A DNA stretch of 64,000 bases, taken from Monocercomonoides exilis PA203 (lineage: Eukaryota; Protista; Preaxostyla). Each line of letters begins with the position of its first letter. The first letter of the stretch is position 1. The notes under the pieces are model-generated. The model saw nothing but the letters and a program-made list of their open reading frames with translations. It did no database searches and was not told where the DNA came from. The stretch is from positions 2,108,001-2,172,000 of the forward strand of contig LSRY02000004.1 in the NCBI GenBank assembly GCA_001643675.2. Direction: 5' to 3'. Positions 1-64,000 of the stretch are shown piece by piece. A program made the translations under genes and the position numbers.

Positions 1-4
1 AAAA

Positions 5-1354
5 ATGTATCTCAAATTGCTTCTCAAAAACAAAAACATTAATATTAAAACTTCTTCTTCTTCTTCTTCTTCATCTTCTCCTTTATCTTCTCCCTTATCC
101 TCTCATACTTCTTCTTCTTCTTCCTTTTCCTCTTCTTCTTCCTCCTCCTCCTCTTCTTCTTCTCTTCCCTTCCATCCTCCTTTCCACAGCCGAAGACAAA
201 GTTTCCCTCTCTTTTCACGCTGTCTTCTGAACGATCTCTCAAAAAGCTTTCTTTCTCATCTACTTTCAAATTATGTATTTTATAAGTCAGATTCCGAAAT
301 GGAACCTGCCAATGCTTCTTCACATCCATCTCATCCACACACAACAACACCTTCTTCTCCTTCTTCTCCTTCTTCCTCTTCCTCAATCAACCAAACTCCT
401 TTTTTCTCTTCTGTCACATCCTCTTCCTCCTCCTCATCTGCCTCTTCCTCTTCTCCTCTTTCTCCTCTTTCTCCTCCTTCACAATCTCCTTTCCTTTCCT
501 CCTCTTCTTCTGTTTCGTTTCGCTCCCGCGCCTTTTCAAGTCCTCCTCCTCCTTCCTTCTGCAAATCTATCTCTTCTTCTTCTTCTTCTTCTTCTTCTTC
601 TTCTTCTTCTTCTCTTAACACGTCAAATACTTTTCTTCATTCACCTCCTTCTCCTTCTTCTCCTTCTCATTCTCCTTTATCATTTTCTTCTTCTTCTTCT
701 TCTTCTTCTCTTCCTCCTCCTTCTCAGCCTCTCCCTCTCTCTTCCCTCGCAGTCAGTTCTAAGCCCTCAACACGCACATCTTCTTTCTCTTCTCTCAGAC
801 AAAATCCATTTGCCTCACGTGGACTGGCCCCTTCTTCTTCTTTTCCTTCTCTCCCTCATTCTGCTAAGATATCTTCTTCTTCTCCTTCTTTTCCTCCTTC
901 TTCTTCTCATCTTTCACATAGCCCACTTGCTGTTAGCAGAACAGTTCAATCAGAAAGACTTACTCATTCTTCTTCTCCATTTTCTTCTTCTCCTCTTTCT
1001 CTTTCTTCTTCTTCTTCTTCTTCTTCTTCTTCTTTTGCAACTGCAAAATCCAATTCTTCATCTCCCAATTCATTCTCTTCTTATTCCCATCCCTTTTATT
1101 CCTCTTCTCTCTTCCTCTCTTTCCGCCCCCTTTCAAAAGATATGCCAACACCCAATTTTCACTCATTTTACAACAGAAATGACTCCAACAGCACCTCCGC
1201 CTTTGAAGAGGCGCTTGAGAATTATGTTTATGAGGGCATAAAAAGACAAGTGAATATGCCTCTTAAAAATAGCAGCAGAACATTGCTTGAAAGAGAAGCA
1301 GTGCCTGCTCGCCCTGTTTCTGTACCTCCATGGAATATTTCTTCCTTGTGTTAA
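5..1354 (+). CDS. Ser/Pro-rich low-complexity protein, probably the 3' part of a gene entering from outside the window
   Basis: 449-aa ORF of TCT-encoded poly-Ser with a more complex C-terminal ~70 aa. The true start is uncertain and no domain was recognised. Confidence 0.5.
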   Translation: MYLKLLLKNKNINIKTSSSSSSSSSPLSSPLSSHTSSSSSFSSSSSSSSSSSSLPFHPPFHSRRQSFPLFSRCLLNDLSKSFLSHLLSNYVFYKSDSEMEPANASSHPSHPHTTTPSSPSSPSSSSSINQTPFFSSVTSSSSSSSASSSSPLSPLSPPSQSPFLSSSSSVSFRSRAFSSPPPPSFCKSISSSSSSSSSSSSSSLNTSNTFLHSPPSPSSPSHSPLSFSSSSSSSSLPPPSQPLPLSSLAVSSKPSTRTSSFSSLRQNPFASRGLAPSSSFPSLPHSAKISSSSPSFPPSSSHLSHSPLAVSRTVQSERLTHSSSPFSSSPLSLSSSSSSSSSSFATAKSNSSSPNSFSSYSHPFYSSSLFLSFRPLSKDMPTPNFHSFYNRNDSNSTSAFEEALENYVYEGIKRQVNMPLKNSSRTLLEREAVPARPVSVPPWNISSLC

Positions 1355-1880
1355 TATTTTTATAAAGAGTTGATCTTTTTTATAATTATTAGTTTATAAA
1401 ATTGTTAAGTTTATTTTTATATTATATTTCTGTTATATGGGCTACTTGTTATATTTTTGAGCAATTATTGTTAATAAGATTTGTTTGTATTTTCCTAAAA
1501 TTGTGAGATCTGCATGCAAATTTCCTTTTTTTTCGATAAGTCCTAAAATGTAAATCATATTAAAAAGCATATGCTTTTGAATAATTGTTTTGCGTTATTT
1601 TTTTCCCATGACAATAATTAAGCAAATACCAAAAATTGCAAAAATGATTTTATATTGGATTCCTTATTCTCACAATTTAAAGTTAAAATCAAAGTGACAC
1701 AATTCCTTGGATAGTCTTTTGTTTGGATAATAACGAAAATTTGAACCTTTTTGAGTTCTTCAAAGAAGTTCAATTAAGTTTTTCGAATAAATGTCAATTC
1801 AACAATTATGGAGAAATTACTGTCTTTTTTCAAAATTTCAAAAAAAGGGAATTATCGTAGATTTTTGGAAAAAGTAAAAA

Positions 1881-4079
1881 ATGAGTTCAGAGGGGCAAAT
1901 TGCAGTCGAGGAGATTATGGACGAATCTGCACACCAAAGTCTTGTTGTAAAAGCGGTTTATGATGAAGAAGAAGGTTTGGTTACTGCGAATTTGAGAAGA
2001 AAATTAAATTCATTAATATTCTTTCCATGTACTTTTTTTCTAAACAATACATCCAGTTGTGGATGACAAACCAAGAAGCATTTTGAAGGATATTCTTAAG
2101 CAGGTCACATTTGGAATGGATTTGACAAGAGTTACATGTATGCTTTTTTTTCCTTTATTGATTTACAAAGATGTTTTTCAGTGCCTGCATTTATATGTGA
2201 ACCGAAATCATTTATAGAAGGAACTGGGAATATGTTTTCTCATTTGGAAATATTCAGATATGCAATTTCTAGGGATGATCCAGTTGAAAGAATTGCCCAT
2301 ATGGCTCGATTTTATCTTTCTGGTTTCCATATACGAACTAGAAAAGTCAGAAAGCCATACAATTCGATTCTTGGAGAAGCCTTTCGTTGCTTTTGGGATC
2401 ATCCTGATGGCGCAAGAACATGGTACTTAGCAGAACAAGTCCAACATCATCCTCCAGTTTCAGCTTTTTATTTCGAGAATCTTGAAGCAGGATTTGTCGT
2501 CGATGGACACATACAAGCAAAATCCAAATTTATGGGGAATTCTGTTGGAACATATATGAATGGGACAATCTTTCTTCACATATTGTGCAGAGATGAGGTG
2601 TACACTTTGCATTACCCTGGATTTATTGCGCACGGAATAATTTTTGGAAAGATGAGAATGGAAACTGTGGGAGAAATTAGCATGCGCTGTGAGAAAACAG
2701 GACTCGAGGCACTGATCAACTTTAAGGCTAAGCCCACTTTTGGAGGTCAGTACAATCAGTATGAAATGGTTGTGAGAAGACTGAAAGGGAAGGAGGACGT
2801 TCCATTGGTCTCAACACCAATTTTGGAGAAATATCGGAGCGACAAATATTTAATTCCCACTTACGACGACAATTCTGGTGCATCATCATCTTCGACTCCA
2901 TCTTCTGCTTCATCATCATCATCATCATCATCCTCATCTTCTTCTTCTGATTCTTCAAAAAAAGAAGACAATTCCAACAGCGAAGAATCGCACAAAGACG
3001 AGAAAGATCCAAAATCTGAAGACGAAAAGGAGAAAAAGAGTGAATCGTCTAAAAAGAAAGAGCAGCCGCTGCTGACTGTCAAAGGAGACTGGGCTGGCCG
3101 TTCATACGTCACAGACAATCGATCTCCTGCCACTTGGACACTTTCACCTGAATATGTTGAGTTGGTTGAGAAGTCAGAGAGAATAAAGAAAGAACAGAGA
3201 GAGAAGGAGAAAGAAAAGGAAAAGGAAAAAGAGAAAGAGAAAGAGAAGAAAGAGAAGGAAAAAGATGAGAAAAAATCTTCTTCTTCTTCCTCATCTGCCT
3301 CATCAGCAACACCCGATGCACCAGAGTTTGAGCCACTTCCCGATCTTCCCCCGAACACTTTCCTCTTCTTCGATGCTTCCGCCACTCCGTTTCTACCCAA
3401 GCGCTCGATGGCTCTTCCTCACCAGCAGCCGTATGAGTCACGTGTTGTCTGGGGCAAACTGACAGCTGCTCTTCAGAAACTGGACTATGACAAGGCGAAG
3501 GATGAGAAGCTGGATGTGGAGAATGCTGGCAGGCAGAGGGCGAAGCTGAGGCTGCAGGCAAGGATGGGGTGGAGGCAGCGCTTCTTCCACTTCGACCCGA
3601 CGCCGAGGACAGAAGAGGAGGGGGAATTCTTCCCAAAGGGCAGGTGGAAGTTCAACTTTGCAGTGAGTGAGCTGTCGAAGGAGGAAGAGAAGGATCCTGA
3701 GAGAAGGAAGATATCGTGTTTCAATGCACCTGACATGAACTTGCTGTTTGAGAAAGCGCCGCCGCTGACTGAAGAAATGGCGAAGAAGGACGAAGACACG
3801 TGCACAACAGAGTATTACAACCAGGAGCAGTGCTTGCAGAAGTTCTGGGAGAGAAGAGAAAAAGAGAGAAAGAGGAGAGAAAAAGAAGAAAGCATGAAGG
3901 ATGCTGCAAAGTCGAGCTCATCTGCATCTGCTGCACCGCAGGCAAACGAAGATGAAGATGCCAGTGAAGGATGGAAAAACATAGATCCAGAGCTGATTCT
4001 TGGCCCGATGTGGCCAACTGGAAAGCCTTTCTATAAAATCGAAAGGGAGAAAAAGGAAAAGGAAGAAGAGAAAAAATAA
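1881..4079 (+). CDS. Oxysterol-binding protein (ORD-only, short Osh/ORP type), 3 exons
   Basis: OSBP signature EQVQHHPPVSAF and KPYNSILGE. Removing GT-AG introns 1975-2056 and 2138-2181 gives the continuous lid motif GMDLTRVTLPAFICEPKSF. Confidence 0.93.
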
Positions 4080-4449
4080 AAGCAGAACAATTAATGACAG
4101 ATGAAAATTAAGCACATCGTTGAAAGAAAGATTAAGTTTATGATATATTTATAATATTAAAATTTTCATTTTGTTTAATTCGGTTATTTAACAGTTGATG
4201 ATTGAAGGAAATAATCACGTTTCTTTGTTTCCAAAACTGTTGAATGATAAATATGTTCAAAGAAGTTAAATAAAATTTATTGCAAACTATTGGTGGAGTT
4301 TTAAAACTTAAATGCAGTTAATATTTATGCAAAAAATTTTTATTTGCTTCAATAAAGAAAAAAAGACAAAAACAATTTCCCATAATATTATGATTAAAAT
4401 TTTTGTGAAGAATCTTGGCTTTCATCAAAGTAGAATTAAACAATAAAAA

Positions 4450-6342
4450 ATGAATAAACGTTCAACCATCGATTTAAATTTGAGTTTGAAATAAATATAT
4501 CATTGATATTGATTTTTCTGTTAATATTGATGTTCAGATAGCTTTCCAGACGAACTTTTGGCATTGTTTGCAACAAATCATTGAATTATTTATTTTTCAT
4601 AAGATCGTGGTCTCTTCATTTATGCCATTTTTGTTGGAATAGAATTTTTTCGAAATGCGACTGTTCAACAATCGTTGCGTTGTCGCAAGTAAATTCTCGG
4701 TTTAATCGCCTTTCAAAACTTCCAAGGTTTGAAGATTTTAATTAATTGCGGAAATAACGAACATTCAGTTGAATTTCGTGCGCAATAACGATAGGTGTGT
4801 GGAAATAAAATGCAGGTCGATTGTGCCATTCATTCAAAAAATCAATTTTATCCCAAAATGCGCATTTTTTGATATTTCTTTGTTTAATCCTCAATCGGAA
4901 GAAGATTGGCAAGAAAGTTACAAATTCGGAGTGAGTCCAAAGGGTTGGAGCAATACACAACAGTTTGCATAAAAAATAATATTAAATAAAAATTATAAAA
5001 AAATTTTTTTTTCAATAATTTTTCTTGTGATTTTTGCAATTCTTTGGTTGCTGCAAATATATGCTTTCAGGATTTACAAAAAGCTATCTCAAAAAAGATA
5101 TTGTTCTCAATTAACGTTGAAAAGCATAATTACAAAGAAACTCAGTTCTTCTTCAGGAAGAATTAAAGCAGTTTTTTTATTATTAGGGTTCATTTCATTT
5201 GCATTGGGGCTTATATGTTTCTCAAGAAATTGTGAAATTGCTTATAAATTGATACAAAATGACGATTCGTCGAAAAAATCATTCACCGACACATTGACAT
5301 TTTGTGCTTTGTTGATTTACGCTTATTTGCTGATTGGATGTGTTATCTCTTATTCAAAACAAGAGATGGTCTATATCATCGCATTAACAGTATTATATGC
5401 TCTGGCAGTGCTGTTAGTGTTATATTTCGATTTCTTTTGGAAAAAACGTTCTTTCTTGTTGTTTTCTTGGCCTTTCTTTGCATATTCGATATTTGTGTAC
5501 TTAATCGAAAATGTTTTTCCAATTCCACATAGCCTTCCGCTCTACACTGTCATTCAACAACTTTTGAACTTTTTCCCAATTTTATTGATATTGCTGTCTT
5601 TGACGCTAATCGTTATGAAAGCAAATGGTTTGATTCATATGCTCGAATTGTTTTGATTAACATTCAAAAATTGTTGTTTTATTTCTTAACTTACAATCAA
5701 TCAGCTCACTTTTATGATAATGCAGCTTTTATCAATGATGTTAAATGGATGCACATATTTTTCCCGATGGACATACACTTTGTAATGAGTCTTGTTTCAT
5801 CGTTCGTTAAAAGCAAAAAGTCTGCCAACTTCAACAACAGAACCACGAAAAAAGATTTATTTTTGGTTTTTGCGAAAGATGCAATATTTCATATTCCATT
5901 GGCTGTTTTTCTGGTTCTGCTTCCTCTCAAGCTCGATGGTGCATTCAATCATCACTTTGGCTTTGTTTTGATTTTTTTTGACATCTTAGTTTTGTATTTT
6001 GTGTCAATGGTTTACAAAGATTACTTGGATAGTTGGCAACTTGAAGCCTTGCCAGAAGAATTGAAAAAGGAGAAGTGCTATGCAGTGGAAGGGTTTTTGT
6101 GGTTGAGGGAGCAATTTGGCCTTCCAAAGTATTCGAATGGCGAGAGGCTTTTTGGATTTAATGAAAGCGAAGAATACATTTCAATAGATGAACTTTGTGT
6201 TGGAGGGTTGAAATTAAAAGTTTCTAACAATTGGCTGGCTAGAAAGCCAAGGGAATTAGAATTGAAGCTTCAAAGAAAATATTACGAGACTGTTGATAGC
6301 GTAAAGTGTTCACATGAAAAAATGAGAAGAAAAGAAAACTAA
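4450..6342 (+). CDS. F-box domain + multi-pass TMEM185/TMEM60-like membrane protein, 6 exons
   Basis: Introns 4484-4537, 4566-4642, 4727-4794, 4963-5070 and 5628-5704 (all GTTTG...AG) join the ORF fragments in frame. The N-terminus reads SFPDELLALIFSKCDCSTIVALSQVNSRFNRLSKLP (F-box). The TM part has MKAN...KWMHIFFPM and LLPLKLDGAFNHHFGFVLIFF motifs. Confidence 0.75.
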
Positions 6343-7044
6343 AATTTCTTTGTTGAATCCTTTCAATCATAAATGTTTTCTTGAGGTTATTGAAACTTTA
6401 GTATTATTAATGTTATCAATTTTCATTAAAACTTACAAAAAAATGAGATTAATTTTTTATAAGTTTAGTCTTGGGCTTAAATTAGTTTTCGTCTTGATTT
6501 TGGATTAGCTTTTATCTTGATTTGAGAGAGTAATTCCTGTTTTATATTGATTTTGTGCAATATGTATTACAAAACGATAATTATGTTAATTGCAAGGTCT
6601 TTTCGTATATGTCATATTTTTCAAACAAATTTAATACCAAATGCTTGTTTCTATATTTTATTTCTCGTGTCTTCAACTGATATCGAAAACTCGAAGATAA
6701 GATTAAATCTGCACGAAATAAAGATTAAATACAAACTAATTTGAACCTTGCCAAATGAATTGTGCTGAAAACAGACTTGTCTGATGTTTGAATGGAGAAT
6801 TTTTTTCATTTTATCTTTTTTTGCTTTATTTGTAATAAATAGAAAGGAAAAAAATTTTCGTAAATCGATAAAAAAATTTCCAAAATTACCATAATCATTT
6901 CAAATATATATTAATTTGTGAAAATTCTAATATTCAGATATTAATTTTACAATATTTTTGTTTCGAGCAGTTTTTTATTGTATATTTATACCAACGTTGA
7001 ATATAAAAAGGTGATTCCTCTTTCTTCCTGCTTTTCAACTTTTT

Positions 7045-10000
7045 ATGACAACTGCTCATTCTTCACAATCACTTGCAACAGACTCTTTAAATGACATTGA
7101 TGTGAACGCTTCGATATCTATAAGCTCAACTTCTCCTCATTTTTATCCGTATTTTCCATCTGCGCTTCCTGAAGATTCTGAAATTGAATCTGGGTTTCTG
7201 TTACCTCCTTCTGCAGCACTAACTCAACGATTACAAATTGAATCTGATATCTCAAAAGAAAACTTCATAGATTCTCGATCTCCTTCACCTCCTCCTTCGC
7301 CTTTCGCAACAGAAAACAACGCAAACTTGGTTTCGAAATATTTGCATCAAACAGATGGCAACAAGAATTGCTCAATTATTCACAAATCAAATTGCATGTC
7401 ATGTAGCTTGAGCAAAAGTTCTGCGAAATATGGATCTTCAATTGATTCAGAATCAAGTGAAAGCTCAACAGCATCCTCATCATCATCTTCTGAAACATCG
7501 TCTTTTTCCGACATTAGCTCACAAAATAAAAATTTTCAATGTTGTTCAACAGAGCACAGCAGTAGCGCAGAAGATTTTGATGATATAACAGATTCAGATA
7601 CATTTGATGAGGAGCTAACTGGCAAGGATTTCAAAGGATTGTCACCTCTGTCAGTTGAAGAAATTGAATCGTCAAGCACCTTCTGTTCAAAGTCCCATGG
7701 GCATAAAGAATTTCAACTAGCTGCAAATACAAACTCGTCGTTACTTATCCATCAAGAATCCTCTCGTTCTGTTTCAATCGCCATCAACAGCCCCCATCGA
7801 TTATCGCTCAGCCAGTCAGCGGATGAACCTGCTTTTTCTTTGCCACCAGCAATTGCAAGTCATGTCAACAGCAGCCAATTCAGCTCGTTTGACGATATTC
7901 ACCAAAACAATTCATCAATGCAAAAAGACAGCTTCTCACATGATATTTCTCAGAACCAATTTAAACAAGAGAAACACTCAGCGATAGTTTCAAAGGAAAA
8001 CTCTTCCTCTTTTTTAGACTCTCCTTTTGTTCAACATAGCCCACCGTCAAAATCATCATCATCTGCACATTTTGCACATACTCCTTCTGAAACAGGCACT
8101 CTTGCTGTTGGTGCCTCTTGCTCTGTATATTCACCAATTCAGTTGGTTGTCGGAAACAATGCATCTGATGGAATTCAACAAACACACCAAATGAATGAAC
8201 AAGATGTTATAAATGCAAAGATGGCTTCTTCAGAAGCAGATGTAAATACAAATGCTGCATTCATTCAAAATGCTAACAACTTGGCAAGCGAGTCAACATC
8301 TGCATTTTTGCCAAATTCTGAATTGAATGAGACATCAAACAATTCTCAACCCCGTTCTTGTACATCAACAAAAAATGAATTAACAGAAATGCCATCGTCA
8401 TCTCCTCCTTTTCCCACTCAATCATCTCCATTATCTGCATCATCATCATCATCATCAGTTGCCATAACGTATTCTCCTGCTCTTCTATCACAAATGTCTT
8501 TTTCTCCCTTTGCACCATTCGCTGCATCGTTGTATCTGCCAATACAAACATCCACTGCATCTTCTGCAAAGACTCCGATTTCTTCTTTTTCCTCCTTTTC
8601 GCCATTTGCTGTGCCTTATGCCAACTCTCCCTTGTTCACCTCTTCATCCGCCTCTTCTCTTCTTCCCAGCACTCCACAAAACAATACAGCTGCTTCTTCA
8701 TCTGTCCCTCCTCAAACAACTTCTCTACAATCAACACCTCATTTTTCTCTACCTCCTTCCTCCTTGTCTTCCTCTGCAATGCATACTCCCCCAATTGCTT
8801 CGCTAAATGCCTCTCCATTGCACATTCACCCTCAGCCTTTTTCTTTTCAGTCGCCTTCTTTTCCTCAGCAGCCATCTTTTGTTCAGACAGAGAACGGTTT
8901 TTCTATTGGTGTTTCTTCTGAGACTGCCAAGCTGATTTCTTCTTCTCCAAACATTCTTCACACAGACACTGCAGACAACACACAAAAGGCATTTTTCACT
9001 CGAGTTGGATATCTCAACCAGCCTCCCAATGATAATAACATTCAAATGGTTGCTAACTCTTCTGAACATAATTCAACTGCTTTATCATTGACTGGCAATA
9101 TTTGTTTGGAACCAAATACTTCTGCAATTCAAAACATAACTTCTTCAGCAATGCCATCTTCTTTGCCATCATCATTGTCATCATCTTCTTCTTCAATATC
9201 CAATTCCTCTGAACAAAATCTCTCATCATCAGATTCAGCAGTCCAATCCTCCCCCACAGCCACATTCATCCCATCTCCTTCCATTCACTCTGCTCATCTT
9301 CCGTTCGACCTCTCTTCCCTTCCCTCTCTCCCCTCTCTCAACTCCATCAACTCTCTTAACCCCCTCAACTGCCCTGTATCTCCTCCTTATTCTCTTCCTC
9401 CTCTCCTTCTCTCTCCTCAGCTGTCTTTTGCCCAGCAGCTGGAGATGCAGCAGATGCAGCAGGCGATGATGAGCATCGTGGCATTGCTGATGAAAGAGTC
9501 CGAAAAGCCAGTCAATTTGCAGAATCAGACGGAAATACAGAAGCTCCAACAGCAGCTGATGCAACTTCTGCTGCTGCAACAGAAACATCACTTGGCTGAT
9601 TGTCTGCCTTCGCCTCTCCAACGAAGCATTCCTGTCTTGCTTTCTGCGCCTGGACAGTTTTTGACACAAAGTGTGAATGGATTGCCTTCATCATCATCAT
9701 CATCTTCTTCTTCTTCTTCCTCCACCTCTTCAACTTCTTCTTCTTCTTCTTCTTCTTCTTCTATTTCTCCATCTCTCTCACACACTGCCCCTTCTCCACA
9801 AGCAGAACAGCTGTCTTTCATTCAACAGCCTCTTGTCATCCAAACTGCCTCTTCTTCCATTCCATCTGACTCATCTTTCAATCCTTCCAATTCACCCACT
9901 GTCATATCTATCCTTCCTCCCTCTCTCTCTTCTGTGCCTTTGCCTCAAATAAACCAACCATCATCCTCACAACTTCCTCCTTCTCCTTTCTCACAGACAA

Positions 10001-11811
10001 TGCCAAATGCACAAACTCAGCTTCCTCCGTCTTCTCTTGTGACAGAAGATGTCTTTGCAACTAATGTCATTTCTTCTTCTTCTCCTTCTTCTGCTTCTTC
10101 TTCTGCAAATCAAATTTTTGCTTCATCAACTTCTTCAGCAACCTCATTCATTGCACAACCTTTCCTATCTCAAACAAACGCATCTGTCGATTCTACTCCT
10201 GCAACATCACTCTCTTCTACTTCTTCCTCATCTTCATCTTTGCTTTCTTCCTCTTTTCCTTCTTCTTCTTCTTCTTCTTCTTCTTCTTCTTCTTCTTCTT
10301 CTTCTTCTTCTTCTTCTTCTTCTTCTTCTTCTTCTTCTTCTTCTTCCTCATTCCCAATCCCCCATTCCTTCAGCGCCATCCCCTGCACCATCGATCATAC
10401 CGAGAAGCCACCTCTGTCTCTTCCTCCCTCATCCATCGGAGTGCCTCAGCCTCCGCCTGTCATCAAATGCTCTGAAAACTTGTCTGTTTCTGATTTGCCG
10501 CTGCTTCCCTCGTTTCCGCTGGACAGATGCTACCACTGCGGACAGCGCGGGCACCAGTTTGCGAACTGCCCGCTGCTTCGGAGGAAGATGAAGGAGAGGA
10601 ATGAAGAAGGAGAAGGAGAGGAAGAAGAAGGAAATGGAGAGGGAGAGGGAGAGGGAAAAAGAGAAGGAGAAGAGAATGAAGAGATAACAGGATCAGTGAA
10701 ATCATCAAAATCTTCTTCAACTTCTTCTTCACATGATACAAAACAATCACCTTATCCAGCATCTCGTTCATCTTCTGTCTCTTCTTCTGCCTCTTCTTCT
10801 CGTCTTGTCCGCAAAGAAGCCTGTTTCCGATGTGGCAGAATTGGGCATACGTCAAAGGAATGCACCTACGAAGACACCAGAGTCTGCTTCGTCTGCGGCA
10901 AAATTGGACATATTTCGAGAGAATGTCCTGAAAGACAGCTTCAACTTCAACAGCAGCAGCAGATGAAGATGAAGATGAAGATGGCTTTGTCCAATGGAAT
11001 TTCTGATTCTTCTGTGAATTCTTCTTCTTCTTCTTTTGTGAATATGCCTTTTGGAAGTGGATTCTCCTCATTTGCTTCATCTGAATGTGCAATTAGCCTG
11101 CCAGCTGTACAGCAGCAGCAACAACAACAATATCAACAAATGGCTCCTTCTTTCAACTTGAGCCATCCAGACAATGCAATCACAGCATCTTCAGTCACTG
11201 AATTTCCTTATTCTGATTCTGAAGTGCATTCTTCTTCCTTTTCTTCTTCTTCTTTTCCACATTTTCCTTCATCCAATATAAGTTCTTTAAACTCTTCATT
11301 TACGTCTCAAATATCTTATCCAGTCAGCATTCAACAACAACAGCAGCAGCAGCAGCAGATTCCACAGCCATATTCATCTTTCCCTGTGCCAATGTCAATG
11401 CCAAGTTATTTGAACTCTTCATTTTATGAAAACAACCAAATGTTGCCTGATCAGATGAAGAATGTTACTTTTGCATCAGTTCATCCTTTCCCTTCTCAGC
11501 TGCCTTCAGTCAGATATCTCAACAGCACCTTTCATGGAGATATTGACAAGACACAACGGATGTTGGAGAAGAAGAAGAAGAAGAACAGAATGAAGAGGCT
11601 GAAGAAGAAGATGAAGGAGAGAGAGATGAGACAGAAAAGGCTGGCAGACAATGAAGCAAAGGAGAAAGAGACAGAAAATGATGAATTTAAGAATAAGGAG
11701 GAGAAGGAAGAGGAGGAGAATGAAGAAGAAATCGATGAGGAGGAAGAAGAAGAAGATGATGATGATGAAGGAAGCAGAGTTATAAGTCAAGCACATCTTA
11801 ACAAAGTTTAG
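7045..11811 (+). CDS. Large low-complexity protein with three CCHC zinc knuckles
   Basis: CYHCGQRGHQFANC, CFRCGRIGHTSKEC and CFVCGKIGHISREC (CX2CX4HX4C). Poly-S/Q tracts and a basic then acidic C-terminal tail. Confidence 0.85.
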   Translation: MTTAHSSQSLATDSLNDIDVNASISISSTSPHFYPYFPSALPEDSEIESGFLLPPSAALTQRLQIESDISKENFIDSRSPSPPPSPFATENNANLVSKYLHQTDGNKNCSIIHKSNCMSCSLSKSSAKYGSSIDSESSESSTASSSSSSETSSFSDISSQNKNFQCCSTEHSSSAEDFDDITDSDTFDEELTGKDFKGLSPLSVEEIESSSTFCSKSHGHKEFQLAANTNSSLLIHQESSRSVSIAINSPHRLSLSQSADEPAFSLPPAIASHVNSSQFSSFDDIHQNNSSMQKDSFSHDISQNQFKQEKHSAIVSKENSSSFLDSPFVQHSPPSKSSSSAHFAHTPSETGTLAVGASCSVYSPIQLVVGNNASDGIQQTHQMNEQDVINAKMASSEADVNTNAAFIQNANNLASESTSAFLPNSELNETSNNSQPRSCTSTKNELTEMPSSSPPFPTQSSPLSASSSSSSVAITYSPALLSQMSFSPFAPFAASLYLPIQTSTASSAKTPISSFSSFSPFAVPYANSPLFTSSSASSLLPSTPQNNTAASSSVPPQTTSLQSTPHFSLPPSSLSSSAMHTPPIASLNASPLHIHPQPFSFQSPSFPQQPSFVQTENGFSIGVSSETAKLISSSPNILHTDTADNTQKAFFTRVGYLNQPPNDNNIQMVANSSEHNSTALSLTGNICLEPNTSAIQNITSSAMPSSLPSSLSSSSSSISNSSEQNLSSSDSAVQSSPTATFIPSPSIHSAHLPFDLSSLPSLPSLNSINSLNPLNCPVSPPYSLPPLLLSPQLSFAQQLEMQQMQQAMMSIVALLMKESEKPVNLQNQTEIQKLQQQLMQLLLLQQKHHLADCLPSPLQRSIPVLLSAPGQFLTQSVNGLPSSSSSSSSSSSSTSSTSSSSSSSSSISPSLSHTAPSPQAEQLSFIQQPLVIQTASSSIPSDSSFNPSNSPTVISILPPSLSSVPLPQINQPSSSQLPPSPFSQTMPNAQTQLPPSSLVTEDVFATNVISSSSPSSASSSANQIFASSTSSATSFIAQPFLSQTNASVDSTPATSLSSTSSSSSSLLSSSFPSSSSSSSSSSSSSSSSSSSSSSSSSSSSSSFPIPHSFSAIPCTIDHTEKPPLSLPPSSIGVPQPPPVIKCSENLSVSDLPLLPSFPLDRCYHCGQRGHQFANCPLLRRKMKERNEEGEGEEEEGNGEGEGEGKREGEENEEITGSVKSSKSSSTSSSHDTKQSPYPASRSSSVSSSASSSRLVRKEACFRCGRIGHTSKECTYEDTRVCFVCGKIGHISRECPERQLQLQQQQQMKMKMKMALSNGISDSSVNSSSSSFVNMPFGSGFSSFASSECAISLPAVQQQQQQQYQQMAPSFNLSHPDNAITASSVTEFPYSDSEVHSSSFSSSSFPHFPSSNISSLNSSFTSQISYPVSIQQQQQQQQQIPQPYSSFPVPMSMPSYLNSSFYENNQMLPDQMKNVTFASVHPFPSQLPSVRYLNSTFHGDIDKTQRMLEKKKKKNRMKRLKKKMKEREMRQKRLADNEAKEKETENDEFKNKEEKEEEENEEEIDEEEEEEDDDDEGSRVISQAHLNKV
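10261..10344 (+). repeat. (TCT)28 coding microsatellite (poly-Ser)
   Basis: Uninterrupted TCT run inside the zinc-knuckle ORF. Confidence 0.95.
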
Positions 11812-12441
11812 GGGACTATCAAATCTCCAATGAATGAAGAAGGAGACAAATTGCAAACACAAAAATGAATGAAAAGCATTCAAGATTTCTTCACGAGAAT
11901 GTAAATTCCTGTGAATTTTTTATCCATTTATGAAAAGAACTTTCTGTTAATTATGTTTGATTGAATACAGAACCTTAATAAGGTGTTTTTCTTTGATTTT
12001 TTGGATCTGAATAAACAGTTTATGTGAAATGTTACTGCTTTGTATGTATTATCGTTTTTGTTTTACATTCAGATTATGATTAAGAGTTTTCGTTTTATTG
12101 ATTCTGCTCTGATGAAACTAATTTCATTGAGCGGTTTCTACTTATTTAACCGAGTGTTATATAAAATTTTTGTTGTTTTAAGATTTTTTTAATTTCGAGC
12201 GAATTTAAAATTTTTATTTCTAAATCTGAAAGTGAAAATTGAATTTCACACATAAGTATGGTTGTTCGATTTTCGCAATGTTTTTATCAATAATTGTGTA
12301 ATGGTACTTTATTATATCACGTTGTGTTTCGTGTTTTTTGTCTTTTTATAAACATGAGAAAATATTTAGATTTGAGAAGTTTTTTCTGATTATGGGACCA
12401 ATTAATTAACGATCAAAAACTGTTTGAGCCACGCGGAAATA

Positions 12442-13398
12442 ATGTCCGTAATCGGGATTCGGATGATTGATAAAGAGAAGCTCTCTACTATTTCACCGCA
12501 TTTTCGAGCTTGTCATTCTTCTTTCGAATCCAGTCCCATCGGGCTACCCTTATCAAAATCTCCTTTCAGACTTCACGATGACAGCGAAGATGAAACACCA
12601 AAACAAAAAGAATTAGCAAGCATAATTGATGATTTTTCTGATTCGAGAGTTACAACTTTTTGCGAGTTCGATAATCCAATTATCTATGCTCTTGCAACAA
12701 CATGTCCAATATTTCATGAGTTAATGTTTCATACAAAACTTATTCCGCTATTATCGTCATACATTTCATTGTCTTTTCTTTTTCTCACTTATCATCTTGA
12801 TATTCCAAAAACTGATGTGCCTTCACTGCCTGAATATTCCAACTCACCATTTTTAATCCCATTGCTTGGACGTCCATTAAGCGACCTCAAAAACCCATTA
12901 CTCTGTAAGCTCTGGTGCTTGCCAATTGATAAATCATATGAAGAGCAGCATCAAAAATTAACAAAAGCGATTGAACGAATTTTTTACAAAGCTTCTGGGA
13001 AAAGTGTTATGATGGAATCTGACATTCTTTTCTGCCTTTGTTTAATGGATAGATTGTTACGAGAAGGAGGTGATAGAGGGATGCCTATCAAATTGAAGAA
13101 TGCGACGATGATTGTTGTTATTTGTCTAATGTTAGTGAACAAATTCAACACTGATCAGCCAATGCAAAATTTGTTTTGGAGCAATCTGTATTCAATACCA
13201 TTAAAATCTTTGAATAAATCTGAGCTTGCAGTTCTTTCAGCTCTTGATTATCGATTGACTTTTGAATGGAAAGGTCGTCGTTTCTTACAGAATGGATATG
13301 ATTACGAGAATATACCTGATGATGGAATCTTGTTTGATCAGGCAGACACTTATGATAAGTTTTTGGCGTTTTTGTCTTACTATACACCTTTAGAATAA
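12442..13398 (+). CDS. Pho80/PCL (P/U-type) cyclin
   Basis: Cyclin-box pattern LCLMDRL...VICLMLVNKFNTDQPMQNLFWSNLYSIPLKSLNKSELAVLSALDYRL. The start is uncertain; the first ATG of the ORF is used. Confidence 0.85.
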   Translation: MSVIGIRMIDKEKLSTISPHFRACHSSFESSPIGLPLSKSPFRLHDDSEDETPKQKELASIIDDFSDSRVTTFCEFDNPIIYALATTCPIFHELMFHTKLIPLLSSYISLSFLFLTYHLDIPKTDVPSLPEYSNSPFLIPLLGRPLSDLKNPLLCKLWCLPIDKSYEEQHQKLTKAIERIFYKASGKSVMMESDILFCLCLMDRLLREGGDRGMPIKLKNATMIVVICLMLVNKFNTDQPMQNLFWSNLYSIPLKSLNKSELAVLSALDYRLTFEWKGRRFLQNGYDYENIPDDGILFDQADTYDKFLAFLSYYTPLE

Positions 13399-13819
13399 AT
13401 ATAGCTCATCTGTAATATGCAGATGTCCAGTTTTTTTACAATGTTATTTGAATTTATATGTTTTCTTTTTATTCTTCTAAATAATGTTTTTTTCGTGTTA
13501 GCCGGCTTTTCTACTTGCTTCCTTTTCTCTGAAGTGCTTAAGCTTCTCGTTTTTAACTTCAGTTTATTCAATTAGTTCTACCCATTGATTCTGTAGTATC
13601 CTACAGTATTTTTGCCTTTCTTTTTGAAATGATTTTGGATTGCTTTTAAAAGCTTTTTGACTTATTACTTTCAATCTTCGCTGAAATTTTAGATTTTTCA
13701 AGTTTATTTGTCAACGTCTTGCAAAAAATCCAATTATGGATTTTTAATTACCCTTTAAACTGCTCTTTTTCTGAAGAGTTCGTTTTTTTAATTTATGTAG
13801 ATCCACCTCATTAAGAAAT

Positions 13820-13824
<5 letters not shown>

Positions 13825-13858
<34 letters not shown>

Positions 13859-13885
13859 TTTGTTTGTTTGTTTGTTTGTTTGTTT
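13825..13885. repeat. T33 followed by (GTTT)7
   Basis: Read directly from the intergenic sequence. Confidence 0.9.
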
Positions 13886-14407
13886 TTCTTGTACTGCATA
13901 AAGCAATGACACTATGTCTTGCTTATTTTACAAAATTATCTGTTGTTTTTTGTTATGTGTCTGTATTAGGCAAGTTATCTTCTTCTTTATTTTTTCTTTC
14001 TTTATCTTTCTTTTTCTTTATTTGATCGTCTGATTTAGATAATATTCCCAATCAGAATATTATAATCAGCCGCCACTTTTTGTTCTGTTTTTGACTCTTG
14101 CTTTACATTTCCGAAAATTATGTGGCATCTTAATTAATTTGGATATGTACATGCTGGTCTTTTTCAGACATATTTTTTGTTTGCGAACTTCTTTATTGTA
14201 TTTCAAAGTTGTGAACGATTTTTCTTTTCATTTTCGTAAGATTTCGCATCCGACATCATTGAAATCATCTCTACACACATTATTGCTTTTATCAACAATA
14301 ACATTCGCAAAACTTAAAAATAATTTTTTGATCATAATTCACAAAGTATAAATTAGATCAAAGCGTTTAATTTCAAACACTTTTCAAAAGAAAATAAAAT
14401 TTTCAAA

Positions 14408-15177
14408 ATGGCTTCAACACCAATATCTGTTACTGTTTTTAGGTTTGCAAATGTAGAAATTGATGCATATTTAGTTTTTTAAAATCTACTTGTTTCAAAC
14501 AGAAATGGAGATGTTCATCACACTGGATTAAAAATTGTTATGAGATCCACAATTAGGTTTGTAATTTGAAGCGTTTTGCAAAGTTGAATTTTTTCTTTTG
14601 TATATGAAGAACTATGCAACAGTTTTTCGATGTGATTAATAAAGATATCGGACTTGTTACAGGAGCTTGCAGAAAGGTCGTAACTCCTGAAGGAAAAACT
14701 GTAAATGCTCTGACTGATTTGGTTGATGGAGGTAATTATATTGCTTGTGCTGGAGAGCCTTTGAACAAAGAAAAATTACCAAGAGCATTAACCAAAAAAT
14801 CAACTTCACCATTACCAGCTGAAGAACAAGCAAGCTCTTCTGCAACTCCATCAGCTGCTCCAAAGCCAGTTACACATGCAAAACCACTGACAAAATTTGG
14901 AACTCAGGTTACAAAGCCAAAAGTAATTTTCGTATTTCGTAATGGCGATATCCATGATTCGGGAACAAAAATAACATTAAAGACTACAATAACCACAATG
15001 GATAAATTATATCAGGCTGTAAATGCAGAGGTCCATCTCGTAACTGGATCTTGCAGAAAAATTGTTTCTCCAATGGGGAAAGAGATTAAAACATTAGCTG
15101 AATTCGAAGATGAAGGGAAATATATTGCACTTGCTGGAGAACCATTAAACAAAGAAAGAATGTCAAAGCACATTTAA
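14408..15177 (+). CDS. Tandem doublecortin (DCX) domain protein, 3 exons
   Basis: Introns 14443-14502 and 14557-14609 give VTVFRNGDVHHTG...GACRKVVTPEGK...DGGNYIACAGEPL. A second copy reads FVFRNGDIHDSG...EDEGKYIALAGEPL. Confidence 0.92.
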
Positions 15178-15464
15178 ATTTTAATATGTTCTCATGTGAA
15201 ATTAGTTTTTCATTTTTCTGTTTTTATCTCTTTCTCAAACCCTGTTATGTTCTAATTAAGCAATTTCTTTCAGTAATTTGTTGCGTCAAACAACATACCA
15301 ACAACCTATTTTGAAATTTTTTTATGTAATACAACATTCGCATTTGACAGTGTTTTACTCATTTTTGATTTCACTTTTATTTAAATAACATATTGGACAT
15401 GTGAGCTTTCTTTCTTTTTTTTTTTTTTTTCCTTTTGTTAGAAAAAGTCTATGTGCTTTTTTCA

Positions 15465-16276
15465 TCAATCCTTAGAAGCCCATTCACCTAATGTTCTAAG
15501 TTCAGCTGTAGGCAAATGGGGCAAATGCCTGTGCTTTCCTGGTGAAAGAGAGTTGAATAGTGTGGACATTATCTGAAGAGTATCGCCATGAGATACAAAA
15601 ATTACACTTAATTTTACAAAGTGAAGTTAAAAATGGAAACAACAGTTTCAAAATTCACTTGTGCTAAAAAGAGAGATGAAACAAACAATTGCTTTTCAAA
15701 TGATGTGGCTTCCTTTGAGCAACGATTTATCAGATTTCTTGCTCTTTCAGCAACATGAATGCAACTTTCAACACCACAAATTTCTTGTGATTCATCCATT
15801 TCGTCGTTGGTCCAAATCTTTTGATAATTATCTATTGGCTAACCATATTATTTAACAAAAAATTAGATAGATGAAAAAATGGCATTTCAAACAGTCTTGT
15901 CATATTCACCGAAATATCTTTCTCGCAAAAGTATGTCATGGGTCACATTAATTGGATTATAGCGTTCCTCGCTTTCCTTTGATAAATTCTTTTTTATAAG
16001 ATCATTCAATGTTTCTGTAAAGAGAGCTGCAGTTTCAGCTGCTCGCTTAAAGTCACTGGAAATAACACGTACGCAAACAGCAGAATGATTTAGTAAATCC
16101 TCTTTTTTCTGTTCAAAAAAATGGCAAGCGGCATTACAAGCTTGTTTACGTCCATTTTGTGTAAGACCATAATTTTCAATGCATTCAGTTGGATTCGAAG
16201 CTATGACACCTTCTTTCATAGCTTCACTATCCCCATGACGTAATGCGAAGAAAATTATCTTTTTGCTCTCCTCCAT
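15465..16276 (-). CDS. Histidine phosphatase / phosphoglycerate-mutase superfamily protein, 3 exons
   Basis: LRHG motif, SSDFKRAAETA, LRERYFGEYD and a last exon VIFVSHGDTLQIM...HRHLPHLPTAELR. Two short introns (~15840-15892 and ~15607-15686). Confidence 0.9.
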
Positions 16277-16327
16277 AAAAATGAAATGAAGAAAATAAAA
16301 TGAAAAGAAATTTGTTATGGCTCCATA

Positions 16328-18709
16328 TTATGGATCGTGCTTCCACCCGATTTCATGCCCTCCAATGATTTGAGGTTCAATAAATCCACGGAAAAATTGC
16401 CCTTCAACCGTCCAACGTGCGCCATACCCTTCGGCTATTCTTATTTCAAAAAGAGGATAATCATGCTATTTTAAAAACAATAAATGGCCAAAATATGAAA
16501 ATATGATAAAACAGAAAGTGAAAATAGAATCAAAAATTCATTTAAAAATAAATGTATTTTCAATTTGCACATACAACGATAGCATGAGCGTTTATCCACA
16601 CAGCATTCGCTGCAAAGGCCTTAATAGCGTTAATAGCGGCATCATTCTTTGTGGATTCCCCTCCTTTTTTGGGGAGCATCCACCACAGACATCGCGACCC
16701 ATGCTTTGTGAGTGCTCTTCCGGCAACTGTAAGCAGCTGAGGAGGACAGTGAGGCATTTGGGCAGATGCAAGAAGTGAGGAAAGCGAAGGAGGAACTGCA
16801 AAGGCGGGCATTTCTGAATGCAGCGAAGAAAGAGGAGGAAGCTTCCGTTTCTGAGGGGGCTGTTTGTGGGATGTCTTTGTTGGCGGACATATTTCTGAAG
16901 AAGAAGAAGAAGAAGATGATGATGATTGAGGCAATGATTGAGATCGTGAGTCTTCCTCTTGTTTGTTTTGCTGAGCGCTTTCTATATTTTCTCCTTCGAC
17001 TTTAGAAATCTTTTCACTTTCTCCAACAACTTCTTCCGAGTTTTGACTCATTTCTGCATTCTTCTTTTCGTTGCATTCGGTTGGTTTCATCGCTTCCTTT
17101 TCCTTTTCCTTTTCTTTTTCCTTTTCTTTTTCTTTTTCTTGCTCCTCATTTTTCTTTGATGGTTCATGCTTTTGTGCACATCCAGCAATAGAGCCAGGCG
17201 AAGATCGCATCCGAAGCATCCGTTGCATTCCTTTCTCTCCAATTTCTTCACACAAAATCTTCTTCAGTTGGCAATGCCAAGGAAAAGAGGGATCTTCAAG
17301 AACAGAAAATACAGACTCTTCTTCAAAGTGAGAATATGATTGAGAGTTGAGTGAACCGGAATTAGGTGTAACTGTTGAAGGCGAGGAGGAAGAAGAAGAT
17401 GAGGAAGAAGAAGATGATGACGATGATGATGGCATTTGTGGAGATGAACAATTAGAAGAAGATGAATCTTCACTCGAGTCATTTGATGGTAAAAGACATT
17501 GAGTTGATTCAGAAGCAGAAGCAGAGGCAGAAGCAGATGAAGAAGTTACACAAGAAGATGATGAAGGCGAATGAGATGATAACAACTCCGAACATGATGA
17601 CTTTTCATCCATCTTTTCATCACAAGAAATTAAGTTTTCAATGTTTTGCAGTTTCTTCGGAAGAAAAACTTGTGTTAAAACTTGTGTTTTCACTGCATTT
17701 AGAAAAGGATCAGCTATTTCTTTTGGCTGCTTTGATCCTTTTTGTTTTTTCTCTTTCGATGAATTCGGCTCATCTTTATTACTTTCGAAACTCTTTGATG
17801 ATGACTGACTTTGTGCGCATTCTTCGTTAGTTTTAAATGTTTCTTCGCCTTGTTGTTTTATTTGATCATTAACTTTCTTTTCTTCTTCTTCATTTGTTTT
17901 GACATCTTCTTCTTTTTGTGGTATCAACTCTTCGCATTCTTTTTTCTGTTGACTGTGCACTTTTGCCATATCTTTCATCTCATTGCTCATTAGAAGGGGT
18001 AAAAAGGTTGGATGAGTTACTAGCTGATCAATTTCTGAACGGCGAGCATCTTTGGATGTTTCCATCAAACAGACATCCGACGAAGGATATTCCGAAACTA
18101 TAAAAAGTGGAAAACAATTTCAAGTAGCAGATAATTTTTTAAATGGATTTTTCAACCAAACCACACATCCATATTCAATTTGAGAAAAAAGATCCCTTGT
18201 TAAAAGTCCACTTTCAATAAAAATTTTGTGTACTTCTTTTGCTGCATTCAAAAGATTTGAATAAACTGAACAATCATCTGCAAGATTTGGTATTTGAGGT
18301 AATTCAAAAGGAAATATTCCGAATAAACCCATGTAGAGAAGTGCATTTGAGATCTTTTTATGAGAGTAAAAATACAAGAAAAAATGATTCAAAATAATTC
18401 AAAAATAATTCAGCATTCAAGACAATAAAATAGCATTAAAAATTAGCAAGTTGTTTACATCAAATTGATAATTCAAACCTCTTTGTAATAAGGTTGCTGC
18501 GGATAAGCAAAAAAATGAATTCTATCAGATTGTTCAGGAGGGAAAAATTGCTAAAGAATATTTAATTTATAATCGACTGAATTTATTTTAATGTGAAGCA
18601 ATCAAACTGCATCATTTTCATTTTGTTCATATAGTTTTTCAACAAAATTGCAATCAATCATTTTTTCCGAAGAACATTCTTTCAGAAGTCGTTTAGCAAA
18701 TAAATTCAT
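16328..18709 (-). CDS. Multi-exon protein with a C-terminal GRALxKH...GARW...FxGFxEP domain (toxin-nuclease-like; similar to the C-terminus of plant ASCH-domain proteins)
   Basis: Spliced C-terminus LTVAGRALTKHGSR...NAVWINAHAIV|HDYPLFEIRIAEGYGARWTVEGQFFRGFIEPQIIGGHEIGWKHDP*. Upstream exons join in phase from the ATG at 18709; one internal donor (~18165) is uncertain. Confidence 0.72.
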
Positions 18710-18880
18710 CTTTAAAAATAATGGAAATATTCTTCTCTCGAAATGAGTTGTAAAATATTATGAAAACAACAAAATACAATAATTCAATAATTTTTAAAGA
18801 AAATAAAATTATAATGGATAAGAAAATGATCAAGAAAGGATTTGTTTCAAATAACATAATATATAACAATAGGTGAAAGA

Positions 18881-21800
18881 TTATTTAATTGCACGATCTC
18901 GATTCTTTCCTTTTCCCTTTGATTCTTCGTCCTTTTTTCCATCTCCTTTTGGTAACTTTTGTATTTCATTCCTTTGATCTCCATTCTCGATTATTCTGCT
19001 CATGGTATCTCTTTGCCACTCTCGTTCAACTTCAACCGCTCGAGTCATCATCACTTCTTGAAGTTCTGTTCCTGCGCTGAGGACAGATGACACTTTTCTT
19101 CTTTGTCTGCTTTTTGAGTGTGGAAGGGGCAATACAGTTGAGGAAGGATGGCCAGATGCAGAGCCTGAAGAATGAACAGAACAAGATGATGAAGAAGAGG
19201 AAGAGGAAGAAGAAGAGGAGGAGGAGGAGGAAGCAGATAGAGATGATGCCAGTGTGTGTGTTGTGAGTGTGAATGAAGTGCGTGTGCCTGTCAAAGATGA
19301 CGAGGAAGCAGAGCCGATGGAAAATGTGGAGGAAGAAGTGGAATTCGCAGAGAGGGAAGAAAGGCCAGAAGTTGAGCCAGAACGAGAGTGGAAGACGCGG
19401 GCAGCAGAACGATAAGAAGAGGAAGGGTGTTTGCTGGACAGCGCAAGAGATGAGACAGAGGGCGATGTGGAGGGAAGAGGGCGCAGTGGGCGGTGGAGGT
19501 TGAGAGAGGACGAAGGAGAGAGAGAAGGAGGAGGAATAAGGCGGATGGGCGGAAGATCCAACGGAGACATCTTTGGAGTGTGTGAAGGAGTGTGCTGGGT
19601 GTGTCGTGTGTGTGTGGATGCCAGTGAAGATGAAGCAGGAGGAGCAGCTGAATTCTTCTGATGAAGGTGGGAATGCGGATGATGATGGTGATGATGATGC
19701 TTTGAGACTGTTGTGTGAAGGCTCTTTTGGCGATGATGATGGGATGATCTCTCTTCACTTTCTCTTTTCTTTCTCTCTTTCTGAGAAATGTTGGTATCGT
19801 CTTGTCCTTCCCGATTGCCATGTGTGTGGTGTGTGTGATGTGCATTGCGATGCTCACGATGGCTGCTGTGCCGATGCAACAATATTGGTTCCGTGGTTGC
19901 TGGCACAACTACCTCTTCATGTTCGTTCAATCCTTCTTTTCTGTCTGAATGCTTCTTTCTTTCACTATTCCTTGTGTTATCCTCCAAAGAAGCTGATCTG
20001 CTGTCTTCTTCCTTCTTTGAGTGAGATGGCACATTGACTGTTCCATGTGCCATTTGAGAGGCAGACATTGCATTTGAGTGAGAAGAGCGATGTGAATGAG
20101 TCGAGTGCTGTTTGTGTGGATGATGGTGTTTGTGCTCAGAACGATGTGAAGGAGACAAAACTGAGTATTCGTTGTGATGCGCCTTCGGATGCAGAATTTC
20201 TGGCTTTTGTGTCAAATTGGTGTTTTGTGAGTGTTTCAATGCAATTCGAGTTGTTTCACTCTCCAAAGCAGAAAGTTGAAATGTTTGAATATTGTCACTG
20301 GCTTGTTTGGAATGATCAGCTGATTCTGAAGAAATAAGATCCGATTTTTTCTCTTCTTCGTTTTCATGCACATTTATAGCTTTCTCATTAAATGCATTCT
20401 CTTTCTCTTTCTCTTTCTCTTTCTCTTCATCTGCTTTGCAATGCAAATATTTTGATTGCTGCTGTTGAGCTTTCTGTGCAGCCATTTCTGTTTGCAGCAG
20501 CTCTTCCAATGCAATTTCTCTTTGGCTCAGCTTTCCCTTCCGTTTCCTTTTGTTCATCAGAAGTTGGAGTGCAACAGGCGACAGGGTGGACTTCAATGAC
20601 TGCATTGACTGCTTTGTTCTGATGTGTGGCTGGGCAGAATAGTCTAAATGAGAAGAAGCTGATGACTCATTTGCAATAGAAGAAGAAGAAGATGATGATG
20701 AAGAGGCTGACATCATTACAGATGCAGCTGTCGATTGAGGAATTGTTTGAAAGTGTTCGTCAGTTTCTTTTGCCTCTGTAGAAGATCTCATTTCCTGGTG
20801 AGCCACATGATTTGAAGCAGGATTCGAGAAAGAAGCACCAGAAGTTGAACAGCTTTGTCCACTTTCCAATGAAATGTCGTGATGATTCATCGAAAAATCA
20901 GTTGATTCTGCATCTGTGTTGTTGACTTTGTTATTGTTTGTGTTTGCCTTCAAAGAAGAGAAAAGCAGAGGAGGAAGAGAAGAATTTGAAGACTTGTCAA
21001 TCGAATGGGAAGAGCCAGAAGAAGCGCTCAAGTCAAAAGTAGCAGATGAGAGAGACAAAGGAGAAGATGATGGAATCTGAGCATTCACTGTTGATGATGG
21101 ATCACTTTTGAGCAGATGTATTTTGCCTTCCTGTAAAGAAGAAGAGGAGAAAGAGGAGGAAGAAAAAGAAGAAGAGGAAGAAGAAGAAGAAGAACTCTTT
21201 GCATCGTGTGATTGCAAGTTCTGCAGATCCTGTATTGATCCAAGTGCTGACAAAGAGACAGACGAAGAAGACGAAGGCAGATACGAAGCAGCATCGCGTC
21301 TGATGAACACAAATGGAAGATGAGGTGCTTTTGAAGGAGGTGACGGAGGAGGCGAAGGAGAGCGGGAAGAGGTAGAGGCAGACACGGAAGAGATCGAATG
21401 AGAAGAAGAGCGCATTGAATAAGGGAAGGCAGACTCGTTCTGACAGAGCGGGTAGCTTTCTTGGTCTTTCAGGAGCTGATAGGGAAGAGTGTGTGGTTGA
21501 GAGCTTTTGTGGGGAAAACTGCTGTGCTGGTGGCGATGCGAGGGAAGAGAAAGAGAGCTGACTGAGGAATGGGCAGAGTGTGAGTGTTGATGTGAGTGAG
21601 AAGGAGAAGAGGAGAAAGAGGAGGAAGAAGAGTGGAGAGAAGAAGGGGAAGCAGAAGATTTCGCAGAGAGATAGGAGGAGCCAGAAAGAGAAGAAGAGCA
21701 CGAGGCAACAGAGGCACATGAACTGGATGTGGAGACAGAAGAAGAGGAGGAAGAAGAGGAAGAGGATGAAGCATAAGTAGAGACAGTAAAAGCAGGTGAG

Positions 21801-24800
21801 TGAGATCTTTGTGTTGGATGGCCTTGTGAATGTGAATGCGACAGCTGCCGATGAGGAGATGCTGAGTTTTTGGTGAAGCGAGTCTTTCTGTGTGACTGGG
21901 GAGTCGAAAAGAACCAGGATGTGCCAGTGGAAGGAGAGGAAGAGGAAGGAGAAGAAGAAGAGGAAGATGATGTTGAAAGGGAAGGAATGGAAGATGAAGG
22001 AGAAAATGCAGCTGAGGAAGGAGCAAATGAAACAGTTGATGAGGAAGAAGAAGAAGATGATGATGATGATGAAGTTGGAGAAGATGTGTGTGGAGGAAGC
22101 AGAAGAGTCAGATCATTGTCTTCTTCCGAATCAGAATCACGTTTTCCTTTTCTTTCCGTCCTGTTTTCAGTTTCATCTAAAAGCAAACCTCTGTTCTTTT
22201 TCATCATATGAATGCTATCGAGATCCTCTTCATTAATGACCTCTTCTCCTTCTCCTTCTCCTTCTCCTTCTCCTTCATCTTCAGACGCACTTCCTTCGCC
22301 TTTGAAGATGATCTGCACGTCATTCACGTTTGTTGTTGTCCATCTGTCTACAATTGCAGCAAATGTTGAGAAATCATCAAGTGCTGTAATTCTCCGAAGT
22401 GGTGTCGACGGAGAAATTAGCGATGCAGATGCTGTTGATACATTAGAAGAAGAGAGGCTGTTTGTGCGAGAAGAGAACTTTGGAGCAAGAGGAGAATAAG
22501 GAATGGGCCAGGAAGGAGAATTGGGTGAGTGGGTGCTGCTGGGCGAATTATGTGGTGAGCAATAAAAAGCAGACGATGAATGAATTGATGATGATGATGT
22601 TGTTGCTGTTGTTGTTGAAAGTGATGCGCTCGTTCCAGATGAGGCATTTGTTGGCTGAAGTGACGAACGCGAAGAGGAGGAAGCAGATGAAGCAGATACA
22701 GATGCTGATGCAGAAAAAGAAGAAGAGCCAGCAGAAGTAGATGCTGTAGCGCATTTTGTGAGCGAGTCCATCTTTTCCATCTTTCTCAGCTCTCTTCGTC
22801 TTCGTATTTCTGCATCTGCTCTGCAGACATGCGCACAAAATGCGTCAAAGTCTGTGTTGAATATGGTGTGGTGCTTTCTCATTCTTCTGTCGTTTCTACC
22901 TCTGCAAAATGGAGACTGTTTGATTGAAAAGCCATCTGCACTCAAATTTCTGCTGTGCTCAGAAGAAGAAGAAGAAGAAGAAGAAGAAGAGGCTGCTTCT
23001 CTCCACACGATTTCTGCTTTTGATAGAGCTGGTTGCGCAGAATGGTCACGGAGCCAGTCAAACACAACGCCTGCAGAAGAGGAAGAGAGGGCGAGAGGAG
23101 CAAGAGAATGAGAAGAGGAGGAAGAAGAAGAGGTCGAAGAGAGAGAAGAGGAAGAGGTGTGGAAGGGATGGAGAGAGCGTGCTGTGTCTGCTTGGCGGGT
23201 CATCAGACAGCGACAGAGAAAAGAGGAAGACAGCTGGGCAGAAGAAAGAGATACAACAAGAGAAGAGAAGGAGGTTGGAGAAAAAGAAGAAGAAGAAGAA
23301 AGAGAAGAGGAAGAGGAGGAAGAGGAAGAAGTGAAATGTGGGTGGATTGAATGAGAAGAAAGGGGGATGATATTTGTGTTGCAATGAGGATATGAATTGG
23401 ATGAAATGCTTTTTGGAAAAGAATTAGATTGAAATGAGGATGATGAAGGAGACGATGAAGGAGATGATGGAGAAGGCGATTGTGATTGAGAAGAAGACGG
23501 CGATTTGGGGGAAGATGAAGTGTTGCTGGTTGAAGTGCGAAGTGTTGCTGAAATGTTGTCTTCTGAATGAGATGGAATGATGGACGATGAAGAAGAAGAG
23601 GAGGAGGTAGAAGAAGAGGGAATAATTTGCGATTGAAACTGTAATTGAGGTTGTGTTTGAGATGCTGATGGAGATGAATTTGTTGAAGAGGCTGATTGGA
23701 TCTTGAATGAGGAATGGAATTAAAATAAATTATTAAATGAATGATAAATAATAAAAGATATTAAATATGAAAATATCATGAAAAAAAATAAATAGAATCC
23801 CAAAGATTAAAAAAATCATACTTCATTCGCATCCCCTTTTAACTGAATTGTCTGCCTGTGTCTGGAAGACAGCAGAACTTGTGTCATATCTTCAGATTCG
23901 CTTTCTGTTGCAGTCTGAACTTCCATTTTTGTTCTTTTCATTGCTCCTCTCACGAACAGAAAGGGAGTCTTCACCCAAACAGGAAGAAGAGGAAACTGGC
24001 TTTCCGGCAGCACCAGTTCGAAAGAGACGAGTGTTGGGAAGAATTCAGAGGGAGATTTTGGCTCAGGAATAGCAATGGGAGAAGGGTAGTGATATTCTGA
24101 TGGAAGTGGGTGAGGAAGAGGCCGATAGTCTTCCTTCATGAAGAGGGAGGCGGAGGGTGTTAACACAGAAAAGGGGAAGATTGTTTCAACTGTTGTGAAC
24201 GGGATGGAAGAGGAAAAAGCAGTTTTTGAAGAATAAGCAGCTTTCTCTGCGTTTGGGTCATATTCTTTGAGAGACAGCCACGGAATGTCTGAACTTGTCA
24301 GCAGCTGCTTTGTGGAACAGGAAGTCGAAGCATTCAGGCTCTCCTTTTGTGGTTCGATGATTTTTGGAGGAGGAGTTTGAATGCCACTTTTGGAGGCGCC
24401 GTGTGTGGGATCGAAGATAAACTGGTGGGGAATGACTGAGAAGTGAAGTGGAGATTATTCAGAAAGATTGATAGAAAATAAATAGAAGGAAAATATATTG
24501 AATACAATAAAAGAATGAAATGAATAACCATTATGATAAGAGTGTATATCTTTCACACCATCAAAATAATATCCAAGAATTGACTTTGTGTTCAACGTCA
24601 GTTTGGCTTCTTTCTTCTTCCAATTCCATTGCTTTTGAGCAGATGAAGCTTTTCCTTCATCATCATCATCATCTTCTTCTTCTTCTTCTTCACTTCCACC
24701 TCCATCTTCCCTTCTCTCTTTCTTCTTCACTTCAGAACTAGACGCTGAATCCAATGAAGAAGAAGAAGAAGAAGAAGTTGGGTCATAATCTTGAGGAGGG

Positions 24801-27800
24801 TTGAGAAAAGGACACTTCAAAGTGATCAACGATTTCAATTGCTTCATTCGTTTGTCTGTTGAAGCATCAGGAAATGGCATGCTACTCAAAGAAGAAGAGG
24901 AGGAGGAGGAAGATGGTGAACTCATTTTGTATAAGCTTCTTTTCGATTGATTTCGTGAAAGTCTTCCTTTGTGTGGTTTGCAAAATGATTCACTATCATC
25001 ATTGCAATCATCATAATCATCAACTTCTTCTTCTTCTTCTTCTTCTTCTCTTTCGTCATCATCTTCTTCTTTCTCTTCATCATCTCCACTACGGCAGAAA
25101 CACTCAACAGCAGCAAAAGGATCTTCTACCATTCCATCCCCTCGAATGAAAAAAGGCTCTTCCACTTCGACATATCTATTGTTATCATCATCTTCTCTTT
25201 CCTCCTCTTCTCCTTCTTCTTTGTTAATCTCCTCCTTCTCTTTTTCCTCTTCTTCATCATCATCACCTTCCCTCTCTTTCATCTTTCTCGTCTCCTTCTT
25301 CTCTGCCTTCTCTCTCTCCGAATTCGCCTCAAATGGTCTGAATTCCTTCCACCCGACACACACTTTCTTCTTCACTTTGTCCGGAATCATCACTTTCAGC
25401 GCCTCGTATTCAAATCTTCCTTCTTTCGAAGAGCAAAAAGAGCTGTCTGAAACAGGAGGGCGCGGAAGAGGAAGAGGAATTGGAATGAGCAGCTCAAATT
25501 CGACCAGAAATATCAGCGTCAAAAGCGGGTGAGGATAGCAAAAGCGGATAAATGTCGATTTTTTGGCTTTTGAAGAAGGGAAGTAATTGACAACGTTCAT
25601 CTTTTTGGCGTCTTTGCTTTGCATCGAAGAAGCTTTGCCTTTCACAAGAGGAATTGAAAGAGGCTTTTCAGATAACATTTTGTAAGTGTTGTGCACGAAG
25701 ACATGGAGGGTGCGGGAGAGGATGATGACAGACTGATCATCTGAGGGGAAAAATAAAATTTATTAATATACAAAATAATAAAAATAAGAAGTTAATGTGG
25801 ATGAATTATTGAACATAATCACTTCAAAAGCACAAACCGTTGTCTATCCCATTCTCTGCCAGTCTGACGTAATTCACTTTTGTTCTGATCTGCTCTTCGA
25901 GTGATGCATCCATCTTCACACACACATTCTCTAATTTCAGTGTCAGCGGTACAACTTCAATCGGATTCGCCAAGCAATTTCCAAAGAAGAGTGGACGTTG
26001 TGTCACAATTGTGCGGAGCGTGCGATAACCAGAAGGAAAGAGCGAAAGAGAGAGAGAGGAGAAGATGAAATCTTGATTCCTCTCTTTCACTTGCTCCTTC
26101 TTTGCGGTGCTTGGCTTCTCGCAGAAGTCGTCGCGCTCCCAAAAATTCTGATCCAGCCAGGATGAACCAAGAAAGGGAACATATTTCGATTTATACTTCG
26201 ACTTCGACAGGTCTTCGTACTTATTCTCTTCCCTTAGCGTAGCTTCTGCGTATTCGTCTTCTTCTCTGTCGTCCTCTTCGTCTTCATTACTGTCTTCTTC
26301 TTTGTCATCTTCATCGTCATCTTCATCATCTTCGTCGCTTCCCTCATCAGAACTTCTTTTTCTCTTCGATTTCTTTCGCTTCAAATGTGAATTAGTTCTT
26401 TTCATCTGCCCGCTCTTCTTCTTTTTCTTTTGGGCTGCTTTCTTATTTTCATTGCCTTTTGCTGTTTTCTGCTTTTGAATCTTTTCCTTTGTGAATGCAT
26501 CGATTATCCTCTGCTTCTCTCTCATTTCTTCTTCTTCTGATTCTTCCAGAACTGAATTTATCAGATTCAATGTCCGCTCCAAAATCAGAACTTGAGGTGT
26601 TTTTTTGCTTTGGCGAAATGCTTTCTCCTTCTTCTCTGGCTTTCTCTCTTTCAATAGGGTTGTTTTCATTTTCTCGGTTTTTTGATTTTTCGCTTGACTT
26701 TTTGATGAAGGTTTGTCACTTCTTCCTTTAAGATTTCTGTCTTCTTCTGAATCTTCCATATTTTCAGTGTTGCTTTCATCAACATTTTGTTCTTCTGCTT
26801 TCTTTTTCTTTCGCGAAGGATACAATTCTAACAGCTCTGCTTCAATGAAGTCTTTTTGTTCGAGCAATTCTTTCTTCATCGTCTGCTTCAAAATCACTCG
26901 AAGCGCTGGCGATATGACGCCAACCTGTGACAACGATGCATTACGCTCTTCGATGATCGCATACGATGGTAAAGCCTTACTGAGCTTTGTGAGCATCTTG
27001 TGTGGAACTAATGTGAAAGTTAGTTCTGATTCTTGCATTGGAAGGAGATTGGCTGAAAAAACAAAAGAATCAGTCATTTTTTGGACAATAATGCAAATTA
27101 GCAAAACAACAAACGTTGAACGCCAAGATCTGTTTGCACAAATAGCACTCGTGGCGAACCATACGACAACTTTTTTCATAAGGAATAATAGAATTATTCA
27201 TACAAATCAAGAAAAAAAACCATTGAGAACGAAAGAGAGACAGAGATAATCAAATTTAAGTTCAAACACCAACAGTTTCTTGAAATGGAAGCAATGATGA
27301 TTTCTTGTAGTTGCTGAAGTCCGCTTCACTTTTTATGTGATCTTTTTGAATTGTGGTCCACCCAATTCCTGTTTCTCTGAAAACTCTGTTGTATTGATCC
27401 AAAACTAAAAAAAAAAAATCAATTATAGTTTGAATAATTTGATCCTTCGTATAGCAATTAAATCATGAAATGAGGCATACCTACGAATGTTAACTCAATA
27501 ATTATTTGAAAGGATATGTCATCTGCAATGAAAAACAAAGCATCATTTGTAATACATTGGAAAACATCGGATTCTATTTCTTGGCGCTCGTGAAGTCTTC
27601 CTTCGTACGTTTCTCCAAGTACAGTCCTTGTTGTTGTGTTTAAAAAAGTGATGCTATAACGATAAAAGCATGGGAAATCGGTTATTCCTGATTTCTGAAA
27701 TAGAAACAAATTAAATATCAAGTGTATAATTATTTATTAAAGCATACTATTTCTGGATGCTCTCGAATTCGATCTAATGAATGGAGAAACAGACAAAATC

Positions 27801-27811
27801 CTTTCATTCAT
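18881..27811 (-). CDS. NPHP4: Nephrocystin-4-like protein (N-terminal C2-type region) with a very long Ser/His-rich tail, multi-exon
   Basis: Collinear motifs matching recalled NPHP4: YSITFLNTTTRTVLGETY, LSYGSPRVLF (~LYHGTPRALL), LTFTLVPHKML..LPSY (~LQYTLKPHPAL..LPEN), ILSRTLHVFVHNT (~ILERRLRVGVHNG) and HPLLTLIFLVEF. The exon starting at 23701 is in frame with the 18881-23203 ORF. Confidence 0.7.
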
Positions 27812-27957
27812 TTTTGAAAGATAATGTAATGGGCAGAAAAGAAAACTTGTTAATGCGTTTCTTTGTGCATATTGCTGTTATTTTCACATTCATTTTTGAA
27901 ATTATAAGGAGACATGAGAGTATTTGTATTGCGATCCCGTTACAAAAGTTTTTATAA
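27812..27957. promoter_or_regulatory. Short head-to-head (bidirectional) intergenic region
   Basis: Only 146 bp between the divergent ATGs at 27811 (-) and 27958 (+). Confidence 0.55.
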
Positions 27958-29890
27958 ATGTTAAAATCAAATGCAATTGTCACGAATGTTATGAATGGTA
28001 AATAGATTGCTCAAATTATTAATTTGCTATTCAAAAATATTGATGTTTTCAATTTTATTTCAAAACAATGTACGACAACCTTTGGCAACATGAAGGTAAT
28101 GATTATGTTGGTGGCGCTTTAGTTCTTGGACATTCGATCAAAAGACACCTTAAAGTGCCTTGCGACCTTATATGCTTAGTAACTTCTGATGTTACAAACG
28201 ATGCTAGACTAACTTTAACCAAGATATTTGGTATTTGCGTGTTTTCGTGTTAATTCAGAAATAATTATTTTATTCTTGATAGATTTTGTAATTGAAATTG
28301 AAAAGATTGAATGGCCATGCAACATTGATAAATGGAAGAGATTTAAAGACAGCTACAAATGGATTTATTCTTGCTTTACGAAATTAAACGCATTTCAACT
28401 ATCTTGCTATCAAAGAATTCTTCTTCTTGACGCTGATATGATGGCAGTTGGTTCAGTTGATGAACTTTTCACAAATACATTTGTTTGCTGTTAATTGCGT
28501 TCATATTTATGAACTTCGTGATTTTTCCATTTCTAAAAAAAAAATCATAATCTAATTATTTTCTTTTTAATAGAATCTTCCTTTAGGAACTGTTACCGGT
28601 GATGAATGCAGCAATTTAGAATTAGGCGCTGTAGTAAATAGAACGCGTGTTGTCGATTCACTTCGAATGTGCTATGGAATTAGCGGTTGTAGCTTGCTTT
28701 TCGAGCCTAATGTTAAGGATTTTGAAGGGATGCTAATTGAACTTACGCAAAACAAACATTACGGGAATGAAAGATTCAATGCAGGGCCCGACGAACAACT
28801 TGTCGCACAGTATTTTCTTAAGAAAAACAAATGCTGGCATTATTTGCCATCCAAATATTCTATTCCTGGCTGGAAGTCGAAGCTTGTGGAGGGACTTGCA
28901 AAGTTGATACCAAATGAAAAAACAATAGAAGAGCCAAAAGGAAGTAATCATAAGGGAGCAAAAAGAAGGGAGAGAGGTTCTGAAGATAACGAAGAATTTA
29001 TTGGTTTTGGGAAAAGAGGAAAATGGCAAAGTGCAAAAAGAAAAGAAAGAGAAGAAAAAACGACTCAATTGATTCAACCTGCTGAGTTAACAGACGAAGA
29101 CAAAGCAAAGATTGAAAGAAGAAGGCAAAGATTCGGAGGCTTAACGACAAATATCAACAATCAGCCAAGTTCTGATTTGAGCCAGTTGCAAGCGTCGCAA
29201 TCAACAGAAACACCAGAAGCGAAAGCCGAAGAGCAGACATCCAGCGAAGAGGCAAAAGACGCATTGGAAAGTGACTCAACGGCTCTTATCCACTTTGTGA
29301 CGGAGAAGCCTTGGCGCTCGCAACACGGAGACTGGGCAGACTTCAAGCTGTGGAATGCAGAAGTGCGCTTGCTGTGCAGAAATGACAGTGAAAAACCAGA
29401 AAAAAGAGAAGATTGCACCAAAAAGAAAGAAAAGTTGGATAATTCTGAAACAGAAAGAAAGGAGGGGCCTAATGAACTGCAGCAAAATGAACAGACAGAA
29501 GGAACTTCTGAAGATGAAAAGAAAATTTCAGAAGATTTGGCAGCTTCCGCAGAAAATGAAGCAAGCCCATCAACATCCATTGAATCATCTGCTTCTTTAT
29601 CCACACAAACCATTCTTTCTGTCTCTGCAACATTGTTTTCAAATTGGTTCCCAAAACGCATATTTGAATCTGATCCATTTAAAGAAGAAGATTCTGCACT
29701 TTCATCGAGTTCTTCAGTAAGCTCTTCTTCTGTTATGTCGTCTTCGCTGCCTCCTCATCCATTCAGAGAGTCTGATGCTGTTATTTCACAGCCTGAACAG
29801 CATCGCTGCCTTCATCTGAGAGACTTTCTCTCCAAACGTGGAATTGCATACATGGAACCGTCTTCAATTGTCCCCGCACTGCATTCATAA
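27958..29890 (+). CDS. Glycosyltransferase family 8 (glycogenin-like), multi-exon
   Basis: AIVT...DYVGGALVLGHSI, FTKLNAFQL...ILLLDADM (DxD), GPDEQL and IHFVTEKPW. Short GT-AG introns separate the ORF pieces. Confidence 0.88.
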
Positions 29891-30296
29891 CTAATCAATG
29901 GGATTAGAGTTTGAACTTTATGAAGAAGAGTTAGAACTGTTGTGAAATAGAGAAAAGAAATGATCAAGAGAAAAAAGAAAGTTCTTTTTTTTTATTCTCT
30001 CGAAATTTTCATTTTTTAATTTCGTATTTTTGATTTTAAATAGCAAATTTAATTATCTTCAATGTTACTTTTTTCATTAAGCATCGAATCCATAATTCTC
30101 ATGAAAGATGAAAATCTTTATAAAAAATTTTTCGTTTCTGTTTTTCTTAAATGCGTATTGGCAATTTGGGCATCTATTGATTGACAAAATGAGAATTGAT
30201 TTTAAAATATGTTTTTCTTTTTTCTTCAAAACCTCTGTATTATTTTTTAACTATCTTAAATAAGAGGAATCAAGAAACTTCAAAAACAACTGTTAT

Positions 30297-30338
30297 CAAA
30301 ATGAGAAAAGTATTTTTAAAAATACTTTTCTCATTTTG
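30297..30338. repeat. Perfect 42-bp palindrome
   Basis: caaaatgagaaaagtattttt / aaaaatacttttctcattttg, with no spacer. Confidence 0.92.
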
Positions 30339-30476
30339 TCATGTTTTCATGATGTGAAATATGTTTGAAAAATGCTTGCTTCCTGATAAGTGAATGGTTT
30401 TATCCATAATTTTCAATAGCTAAAATAAGACAATATCAGAATGAAAAAGAATTGGTTTGCAACTTGAAAAACACAT

Positions 30477-32000
30477 TTGTTGTACCTTGACAAACCTCGA
30501 ACTCATCAACACCTCCTGTGTGTGAGCCATCTCACCATGGAACCTCTCAGTGGCTGTGCATTCATCACGTCACAACATCACTCAGCTGCCACCATCTGCT
30601 CCTCCACTTGCCAAGTCAACCCAGCAGCAAAATCACCACTTTTCCTCTCTGCACATGCCTCCTTCGCTCTCACAAGCTTCTCCCTTACCACCCCCCAACC
30701 GGCCATTTTCTCCTTCCCCCTCTTATCTGCCCCAAACAATCTCCTACCAGATGCCCACTCTCCAATCCCTGCCTCCTTCTCCATCTCCCACTCCTCTTTC
30801 TCCTCCTTCATCTCCCTCGTCCAGCCCTTTCTTTTTTCTCTTTCATCTTTCTCGTCTTCATCCACATCATCTTCTTTTTCTTCCCCTTCCCCTTCCCCTT
30901 CCCCTTCGATTTCCTCTTCCTCTTCCCCTCTCCATAACCATCGCCAATCCCATCCCCACCTCCAAATCCACCTCAATCTCCATCTCTCACACACCCTCTT
31001 CTCCAACATCTCATCTCCCCAATCCCATCCATCTCTTCAATCCCTTCACTCACATTCACTCAATTCATTCATCTCAACCACTTCTTCCTCTTCTTCCACT
31101 TCCTCTTCCACCAACACCAACACCAATACAATCCCCTCCTTCTCTCTTCACTCATCCCTTTCCATCCACTCATCCATCTTCCTCCACACTCACAACCCCA
31201 TCGATGGTGCCATTCTCCCCAACCTCAACATCCCATCCACTTCTTTCTCTGCCTTCAACACATCTTTTCTTCGCCAAACACGCTCTTCATCAAATGATCC
31301 TGTCAAGCATATTGGAACTGAATCTCAAAGAAAAGAATTAAAAAGATTGCCCTTTACTGCTTTGAATAGCTATATATTTGAGTGGTGCGAATGGAACGAT
31401 TCAAATGGACAAAATGATTATGGTGGAGCGCTTAATGTTGTTTGCGAAAATGCCAACCTCACAATCACTTCCTGCTCATTCAACAATTGTTCAACAAATG
31501 AACATCAAGCAATGGTGAAGGAGGAGCACTTCACACTTGCTGTTTGCAGAATGTGAACATCGCTAAATCCAATTTTTTCAAACTGTTCAGCTGCTCGTGG
31601 AGGTGCAGTTTATATGGATGGTCGACAATCATCTTCTGTCTATTCATTCTCAGATAATAGAGTTGAAGGTTGTAAAATAACAGGCACTGTTGGAACTGGT
31701 TTGTATTTCCATATTGAAGATTTTTCATCATACGGTCAATTCATGTTTTACAAATGCAAGTGCATTTCAAACTCAGGTGGTGATGCTGCTGGTTCTTTAA
31801 CATTCTATTGGCCTCCACAAAATGAACCAAGTTAGTTTTCAATCAATGATTGCCAATTTATTTATAACAATCTGACTGCTTCTAAATCTTATGGATGTGC
31901 CGCAATTTATTTTCATTCAACTTATTCCTGGATGAATGAAGCACAATTCATCACTTTCTGCTTCTTCGATGGCAACACTGCAACTTACGGCAGAGTTATA
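30477..32000 (+). pseudogene. Degenerate GGA-repeat (Pmp/pectin-lyase-like beta-helix) family gene
   Basis: GGAL / GGAV / FxNC repeats split over three frames, with frameshifts near 31505 and in the T6 run at ~31575, and an in-frame TAG at 31833. Homologous-style sequence continues after the stop (FCFFDGNTA). Confidence 0.7.
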
Positions 32001-34297
32001 TTTATGTATTTTTCTATAAAAATGCCATTACCAAGTCTTTCCTCAATTTGTCAACAACAGGAATGACCTTTTTCTATCATTTGTCAGTGTTCAAAAGATA
32101 TAAGGATGGTTTGTGTTTCAAATAAAAGAATTGTTTTCTGTTAAATAAACCAATCACAGCCAATTCTCGCCTTCTTCCATTGTCTTTCCCTTTCAATCCC
32201 CAGATTTTCAGCTCCAAGAAAGAATGAATGGAGAAATGGAAACTGAAAATACCTATTGGATTGAATCTGCCAACATGAGAAACCATTACCAAAGTGGATA
32301 CATCAACAAATGAAATTTATACGAATATGATCAATAGGCATCTCACCTTAAATATCTTTATCGCGAAATCATGTTCGATCTTTGCCTCAGTCAACTCAAA
32401 ACCACCAAAATTGATGATTTTTATCCAAAAAAAGAATCTTCAGCACAATTTCTGGGTTTGTATCACCTGCTTGTCAAGCACACAAATATCTATCCATTTT
32501 AGCTTTTCAGCACAAGTCTTGTGAACAATAATTTGAATTCTTCTTCTTCCAACAAGATGAACATTTGCTCTTCTTTTGCCAAAATCGCTGTTTCCTTCCG
32601 AGATCCAACTTTATTTCACAACGCCATTCAAAAAAGCTTAAAGATCAACAATCTTTCGACTTCCATATGGAGTTTTTGAAGCCTCATTCATCAGAAGCTT
32701 CGCAGAATCGATGAAAAAGTGACAAGGCATTTGTTTTGACATCTTGTGGTTTTTGTAAATTAACTGCTTCCTCTTCAATTGATGCGCTGATAAATGCACA
32801 AAAAAATAAAAAGGAAGAGGAATGTGTTTATCACTCTCGCATCTTTTTTTGTCTTTTTTTAAATCAATTTTTCATTGATAAAGAAGATTGGCCAATTGAG
32901 GAAAGTTAAGTGGAGCAGATTGTGTTGACAAGAATGTTCGTGTTTCTGTGTGTGAAAGATATCATTCGGCTGCCAGTCTGATTGAAAAAGCAACAAAAGT
33001 TAATCAAACAATTATTGAGATAAATGTGAAAACTGTTGAGCATGAATGAAATAGTTGGCCTTGTTGATGCAACTATTTTTTTTTTTTTTTTGAAATATAG
33101 TGGGTTATTCTTCTTCCCATAACGCTGGATTTGTGAAAAACGATGTCCGCAATTAAGTCTTTTGTATTTAGACCCAAAAACCAATAGTTCAAACAAAAAC
33201 TTTAAAACAGATAAATCTATATATTTGTTGAAAGACTAAGTTGAAGACAAATCTGGGAAATGAAAAAATAATAATAGCAGTATAAGTTATAGAAACAGTA
33301 ATAATATTCATTGTTAATATTGTTAACTGTGATTTCAAAGCAGACAAACCAAAAAATGATGTTTTGTGATCTTTTTCATTTCTTCCTTGCTTTTAACAAT
33401 TTGTAGTTGCAATCCTTCCTTCGATATCCTATCGCGTTCTTTATCCAAAAACGCTCAAATGTTTTCATCAATTTTTGTTCTAAACCACTTTCAATTTCAG
33501 TTGATCTTCCTTTTTCATTGAATTCCATTCCTTTGGTCTTCATTTATTCAATGCTAAACTGAACATCCTTCCATCTCTTGGCCAATTTTAAATTTGAAAT
33601 AGATTACAAAAATTACTCATATTGCACGCACTGTTAATTGAAAGATCATTTTCAGCTCTATTCCTACATTTCTACTTTGAAAAGAGTTAATTATCCACTT
33701 TATAAAACATTTTTATCCCGATGTTTGAAACAGCTAACAGATGCAAATATCTTTCGAAAGTGAGAGAAATTTGAAAATATAAGCATCCAAAGATTCACAT
33801 TTCAAAAAATGATTTTCCTTCAATGTTAATTTTTTTTCCAAAATGATCCTAAGCAATTCTATCTTCAATTACAAATAATTGTCGTTACGTTCTGAAACAG
33901 AAAAAATGTTTCCAATTCTGAAGGAAATATTATCTTGTTGATATCTCTTTTGGTGGATGGATAATTGGTTTATTGATTTAATTATGATCATTTAATCCAT
34001 AACAATAAAAATTAGTTTTTAAATCATTGGATCTTTTGAAACGCTTTGACAAATAATCAGGCACAAAGAAGGATGGTATGAGGACTGATATTTTCCTGAT
34101 TATTTCCAGTTTTCATCACAATTTTCTTATCGAAATAAACGCACTTTCAATCTTTACAATTAAAATTGTGGTGCTTTATATTGACAATATATTGCAAAAA
34201 AATTTTTTATGTGGTTGAAGAACATTGCTAATCCATCTGGTGGTTTGCAAAAGTTGTTACACTTGAATTCTCGTTAATTAAAGTTTTTTTTGTAGAA

Positions 34298-35612
34298 TTG
34301 TTTTCTGTGCTTAAACATTGCGGTGAATTTGAATGGAAAGAAAAAGTTGAGGAAATGAATAGAATGTTGGAGGGAATGAATCCAGATGAATTCACATCCA
34401 TTTTAACAGAAGACCTCTTCAATATAATGTACAAAATGATTAAAGAAAAGGAATTGACTCTGGAAAATATCGTTACATCATTAAAGCATATAGGATATTA
34501 CAAAGTCTTGAAACAAGCATTCATTATTTCTTTTGAAGATTCTTTTTTGTGTGAGAGATTTGAGTCAATGATTATTGATGAAAATGAGAAAAATGAAGAA
34601 AAGAATGAAAAGCTTCTGGTTGATCTTTGCGAATGCTATCTTATGCTGCATGATTCAGAGATTAGCAAAGAATTGCTTTCAATAAGTGTTTTCTGCCTTC
34701 TAAATTTTGCTTCGAACAAGGAGGAAAACGAGGAAACTCAAAAAGAAGTGGAAATGGCTTTTGTGGCTTTGACTCGCGTCGAAAGGTTTACAGTATGATA
34801 TTGTTTTAACTTTATTAATTTGTTATTTTTTCTGGTTTTTTTATAAGTGTGTGAAAAAAGAACTTTACAAAAATAGGATAAAAGAGGTCATTCAATATCA
34901 CCAGGAACATCATAACCTGACCCGTCTTGCCTATCAGTCTGTTTGGGAGTTTTTGATAAACAGATTAAACAGCAACAAAAGTTTGAATAAGGTTTTTGTG
35001 AACGAGCTACATTTTATCAGAGAGGCTATAAAGGAACTAGAAGAGCTGGCAAAAAACATTCATTGGAAGAGAGAGAAAGAAGAGGAAAAAGGAAACGAAA
35101 CGAAAGAAGAGATTGTTTTGTTGAGATGGATTCAAGCATTGGATTTATATTTTTACGTATACAGATTGTGGAAAGTGGAATATGTCGAACTGATAAGTTG
35201 CCTTGTCAATTTATGCAGAGCAGCAAGAGAGAGTAAAAGTGAGATAGTTGATTGGTGTTTTTATCTTTTAAAGACAATTGCAGAAATTGAAACTGTAAGT
35301 GTTGATGCTTTTTCAAAGGGTGGAGCTGTTGATCTGATTTTGGAAGGGATGCAACAGCCCACATTTGAAGACAAAATTACAAGTCATCGTTTGAAATTCT
35401 TTTTGGCACTTTCAGGAAAATTGAAGAGAAAGAAGGATAATGAAAGCGGAGATGTTAAAAGAAAATTGTCAAAAATGGAGATATTTGAAAGGATAGAGGA
35501 AGAAGGATATGAAGATATCATCACAAGCTTTCATGAAACTCTTTATTTTTTAAGTATAATCTATGATTATGAATTATCAGTTAGTATTTCTGATTATTTT
35601 GTGAGTATTTGA
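34298..35612 (+). CDS. Member of a lineage-expanded helical protein family typical of Monocercomonoides
   Basis: Recalled family motifs EKNEKLLVDLCECY, KEENEETQKEVEMA, IQYHQEHHNLTRLAYQS and EEEGYEDIITSF. Phase-0 intron 34793-34847. The 5' end is not resolved. Confidence 0.75.
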
Positions 35613-36146
35613 GAAAATGCGATACATTTTATTTTGTACTTCATATTTTTTGCTTTTCTTTTAAATCGTTTTCCAATTCAACAAACAACTATTTGAATTT
35701 TTTTTTATGTGAAAGTTCTTTAAATATGTATTCAATTTTATTTTGCATTGTTTTGTCTTTAATTTTTTTCATTTTTCAGAATTCTACAACCCAAAATGAA
35801 CAGAAGTTTTATTTGATGATTATTCGGTTCTTCTTTTCTTTATTTAATTACCTTTTCATTGATTTGTTGATTATTGACATTTTGTGAACGATTCTTTTGT
35901 ATGATACATTAAACCGAAGATTTTTTATTACATTATCATTATTTTTTTAAAATTGAAACAGAAGAAAGGTTAAATAAAAATGCGAATAACAAATCGTTGT
36001 GTACTAATCAAATAATATTATTTCTTCCTTTTCTTCTGAAGCTCTTTGCCTATGCAATTTTTTTTCTCAAACACTTTGATTTTTGAAAAAATAATTTTCT
36101 TTATTTTTTCTTTTCTTTTCTTTTCTTTTTCATAAAACAAATAATA

Positions 36147-36705
36147 CAGTTATCGCAAAAAATACCGGACATCGCACAAAATACCGGACAAAATCGATTT
36201 CACAATAACTGCAAGATGAATAATTCTGACAATTTTCCTCAAATTATTTGAGATGAAATTTCTGGTTTTGTGAAAAAAACAAAGATTTGTTCCAAACTTT
36301 TTCTGTAATTATATCATAATAAGTCTTGTCTTCCCATGCAAAAAATAAACAGAAAATTGATAAAATTGAGAAAAATAAAAGAAATTATATAGTGGAACAA
36401 AATTCTAAATGCAAAAAATTTCGTCCCATATCTCAATGATACAAACTCAATTGATAAACGAGACTTTTCAAATAGCTTCATTTGTGCTCAATAAAAATAA
36501 TTATTGAAATATCGGAGAAATAATATTTTGAATTTTTCGAAGATTTCTATAATAATATTCTCTGAGCACAAATGAAGCTATTTTGAAAGTCTCTTTTATC
36601 AATTGAGTTTGTATTGATGATGTGTATTTTGAGGGAAAATGTCAGAATTTCACCTCTTGCAGTTATTGTGAAATCGATCTTGTCCGGTATTTTTTGCGAT
36701 AACTG
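36147..36705. mobile_element. Tc1/mariner-type MITE, 559 bp, non-coding
   Basis: TIRs of about 80 bp beginning CAGTTATCGCAAAAAATACCGGACA at 36147 and ending ...TGTCCGGTATTTTTTGCGATAACTG at 36705. TA flanks at 36145-36146 and 36706-36707. Confidence 0.9.
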
Positions 36706-37397
36706 TATTTACAAAATAAAAAAATTATGAAAATACAAAAATTTCGGGGAAAAAAAAATAATAAATAAATAAATAATAATTTGTATTTCGAAAATGGGGG
36801 GAAATTTTTTCTTTAATGAAAAAAACTTTGTTTTGAAACAAACTTTTTCCCTGTCATATCATAGAATGTCAAACATTCCCATGCTTAAGTGTAAAGAAAA
36901 AAAGAAAATTGATTAAAACATCAAAAATTATTAGGTGGAACAAAATTTATAAAGTCTAAAATTTCGTTCCAGACAATCATTCGAGATCATGTATTTCTCC
37001 GAAAACATTTTGCAAAAGTCAAATGAAAATTTTCAAAGCAAACAAGATTTTTTAAAGAAACTTCATTTATATTGATAAGCATTTTTATGAAATCTCAATT
37101 TGTTTTATCGTATATTTTTTTTGTGTTTTGAAGAAGAAATGAATGAGACAATTTTGATGTTCAAATTGAAGAAAAGTTAAAAGTTATTCTCATTTAAATT
37201 GAATTTAGGATGCTAGTATTATAATTAAGAAGAAATCACATGACCGAGTTGCTAACAATTTTTCGAAAAATTGAATCACCATAATAATTTTAACTTTTTT
37301 GTTTTTTTAATTAAATTTGTATTCTTTTGTTACATCATAACCAAAAGTTAAACAGATTAAAAATAAATTAAGAAGCTTTTTTTATTGGGGATAAGTC

Positions 37398-39065
37398 ATG
37401 AATTATCCAGTCAAACATTCACAAAAAGAAAACAGTAGCCAGCCAACTGTCCAAATGTACTTATCGGCGACTGTTCCAGGTAAATTAGTTTAATACTTTG
37501 TTTACTAATTTCTTTTGTTAAGTTATGTTTGGAAAAGGAGGATGGCCCATTGCAATTATTGTAGTTTTATATTTCATATGTTTATTATTTGCCTTCCAAG
37601 AGATGATATTATCATTTAGAAAACGAGGAAAAACTAAAAAATTAACAAGAAGAGCATTTCTCACAATATTTTGCGTATTTTTATCATGGAGGATAATTTG
37701 TTACACAACTCCATTTCCTTTTAACTATAAAACAGGGCTGTACATAGCGGATCAACTTCCTCGATTTCTTTTATTTTTCACATGGGAAATTTTGTCAATT
37801 TGGATTGGAGGTGCTGTCCTATCAACCGTTTCATCTGCAAAAATACTAAAACTTTGCAACATACTTATTTTTGTGCTTCTTGTCATCATTTTTATAATCA
37901 CGTTGGTTTTAACATTTGCCTATGGAGTATGAAACTTTTGAACATAATCACTTACAACTAATTAATGACTTTTCTTTTTGAATACTCTTGTTATTATTAA
38001 CACAAAATTAGGATCAACAAAACGATTTTTCAAACCCTTTAAGCACATTTATGGCTGTGAATTCTGTTCAGTATTTAATCGTTTGGATATCAATTTCCGT
38101 GTATGGATTCCGTCTTGCTCAGATTACGTTCAGATCAAGGTTGTATGGACAAATAAGAACAAGAGTAATGATATTAATTTATCTCGTATTTTTGATGTGG
38201 GCTGTGTTTCTCGCTCGATTTTTGTGGTCGTTTTTTAAAGCCATTCACCGCAATGAACTTCAAACGTTAATCGGAAAAAATGCGGAAACTTGTGGCCAAG
38301 AAGAAACTGGATGGTATTTTTTTGATGTTTATTCATTTTATTAACACTTTTCATATAAAATTTCTCTGTTTTCAAAATTTCTTTTAAAACTTTAATTCTA
38401 TTTGACTTTGCATGATCATATACATTTATTACTTTTGGAATCTTGCTTCAATTCATTCGAAAATGTTTGAATAAAGCACGGAATTTTTTTCTCAAACCAT
38501 GACGCTTCAATTCTTCTGGGAAATAGTTCCATCTGTTGATCTCCTTCTGCTGTTTTATGTACTAAAAGTGCAAACAAAGAAAGGCAAACATTCAAAACTT
38601 GAAGTCCGTGATTCAACAAATGAGCATACGATGAACACTGCCCCATCACTTCGCCGCGCATCGACGTTATCTTCTCCAGGTGCTGATGCAACCAAGACCA
38701 CTTCGTCATCGTCTGCTTCGAGGAGAAGCAGAGATGAGCGGAGGGGCTTTGACAAACAGCCTGTGTTACTCGCAACAGATCCGCTTTTGTGGTCTCTGAA
38801 GAACACACAGCTACAATCAGAAGAAGGAAGAGGGCAGCACTCTTTGAAAAGTCGCACTGATGGAGCGAAAGGGCGGATGAAAGAGGAGAAAACTGAAAGA
38901 GAATATGAACAAGGTTATCTGCTTTCAGACACCTCGCAGATGTATTCAGCCGAGTTTTCAGACAAAGAAAAATATTCTGCAAATATAAGCATCAATTCCG
39001 GAAGTTTAAAGAAAAAGAAAAAGAAGAAGAAGAAGAAGAAGAAGATTTTGCCAAGCATTTCTTGA
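37398..39065 (+). CDS. THH1/TOM1/TOM3 (GPR137-like) multi-pass membrane protein, 4 exons
   Basis: About 7 hydrophobic segments, with DQLPRFLLFFTWEILSIW and FFWEIVPS motifs. Phase-compatible acceptors at 38011 and 38476 join the ORFs. Confidence 0.72.
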
Positions 39066-39767
39066 ATATTCTTATTTCTGTAATTTTGAGTGTTGACATT
39101 TCGTTTTAGCATTTTTTCAACATATATCTTTATAAGAATTATGAAACTTATGTTTTATTGACATCTTTTCAGACATTTTTTTGTTATCTTTCCGTTTGAG
39201 TTGAATCCAATGTTTTTGGATGAGTTATTGAATGATTGTTCACAGAATTCCTTTCAATTTCATAATTTTTCTTTGTTTGATTTTTGTTTTGCTCAATCTT
39301 TATTAAATCCATTCGATGGAAGGATATTGTTTATGTTGATTATCTTTTTGTAATTTTTATGTTCAATAAAAAATACAAAGAAAAAAAGTTCGCTTTTTGT
39401 TCCATCTTCATTTTTTCTGCAATATCTTGATGTTGTTTTTATTGAATAAAAAAAAAAAAAAATAAACAAAGTTTAAAGAATATGAAGGTGAATAATCCAA
39501 AGAAAAGGTTATTTATTCAAGAAAACAGGAGGGACAAATTTAAATTGAAACGAAATATTAACTTACTTTTTCTGAAAGAAGTAAAATAAAATTCATTAAA
39601 CATAATCACTACGCATAGCAAAAAAGTTGGAAAACAAACCCAAACACGCTTAAAAATTAAATAAAACCAATCCTTAAAAATAATAGTTAATTACAGTAAT
39701 GAACACAATAAGGACAGAATTACAAGAAATAAGGAGAACAGCTTTGATGTGATATGGTTCACTACAA

Positions 39768-42700
39768 TTATAGTGAAGCTTTTTCGATTCTGGCAAGACA
39801 CGACTTCGCATGCTGAGCAGCAGGCGATCCGTCCCACACCTCCATAATGTTCTCGAGCACTTCATTCACTTCTAACTTTCCTAATTCTCTTGCATGAGCT
39901 GGCGTAGCTGCAATGTTCATAAGGCCAAGCGTTGCAAGCTTTGCAGTTGCTTCGTGCTCTTCTCCGAACACCTTCAAAACCTTAAGAATGGTACGGGGAC
40001 CGTCCAATGACATGAACGAAACAACATTATCCTCTGAGGAATCAATTTAGTCACAAACAGTGTCAGTTAAAAAATTAAAAATAATAAATTAAACAGTAAT
40101 ATATGTGAAAAAAAAAAGATATTTACAAACCGCATTTTGTGATCAAATTCACAGTTGCAGCAGTTGCTGATTCGATAAATACTTCCTCTTCCTCTTTTTC
40201 TTCTTCTTCCTCCTCCTCTTCCTCCTCTTCATCATCACTCTTTTTATCATTCTTTCGAGATGAAAGTTTTGTACCTTCTTTTTCAGCTCTCTTTATTTCA
40301 GTGTTTAGCACAGATACCATCAACTTTACTGCTTCTAATCCATTAAGAGTCTTCTTTGCAGTTGGATTAATTGCCAGTTTTCGAAGTGTTTCGCACGCGC
40401 TTGCAATGAAATCACAATCTTCATCTTTCACGCTCTTTTCGGCATTCTTTTCATTCATAGCATCTGCAGACGATTGCACATTTGCAGAAGAAGACTTAGA
40501 ACTAGATGAGCTGTTTGCAGAATAAAAGTCCTCGTACATTTTCCCATTCATATGCAGTTCAAGCTTTTTCAAGCCAATCTGTATGATTTTCAGAAGTTCT
40601 GCAAGCAAATCTGATTTTTCAGTGGCAATTCGATCTCTAATGTCGTTTTCAGTGAGAAGGTTTCCGAGAAGCTGAAGAGCAGCACGAAGCGCAGTTGATG
40701 TGGATCGAGACGGAGCCCAGAACATTTCTTTGCTTTCGGCTGCTTTGCTGCTTGTGATAATCTCATGCTTCGAATTGATTTCTGCGAAAAACACAATCAG
40801 AAGCTCAACAACTCCATCATCAATTAGCTGATCCAAATTTCCATCGTCAAATGCAATGTTCAAAAGAGTCATGAAGCACTTCTGTGAAAGCATCTGAACA
40901 AATGTTGGAGTAATCTCGAATTGCGCAGGATTTGTCGTAGCATCAGCATCATTTCTGTCAGCAGAAGAGGACGAAGCAGATGATGAAGAAGCTGAACGAG
41001 TATTACTTTGAAGTGTGAGAGATTCTTTGGTTGGATGAATTAAAAGATTTAACAAAGAAATGATAAGTGCAATTCCACCGGCTTCGACAATTTCAGCACT
41101 GTTAGATTGATCAACAGCTAAGTTCACCAGTGCATCAACGATACTCATAACAACTCGGTCTATTTTGCCCTTTTTCTTTTCCAGGACTCCAAGCAATGCA
41201 TCAACAACTTTCGCTTCTTCGATCTGCTTCTGATACTCATCTGTTTGTGTCAAGTTGATAATTACTTTGATTGCAGAAATGGAAACTTCCTCTTCAATCA
41301 TCAGGTGAACATTCATCAAGCGAATAATCTCTGAAAGAACTGCTTTTTCAGCAAGTACCTTTTTGTGATTGTCTGACAATGAAAGAGCTACAAATATATC
41401 TGCAACATTTGCAACAACAGACGTTTCATTCAAAGTGAAAGTCTGCGCCGCTTTCAGAAGCAATTTGACCGAATCCTCCGTTGCGATTGACTTCAGAACT
41501 TCGTCTGTTGATGAAATGTGCTGAAGGAAACATGTTGCATCACAAACGATGGCTGAATTATCCAAATTCGAAGAAATGGCATCAAGGGACAATTTGGCCA
41601 CATCTTCAGTTGCCAATGCATCCATTGCAATCTGAGAAACTGTCATGTTTCCAATCGCATGGAAGATTCTTTCAACAAGCGTCACTTCTTCTTCCAGCTG
41701 GAGATTCTTTTCCACTTTTGTCAGATTTTGTTCTGATGATTTGATTTCTTTGATGGCTTTGCATGCATTTCTTCCAAGCGTTACAAGAGACTTATGAGCA
41801 TCCTCCTTAACTATTTGATCAGATCCATTGGGCATCCAAGCAATGTTTTGGAAGATTGAAACAAGAATGCGAGTGAGAGAGTTCTGCTCCTTTGAAAGAT
41901 AGAAATGCATTGCAGTTTCAACCATCTTGCAGAATTTCGGAATTAAAAGGAATTCATCTGCAAGTGTGCAATCGCTCGTAAGGTTCAAAATAACAGTGGC
42001 AACAGTTCGATAGACTCTCAGAAGCAGTGTCTCATGCTGCTGGAGTAGGTGAACCATTGCTTGGACGAATGGATGAGGCGTTTGCTTTTGCGAAGAAGAT
42101 GACGAGGCTGATGATGCATTTGATTTACACATCGCACCAAACCTTTCTCTGTTTGTGCTTCCAAGTGACAGCTGAACAAGAACAGCAAGAACTTTTGATA
42201 AAATGGACACATCTTCATTATATGCATATTTCACAACGCAATCAGTCAATATTTCAATTCCATTTGATTCGCGAATAATCACCTTATTTGGCTCTTTTTC
42301 TCGGACGCTCCAAATGATGTGGCTGCCATTCTTCAGTAAAACTTGATCTTGTTTGTTGAACGATTTTATGAATTTCAGAACAATTGGAATGCCTCCTTCC
42401 TTAACAATTCTCTTCAGATTATTCACACGATATGTCAGAATTGCTAAGGCATGAATCAGCTCGCTTTGAAGTTCTGACGGTGCAGAGTCAGCGCTTTGCT
42501 CAGAATCAGAGTTTTGGGCGATGCTCTCTTCCATTCGCTTGATAATTAACCTAATAAGTTCTTCATCATCCAATGCAGCTGTATTCAAACGATTCACCAA
42601 AAGAGCGAACTGCTCTCCAAAGTTTTCAAGAGCTTCTAATAAATCGTCTTCATTTGTTCCTTTCAGTGCTTCTTTCAGTTGCATAATTGCTTCAACTGAT

Positions 42701-45700
42701 TCCTCGCTTCCGAAATCGCCTTCATCTTCTCCTTCGTCATTCACATTCAGGGTTTCGCACAACGTTCCGCAATTGTGTTCATTCATAAATACGGCATGTT
42801 TCTTCCTAATTGTCTGTCCATCTTCACCTGTCCAGAAGCGAACGTCCATCGTGGCAGCAGCACATCTCACACATTCAATGCCTTTTTCCGATGCAACACC
42901 AATTGCAGTGTCAACCAACATCTCATTCCCCATTCTGTTCAGCACAAAGTGCTGGAATGCATCCAATAGCTCGTTGCTGGCCTTGCATTGATTGATCAGA
43001 TAATGAGATGATGAATCAGACTCAGACGAAGAAGAGATAGACAATGGGCTACTCGCCACACGAAGCAAATCAACCTTGTCTGTGTTGACAGAAAAGAACA
43101 TTGGAGAGCCAGCTCGTTCAGAAAATTCAACAATTACAGCCTCGCTAATGAGGATTGGAGAAGGAGGATTAAGCGAGTTAAAGTTTGAAGCAAGTGAGGC
43201 TATCATCGAGTGAGTCTTTGCAGCGCACAGATACTTTTGAATCTGCTGAACGGTTTTGAATGGTCCTTGAACAATCCAATTGCTTGGTGCGCTGTTAACA
43301 GGATCTTTCAAAACCAACTTCCGCAGCTCAAGATTCTCACTCTCGCCAAGTTGATTGGATAGAAGTGTTGCACTGTGCTCGATGTGCTCGAAGAGCTTCT
43401 TTGAAACATTGTAACTGTGGAATGTGATCTTCTCTTCTCGCTCATCAAATGCGAAGTTGGAAACCACCGACAAATCAAATGAAAAGCCGAGCTTTGCCAT
43501 TTCTTCCTGCTGTTTCTCTTTCATCTGCAGAACTTCCATTTCGAGCATATTTTGATACTCCTCATCTTCGGAGCTTTCTCTTGAAACACTTTTAATTTCT
43601 CCACTTGTTGCCATTTCTGCTGCATCCATTCCATCGTCAAATGAACTTGATGTTTCGCGCTTTCGCACAACCCTTCTATTCCTTTTGTGCTCAGGCGCTG
43701 CTTCTCCTTCATCTTCCTTTGATTCCTGCGCCTCTTCGACAACTTCCTCAGCTTCTGGTTCTTCCATTTCTTCCTCTTCGAACTCCTCATATTCTTCAGG
43801 CTCTCCAATCTCCACAAATGCAATGTCTCCATCCTGCAATGATTCCTCATCGTCTATCTCAAACGGATATTCCCCTTCAAACTCTCGTTCATCCTCGGAA
43901 AGCGTCTCGTCGTTTCTTGCCGGATCGTTTGGAACACGTCTCAGCCACTTCTTCCCATTTTTGAATACGATTGCCCTGTAATCCACGCCTTCTTCTCCAG
44001 GTGGAGAATCTGAGTAGATGAACTCTTCTTCTTCAGGAAGAGGAGGTGCTTCTGGAATGAACATTCCATAGTCAGGAAGCACATCTGTTGTAAGTATCCG
44101 CTTATCATCCACTCCTTCAACTTCGTCATAATCCATCGAAAACTCAAGTTGGTATTCTTTTCCTTCTTCAAACATATCCTCTCCGTCAATGTAATCTCCA
44201 AGCTCACCTTCGAACTCTCTTTCTTCTTCGTCCAAAGACATATCATGGAGAAGAGGATCATCTTCTTTCCTTCTCAGCATTTTTCTGCCTTTGCTAATAA
44301 AAATAATTCTCAATTCAGTTTGCAAATTGTCTTCGTTATATTCTTTCCCTTCTTTTATTGACGAGCCCGAAGATAATGACGGACTTTCTTTCGATCTTTG
44401 CATCTGTTCCTTTCTTGCTTGTGTCAACGACTCAATAGGTTTGACGCTTCCGTCCTTTGTTTTCTCTCCGATAGCAATTAGTGGAGTGTTTGTAGAACTG
44501 GATGACTTTTGTTTGATTATCGTTTTCCCTCCCATTCCTTTCGCCACATCGTATGTGGGCACAATCTGCACTTGATATTCTTTGCCTTCAACAAATGTAG
44601 ACTCACCAGGAATGGCTGTGATGAATTCTCCTTCAAACAGACCTTCATTTCCTGGTAGGCTGCGAAGTGGATCATCAGCCTTGCGCTCGAGCATCTTTCT
44701 ACCATTGCGAATAAGAATTGTGCGTGTTTCAGGAAGAACTGTATTAATACCAAACGTAACAGAAGAAGTATCTTGAGTGCTCCTTTGAGATGGAGATGCT
44801 TCAATATCTTTGCGAGATGTTGTTGCCTGTGTGATAAGAATCTTCTTGTCAATTCCTTCTCGTTTCTCGTAATTCTTTTTCATTGTCACAGGATACACTT
44901 TCCCTTCTTCAAATGTATTTTCTCCATCAACATAGTCAATAAGTTCTCCTTCTATATGATCATCTAAAACTGCAACTGCAACTGCACCTCCAGCTTTGCC
45001 TGCAAATGCATCTTCGTTTGAGTTAATAAGCATTTTCTTTCCATTTTTGATTGCAATATGTCTTTCTTCAACTTCGTCAATGTTCAAAACAATATCAGAA
45101 GCGGAAGAAGAGGTGGTAGCGTTTGCTTCTGATTTTGCAATTGCATCATCAGTCTTTGGAGGATGCTCTCTTTTCTCCAATCGAATAACATCTCCGTGCA
45201 AAATGGTCTTCCCTCCAACTCCAACAGAAGATTGATACAGCGGATCAACCATCACCTGATAAGACATTCCTTCACGAAACTTGTTCTCTCCATCGATAAC
45301 TTCGACATATTCTCCTTCAAACTCTCTTTCCTCTTCAGTAAGAGATTGATCGTGCTTTTTCGCATCATTTTCCTGTCTGCGCAGCATCTTCTTTCCGTCC
45401 AGCACAACAATTTCTCTCATTTCTGGCTCCACACATATTGTGGGTGTTCGGTTGCTGCTCTGAAGAATAGCCTCTCTCCGCTTGATTGCATTCTCTGCGA
45501 TTGCTGCTTTGCTCCTGGCACGATATCGCTGGATGTATAGCTGGTTGTCCTTCATCCTCTTTCGTTTTGCTGCCAGCATACGACGCCTCTTCGCTTTCTG
45601 CTTGTCTTCCAGAGATTCAGTGTCTTCAATCTGCTCCATCAGAAGCAAATCAACCTCGTCCATTGAATACTCACGCACAACAGTCTTCTTTTCAACTCCA

Positions 45701-48700
45701 CAGCCAACCTGATAGAACGGGTCAAACAAAACATTGTACTCTTTCCCTTCCTCAAATTTTTCTTCTCCCGGAAGATATTCTTCGACTTCTCCTTCAAATT
45801 CTCTTTCATCTGCGCTCAATGAAGCATCCAAACGTTTTGGATCATCAGACTTTCTCTTCAGGAACTTCTTTGAATTCCTCACAACAATAGTTCTCTCTTC
45901 TTTTTCTTCTTCTGGCAGTGGCTCGCTTGGAATGTCGTACACAAGCACAGTTGAGCCAGCAATACCTTTGGCGGGAAGAAATGCGGGATCAACCACAATT
46001 TCGTACTGCTTTCCAGATTCAAAGTTCTCTTCCCCTTCAATTGCGTTCACATATTCTCCCTCAAACACTTTGGTAGAATCCTCCGCTGTTTGTATCTTTG
46101 CTGCCTCTTCTGGAGTAATATCCTTCTTTGCGAGCATCTTCTTCCCATCTACCACTTTCACCACACGCGTCTCAGGAGCCACTCTGATTGACGGAACAAA
46201 CCTTTGCTTATCTCGCTGCTTCCATCCGATTGTCCTCGGTGCAACAGAAGTGGAACGAGGCCTTTGAGAAAGAGAACGAGAGAACGAAGATGTCAATGCA
46301 GGAGACATCTGCGAAGAGCGTTTTGAAAGCGAAGGAGATGTGCCCAACGCTTCGAAAGGAAGAGGAGATTGAGAACGGCGAAATAGTCCTCCACTCCGTG
46401 ATGTTTGCTTTCCTTGTCCCTGGTTGGAACGCGCCTGACTATCGCTTCCGCTGCTAACAGAGCTAAGAGGCAAGCTATAAGTACCATCATCATGACTTGC
46501 TTCTTGTGTTACGATGCGTGCTCCTTCGACACCCTGTGCTTGTCTGCATTTGACACTAAGCGACACTTGATATTCTTTGCCTTCCTCAAACGAGCATTCA
46601 CCAGGAACATAATCAACAAGCTCTCCTTCATACAGCTTCTGTTCTTCACTCAATTTGGGAGACTCAGCCTCTGCATCGCCTTCTTTTCTCTTTAGCATTT
46701 TTTTGCCATTGCAAATGACTATTGTACGTTCTTCAGTGGATTCGAGTATATCTTTCAACAAAGGAGATTGATCGATCAAAGAAGGCGATGAAAAAGGAGT
46801 AGATGTTGATGATTGAGGTCTCACAGATTCTGAAGCAGCAAGCACCGCAGCGGAAACCGACGAGGCGCCGAAAATAACTGGCTTGTTGTTCAGTCCCTTG
46901 ACAATCTCGTATGTCGGATCCACCATCACTTCATAAGATCTTCCTTCTTTCAGCAAATGTTCTCCGCAGAGCACCTCAATCACTGCTCCTTCAAACTCTC
47001 TTTCGTCTTCGCTGAGCGTTTTGTCATTTCGCAATTGGTCATTTTCGCGGCGGCGCAGCATCTTTTGCCCATTTTTGATGACAATTGTGCGAGGCTCTGC
47101 AACGACGCAGTTGGAGACAGAAGGAGAAGGCTGAACAGAAACTGCACTTGCAGCTGCTTTTGAGGCAGCATTAATCACAGGAGTGGAAGCAGCTTTAGAC
47201 GCATCCAGAATTTGGGACACATCAACGAAAGCAACTGCACTCGATGAAGAAGATGCTTCAGGTTGATTTGAAGCCGAAGATCCACTGGCAGAGGCATTTT
47301 CTGCGTCTGATTGATCTTTGCTCACTATTTCCTGTGCAACCTGCGGGCAGCGTCGGGTTAGTGCAACAACTTCTTCTTGTTTTCCATTTGCATCTGTTTG
47401 CACTCGCTTAACTGGGAAGTAGTCATTTTTCATCAGTACTTTGTATTCAGCTCCTTCAGCAAAGCACCCTTCGCCTTCGATGTAGTCAACAATCTCACCT
47501 TCAAATCTCGCTGAGTCAGAAACAGCAGCTTGTTTCTGTTGATCAGATTTCACAAGCATCTTCTTTCCGTTTTGGATCACAATCGTCCTCAACTCCTCAG
47601 CAAATGGAACAACAGCAGCAGGCTCAGATTTTCCGCTGAGAGCTGATGCATGAGGTTGGATGGTCTCATCAATCTGAACTTCTTTTGTTTGAATGACTTT
47701 CTGTCCTCCAACACCTGTCTTTTGTGCATATTCAACTGGAATATACACTTCATATTCATTTCCTTCAGTCATCTTATCTTCATTTAAGATTGGCTCAATA
47801 TAAACACCTTCAAACTTTTGCTCTTTTTCTGTCAGATTCAACGATGAATCATTCAAAACAGGGTCATTTTCTCTTCTTTTGAGGTACTTTTTCCCGTCCT
47901 GCACAACAATTGTTCTTTTCTCCTTCAAAAGTGTTGTGTCTCTTTGTTGAGCATTCACTATTGCTTGTTCCTGAATCTGTTGTGCTTTCAACAAATTCTT
48001 CTGTTTCAGTGCCTCCTCTCTCTTCAAAGCTTCAGGCGTGGCAGTGAAGATAACTTTGCCACCAACTCCCACTTTCTTTTCCATGTCTGAAGGAGAGATA
48101 ACAACAGTATAAGTCTTTCCCTCTTCCATACTTTCCTCTCCTTCAATATGATCCACATATTCTCCTTCAACATACTTTGAAATGTCGCTCTTTGATGCTT
48201 TGATCTCATCAACATTGGCTGCTTTTGAAAGCAGCATCTTTTTTCCATTCATAACAATCAGAGTTCTTTCTTCAGGTGGATAGCGGATTTGAGATGTCTT
48301 CAATCCAAGTTCTTTTCGTTCATCTACTTCGCCTTCATCCGCATTCTCATTGCTGACTGCTGAAGCATCGTCGTCCATGTACTCATCATTCACTGGACTT
48401 GTTTCCCAGTCATCTTTGCCCAACGATGACAGAAACTGCGATGCCAGAAAATCATCAGCTGCTCCGTTCCCTATCACCTCCATCAAATGATCATCTGCCT
48501 TTCGATCAATCGTAATAACCGTTTTGTTCCCCACACTTTTGCGCAGCTGCATATCTTGGTCTCTGATATTCACTGGATATGTTTTCCCTTTCTCGAACAT
48601 TTCTTCTCCTTCGATGTAGCCTGTGACTTCGCCCACATACTGCTTTTCGTGCTCAGAAGCAGACTGATCCAAGAGCATCGGGTCATCGTCCTTTCGTTTC

Positions 48701-51700
48701 AGCAACTTCGCTCCACTTTCGCTCAGCTCCACATTGCGATAATCGCTGCCTTCCTTCATATCACTTGGCAATGGAGTGTTGAGCACTTGCGGATAAGCAG
48801 ATGGCTTGACACCTTTGCTTTCAGACGCAGATGCAGAAGCACTCGAAGAAGAGCCTCCTTCGTATCTTCTTCTCAATGCCTGCACTGTTTCATCCTTCAC
48901 CAGCTTGCACACTCCCACAACTCCTTTTGCTGCTCCCCACAAATTCTTCCAGAAGCCTGGATCTTTCGGTTTCTTCTGAATGATGTTGACATTATTAGCA
49001 CCCTTGTGGATCTCGTATTGTCTTTCATCCATTTTGATCTTGTATTCCTTCCCTTCTTTGAATTTCTCTTCACCATCGATGTATTCAACAAATTTCCCTT
49101 CGTATTGCTTTTCTTCAGCTGAAAGAGAGTTATCGTGTCGTTTTGGGTCGTTTTCTCTTCTCTTCAGCATCTTCTCTCCATTCACAATGACAATTTTCCT
49201 GTCTTCTTCTTTTGGAGTCTTCGCTCCTTTCTTCTCAAGCTCTTTCTGCACTGATCTTGCTTGAGACTTGCAGGATGATAGAGACGGAGAGTATTTCCCG
49301 TGTGGTGTAACAGCAGGTGTTGACGAGACATCCGCTGGGTGGTCAAATGGCGTGTGTGGCTGAGACTGCGGAGGATGGATAATCACTGTTGCTCCTCCAA
49401 TGCCAGACATGGTCGAGTAATCAGGCTTGATCATCACTGGATATTCTCTGCCTTCCTTAAACTTCTCTTCTCCTTCAATGTATTCAATGTATTCTCCTTC
49501 GAACTTATTCTCTTTCTTTTCTTCAGCATTATTTTCCTGTGAAATACCGCCTTCTTTGCTCTTGAGCATCTTTTTGCCGTCAACAACAACAATCATCCGC
49601 TTTTCTGGAACAGCAGCAAACTCCATCTGTGCTGAAGAAGGAGTCGAAGGCACAGAAGACAGAGAAGGTGACATGAACACATCTGATGACTGTTGCTGTT
49701 GTTGAGGCGCAGAGGTTAGAATTGTCAGAGAAGGTGGAAGATTCGGAGATTTCTGTACATCTATCGATGAATCTGAAGTCTTTGAGGCAGATTTCGCAGG
49801 AACAAGCGAAAAAAGAGAAACAGAAGATTTCGTTTCTTGTGTTCCTTTGGCCTCTTTTCCAGCTTGATTTTGCGCTTTCATTGAAGGAGATGTTGAAGGT
49901 GATGCCATTTTCTTGTTGACTGCATCTGTCAGCTTCATCTCTCCCTTTGCTGCTTCTTCTTCCATCCCAACAACACACAGCGGCCGACGAAACACAACAA
50001 CAGTCTTTCCATCGAGTCCTGTCTTTTTGTAAGACGATTTGGGGGCAGTCACCTGATAGCTCTTCCCTTCCTCGAACTTGTCTTCTCCGAATATGAAGTC
50101 AGTGATCTTTCCTTCGTATTCTCTTTCTTCTGCTGACAGCTTCGTGTCTCTTCGCTTCGCGTCGTTCAGCCTTCTTTTCAGCATCTTCTTTCCTCCCACC
50201 ACAGAAATCGTGCGTGTTTCTGTCTGAGTGCTTGGAGTAGGTGGAAACGGAACAGGAAATGGTGTTCTCGGCGTTGTAGGAGAGAGAGGCGTCATCGGAG
50301 TGAGCGGAACCAAAGGAGAGTACGAATACAGCATCTTCTGCCTCGCCAGCTGCATTTCCTTCTGTCTCTGCTTCAAAATCTGCGTCTGTCGCGCTTTTTG
50401 GAGCTCGGGGCTCGAGATCAACAGCTTATGCTGCTCGGATTCCTGCATAAAGCGCATCAAACGCTCTTTTTCCAGCGGATTCGGGCGAAGAACAGTCTTT
50501 CCGCCAGCTGCAGGCTCAGAAGACAAATGTGCAGGGAGCAAAACAGGATACTCTTTGCCTTCTTCAAACGTGTCCTCTTTCTCAATAAAGTCCAAATATT
50601 CTCCCTCAAATTCTCTCTCATTGGGGGACAGTGTTTGGTCATTGCGCTTTGGATCATCTTCTTTGCGCTTCAGCATCTTTGCTCCGTTTTTGATCACAAC
50701 AATCCGTTCTTCTGCTGTTCCTTCCTTCAGCACAGGCGGTGACGGCAGAGGAACATCTTTCATCTGAGGAGTATGCTGATACGAGCGGGCTGATTCACTC
50801 CATCTGCTCTTCCGCTCTTCTTCTTCCTCTTCCCACTGCGCCAATTCTGCTTCGTATTGAGCATAACGCTTTTCTTCATTCTCGACCTCCTTTTTGTACT
50901 CTTCCATTTTGGTTTCGTACTCCGACGTCTTTTTCTTGAACATTTCAGCTTTCTCCTTTTCCCTCTCCAGCAGCTTCTCGCGCTCTTCTTTCATCGCCTT
51001 TGCCTTTTGGATTTCTTCTGCTGAAGGCAACTTGATAGATGGAGAAGACGGGACAGAAGATGGTGTGACTGAAGGAGATTCACCTCCGGCACTCTTCTTT
51101 TGAGTGGGAAGAAAGCGGAACATCTTCTTTCCTCCGACATGTTCGCATTCTTCATATCCACGTGGAATGGACACAATGTAATCTTTGCCTTCTTCCATTG
51201 TCTCTTCTCCAACGATGTACCCTCCATATTCTCCTTCAAATATTCCCTTTTCTCCAAACGGCTTCTTCTTCGGGTCGCCGTCTTTCCTTTTGATCATTTT
51301 CCTTCCTTTGCTGATTGTCACCACACGTTCCTCAGCTGTTGTATCACCTGGTGCACATTCACTCCAATGTGCTGGATGATCTGGCACACCTCCTTGTCTT
51401 ATCAGCTTTGCCTGTGTTGAGTGTTCTTTTTCATCTGCTTCTTCATTCTTCTCCAGAAGTATCGTCCCTCCTTTCGATCCAAGCACTTTCATTGGTTTGT
51501 ATTGTGCATTTATCGTCACATCGATTTCTTGTCCTTCTGCCAGCTTCTCCTCTCCTGGGATATACTCACCCCATTCACCTTCATATTTTCCCATTGGACC
51601 AGGAAATCTCCGCTTGGGATCGTCCTCTTTCCTCATCAGCATCTTCTTTCCGTTGTTGATGGCAATACGACGTGAAACCAATCCATCTCCAGTGGAAGGA

Positions 51701-53130
51701 GACAAAGAAGGAGAAGCGGAGGAGCCTGATGAAAGCACTGGCGAGGCTGAAGAGGCAGAAAGAGAAGGTGAAGATGAAGACGATGCAGTTGCCTTGTCTG
51801 CTTCTTCGACTGCTTTCAGCACAGCTTCAATCTCTGGTGGAAGTGGCTGTGCAACAATCGTTGGGGGAGGCGATGGTGGTGTGGGGGGTCGCGGGGGTAT
51901 TATTTCTTTTGGCTCAAATATTGGTTCCTCATCTGCATATATATCTCCGTTCAAACCAGCTTCTCCTCCGGCTGCCGATGCAGAAGCAGATGAATCAGCA
52001 GAGCCTTGCTGAGGCCCCCTTCGCAATCTTGGTCTTCTCCTTGCAAACTTCAATATGTTATCAGAAGGTTCGATTTCCTCCTCTTCATTTTGCTTTTCAG
52101 ACATTTCGATCCTTCCTTTGTCCATTCTTCCTCCTCGCCTTGCTCTGGCTGCACCAACACGAATCGTTCGTTTCACTCTGCGACTGTCATCATCTTCAAC
52201 TTCTTCATATTGAATTGGCTCTGTTTTCAAAGGAGTAGGTGCTCCTCTTCCTCTTCCAACACCTCGTCCTGCTGCTCCTCCTTGTTCGACACCAACAACT
52301 TGTCCAGATCCTCTTCCAGTACCTGCTCCAACAATTGCAACGATTGAGCGAAACTTACCGCTCATCACGCGCACCCATCTCCCGTCCTTTTTCACCCAAC
52401 GTGCTCCAGTTCTTGTTCCAGTGATTGGCTTTAGGACTTGTCCAGTTGCTCCGTAAAGCTTTGCTCTCTCTTTGACGGATAATCCGGATATTGAAATAAT
52501 ATTGGCGCGAGGCTTAGGAGCACCAGAAACAGAGCCAGGAACAGATGTTACTCGGCTTACTGATAACTTTATTGGTTGTGGTTGTGCTTTTTCCTTTGGC
52601 AAAAATGCCAATGGATGCTGTTTATCGTATTGCATTCCATTTGCTATAGCTTCTATAAATATATCGTGCAAAATTAAAGTTAAATATTGTCTTCTGTGAA
52701 TTACAAAACTATTAACAAACCTTCATATCCTTTATCAGAAAGCAGGCCACTTGATTTTAACTCAGCTAAAAGTCCAGAAAATAGTTCAAATTTTAAATAC
52801 TAATAATAGCACATACATTCAGATGCTTTATAAAACTCATTTGAAATGAAGGTTGCCATTTTTAGTGAGACTCCACAACTGGCAACACGTGAAAGAAACA
52901 AAAGACGCTTCTTTGGATAAACATATCTATCTCTAAAATCTGTCATTGAAGTTGCGCATCTAGCGATACATTCTGCATAAAAATCAGGTTTATCGAGTGC
53001 ATCCCAGTCAATTCCAACAGAATGTACCCATTCTGATAAAATATGTGTTTTAAAGAGAACAAATCATTATCAATGAAATATCAAAAATAACGAAAGCCAT
53101 ACGAGAATCGGGCTTTGCGTTCGAGGTCAT
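39768..53130 (-). CDS. Giant (~4,370 aa) protein: 19 copies of an unrecognised ~75-aa domain, an alpha-kinase-like pseudokinase and ARM repeats
   Basis: 4182-aa ORF plus three small 5' exons (ATG 53130) and a final exon (39768-~40034), joined by phase-compatible GT-AG introns. The repeats and motifs are read directly from the translation. Confidence 0.85.
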
Positions 53131-53597
53131 ATACTGTCTTTTTAAATGAAAATTTATCAAATATTGATCTCACCCTGTATTTATTAAATCGAAAATTCTT
53201 TCAGATTATTTTTTAAGTTTTATCACATTCATAATCAGCTTTCTTGTTTTCAAATAATTAAAATTCAAAAAAATAAAATAGATTGCGTAAGTTTTAAAAA
53301 TAAATGAACGCAACAAACAATTATTTAGAGAGAAATTTGTTCAAAATAGAAAATCAATTTTGAATAACAATAAAAAAGTTCCGCAACATTTTAAAAAGCA
53401 AAAAAAAAAATTTGAAAAATACAGCAATAAAATAATTTTATTAAAAAAATTAAAAAAGCATAATTTTTAAGAAAAATAAGATAACAATAATTCGTTTTGG
53501 CAAAATCTCAAATGTTCTCAATGGAGATAAATTTGGAATCCAAAGCAAATTCCTTCCAAAAGCAAGAATTAACAGCATTCACAATTTTATCATTTTC

Positions 53598-56500
53598 CTA
53601 CTTTGAGATATTCAAAGTCTCCAAAATTTCGAATTTTCTCTCGTAAGTCATCAAATCAAGAAGAAACATGGCGGTTGAGTCTGCAACGCTGCTTGCAAAT
53701 GGAATAAGATGAGAAATTTCCGTTTGTGAAGCATTTTGTTCCTGTTTGTCTAGCAAACTCAGAAGCAGCTGAGAAGAAGCATACAAGCCATTCAAAACAT
53801 ATCGGCGCGATGACATCTTCTTTTGGGGCAGTCCAGTCCAAATGGCATTCTTTTCACTCTGTTCTTTCTTTATCTTCCTGTTTCTTTCTTTCTCTTCTTT
53901 CATCGACTGTTTGATTGCCATCTTGAGCTGATACTCCTCATCATCAAATCCTTTGGACGCATCCACACTTCCATCAAAGTATGTCTCTTCGCTTTCATCT
54001 GAGCCATTTTCTGAATCACTTTCTTTGCTGTTGCTTTGCTCGAATTCTTCTTTTGTAGCCAAATATTCAGATGAGTCTCTCAAAAATGCCTCTTTTATCT
54101 TCTGCTTCACTGCATCAGATGCAAATTGATACAAATGCACAAGCAGAAGCTCTCGTACTCCTATTCCTGCTGAAAGTGCAGCCTGTTCTTTTTCATCCAA
54201 CACTTTGTACAGATGTTTTTCTTTGCTTGCTTTTCCTTCGCTAAGATTGTTTGTAGAACTTGCAGAATTTTCACCAGAAAGCATCTGCAAATCATCTTTT
54301 TGTTTTTCATCGACAGAAGACAGAAATTCTCTCACTCGCTCAGCTGTGTCCACTTCATTCCTCCACTTATCGAATGTCTTGTTCAACAAAACTGACGCAT
54401 AAAAGCCGAATGCGGCAATTATTCTCAAATCAAATGACAGCTCCGTTGTGTTGACTGGTAAAGGAGAAGTGAACGGAACAAGCGAAGAAGGCGACTGCAC
54501 AACAGCTGCATTTGTTGACTGTTTTCTCTCTGGGAAGTCTTCTCGCAGCAGAGGGAAGAACAAACGATTGGCGTAGGCAGAATGAGGGGACGTGGTGTGA
54601 TGAACACATCTCTTTGTTTCAGAGCATGTGCAAACACTTCCCACACGCTGCACAAACTGCGGGGCTGAACAGATCGGAGTCTGAGGACTGATCAAAAAGC
54701 AGGTTGAAACCAACGGTGAACGGGAAGAACGATCCAAAGAGGGAAGCAATGAGGATGGGAGATATGAAGGCTTGCACAGAGATCGAATGGTGTTTAGATA
54801 ATTGTTGTCAACACACAAAAGCGCATCCTTTGAATGAGCAGAATCCAATGAAGATGATTCTGATGATGCTGATGATGATGTGGGGAAAAGATTATTCTGT
54901 GCATTTTGAATAAGACGATCCAAATGATGAGTTGGAACCGAAATCGTTGTATGAATAAGATCAGGTGGTGTGGAAAGTTCCAACGAGAAGAATTTGACTC
55001 CAATCAACATCCTTGCAAATTGCTCTTCAGCAGACGATGAAGAAACAGCAGATGAAGAGCTCTTATTGTCTTTAACTTTGTTCTGTGGCTTCTGCTCTTT
55101 TGAAACTAGCTTCTCCGTCCCAACAACATCTGCCATTCCCATCTCATCCAAAAGCTGTTGCTTTTGCTCCATTCGCATTTCTGTGCTTCCAGATCTGTTT
55201 GCTCCTGTCTCGTTTTCTTGCACTTCTGCCAGGCTGCCAAAGCCACGTTCTGGATGATGAACTGAATCAGATGGTGAAGCATTTGCACTTTCAGTTTCGT
55301 TTTCACCATTTTTACTTCCAACTTCGATGTCAGTTGGTGGCTCAAAGAGTGAATCAGTAATCACAGGGCGAGCGCGGAAATCTGGTGGCTCTTTAAGTTC
55401 TTGTTCCTCTTCAGTACTGTTAATTCCTTTATTCGAATAAGATGAAGCCGAAGATGGAGATGATGATTGAGATTGTGTAGAATAATTTGAATAAGAAGAA
55501 GGTTCCGATGGAGGCGGTATTGGACGAGGTCTGTTTGCCTGGGGATTCATCATTGACTGCGCAAGCGATGACTGATATTCTTGATTCATTGAATTTCTTG
55601 TTGCACTTGCGACAATTGATGCTGCAACCATCGCTGCCTGCATTCTCAGGCCAGAAAGCTCATCATCTTCTTCCTTCAAATCTCCAGCAGCTTCTGTTCC
55701 TGCAGGTGGCTTGTATGTCTCAGAAGCACTCAAAGATGAGGAAGAGGTGCGAGAAGAGGATGGGCCTATGTGAGGGATTCCTTTTGCATTCGAACGTGAA
55801 TTCGCAGTCTGGTTTGTCTTTCCATCAAACAATGGATTCTTTGTGAAGGCGCCACTGGAAGTGCTGCTGTGATCAACAGAGCTCGAAGAAGATGAGCTAC
55901 AACTTGACTTATTTTTATTCTGTTCATATTCAGTACCTTCTTTTGAATGCTGAGTAATAAATCCATCCTTCGTGATGTCGACATTGTACTTCGCCATCAG
56001 GTATTGACCCAGTGCTTCAATGATGTCGCTTGCGAGTGGGTCGTGCTGATCAACAAGCAGCGACAGCACAGACAAGCAGCGGAGCCTCACCTGAAGCGGA
56101 TAGATGCTGCTGAGCATTCGCAAGCACAGCGTTGAAATGAGCTGAAGTGTCTCATACTCCATCTTGTTGACTAATTCAATGCCTGTTGTCACATCTATTG
56201 AATTGATTACTGCATTGTTGCCTTCACTCACATTGAACAGCACAATGCTATCTGCACAGAGCGAAGGCACTTCCTCTTCCTCATCTTCTGGTGACTGAAG
56301 GTTCTTCTTCTTCCTTTCTTCTTCCGATTCAAATCTTTTTACCTCGTTCTTCATCATCACCCACTCCTTCACCACCAGCTCAATTATGTCCATTGCATAG
56401 ACAGCGCTGTGAAGAACAGATGTTTCGTCCCACATCGCATAAGCGAGTGTGTACACGCTGCTCTCTCCAGTCAAATTCTTCAGCATATGCGCAAATCCGG

Positions 56501-59500
56501 AGTGGTTTTCAGTCAGAAGAACAAGAGCGACTTTTCTTCTCAGCGAAGGACTGTCAAACAACCGAGATGGACGAAGAATGCGATCAACAGCTGCGTTGCA
56601 CGATATTGTTTCGTGAAGAAGCGAAGAATGATGAAACGGGAGAGAAGAAAATGAAGGAGAGAAAGAAGAAGAAAACGTTGGAGTAATTGAAAATGTTGGA
56701 TTGATCTCAGAAGGAGGAATTTGAACGAATGAGTTGTGTGATGTAGCCATCAGGTGGAGAAGACGAGGTGTGTGTTGTGTCAGCATTGCCATCATGAAAT
56801 ATGCAGTGGAATATGAATGAGTGAAAGAACGAACAGAACGGAATTTGTGGAATAGCTTGACGATAAAGAATTCAAAGTATGTTGAGGCTTTTCCATAAAA
56901 CTTCTGACGTTCATCAAGCTTAACAGATGAAGAAAATGAAGATGCCAAAGCAATCTCTTCTTTATTTTCTTCTTTGCTTTCATCAGAAGCAATTTCAGAT
57001 GAGTTCTTAGTTGATGTTGACTGGCTGAGTTCCCTTTCAATCTCTTCTCGTTCAGCAGCACCGACATTCTCGTCAATGAGAAAATGAGCAAAAGCGTTGA
57101 AAATCGGAGCGGAGCGCGGGAAAGAGAAAGGATTCGCGTAGAACCTTCCAAAGCAGAATGTCGTGTAATTCTGAATAACTATTTTTTCAAATGCATTCAT
57201 CTTATGACTGCCCTTATTATTTGTGCTTTGTGCAGATGCACTTGAAGTAGCTGAATCACTCGAAGCCTTTGAATGCTTCTGCTCTTCAGCAAGAAGCCTT
57301 TCCTTGTTGTGCACCCAGTACACACACAAATTACAGAAGAAGCTCATACACGTCTGGAACATCTCATCAGAATACAGCAAGAACTGGTTGACATCAGCTG
57401 CAAAGTATGGCAGGATAGGCAGATGCTCCAACATAAAGCGGCTAAATGGCAGCGGAGACGAGCGAAGGATCCATTCGCAGCATTTGCTTTCTCTTCCGAT
57501 GACTGTGTCCATCAGTTGCATCACACCCAAAAAGTTCAGATTGCACAGCTTGTCTGTGTTGTACACTTTCCACAGCAGCTCCAAAAGAAGAGGCAGCCGT
57601 GTGGCAAGTGCTTGAAGTCCCATTCGCTTAGTTGTGCCGTGTGACGAAGGAGGAGATGACAGAACAAGAGACAAGTCATCCAGCTTCTGTGACGTTGGGA
57701 AGACTGCAACAAATCTTGAGGGCTGCGAGGAAGAAACAGAAGCATGCGAGGTGGAGGCTGAACTGTCAGCAGACTTTTCAGTCGTTTCTTGTCGAGGCTT
57801 TGCATCATTATTTGTGAATTCTGTCAGATAATCATTCCACATCTGCTCTTTCTTGAGTATCACATCTTCTGCTGGATCTTCTTCTGGAACATCGCGTGCA
57901 AACCACATAAGAAGTGCGAGGTATGATGTCATAATCCAGTGATGACGAATGACAGTCTCAACATTGTCAGAGTGGTACAAAAAGCGTGTTTCAAGCTTCG
58001 ATTTATCATCTGCATTCAGAACATTTCGTGAGTCCAAATGTGAAAGCAGGCAAGAATACACATTCAGCGCCAAATGCTCAAAGATTGGATATTTCTCCAG
58101 GTCAGAATCAACATGAGGGTTCACATCAAGATGCAGTGGAAGCGGCTCTGTGACCTTTGTCGTCTCTAAAATTTCCATTTCATTCATCTCTCTCTTCAGC
58201 ACATCAGCCTCACTCATCCCTTCCTTCGCCTCATTCTCCCAATGCTGCTGGCGCCAAAGTGTAGCCAGAGTCTTCTCAGCACCTGGATTCACATCAGGCG
58301 AGTTGTGGAGCAATGTTGAAAGAGGAGATGTGTATTGAGCAGTTGGCTGAAGATCCATTGGTGTTTGATAGAGAGAGAGAAGCACTCCCTTTTCAATGTC
58401 TTCCTTCAAATCGACTTCAGTTTGGAAGGTTGGAGAGAGACGCGCATATTCAGGCAATGCGTCTTTCTTCCACTCCACCTCTTTAAATTCGAGATGTGCA
58501 ATGTCTGACGATGGCGGTGGAAGAGAACCACAAGTTGTGCTATCGTTGATGGGAACAAGAGAGAACGGCTCAAACGATTCTGTGCCGGACTTTGTGGCAG
58601 AATTGCCTTTTATTGAAGGCAAAACATAAGGCACCAACACAGATGGTCTTGACAGAATGCGAGGAAGAGTGAAGAAAGATGCATGGAATGAATTGGACAA
58701 ATACTCAAAGCCTTCAACACGGCACAAATGTGACGGAGCGAATGACCAAGAAGAAGATGAGATAGAGGAATCGAACGATGAAACGGGGATTGCAATGCCT
58801 GAGGAAGAGAGCAAGGAATCTGTGAAGGTAGATGGTGCTGTTGTAGTGTTCAGCATGCTATTTGATGCTGTTATTGGAGCATTTGGATCATCGAGCATTG
58901 AATAAGGCAGACACGAAGTCGATGATGAAGACGCCTCGATTGGCAACTTCATTTTGGCTGAGGCTGCTTTGTCTCCTTCTTCTGTACTGTCGTCAATCAG
59001 ATAAGGTGCAAATGAGAAAGGAGTTGTGTGCAAAAATGATTTTTTCATTGGGAACGGAAGCTTCGAAGACCAGTTCTTCAGCAATTCTGAGACCGTTGGC
59101 AACACTTCGGTTGTCCTCACTCCGTATTTGCCTTTCAAATCTTTTGGCAATGAAGAAACAGAACTCAAGTGCTCTTGCATTGCTGCTCCCTTCTCTTTTC
59201 TCATTCTTCTGTGTTTCTCTTTCACTTCCTTCTTCTTCTTGTTCACAAAGAACATAACATCATCTTCTCTCTCTGCGCCATTATCTTCCAGCATAGCCAC
59301 ACGAAGTGCTCTCGAAATGGCTTCCCTAAGTGGATAAGTCATTTTGCTGTATGTGCCTTTCACAAGTTCTGATAGAATATTCATTCCCAATGAAACAGTT
59401 TGTGAATCATTTGAATTCTTGCCAACTTTTGTGCTTTGCTCCTCTTTAGCTTTTGTCTCTGCATTTTCCTCAGTTTTCGATTCATTCGCTTTTTCTGTTT

Positions 59501-62500
59501 CTTCTTTTGTTTTGTCTCCTTCTATTTGCATGACAGTATGTTCTGCTTGCTGTTCATTGTTGTCTGATTGCTTGATTCTGTTGCATCCTCCTGCGATGAA
59601 ATGTGCAAATGTGCTGTTTTGTCTGCACAAAGCGGCAAATGCAAATAGTGGATGAGTCTTGAGTCCATTCCAGACATCTTTCATTATAACCGTCAAGAAC
59701 GCGTCGAGGACAAATAGAATTGGATAGAAGTGCGCCACACGTGTCTGCAGAGAAATCAGGCGCCTTGTGAAGAGAGACGAAAGAGAAGCAGCTGGTTCTT
59801 CGGGCAAGTCGATTGAAGGGTCAATGTCTTCGTCTTTCTTGCTCATTGCGATGCCGATCGTAGATGCAATTGAGGAAGAAGACGCTGAAGATTCTGAAGC
59901 TGATGATGAAGAATTAAGCGTTTCTGTGATTGATTCGAGACGCAACAAAAGCAATTTTTGCTCAATTGAATCATCGTCTTCTTCAACAGCCGCTGTGCTT
60001 TTAATCTCTCCTTCTTTATTGATGCTGCATTCACTCAGATTATCCACTTCAAGCTGCTTCATCAGTTTGCTCAGTTTATGCTCACTGGAAGATTCAGAAT
60101 CATCTTCACCAATTTTTCCATAGCTTTTCCACCATTTCCACAATTTCTCTTCGAATACTCCGGCTGGATATATATCTTCCTCTTCTTTTTGGCTTATCTC
60201 AACTCCTTCTTTTTCTCTGTCCCATTCTTCCTCTTCTCTCTCAAACTCATTATCATTCGCATAATAAGGCCGTGTGCAAGGCGTCATCAGCAGGTCGAAG
60301 AACACAGCCACAAACAATTTTGGCTTTTCAGCTTTGTTCATCAGATAGACAAAGAAATTGCCCCAGTTGAACATCTCGTTCGGATAGCGTCTGCAGGAGC
60401 ATGCAATAGCAGAAGACAGCAGACGAGCAGGAGAAGCAACATCCAGAATGATTGCAGGCAGCTTATCCAATGCGAATAGCGAATACGGGTGCAGAAGCGG
60501 AAGGCGAGGCAGTTTTGGATCTTCCTTAGGCATGTTTGTTGGGGAGTACAATCTTTCGAAAGAAGGAGGAGGCAGCTGATACGGCTGGTTGATTGTGGGA
60601 ATGCCCAGAGCACCTGCGTGATGCTCAGCCAGCGACACCAGCCGCGTCTGCCAGTATTCAGGCATCCCAACAGAGGCAGAGCAGCAGACAGCAGCAATCG
60701 CCTCCATTACCACAAACATCACGTGCGATAGAGTTGTCTCTGAGAATGAAAGAGAGAACTTTGAGAAGGAAGAAGAAGAGGACGAAGATGCAGCAGAAGA
60801 AAGCTTAGATTCCAGTTTGTGTTTGTTCCATGGATAAAACGATTCTGTGCCTAACACAAAGTCAGACATCCGCTGAGAGAAGTGGTGGGACACGAGAATG
60901 CCTGCTGCATACGGCGAGATCAGCGCAAAGTCCTTGAAAAGAAGGAAGAGAGGAACAAACTTGTCGGCGCTGCCCTGTTGGCGCGGCAGGAAATCGAGAA
61001 GAATGAGAATAAAGTGGGAGATAAATGAAAGAGTGCTTGGAGTGCTTGGAGAAGGAACTGAAAGGAAAGAGTGGGACTTGTTGAACTTATCGAATATGAC
61101 ACTAGTTGAAGGAGATATACCCTCATCAAATGAAATAGAATGAAAGCTTTTTTCCTTCTTTGCAACATAAACTGTTGGAACGGATTCATATTCTTCGTCA
61201 AACTTTCGATCTTCAATTTCTTTAGCTTTCGCTTTTGCATTCACAAAATATTCCTTCAGCTGAGTGAGAGAGATGCCCATTTCTTTGCACAGTGCCTCTC
61301 TCTTGCTTGCTTCGGTGTATGGATAAGGGGAATTCGGATTCTCTTGTGCGAATTCGAGATCCTCTGGTTTCAGCTGGAAGTGAATATGGAGCCTTGCCTC
61401 AACACATCTTTGCTCTTTCTCTTCCTCTGTCATTGATTCAGCAAGTGACTGCAATTCTTTCTTCTTCTCTGCCTTTTTCAATGCATCGTTGTATTCTGCA
61501 ATGCGCCGTTTGGCTTCTTCCTCCTTCACAGCCTTCGGGAAGATTGTAGAAAGAGCACAAAGAAGAAGACGACAGAAACTTGTCCGCATTGCGAGATCGC
61601 TGCACTCAAAGAAGAACTGAGTCAGCAGCGATGGCGGATCCTCTTCAGACGCTGGCATCAAAATGGCAGCAGCAGACGACGAAGCTGAAGCTCCGCAGAG
61701 CTTCTTCTTCTCTTCCTCTTTCAGCTCAGCATTTGCTGTTTTCCTCCTCTTCTCTTCGCTCAGCTCATCAACAAGCACTTTGAGGAAGCTATTTGCGACT
61801 GACGGGTGGCGCGTAAGGACGCCTTCGATCTCTTTCATCCACTCCACAAAACGCGGCTTGGCCTTTGCGTGCGAATGGACACGCAGCAAAAACAGAAGCC
61901 ATGTGACAAAGAAGTCATCTGAACACAAGGAATCTTTAGAAGATGAAAGTTTTGAGTCAACTGTCTCTTCACTTACCTTTTGAGTGCTTTGAGTTTGACT
62001 CTCAGATGATGAAGCGGTTGAGGAGTCTGCAGAAGTTGAAAGAGCAGGAAGTTTGCTCAAGTTAAATTCTGCCCAATTCAACGAACTCCACTTCTTCTCC
62101 AATTGGCTTTCTTCCTTTGAAAGTTCCTCTTCGATGCGTTTCAATTCTTCCTCTTCCTTTGCTATCAATTCTTTTCGAACGGCATTAAGTTGTTTCTTTT
62201 CATTGCTTTCTTTGCTGAGCTTTGTTGCATTTCCCTCATTTCCTTCTCCTTTTCCTTCTCCTCCTTTCTCCTCCATCTGCCCCATCTCAACCAGCTCATT
62301 CAGCTGGCTCTGCATGCGCAGATTTTCCCACTCGCTTTTTCTCCTTCGCCAGTCTTCTCTTCGCCTCAGCAGTTCGCTGCAGACCTTCACATCTTCGCTG
62401 TTCATCGCCACAAATGCGTCGTGGAAGGCGTTTGCATACGAAAGCGAAAGGAAGTGAGCCTCGCGGAAAAGATTGTTGTTGTCAGTCTCAATGGACTGCA

Positions 62501-64000
62501 GAATGTGTGCTGGAATCAATCGCCGTGCCTCAGCTGTAGAAAGCGAAGGATGAGTCAAAGAAAAGTAAGGGAGATATTCCATAAGCTTCTTTGAATATTC
62601 GCTTTCTTTTTTCTCTTCTTTGTCTTCTTTCTCCTTCTCCTTCTCTTTCTCCTTTTCAGCTTCATTCTTCTCTTGATCCTCTTCCGTAATCGGATCTTCC
62701 GAGTCTTCCGTCAGTTCTGATTCCGGAATCTCCTCCAGCGGCTCTTCTTCTTCATCATCCTCGCTTTCCTCCTTTGCATCTGCTTCTTCGCTTGTTGCTG
62801 TTCCTGAAGAATATTCGTTTGCCTGCTGATCTTGCATACTCAGCCGAAGCGCCATCAACAGCTCAGGATCCATGTCTCCATCGTCACCAAAGCCAGCCAT
62901 TTCGTCTATCCAGCTGAAGTCGTTATCAGAGCTTGTGCTTCCACCAATGCCATATGCATCGCCAGTGAAGTTTTCTGATGCTCCGCTGCCTGCTCCACTC
63001 TCTTCTTTAGCAGCATCTGATGATTGGCCAGAAGAAGAGGAATAAGCATCCAAAGATAAGTTCAATGGAGTTGGTCGCTTTGGCGTTTCAAGCAATGACT
63101 TTGAAGGTTCAGAATGTTCTGCATCTGCAGCGCCTTCATTCGATGAATCTTTTTTGCTGGAATCTGACAAATCAACAGGAGGAGCAATGGTAATTGGAGG
63201 CTTGGCAGGTCCAAAAGGCACAGAAGATATTGGTGTTGAATCAAGATGAGTATCAACCGAATCAGTGACGCTTTCTTCGGTTTGCTTTTGGATGTTCTTT
63301 GCTTGTTCTTTTGCTTCTATGACCTCTGCAGTTCTCTGCAGAACTCTTTCTTTCTCTTCCATTTCTCGCTTTCTCTCCATCTCTCTTTCTCTCTCAGCTG
63401 AGTCATTTGCATCTGTTTCTTCTTTCTCCTTCGCCTCTTCTTCCTCGCTGCTGGCTGGTGACTGCTTCTTCCATTCGTCAAGTGGATTCACTCTCTCATA
63501 GACAAGAAGATAAGCCGAGGCATCCTTCTCAAACGTGCTTCCATAATGCCAAAAGCTCATTCCACCTGAAAACAGCTCCTCTCCACCAAAGCAGTTATCT
63601 GCAATGTCTGCTGGGTCAAATGGCCCAACATGCGAATCGTTGAAGCACAACCACTTGAATGGAGATTGCCTCTCCTGAATGAATGAATAGTAATGGCCTG
63701 CCTCTGCTGTGCCACGATGCACAACTACACCAGCCAGATTGTATGTATAATATGATGAGTCCCGTGAAGAAGAAGAAGAAGATGATGATGATGTCATTGT
63801 AGAAGGTGAAGGAGAAGGGGAAGGTTGCAACTGCTTGGCATCTTGATCCTGAGGATCTCTTTCTTTCTCTTTCTCCTCTCCTCCTTCTGCACTTCCCTCT
63901 CCGTCTTTTTCTTGATCTGCCAATTTCTGTTGCACAAAAGCAAATAGCTTGTCCTTCTGAATTGCTGATTCTCGTTTTGAGAATGTCTCCTTTGAGTAAG
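53598..64000 (-). CDS. Giant ubiquitin-specific protease (peptidase C19, USP9/24/34-like), 5'-truncated by the window edge
   Basis: His box YNLAGVVVHRGTAEAGHYYSFI...WLCFNDSHV...AYLLVYER. UIM-like DPELLMALRLSM and DEEYQLKMAIKQSM. The frame stays open to the window end. Confidence 0.9.
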   Translation of the reverse strand, partial: YSKETFSKRESAIQKDKLFAFVQQKLADQEKDGEGSAEGGEEKEKERDPQDQDAKQLQPSPSPSPSTMTSSSSSSSSSRDSSYYTYNLAGVVVHRGTAEAGHYYSFIQERQSPFKWLCFNDSHVGPFDPADIADNCFGGEELFSGGMSFWHYGSTFEKDASAYLLVYERVNPLDEWKKQSPASSEEEEAKEKEETDANDSAEREREMERKREMEEKERVLQRTAEVIEAKEQAKNIQKQTEESVTDSVDTHLDSTPISSVPFGPAKPPITIAPPVDLSDSSKKDSSNEGAADAEHSEPSKSLLETPKRPTPLNLSLDAYSSSSGQSSDAAKEESGAGSGASENFTGDAYGIGGSTSSDNDFSWIDEMAGFGDDGDMDPELLMALRLSMQDQQANEYSSGTATSEEADAKEESEDDEEEEPLEEIPESELTEDSEDPITEEDQEKNEAEKEKEKEKEKEDKEEKKESEYSKKLMEYLPYFSLTHPSLSTAEARRLIPAHILQSIETDNNNLFREAHFLSLSYANAFHDAFVAMNSEDVKVCSELLRRREDWRRRKSEWENLRMQSQLNELVEMGQMEEKGGEGKGEGNEGNATKLSKESNEKKQLNAVRKELIAKEEEELKRIEEELSKEESQLEKKWSSLNWAEFNLSKLPALSTSADSSTASSSESQTQSTQKVSEETVDSKLSSSKDSLCSDDFFVTWLLFLLRVHSHAKAKPRFVEWMKEIEGVLTRHPSVANSFLKVLVDELSEEKRRKTANAELKEEEKKKLCGASASSSAAAILMPASEEDPPSLLTQFFFECSDLAMRTSFCRLLLCALSTIFPKAVKEEEAKRRIAEYNDALKKAEKKKELQSLAESMTEEEKEQRCVEARLHIHFQLKPEDLEFAQENPNSPYPYTEASKREALCKEMGISLTQLKEYFVNAKAKAKEIEDRKFDEEYESVPTVYVAKKEKSFHSISFDEGISPSTSVIFDKFNKSHSFLSVPSPSTPSTLSFISHFILILLDFLPRQQGSADKFVPLFLLFKDFALISPYAAGILVSHHFSQRMSDFVLGTESFYPWNKHKLESKLSSAASSSSSSSFSKFSLSFSETTLSHVMFVVMEAIAAVCCSASVGMPEYWQTRLVSLAEHHAGALGIPTINQPYQLPPPSFERLYSPTNMPKEDPKLPRLPLLHPYSLFALDKLPAIILDVASPARLLSSAIACSCRRYPNEMFNWGNFFVYLMNKAEKPKLFVAVFFDLLMTPCTRPYYANDNEFEREEEEWDREKEGVEISQKEEEDIYPAGVFEEKLWKWWKSYGKIGEDDSESSSEHKLSKLMKQLEVDNLSECSINKEGEIKSTAAVEEDDDSIEQKLLLLRLESITETLNSSSSASESSASSSSIASTIGIAMSKKDEDIDPSIDLPEEPAASLSSLFTRRLISLQTRVAHFYPILFVLDAFLTVIMKDVWNGLKTHPLFAFAALCRQNSTFAHFIAGGCNRIKQSDNNEQQAEHTVMQIEGDKTKEETEKANESKTEENAETKAKEEQSTKVGKNSNDSQTVSLGMNILSELVKGTYSKMTYPLREAISRALRVAMLEDNGAEREDDVMFFVNKKKKEVKEKHRRMRKEKGAAMQEHLSSVSSLPKDLKGKYGVRTTEVLPTVSELLKNWSSKLPFPMKKSFLHTTPFSFAPYLIDDSTEEGDKAASAKMKLPIEASSSSTSCLPYSMLDDPNAPITASNSMLNTTTAPSTFTDSLLSSSGIAIPVSSFDSSISSSSWSFAPSHLCRVEGFEYLSNSFHASFFTLPRILSRPSVLVPYVLPSIKGNSATKSGTESFEPFSLVPINDSTTCGSLPPPSSDIAHLEFKEVEWKKDALPEYARLSPTFQTEVDLKEDIEKGVLLSLYQTPMDLQPTAQYTSPLSTLLHNSPDVNPGAEKTLATLWRQQHWENEAKEGMSEADVLKREMNEMEILETTKVTEPLPLHLDVNPHVDSDLEKYPIFEHLALNVYSCLLSHLDSRNVLNADDKSKLETRFLYHSDNVETVIRHHWIMTSYLALLMWFARDVPEEDPAEDVILKKEQMWNDYLTEFTNNDAKPRQETTEKSADSSASTSHASVSSSQPSRFVAVFPTSQKLDDLSLVLSSPPSSHGTTKRMGLQALATRLPLLLELLWKVYNTDKLCNLNFLGVMQLMDTVIGRESKCCEWILRSSPLPFSRFMLEHLPILPYFAADVNQFLLYSDEMFQTCMSFFCNLCVYWVHNKERLLAEEQKHSKASSDSATSSASAQSTNNKGSHKMNAFEKIVIQNYTTFCFGRFYANPFSFPRSAPIFNAFAHFLIDENVGAAEREEIERELSQSTSTKNSSEIASDESKEENKEEIALASSFSSSVKLDERQKFYGKASTYFEFFIVKLFHKFRSVRSFTHSYSTAYFMMAMLTQHTPRLLHLMATSHNSFVQIPPSEINPTFSITPTFSSSFSPSFSSLPFHHSSLLHETISCNAAVDRILRPSRLFDSPSLRRKVALVLLTENHSGFAHMLKNLTGESSVYTLAYAMWDETSVLHSAVYAMDIIELVVKEWVMMKNEVKRFESEEERKKKNLQSPEDEEEEVPSLCADSIVLFNVSEGNNAVINSIDVTTGIELVNKMEYETLQLISTLCLRMLSSIYPLQVRLRCLSVLSLLVDQHDPLASDIIEALGQYLMAKYNVDITKDGFITQHSKEGTEYEQNKNKSSCSSSSSSSVDHSSTSSGAFTKNPLFDGKTNQTANSRSNAKGIPHIGPSSSRTSSSSLSASETYKPPAGTEAAGDLKEEDDELSGLRMQAAMVAASIVASATRNSMNQEYQSSLAQSMMNPQANRPRPIPPPSEPSSYSNYSTQSQSSSPSSASSYSNKGINSTEEEQELKEPPDFRARPVITDSLFEPPTDIEVGSKNGENETESANASPSDSVHHPERGFGSLAEVQENETGANRSGSTEMRMEQKQQLLDEMGMADVVGTEKLVSKEQKPQNKVKDNKSSSSAVSSSSAEEQFARMLIGVKFFSLELSTPPDLIHTTISVPTHHLDRLIQNAQNNLFPTSSSASSESSSLDSAHSKDALLCVDNNYLNTIRSLCKPSYLPSSLLPSLDRSSRSPLVSTCFLISPQTPICSAPQFVQRVGSVCTCSETKRCVHHTTSPHSAYANRLFFPLLREDFPERKQSTNAAVVQSPSSLVPFTSPLPVNTTELSFDLRIIAAFGFYASVLLNKTFDKWRNEVDTAERVREFLSSVDEKQKDDLQMLSGENSASSTNNLSEGKASKEKHLYKVLDEKEQAALSAGIGVRELLLVHLYQFASDAVKQKIKEAFLRDSSEYLATKEEFEQSNSKESDSENGSDESEETYFDGSVDASKGFDDEEYQLKMAIKQSMKEEKERNRKIKKEQSEKNAIWTGLPQKKMSSRRYVLNGLYASSQLLLSLLDKQEQNASQTEISHLIPFASSVADSTAMFLLDLMTYERKFEILETLNISK

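Follow-up and report, generated by a model that had tools for sequence, protein, structure and literature searches.

What does a gut protist that lives without a mitochondrion, Monocercomonoides exilis, do with a giant protein built around nineteen copies of an unfamiliar domain? Such a protein is encoded in the 64,000-nt stretch of DNA analyzed here (the window). Our tentative reading, to which we give a little less than an even chance, is that it works inside the cell as a tether or scaffold peculiar to oxymonads, with the cytoskeleton as its most likely setting.

Gene structure and the repeat array

As the initial annotation had it, all 19 copies lie in one minus-strand frame (40123–52722), where they span 43798–51678. 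On closer view the gene has five exons and 4,358 codons, and this frame is its exon 4, which refines the earlier picture (Table 1). The orthologue in Blattamonas nauphoetae, BLNAU_9451 (KAK2955592.1), has the same domain order, and all four introns are common to both genes, while synteny is limited to scattered short matches. Positions 40240–45600 of exon 4 are covered without gaps by one RNA contig, and intron 4 is skipped in two RNA runs and not in the DNA run. The product of exon 5 is 37% identical to the C-terminus of the orthologue. Another AG, 9 nt downstream (52644), might serve exon 4 as an alternative acceptor.

Table 1. Features of the gene, as positions in the window
Feature	Position	Strand	Remarks
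Exon 1	53103..53130	-	28 nt, predicted from sequence; ATG at 53130; length and phase as in Blattamonas exon 1
Exon 2	52817..53032	-	216 nt; conserved N-terminal domain, no assigned family; 62% identity to orthologue
Exon 3	52721..52765	-	45 nt; length and phase match orthologue
Exon 4	40131..52652	-	12,522 nt; low-complexity N-region, array, acidic spacer, alpha-kinase-like domain, most ARM repeats
Short conserved hairpin-like motif, W-V-K-x-x-G-x-W-V	52363..52407	-	In N-terminal low-complexity region; kept in orthologue
Repeat 1	51451..51678	-	
Repeat 2	51106..51333	-	
Repeat 3	50476..50712	-	
Repeat 4	49984..50220	-	
Repeat 5	49369..49605	-	
Repeat 6	48970..49206	-	
Repeat 7	48502..48741	-	
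Repeat 8	48037..48273	-	
Repeat 9	47680..47922	-	
Repeat 10	47371..47595	-	
Repeat 11	46861..47097	-	
Repeat 12	46498..46734	-	
Repeat 13	45931..46173	-	
Repeat 14	45664..45900	-	
Repeat 15	45187..45423	-	Copy used for folding
Repeat 16	44821..45069	-	
Repeat 17	44503..44730	-	Loop type common in Blattamonas
Repeat 18	44080..44316	-	
Repeat 19	43798..43983	-	62 aa; lacks C-terminal hairpin
Acidic low-complexity spacer	43498..43797	-	Between array and kinase domain; from sequence
Alpha-kinase-fold domain, catalytically degenerate	42739..43440	-	Pfam Alpha_kinase; alignments to eEF2K and MHCK-A
ARM-repeat solenoid	40135..42690, continues in exon 5	-	Pfam ARM_ARMC5 E 3e-13, below family cut-off
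Intron 4	40034..40130	-	97 nt, GT-AG; same codon and phase in orthologue
Exon 5	39768..40033	-	266 nt; last ARM repeats and stop; spliced in RNA

The units are 75–83 residues long (copy 19 excepted) and follow the consensus originally described, with K, G, E and G invariant in all 19. Leave-one-out profiles score each copy at 54–108 bits, against 4.6 bits for the best of 200 shuffled proteins, and these scores, together with the RNA coverage, rule out an artefact or chance repeat. A six-frame scan of the window with the copy profile gave no twentieth copy. The array was taken from the start to be old and selected, and its divergence bears this out (mean DNA identity between copies 49%, pS saturated at 0.76, pN 0.44). 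Recent tandem expansion is ruled out by this saturation and by the lack of block duplication (best 4-unit block 33%, median 27%). Linkers of 10–131 residues, rich in S, P, E and K, separate the copies; the disordered linkers total about 1,150 residues, or 44% of the array, and fully stretched would reach up to about 0.5 micrometre.

An undescribed barrel

What kind of domain is repeated? AlphaFold predicts a small folded beta domain (pLDDT 94.8 and 96.0), with confident units separated by disordered linkers, much as the beads on a string first envisaged. On these models the repeat is a small OB-like barrel of an undescribed family, one that stands apart in structure even from other OB-like barrels, and a new, confidently predicted domain family is thereby defined. 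Neither profile nor structure searches matched a described repeat family: no copy matches a Pfam profile, those of S1 and CSD included, and there is no Ig or Fn3 character by profile or fold. Within the libraries searched, the domain is restricted to two genera, Monocercomonoides and Blattamonas, in keeping with the lineage restriction proposed at the outset; the metagenome contigs, plasmids and phages searched yielded nothing.

The loose likeness to DUF4377 (PF14302) that had been suggested fails as a family relationship. Against a nine-sequence DUF4377 alignment only a 22-column motif aligns (probability 4.9%), one of 100 column-shuffled controls scored higher, none of 65 copies matches the Pfam profile at E up to 10, and the repeats have neither the cysteine pair nor the C-terminal P-P-A-D motif of that family. 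Profile probabilities are 0.4% for the NlpE C-terminal OB domain and 0.2% for S1 (an alignment of five E. coli repeats), and membership of DUF4377, NlpE_C or S1 is rejected on these comparisons. The NlpE and DUF4377 domains, moreover, are single domains of exported lipoproteins, unlike the array. Viral RNA-polymerase fragments came up in an Atlas feature search (0.93, on some 150 of 256 features) but find no support from structures in PDB or BFVD and were set aside. So was the mite protein P0006 (E 5e-6), in which just a 26-residue hairpin within a simple repeat matches, each copy below 8 bits; this is taken as chance.

Could the barrels hold nucleic acid? Nearly all top rows of the structure search with the predicted repeat are OB folds, many of them nucleic-acid binding (SSB, HIN, Teb1, NusA S1, IF1, cold-shock), and basic residues are conserved in the first hairpin (R in 58, K or R in 60 and K in 62 of 65 copies). 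The protein might thus be a multivalent RNA or ssDNA scaffold like Rrp5, ribosomal S1 or Unr/CSDE1, its copies holding a long nucleic acid while an eEF2K-like pseudokinase and ARM repeats provide a link to translation or ribosome assembly. Among solved structures, eEF2K is the best relative of the kinase domain, and the N-region has five RG pairs and a net charge of +15. The three model proteins likewise have many OB-like barrels per chain, and in Rrp5 many S1 domains are followed by helical repeats at the end. The window protein, on the other hand, has no S1 or cold-shock signal, and differs in its acidic units, long linkers, kinase-fold domain and occurrence in two genera only; the net charge of the repeats is also weakly against RNA or ssDNA binding. 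We regard such a scaffold as unlikely, if a serious contender.

Protein-binding OB or barrel domains (NlpE-C, potempin, RB1CC1 Claw, TPP1) are also among the best rows, SP/TP sites cluster in several linkers, and ARM solenoids are general protein binders. These features would suit a soluble signaling or trafficking hub with no fixed cytoskeletal place. There, peptides or small proteins would dock on the individual copies, phosphorylation would fall on the Ser/Pro-rich linkers, and integration of the signal would be left to the pseudokinase–ARM end. However, the linkers of the orthologue are short and have not retained the SP/TP-rich stretches, and twenty near-equivalent copies fit a repeated target better than varied partners; a hub of this kind is rather improbable.

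The two ends of the protein

The alpha-kinase-like domain, the ARM repeats and the N-terminal domain, which are the parts most telling on function, were absent from the initial finding. Our first guess for the domain after the array, a GNAT-like fold, was replaced after the match to Pfam Alpha_kinase (PF02816), at 26.1 bits here and 37.2 bits in the orthologue against a cut-off of 21.3. As in the PF02816 members eEF2K and Dictyostelium MHCK-A, the zinc site is kept (ligands H, H, C, C in both species; 42940–42957 and 42757–42780 here), and a repeat solenoid follows the kinase: ARM here, WD40 in MHCK and helical repeats in eEF2K. The active site, in contrast to that of MHCK-A, is degenerate. 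The catalytic-Asp position is Thr in the window protein (42907–42909); in alignments to eEF2K and MHCK-A, the position of Asp756 is Thr/Lys and that of Gln758 Ile/Val in the two species, and neither has an Asp in the next strand as an equivalent of Asp766. An acidic residue precedes the catalytic-Asp site by one position in both species, the hinge Glu is replaced in both, and the glycine-rich C-lobe motif is altered. The N-lobe, with the invariant Lys645 and the P-loop Arg592, lies beyond the reach of the alignments; the Lys position there is presumably Gln/His. Judged by the aligned residues, catalysis has apparently been lost. No alpha-kinase of Monocercomonoides is named in the literature searched.

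The ARM region of the orthologue matches ARM_ARMC5 at E 1e-21, with Arm above its cut-off, but ARM_ARMC5 reaches just 50 and 78 bits (window, orthologue) against the 79.9 required for ARMC5 membership. No PDB match at E 0.01 and no database relative places the solenoid in a named ARM family. The N-terminal domain is the best-kept part of the protein relative to the orthologue and has no Pfam, PDB or Atlas match; a SAM fold, suspected by eye, was dropped, having no Pfam or PDB support and just one Atlas row (0.76). Word searches for the N-terminal domain and for kinase–ARM combinations, within length windows, found nothing.

Evolution of the array

A second family member, Blattamonas KAK2950271.1, has 25 copies of the domain, compared with 19 in the window protein and 21 in BLNAU_9451. 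Kinase and ARM give way in it to a charged helical rod, 590 residues of which 71% are E/K/R/A, and to three unassigned C-terminal repeats; its label 'FtsY' is backed by no Pfam match. In the repeat tree, 20 of the 21 copies from the orthologue group together in a clade of their own (support 97/89), and copy positions in the two orthologues are uncorrelated (rho 0.22, P 0.36). BLNAU_9451 departs from the window protein in its short linkers, in a repeat variant without the loop and in a block duplication of recent date. That copy number is similar despite the rebuilt arrays fits interchangeable units.

Might the copies bind nothing at all and simply hold two working ends apart, as mechanical spacers or as springs that can unfold, the way most titin Ig domains do? 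Their best-kept residues could all be structural (turn glycines, paired charges), the loop between strands 2 and 3 is dispensable, being missing in 10 of the 21 orthologue copies, and the ends are kept as well as the array or better (62%, 36% and 32% identity versus 33%). Yet the disordered linker would already serve as a spacer, and total array length differs 1.5-fold between the orthologues; we consider pure spacers very doubtful.

A tether of the cytoskeleton?

Under the tether reading, each copy would bind weakly and could stand in for any other, and avidity would let the copies hold on to a partner that is itself repetitive (a fibre protein or a filament lattice). Slack or elasticity would come from the linkers, and the two conserved ends would anchor the chain, the pseudokinase–ARM end recruiting partners and phosphorylating nothing. 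The architecture kept in the orthologue, the common introns, the confidently predicted units and the similar copy numbers count in its favor, as does the loss of catalytic residues with retention of the zinc ligands. The 4,358-residue sequence, moreover, shows no signal peptide and no clear membrane helix, the highest hydropathy peak (1.97) lying inside an ARM helix. E/K/R/A helical rods are usual in protist cytoskeletal proteins, and the joining of the array to such a rod in KAK2950271.1 points the same way. The oxymonad cytoskeleton is large and lineage-specific, and myosin is lacking (PMC6759080); what the non-microtubular fibres of protists consist of is for the most part not known (10.1101/2024.03.29.587336).

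Several observations count against the tether. Profile searches found no known actin- or microtubule-binding domain, many structural neighbours are nucleic-acid-binding OB domains, and the array, at a net charge of −78, fits poorly with direct binding to tubulin tails. Copy spacing is irregular (91–207 residues, versus 70–100 in the orthologue), so that the array is not a lattice-matched ruler.

The working mode would resemble that of titin-class giants and ALPK3, reached with unrelated parts in a myosin-free cell. Like ALPK3 (a vertebrate alpha-pseudokinase with Ig domains) and titin/obscurin/twitchin, the window protein is a large intracellular chain of small beta domains between disordered stretches, and after the array comes a C-terminal domain of kinase fold, inactive in fact or by appearance; ALPK3 also uses the alpha-kinase fold, and the ALPK3 and titin pseudokinase domains are M-band scaffolds (PMC9698156). 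The inactivity of ALPK3 is disputed, however, since it has also been treated as a signaling kinase (PMC11358020), which counts against the tether reading too. The window protein differs from this class in its OB-like rather than Ig/Fn3 beads, ARM repeats after the kinase, irregular spacing without positional orthology and a host without myosin, and shares no sequence link beyond the kinase fold. No precedent was found for the combination of barrel array, alpha-pseudokinase and ARM repeats.

A bolder version, to which we give a low probability, would make this the first member of a family of oxymonad-specific titin-like giants, matching the M-band scaffolds by convergence but without myosin: new OB-derived beads, with a barrel possibly from bacterial NlpE/DUF4377-type domains, would cross-link or tether axostyle or root-fibre elements, and the alpha-pseudokinase–ARM head would be a recruiting hub. 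For the oxymonad axostyle, preaxostyle and fibres, whose protein components are not known, this gene and the relative with 25 copies offer concrete candidates, both of them expressed and each from a culturable species. Going by its residues, the kinase domain would also be a second, independent case of an alpha-kinase seemingly without catalysis in a giant beaded protein, here in a myosin-free lineage.

A giant gene with an old repeat array

The initial annotation had described 19 copies of a domain of no known family in one giant protein. Motif and profile searches both recover these 19 in a single open frame, with no twentieth elsewhere in the window, and the domain is real and undescribed. 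Scored with a profile built from the remaining 18, each copy reaches 54–108 bits, whereas shuffled proteins reach at most 4.6. DNA identity between copies averages 49%. The array is old, with selection acting on its protein sequence, as had also been claimed, since synonymous differences are saturated (pS 0.76), the non-synonymous difference is 0.44, and the codons for conserved residues are mixed among copies.

Comparison with Blattamonas nauphoetae BLNAU_9451 (KAK2955592.1), with homology searches run exon by exon, extends the gene beyond the long frame by three small exons at its upstream end and one at its downstream end, giving 4,358 codons in all. Because all four introns lie at matching codons in phase 1, and exons 1–3 measure 28, 216 and 45 nt in both species, the two genes are orthologues. 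Introns 1–3 are putative, placed by homology only; intron 4 is spliced out in two RNA runs and retained in the DNA run. A single gapless RNA contig spans copies 15–19 and, beyond them, the kinase domain together with most ARM repeats. Two short contigs of depth 2, in a sequencing run listed under another organism, match part of the gene exactly and are probably carry-over rather than a relative.

Coordinates of features (window unless stated)
Feature	Position	Strand	Remarks
Long open frame	52722–40123	minus	holds all array copies
Array	51678–43798	minus	19 copies
Exon-2 domain	52817–53032	minus	72 residues
Contig match	40301–40731
Neighbouring frame	53598–64000	minus	continues past window end
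Oxysterol-binding protein	2136–4079	plus
1,588-residue protein	7045–11811	plus	CCHC zinc knuckles
Long Ser-rich frames	16563–18068, 18884–23203, 24458–27179, 28667–29887		no Pfam match at E 0.001
P0002 (orthologue)	L001 10001–20144		21 copies
P0002 duplicated block	residues 698–1196, 1447–1937		six units
P0001 (KAK2950271.1)	L002 10001–23303		25 copies

Relatives and turnover of the array

Where else does the domain occur? Among 1.84 billion proteins, the profile search found Blattamonas proteins and one mite repeat, the latter a chance match, and nothing else. Every true relative belongs to the oxymonad B. nauphoetae: the orthologue, and three fragments 84–94% identical to KAK2950271.1, a second family member with a charged rod of 590 residues and three C-terminal repeats of no known family. 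These repeats form a module of ~230 residues without a Pfam match, and no domain backs the database name FtsY. The fragments (P0003, P0004, P0005), annotated as short genes, look like recent partial duplicates of pieces of P0001. Streblomastix and Paratrimastix gave no match in the searched libraries; this is weak evidence of absence, since the libraries also omit the window protein (and, in the profile search, KAK2950271.1). The known range is two genera.

In a tree of all 65 copies, 20 of the 21 orthologue copies fall in one clade (support 97/89) without window copies; the remainder is poorly resolved. When copies of one array are paired with their best matches in the other, the pairs do not keep positional order (rho 0.22, P 0.36), and copies are spaced 91–207 residues apart in the window protein versus 70–100 in the orthologue. 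In the latter, units 5–10 and 14–19 (60–64% identity, short/long order S-L-S-L-S-S) are a recent block duplication, an incipient super-repeat; no such duplication was found in the window protein. Copy number stays near 20 while copy identity and spacing do not, so the units are interchangeable and the array is not a ruler.

The conserved ends

The array is followed by an acidic spacer and an alpha-kinase domain that exceeds the Pfam cut-off in both species. Aligned to eEF2K and MHCK-A, this domain appears dead: Thr or Lys stands in place of the catalytic-loop Asp, Ile or Val in place of the Gln, and Val in place of the hinge Glu; the next strand lacks its Asp. MHCK-A catalysis requires Asp756 and Asp766 (PMC4876393). 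An acidic residue one position ahead of the catalytic site in both species is a caveat, and the alignments leave the N-lobe lysine uncovered. The ligands of the zinc site, which is structural (PMC2827801), are retained. Between the two genera this domain shows 36% identity, hence it is kept as a fold. Some 900 residues of ARM repeats, matching no named family, follow. The exon-2 domain is by far the most conserved part of the gene (62% identity between genera) and matches no known family; by eye only, it is SAM-like. No signal peptide was seen in the protein sequence, and the sole hydropathy peak falls in an ARM helix.

What might such a protein do?

About 20 folded beads, interchangeable with one another, are strung along the giant protein, a long intracellular chain conserved at both ends. 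Many equal, weak binders would suit a repeated target; that the copies are pure spacers is improbable. The long, disordered linkers of low complexity (10–131 residues each, 1,147 of the 2,627 array residues) would give reach, by residue counts ~0.5 micrometre when stretched versus ~0.2 in the orthologue. A kinase without activity, joined to an ARM solenoid, would suit a recruiting hub. A soluble signalling hub seems rather unlikely. An RNA scaffold, a somewhat better but still doubtful candidate, would accord with the OB-like fold of the copies, their basic first hairpin and a kinase domain akin to that of eEF2K; however, the units carry a net negative charge (mean −3.4; whole array −78) and lack any S1 or cold-shock signal. 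We tentatively favour a cytoskeletal tether, at a little under even chances, because oxymonads, which have no myosin, build elaborate microtubule and fibre systems specific to their lineage (PMC6759080), because the second family member has a charged rod, and because chains of beta domains that end in a scaffolding pseudokinase are already known from ALPK3 and titin (PMC9698156). If it is such a tether, the protein would work like these giant beaded scaffolds, but it belongs to no such family, and within the searched libraries and literature its overall architecture is new.

The neighbouring frame exceeds 3,400 codons. It encodes the last part of a ubiquitin C-terminal hydrolase domain (E 2e-11) and, in its middle, shows a weak Homeobox_KN match (E 9e-4).

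Follow-up and report, generated by a model that had tools for sequence, protein, structure and literature searches.

A very long minus-strand gene in the genome of Monocercomonoides exilis, a gut protist without a mitochondrion, raises the question of whether an alpha-kinase domain can lose its catalytic residues and still be retained by its lineage, and if so, for what purpose. The gene lies in a 64,000-nucleotide stretch of contig LSRY02000004.1 (the window, to whose positions all coordinates refer). The original prediction, made from the letters of the window, placed there an alpha-pseudokinase acting as a scaffold between a repeat array and ARM repeats. The open frame at 40123-52671 on the minus strand comprises 4182 codons in the ORF list, and the gene and its protein regions are as follows.

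40123-53130, minus strand: whole gene, drawn from the ORF list and translation, with GT..AG introns in the 5' sequence
53103-53130, 52817-53032, and 52721-52765, minus strand: three short 5' exons, whose exon-by-exon translations match the N-terminus of a Blattamonas protein (P0001, below)
40123-52652, minus strand: giant exon of the gene
43792-51684, minus strand: repeat array with units of ~70 to 75 amino acids plus linkers, from translation and motif count
43450-43791, minus strand: acidic, partly helical linker from the last repeat to the kinase-like domain, from translation
42742-43449, minus strand: alpha-kinase-fold domain (ORF residues 3075-3310), from Pfam PF02816, PDB profile, AlphaFold, VIA-align, and Foldseek
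40312-42684, minus strand: ARM-like helical repeats C-terminal of the kinase-like domain, with the best Pfam stretch at 40798-41727

The exon model, in which exons were translated one by one, gives ~4272 codons and a protein of ~4270 residues. In order, this protein consists of an N-terminal domain, the small-repeat array, the acidic linker, the alpha-kinase-like domain, and the ARM-like solenoid. The translated repeat units carry the motif ...NGKKMLKRKEDDP...EGEY...GEE.FEEGKEY.... No Pfam match was found in the acidic linker, for which the first AlphaFold model predicted a helix at residues 2 to 21 of the 301-residue piece submitted. The ARM-like region matched PF24768 (ARM_ARMC5) with an E value of 2.6e-13 and 50.4 bits, under the cutoff of 79.9, and PF00514 (Arm) with 17.4 bits, under the cutoff of 20.6; the Blattamonas ortholog reached 69.8 bits against ARM_ARMC5. 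The repeat array and the ARM-like region thus flank the kinase-like domain, as predicted. This combination had been described as an unrecognized architecture; the layout is indeed present, but it also occurs in the Blattamonas ortholog and is not unique to M. exilis.

The gene is single copy in the M. exilis genome, and its alpha-kinase-like domain was the only one found there by a six-frame search with PF02816 (23.7 bits). RNA-library contigs, drawn from four runs in a single study, line up colinearly with genomic positions 40240-45216, with 0 differences and 0 gaps; the evidence for transcription consists of these contigs, for which DNA carry-over remains a possible source. In this giant, otherwise unannotated protein, the alpha-kinase-like domain is the one recognizable landmark.

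The four peptides on which the original prediction was based all map to a single minus-strand frame, within 42742-43191: ASNFNSLNPPSPI at 43153-43191, ERAGSPMFFSV at 43087-43119, DAFQHFVLNRMGNEMLVDTAIGV at 42895-42963, and FMNEHNCGTLCETLNV at 42742-42789. The domain extent first given, 42740-43400, overlaps the domain, but its start at 43400 trims ~16 residues of the first beta-hairpin, and the full extent is 42742-43449. The isolated domain matched the Pfam Alpha_kinase model with 24.4 to 25.6 bits (E values of 1.5e-5 to 3.5e-5; cutoff of 21.3), and the domains of four oxymonad proteins, including that of M. exilis, all scored above the cutoff (25.6, 31.3, 33.5, and 31.3 bits). When these four sequences were combined into a profile and searched against the PDB, the best match was myosin heavy chain kinase A (MHCK A; E value of 7e-7), followed by eEF2K (E value of 6e-6) and then by an Entamoeba alpha-kinase and TRPM7; no significant match outside the alpha-kinases was returned from the PDB. 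Among the neighbors retrieved with a protein language model, 28 of 30 were Alpha_kinase clusters.

Structure prediction led to the same family. The AlphaFold model of the 301-residue piece was poor (pLDDT of 60.8, with the C-lobe below 50), and trimming to a 239-residue domain cured it (pLDDT of 81.1 and pTM of 0.82, with all five models at 77 to 81). Compared by aligned ranges and not by residue pairs, residues 5 to 239 of this model matched MHCK A with a VIA-align Z score of 18.5 (203 residues aligned; root mean square deviation of 2.9 Å). All the other solved alpha-kinase families followed (eEF2K, 18.1; Entamoeba alpha-kinase, 17.1; TRPM7, 15.8; ALPK1, 15.0), and the best structure outside the family, a conventional kinase, reached a Z score of 7.0. 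In Foldseek, the top 44 chains were all alpha-kinases (best E value of 2.8e-12; TM score of 0.68).

A few signals would fit the view that the alpha-kinase likeness arose from short motifs matching by chance: PF02816 scored only 18.2 bits on the whole 4182-residue ORF, below its cutoff, the M. exilis domain searched singly against the PDB gave an E value of only 0.04, and a profile of the N-lobe alone found no alpha-kinase there. Set against these, the profile, fold, and language-model searches returned alpha-kinases exclusively and by a large margin, and the PDB profile search, VIA-align, and Foldseek refute this view, to which we assign a negligible probability. The absence of a fold match, which would have spoken against the original prediction, was thus not what we found. 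Positions 42742-43449 encode a true, very divergent, bilobal alpha-kinase domain, homologous to the alpha-kinases at a sequence identity of 15 to 19% to MHCK A and eEF2K. The same bilobal fold extends across the whole domain in MHCK A (PDB 3lkm and 5e4h) and eEF2K (7shq and 8gm4), with ~205 residues aligned, and these enzymes share with the oxymonad domain the F-N-x-x-x-P-P, A-F-x-H-F, and H-x-C-x-x-x-C motifs, the zinc ligands, and the glycine that follows the catalytic strand. Unlike these enzymes, the oxymonad domain has an insertion of 3 to 4 residues after the catalytic strand, carries in M. exilis a Ser-rich hinge loop, and lies in the interior of its protein, with a repeat array on one side and an ARM solenoid on the other.

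Whether the domain could work as a kinase depends on the sites listed below (domain numbering for M. exilis residues).

43267-43269, minus strand: Gln at domain residue 96 (ORF residue 3135), the probable ATP-lysine position, at the end of the predicted strand NWIVQ and directly before the long N-lobe helix
43006-43056, minus strand: Ser-rich, low-complexity hinge loop, located by alignment just upstream of the expected K-x-x-x-N
42949-42951, minus strand: His202, first zinc ligand, in DAFQHF; aligned to the His of AFSHF in MHCK A and eEF2K and equivalent to MHCK A His742
42898-42918, minus strand: degenerate catalytic strand LVDTAIG, equivalent to MHCK A IVVDIQG, as aligned by HMMER with both MHCK A and eEF2K
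42862-42870, minus strand: VRC in place of T-D-P (MHCK A Thr765-Asp766-Pro767), from the HMMER alignment
42757-42777, minus strand: zinc knuckle H-N-C-G-T-L-C with His260, Cys262, and Cys266, equivalent to MHCK A His794, Cys796, and Cys800 (HMMER)

The zinc ligands had been predicted to be kept, and they are: the first histidine and the H-x-C-x-x-x-C ligands do not vary among the four oxymonad sequences, which come from M. exilis, Blattamonas, and Streblomastix. The C-lobe is accordingly predicted from sequence to be stabilized by zinc through His202, His260, Cys262, and Cys266. Other family motifs are also recognizable, with FNSLNPP aligned to FNQKKPP of MHCK A and YNRHKPP of eEF2K and DAFQHF aligned to QAFSHF.

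The catalytic residues have fared differently. HMMER alignment of the domain with MHCK A and with eEF2K bore out the predicted change of DIQG to TAIG: Asp756 corresponds to Thr216, Gln758 corresponds to Ile218, and Gly759 is kept; because TAIG is aligned with DIQG, the catalytic aspartate is represented by threonine and the metal-binding glutamine by isoleucine. Across the four oxymonads, the Asp756 column reads T/K/T/S and the Gln758 column reads I/V/I/I, and the glycine is invariant. The loss of TDP was likewise recovered, with an invariant valine (Val229) in the Thr765 column and R/M/S/I (Arg230 in M. exilis) in the Asp766 column. This register is less secure than the catalytic-strand one, owing to the 3- to 4-residue insertion just upstream, but in M. 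exilis the three positions on either side of the Asp766 equivalent contain no conserved acidic residue. The K-x-x-x-N motif is represented by S/R/G/D at Lys722 (Ser183) and by an invariant isoleucine at Asn726 (Ile187), and the loop asparagine of F-G-x-x-N (Asn781) is represented by E/Q/Q/D (Glu244). In the comparison with other oxymonads that had been proposed as a check, none of the four sequences keeps the canonical Asp, Gln, Thr-Asp, Lys-x-x-x-Asn, or loop Asn.

The change of the VAK lysine (MHCK A Lys645, TRPM7 K1646) to IVQ is less secure. Glutamine occupies the probable site, which was placed by spacing and by its position relative to the predicted strand and helix, but the N-lobe offers no sequence alignment, and since the N-lobe profile had no alpha-kinase match in the PDB, the lysine is not placeable by sequence. 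This column reads Q/H/R/K in the four oxymonads, and the ATP lysine is probably replaced by glutamine in M. exilis.

Single substitutions at the equivalent sites of TRPM7 indicate how much these positions matter; D1765 and Q1767 match MHCK A Asp756 and Gln758, and T1774 and D1775 match Thr765 and Asp766. K1646R, K1727A, N1731V, D1765N/A, Q1767N/A, T1774S, and D1775A each leave <1% of activity, and N1795A leaves ~2% (PMC4197629). By motif register, TRPM7 K1727, N1731, and N1795 would correspond to the MHCK A positions considered above. Moreover, the PDB entries 4zs4 (D756A) and 3lmi (D766A) carry "inactive" in their titles. These losses suggest that the oxymonad domain would be unable to transfer phosphate by the canonical mechanism.

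Asp215, the Asp of LVD, was considered as the catalytic aspartate through a shift in register, an arrangement that would have told against a dead kinase. This candidate was rejected: its column reads D/E/G/K, with Glu, Gly, and Lys in the relatives, the invariant glycine aligns with the canonical glycine, and Asp215 would lie on the side of the invariant Ala217, the opposite face of the strand, away from the cleft.

Some supposed pseudokinases were later found to catalyze through other residues or to perform other chemistry. An active enzyme of this kind, whether a kinase or not, might draw on the conserved polar residues outside the canonical set, namely, the invariant Lys53, Glu211, and Asp237 and an acidic residue at 162 (Asp or Glu), and one Streblomastix paralog does have lysine at the putative ATP-lysine position. 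A further point against a dead domain is the glutamate that three of the four sequences have at the Gln768 position. Yet at least seven positions that are essential in TRPM7 are replaced in all four sequences, mostly by hydrophobic or nonconserved residues, and the sole nearby aspartate in M. exilis, Asp215, is not conserved; we consider such an enzyme very unlikely. More weight, though still a low probability, goes to a pseudokinase whose interlobe cleft has kept the ability to bind nucleotide or some other small ligand and which would be a conformational switch or sensor and not a passive scaffold. Many pseudokinases have kept nucleotide binding, both lobes and the hinge are well modeled here and superpose on nucleotide-bound alpha-kinases, the cleft-facing strand retains a strictly conserved A-[IV]-G pattern, and Glu211 and Asp237 are invariant. 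However, the residues that would hold phosphate and metal (K-x-x-x-N, the Gln, Thr-Asp, and probably the Lys) are all replaced, and the M. exilis hinge carries the disordered Ser-rich loop, which is 9 to 13 residues longer than in the relatives and has a pLDDT of <50 in both AlphaFold models.

The domain has a narrow phylogenetic distribution. In a phmmer search of 1.84 billion representative proteins, only three relatives were found at E values of <1e-10, all from oxymonads: Blattamonas nauphoetae KAK2955592.1 (P0001) and Streblomastix strix KAA6384134.1 (P0002) and KAA6385911.1 (P0003), with domain identities to M. exilis of 39%, 30%, and 26%, respectively. Streblomastix thus has two copies, both in partial records. 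The Blattamonas protein has the same repeat, alpha-kinase, and ARM layout and the same N-terminus as the M. exilis protein, and the Blattamonas and Streblomastix relatives show the same residue losses and the same zinc site, without the Ser-rich insertion. Two further proteins from the large phmmer search were set aside: P0004, a repetitive protein with 19 matches confined to a short stretch, and P0005, which has only a short FWTGEDG-like motif in common. A word-index protein search limited to the domain gave no match, the same kind of search with the family profile recovered only P0003, and a scan of metagenome contigs with this profile gave 158 pattern matches, of which 0 were confirmed. We found no relevant literature on alpha-kinases in Monocercomonoides, oxymonads, or Preaxostyla.

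Conservation among these relatives bears on whether the domain is a decaying relic, without a function of its own inside a large protein. The catalytic residues are gone and the M. exilis domain carries a low-complexity insertion, as might be expected of a relic. Against this, 35 alignment columns are invariant across the three genera, all four zinc ligands included; the domain is at least as well conserved as the flanking ARM region (relative to the Blattamonas ortholog, 36% identity in the domain and 43% in its C-lobe versus 31 to 32% in the ARM region); and all five AlphaFold models converge on a compact fold with no more than four sequences as input. Decay is therefore highly improbable, slightly more so than catalysis by noncanonical residues.

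The fold, the retained zinc site, the lost catalytic residues, and the gene context together make a conserved alpha-pseudokinase in an oxymonad-only clade well supported. Since the zinc site is kept and nearly all phosphotransfer residues are lost, the domain would most likely serve as a nonenzymatic docking module. Our preferred reading, to which we give a probability of about 85%, is that of a folded, zinc-braced alpha-pseudokinase without canonical phosphotransfer, kept as an interaction module. The interlobe cleft or the surface of the C-lobe would dock a partner beside the ARM solenoid, and a long beaded tether would carry this docking site at its end. Its role would resemble that of the ALPK3 pseudokinase, which organizes M-band proteins.

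To our knowledge, human ALPK3 is the only pseudokinase described so far in the alpha-kinase family. The oxymonad clade may be set beside it as an alpha-kinase fold that has been stripped of essentially the whole catalytic apparatus and yet has been conserved, zinc site included, in more than one genus; it offers a natural means of studying noncatalytic functions of this fold. Published work on ALPK3 assigns this alpha-pseudokinase a scaffolding role, in which it is proposed to organize structural partners and not to phosphorylate them; ALPK3 departs from active kinases at four conserved residues but keeps the catalytic aspartate (PMC9698156). Both proteins combine an alpha-kinase fold lacking the expected activity with repeated small beta domains in a large protein, and a scaffold role for the oxymonad domain is suggested by this analogy. 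In contrast to ALPK3, the oxymonad domain has lost the catalytic aspartate and at least six other essential positions, and the inactivity of ALPK3 is experimental, whereas that of the oxymonad domain is deduced from its residues. The two are not orthologous, as only oxymonad relatives appeared in the phmmer search, and their likeness is a functional analogy.

In giant proteins of the titin, twitchin, and obscurin type, a domain array has a kinase or pseudokinase toward its C-terminal end. The oxymonad protein is analogous in the logic of its layout, with a long string of small domains and one kinase-like module, but the parts differ, being a conventional kinase with Ig and Fn3 domains in the former and an alpha-kinase fold with an undescribed repeat and ARM repeats in the latter. 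The giant protein may be part of the unusual oxymonad cytoskeleton. We speculate further, on a reading that we consider doubtful and a little less probable than the ligand-binding switch, that the clade represents an ancient alpha-pseudokinase that arose independently of ALPK3, still binds a ligand or a partner helix in its cleft, and is the hub for regulation or mechanosensing in a giant, lineage-specific tether of the cytoskeleton, such as one in the axostyle or preaxostyle apparatus. Such a hub would correspond in protists to the signaling nodes formed by titin kinase and ALPK3, with unrelated components.

The practical value of these findings is modest. P0001, P0002, and P0003 are deposited only as hypothetical proteins, and the Blattamonas protein bears the automatic UniRef label "Alpha-type protein kinase domain-containing"; the present analysis corrects such automatic "protein kinase" labels on the relatives and defines a construct for biochemistry.

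The alpha-kinase-fold domain lies within the large open frame of the giant gene, and the original prediction of such a domain between the repeat array and the ARM repeats drew on four peptides, all of which are found at 42742-43191 on the minus strand. The interval then proposed (42740-43400) spans the domain but omits about 16 residues of its first hairpin. Domain numbering here runs from 1 to 301 along 42652-43554 (minus strand), and adding 3039 gives the ORF residue.

40123-52671, minus strand, giant open frame, 4,182 codons
42742-43449, minus strand, alpha-kinase-like domain, ORF residues 3075-3310

Alpha_kinase was the sole credible Pfam family. Scored by itself, the domain reached 24.4 to 25.6 bits against a cut-off of 21.3, whereas the whole 4,182-codon ORF gave only 18.2 bits, so that routine whole-protein annotation could miss it. 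A phmmer search of 1.84 billion representative proteins recovered only three true relatives: Blattamonas nauphoetae KAK2955592.1 (3,297 amino acids), which is 39% identical, and a pair of incomplete proteins from Streblomastix strix, which are 30% and 26% identical. Each of the three exceeds the Pfam cut-off, at 31 to 33 bits. A single-sequence PDB search with the M. exilis domain was weak (eEF2K, E = 0.04), whereas the profile of all four domains matched MHCK A (E = 7e-7) and eEF2K (E = 6e-6), followed by an Entamoeba alpha-kinase and TRPM7, with all non-alpha-kinase PDB matches at E > 0.5. Among 30 language-model neighbors, 28 belonged to Alpha_kinase clusters (top score, 0.96). A match of the C-lobe loop to residues 260-301 of P0005, a 701-residue protein (FWSGEDGETISGKH against FWTGEDGQTIRKKH; four matches, E = 6.5e-4), is probably due to chance.

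The first AlphaFold model (301 residues) was poor (pLDDT, 60.8), and its structural matches were nonetheless to alpha-kinases only. A trimmed 239-residue model reached a pLDDT of 81.1 and a pTM of 0.82 (77 to 81 pLDDT across all five models), and VIA-align superposed it on MHCK A with a Z score of 18.5 (203 residues, 2.9 A), the comparison that the original prediction had called for. Other alpha-kinases followed (eEF2K, 18.1; Entamoeba alpha-kinase, 17.1; TRPM7, 15.8; ALPK1, 15.0), compared with 7.0 for the best conventional kinases, and Foldseek ranked the same 44 alpha-kinase chains first (best E = 2.8e-12; TM, 0.68). The alpha-kinase fold and homology of the domain are thus settled. The domain type is itself already known, the Blattamonas protein being automatically labeled alpha-type kinase domain-containing; a literature search found no paper connecting alpha-kinases and oxymonads.

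MHCK A numbering was taken from the profile-PDB alignments, with the register anchored by mutant chains 5dyj (D663A), 4zs4 (D756A), and 3lmi (D766A), which differ at the expected columns and whose entry titles name the mutations.

MHCK A residues, M. exilis counterparts, and columns (the four oxymonad sequences, M. exilis first)
H742, H794, C796, C800 (zinc ligands): H202, H260, C262, C266; invariant in 4/4
D756 (catalytic Asp of DIQG): T216; T/K/T/S
Q758 (metal-binding Gln of DIQG): I218; I/V/I/I
G759 (Gly after the strand): G219; invariant
T765 (Thr of TDP): V229; invariant V
D766 (Asp of TDP): R230; R/M/S/I
K722 (Lys of K-x-x-x-N): S183; S/R/G/D
N726 (Asn of K-x-x-x-N): I187; invariant I
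N781 (loop Asn): E244; E/Q/Q/D

The zinc-ligand set is therefore intact and the canonical catalytic apparatus absent, a pattern conserved in oxymonads that supports the description of the domain as dead, with DIQG replaced by TAIG and TDP lost. The counterpart of hinge Glu E713 is V156, N157, or V161 depending on gap placement, none of them acidic; a Ser-rich loop at the hinge, predicted to be disordered, occurs in M. exilis and is missing from its relatives. Loss of the VAK lysine (IVQ) is the less firmly placed part of the prediction: no sequence alignment of the N-lobe to alpha-kinases was obtained, so the assignment comes from spacing, and the most likely counterpart is Q96 (Q/H/R/K), which in the predicted structure closes strand NWIVQ directly ahead of the long N-lobe helix. 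The second Streblomastix protein, KAA6385911.1, has Lys at this putative position. The Asp of LVD (D215) can be ruled out as a displaced catalytic Asp, as its column is unconserved (D/E/G/K) and it shares a face with invariant Ala217, off the cleft face of the strand.

In TRPM7, activity falls to <1% with any one of K1646R, K1727A, N1731V, D1765N/A, Q1767N/A, T1774S, or D1775A, and to ~2% with N1795A (PMC4197629). If TRPM7 and MHCK A positions are equivalent, as we infer from common motif spacing, at least seven essential positions are lost together, which makes canonical phosphotransfer by the M. exilis domain very unlikely. The domain may still bind a ligand, or it may have a non-canonical activity. 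The first pseudokinase to be published from the alpha family, ALPK3, organizes myomesins at the M-band and keeps the catalytic Asp, with only four conserved residues differing (PMC9698156). In contrast, the domain in oxymonads has degenerated much further and, on this comparison, is of independent origin. By analogy, we infer that its role would be binding rather than catalysis, next to the ARM solenoid and where the beaded tether ends.

Downstream of the domain, Pfam ARM_ARMC5 matched at E = 2.6e-13, under its cut-off, and Arm matched weakly; the ARM match was stronger in the Blattamonas orthologue, whose repeats, kinase-like domain, and ARM region run colinear with those of M. exilis. The predicted repeat, pseudokinase, and ARM layout is therefore present but not confined to M. 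exilis, being a conserved oxymonad feature. Identity between the two proteins at aligned positions was 36% in the domain (43% in the C-lobe), compared with 31 to 32% in the ARM region and 27% in the linker preceding the domain, and 35 columns were invariant over the three genera. The domain is single-copy in the M. exilis genome (82,301,135 bases, 101 contigs), in which no second alpha-kinase match was found, whereas S. strix carries the dead domain twice, in diverged form; in one of these proteins (KAA6384134.1), a long helical region follows it.

In a single study, four RNA libraries yielded contigs colinear with the genome over 40240-45216, with no differences or gaps; such contigs show presence in RNA libraries rather than strand, level, or transcript ends. 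All end at 40240 because a poly-Glu tract close to the protein's C terminus (40150-40240, minus strand) was skipped as a repeat. In all four runs, contigs also showed a joint over 44589-45312 at which 722 bases are skipped and 401 other letters intervene, as well as loose ends at positions 43701, 45336, and 45894. The most likely source is cross-matching, over short stretches, by contigs that derive from other repeat units or were misassembled because of the repeats; splicing is improbable.

At the 5' end, the Blattamonas N terminus was matched by three short exons, each translated singly, with GT..AG introns, giving an exon model of ~4,272 codons.

53103-53130, minus strand, 5' exon
52817-53032, minus strand, 5' exon
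52721-52765, minus strand, 5' exon
53033-53102, 52766-52816, 52653-52720, minus strand, introns between and after the short exons, ~50 to 70 bases

These exons encode an unannotated N-terminal domain. Their ~90 residues (…DFRDRYVYPKKRLLFLSRVAS…; 52653-53130, minus strand) are well conserved relative to the Blattamonas orthologue. A separate same-strand gene lies upstream (53600-54200, minus strand; stop near 53600), with ~470 AT-rich bases between it and the giant gene's start codon.
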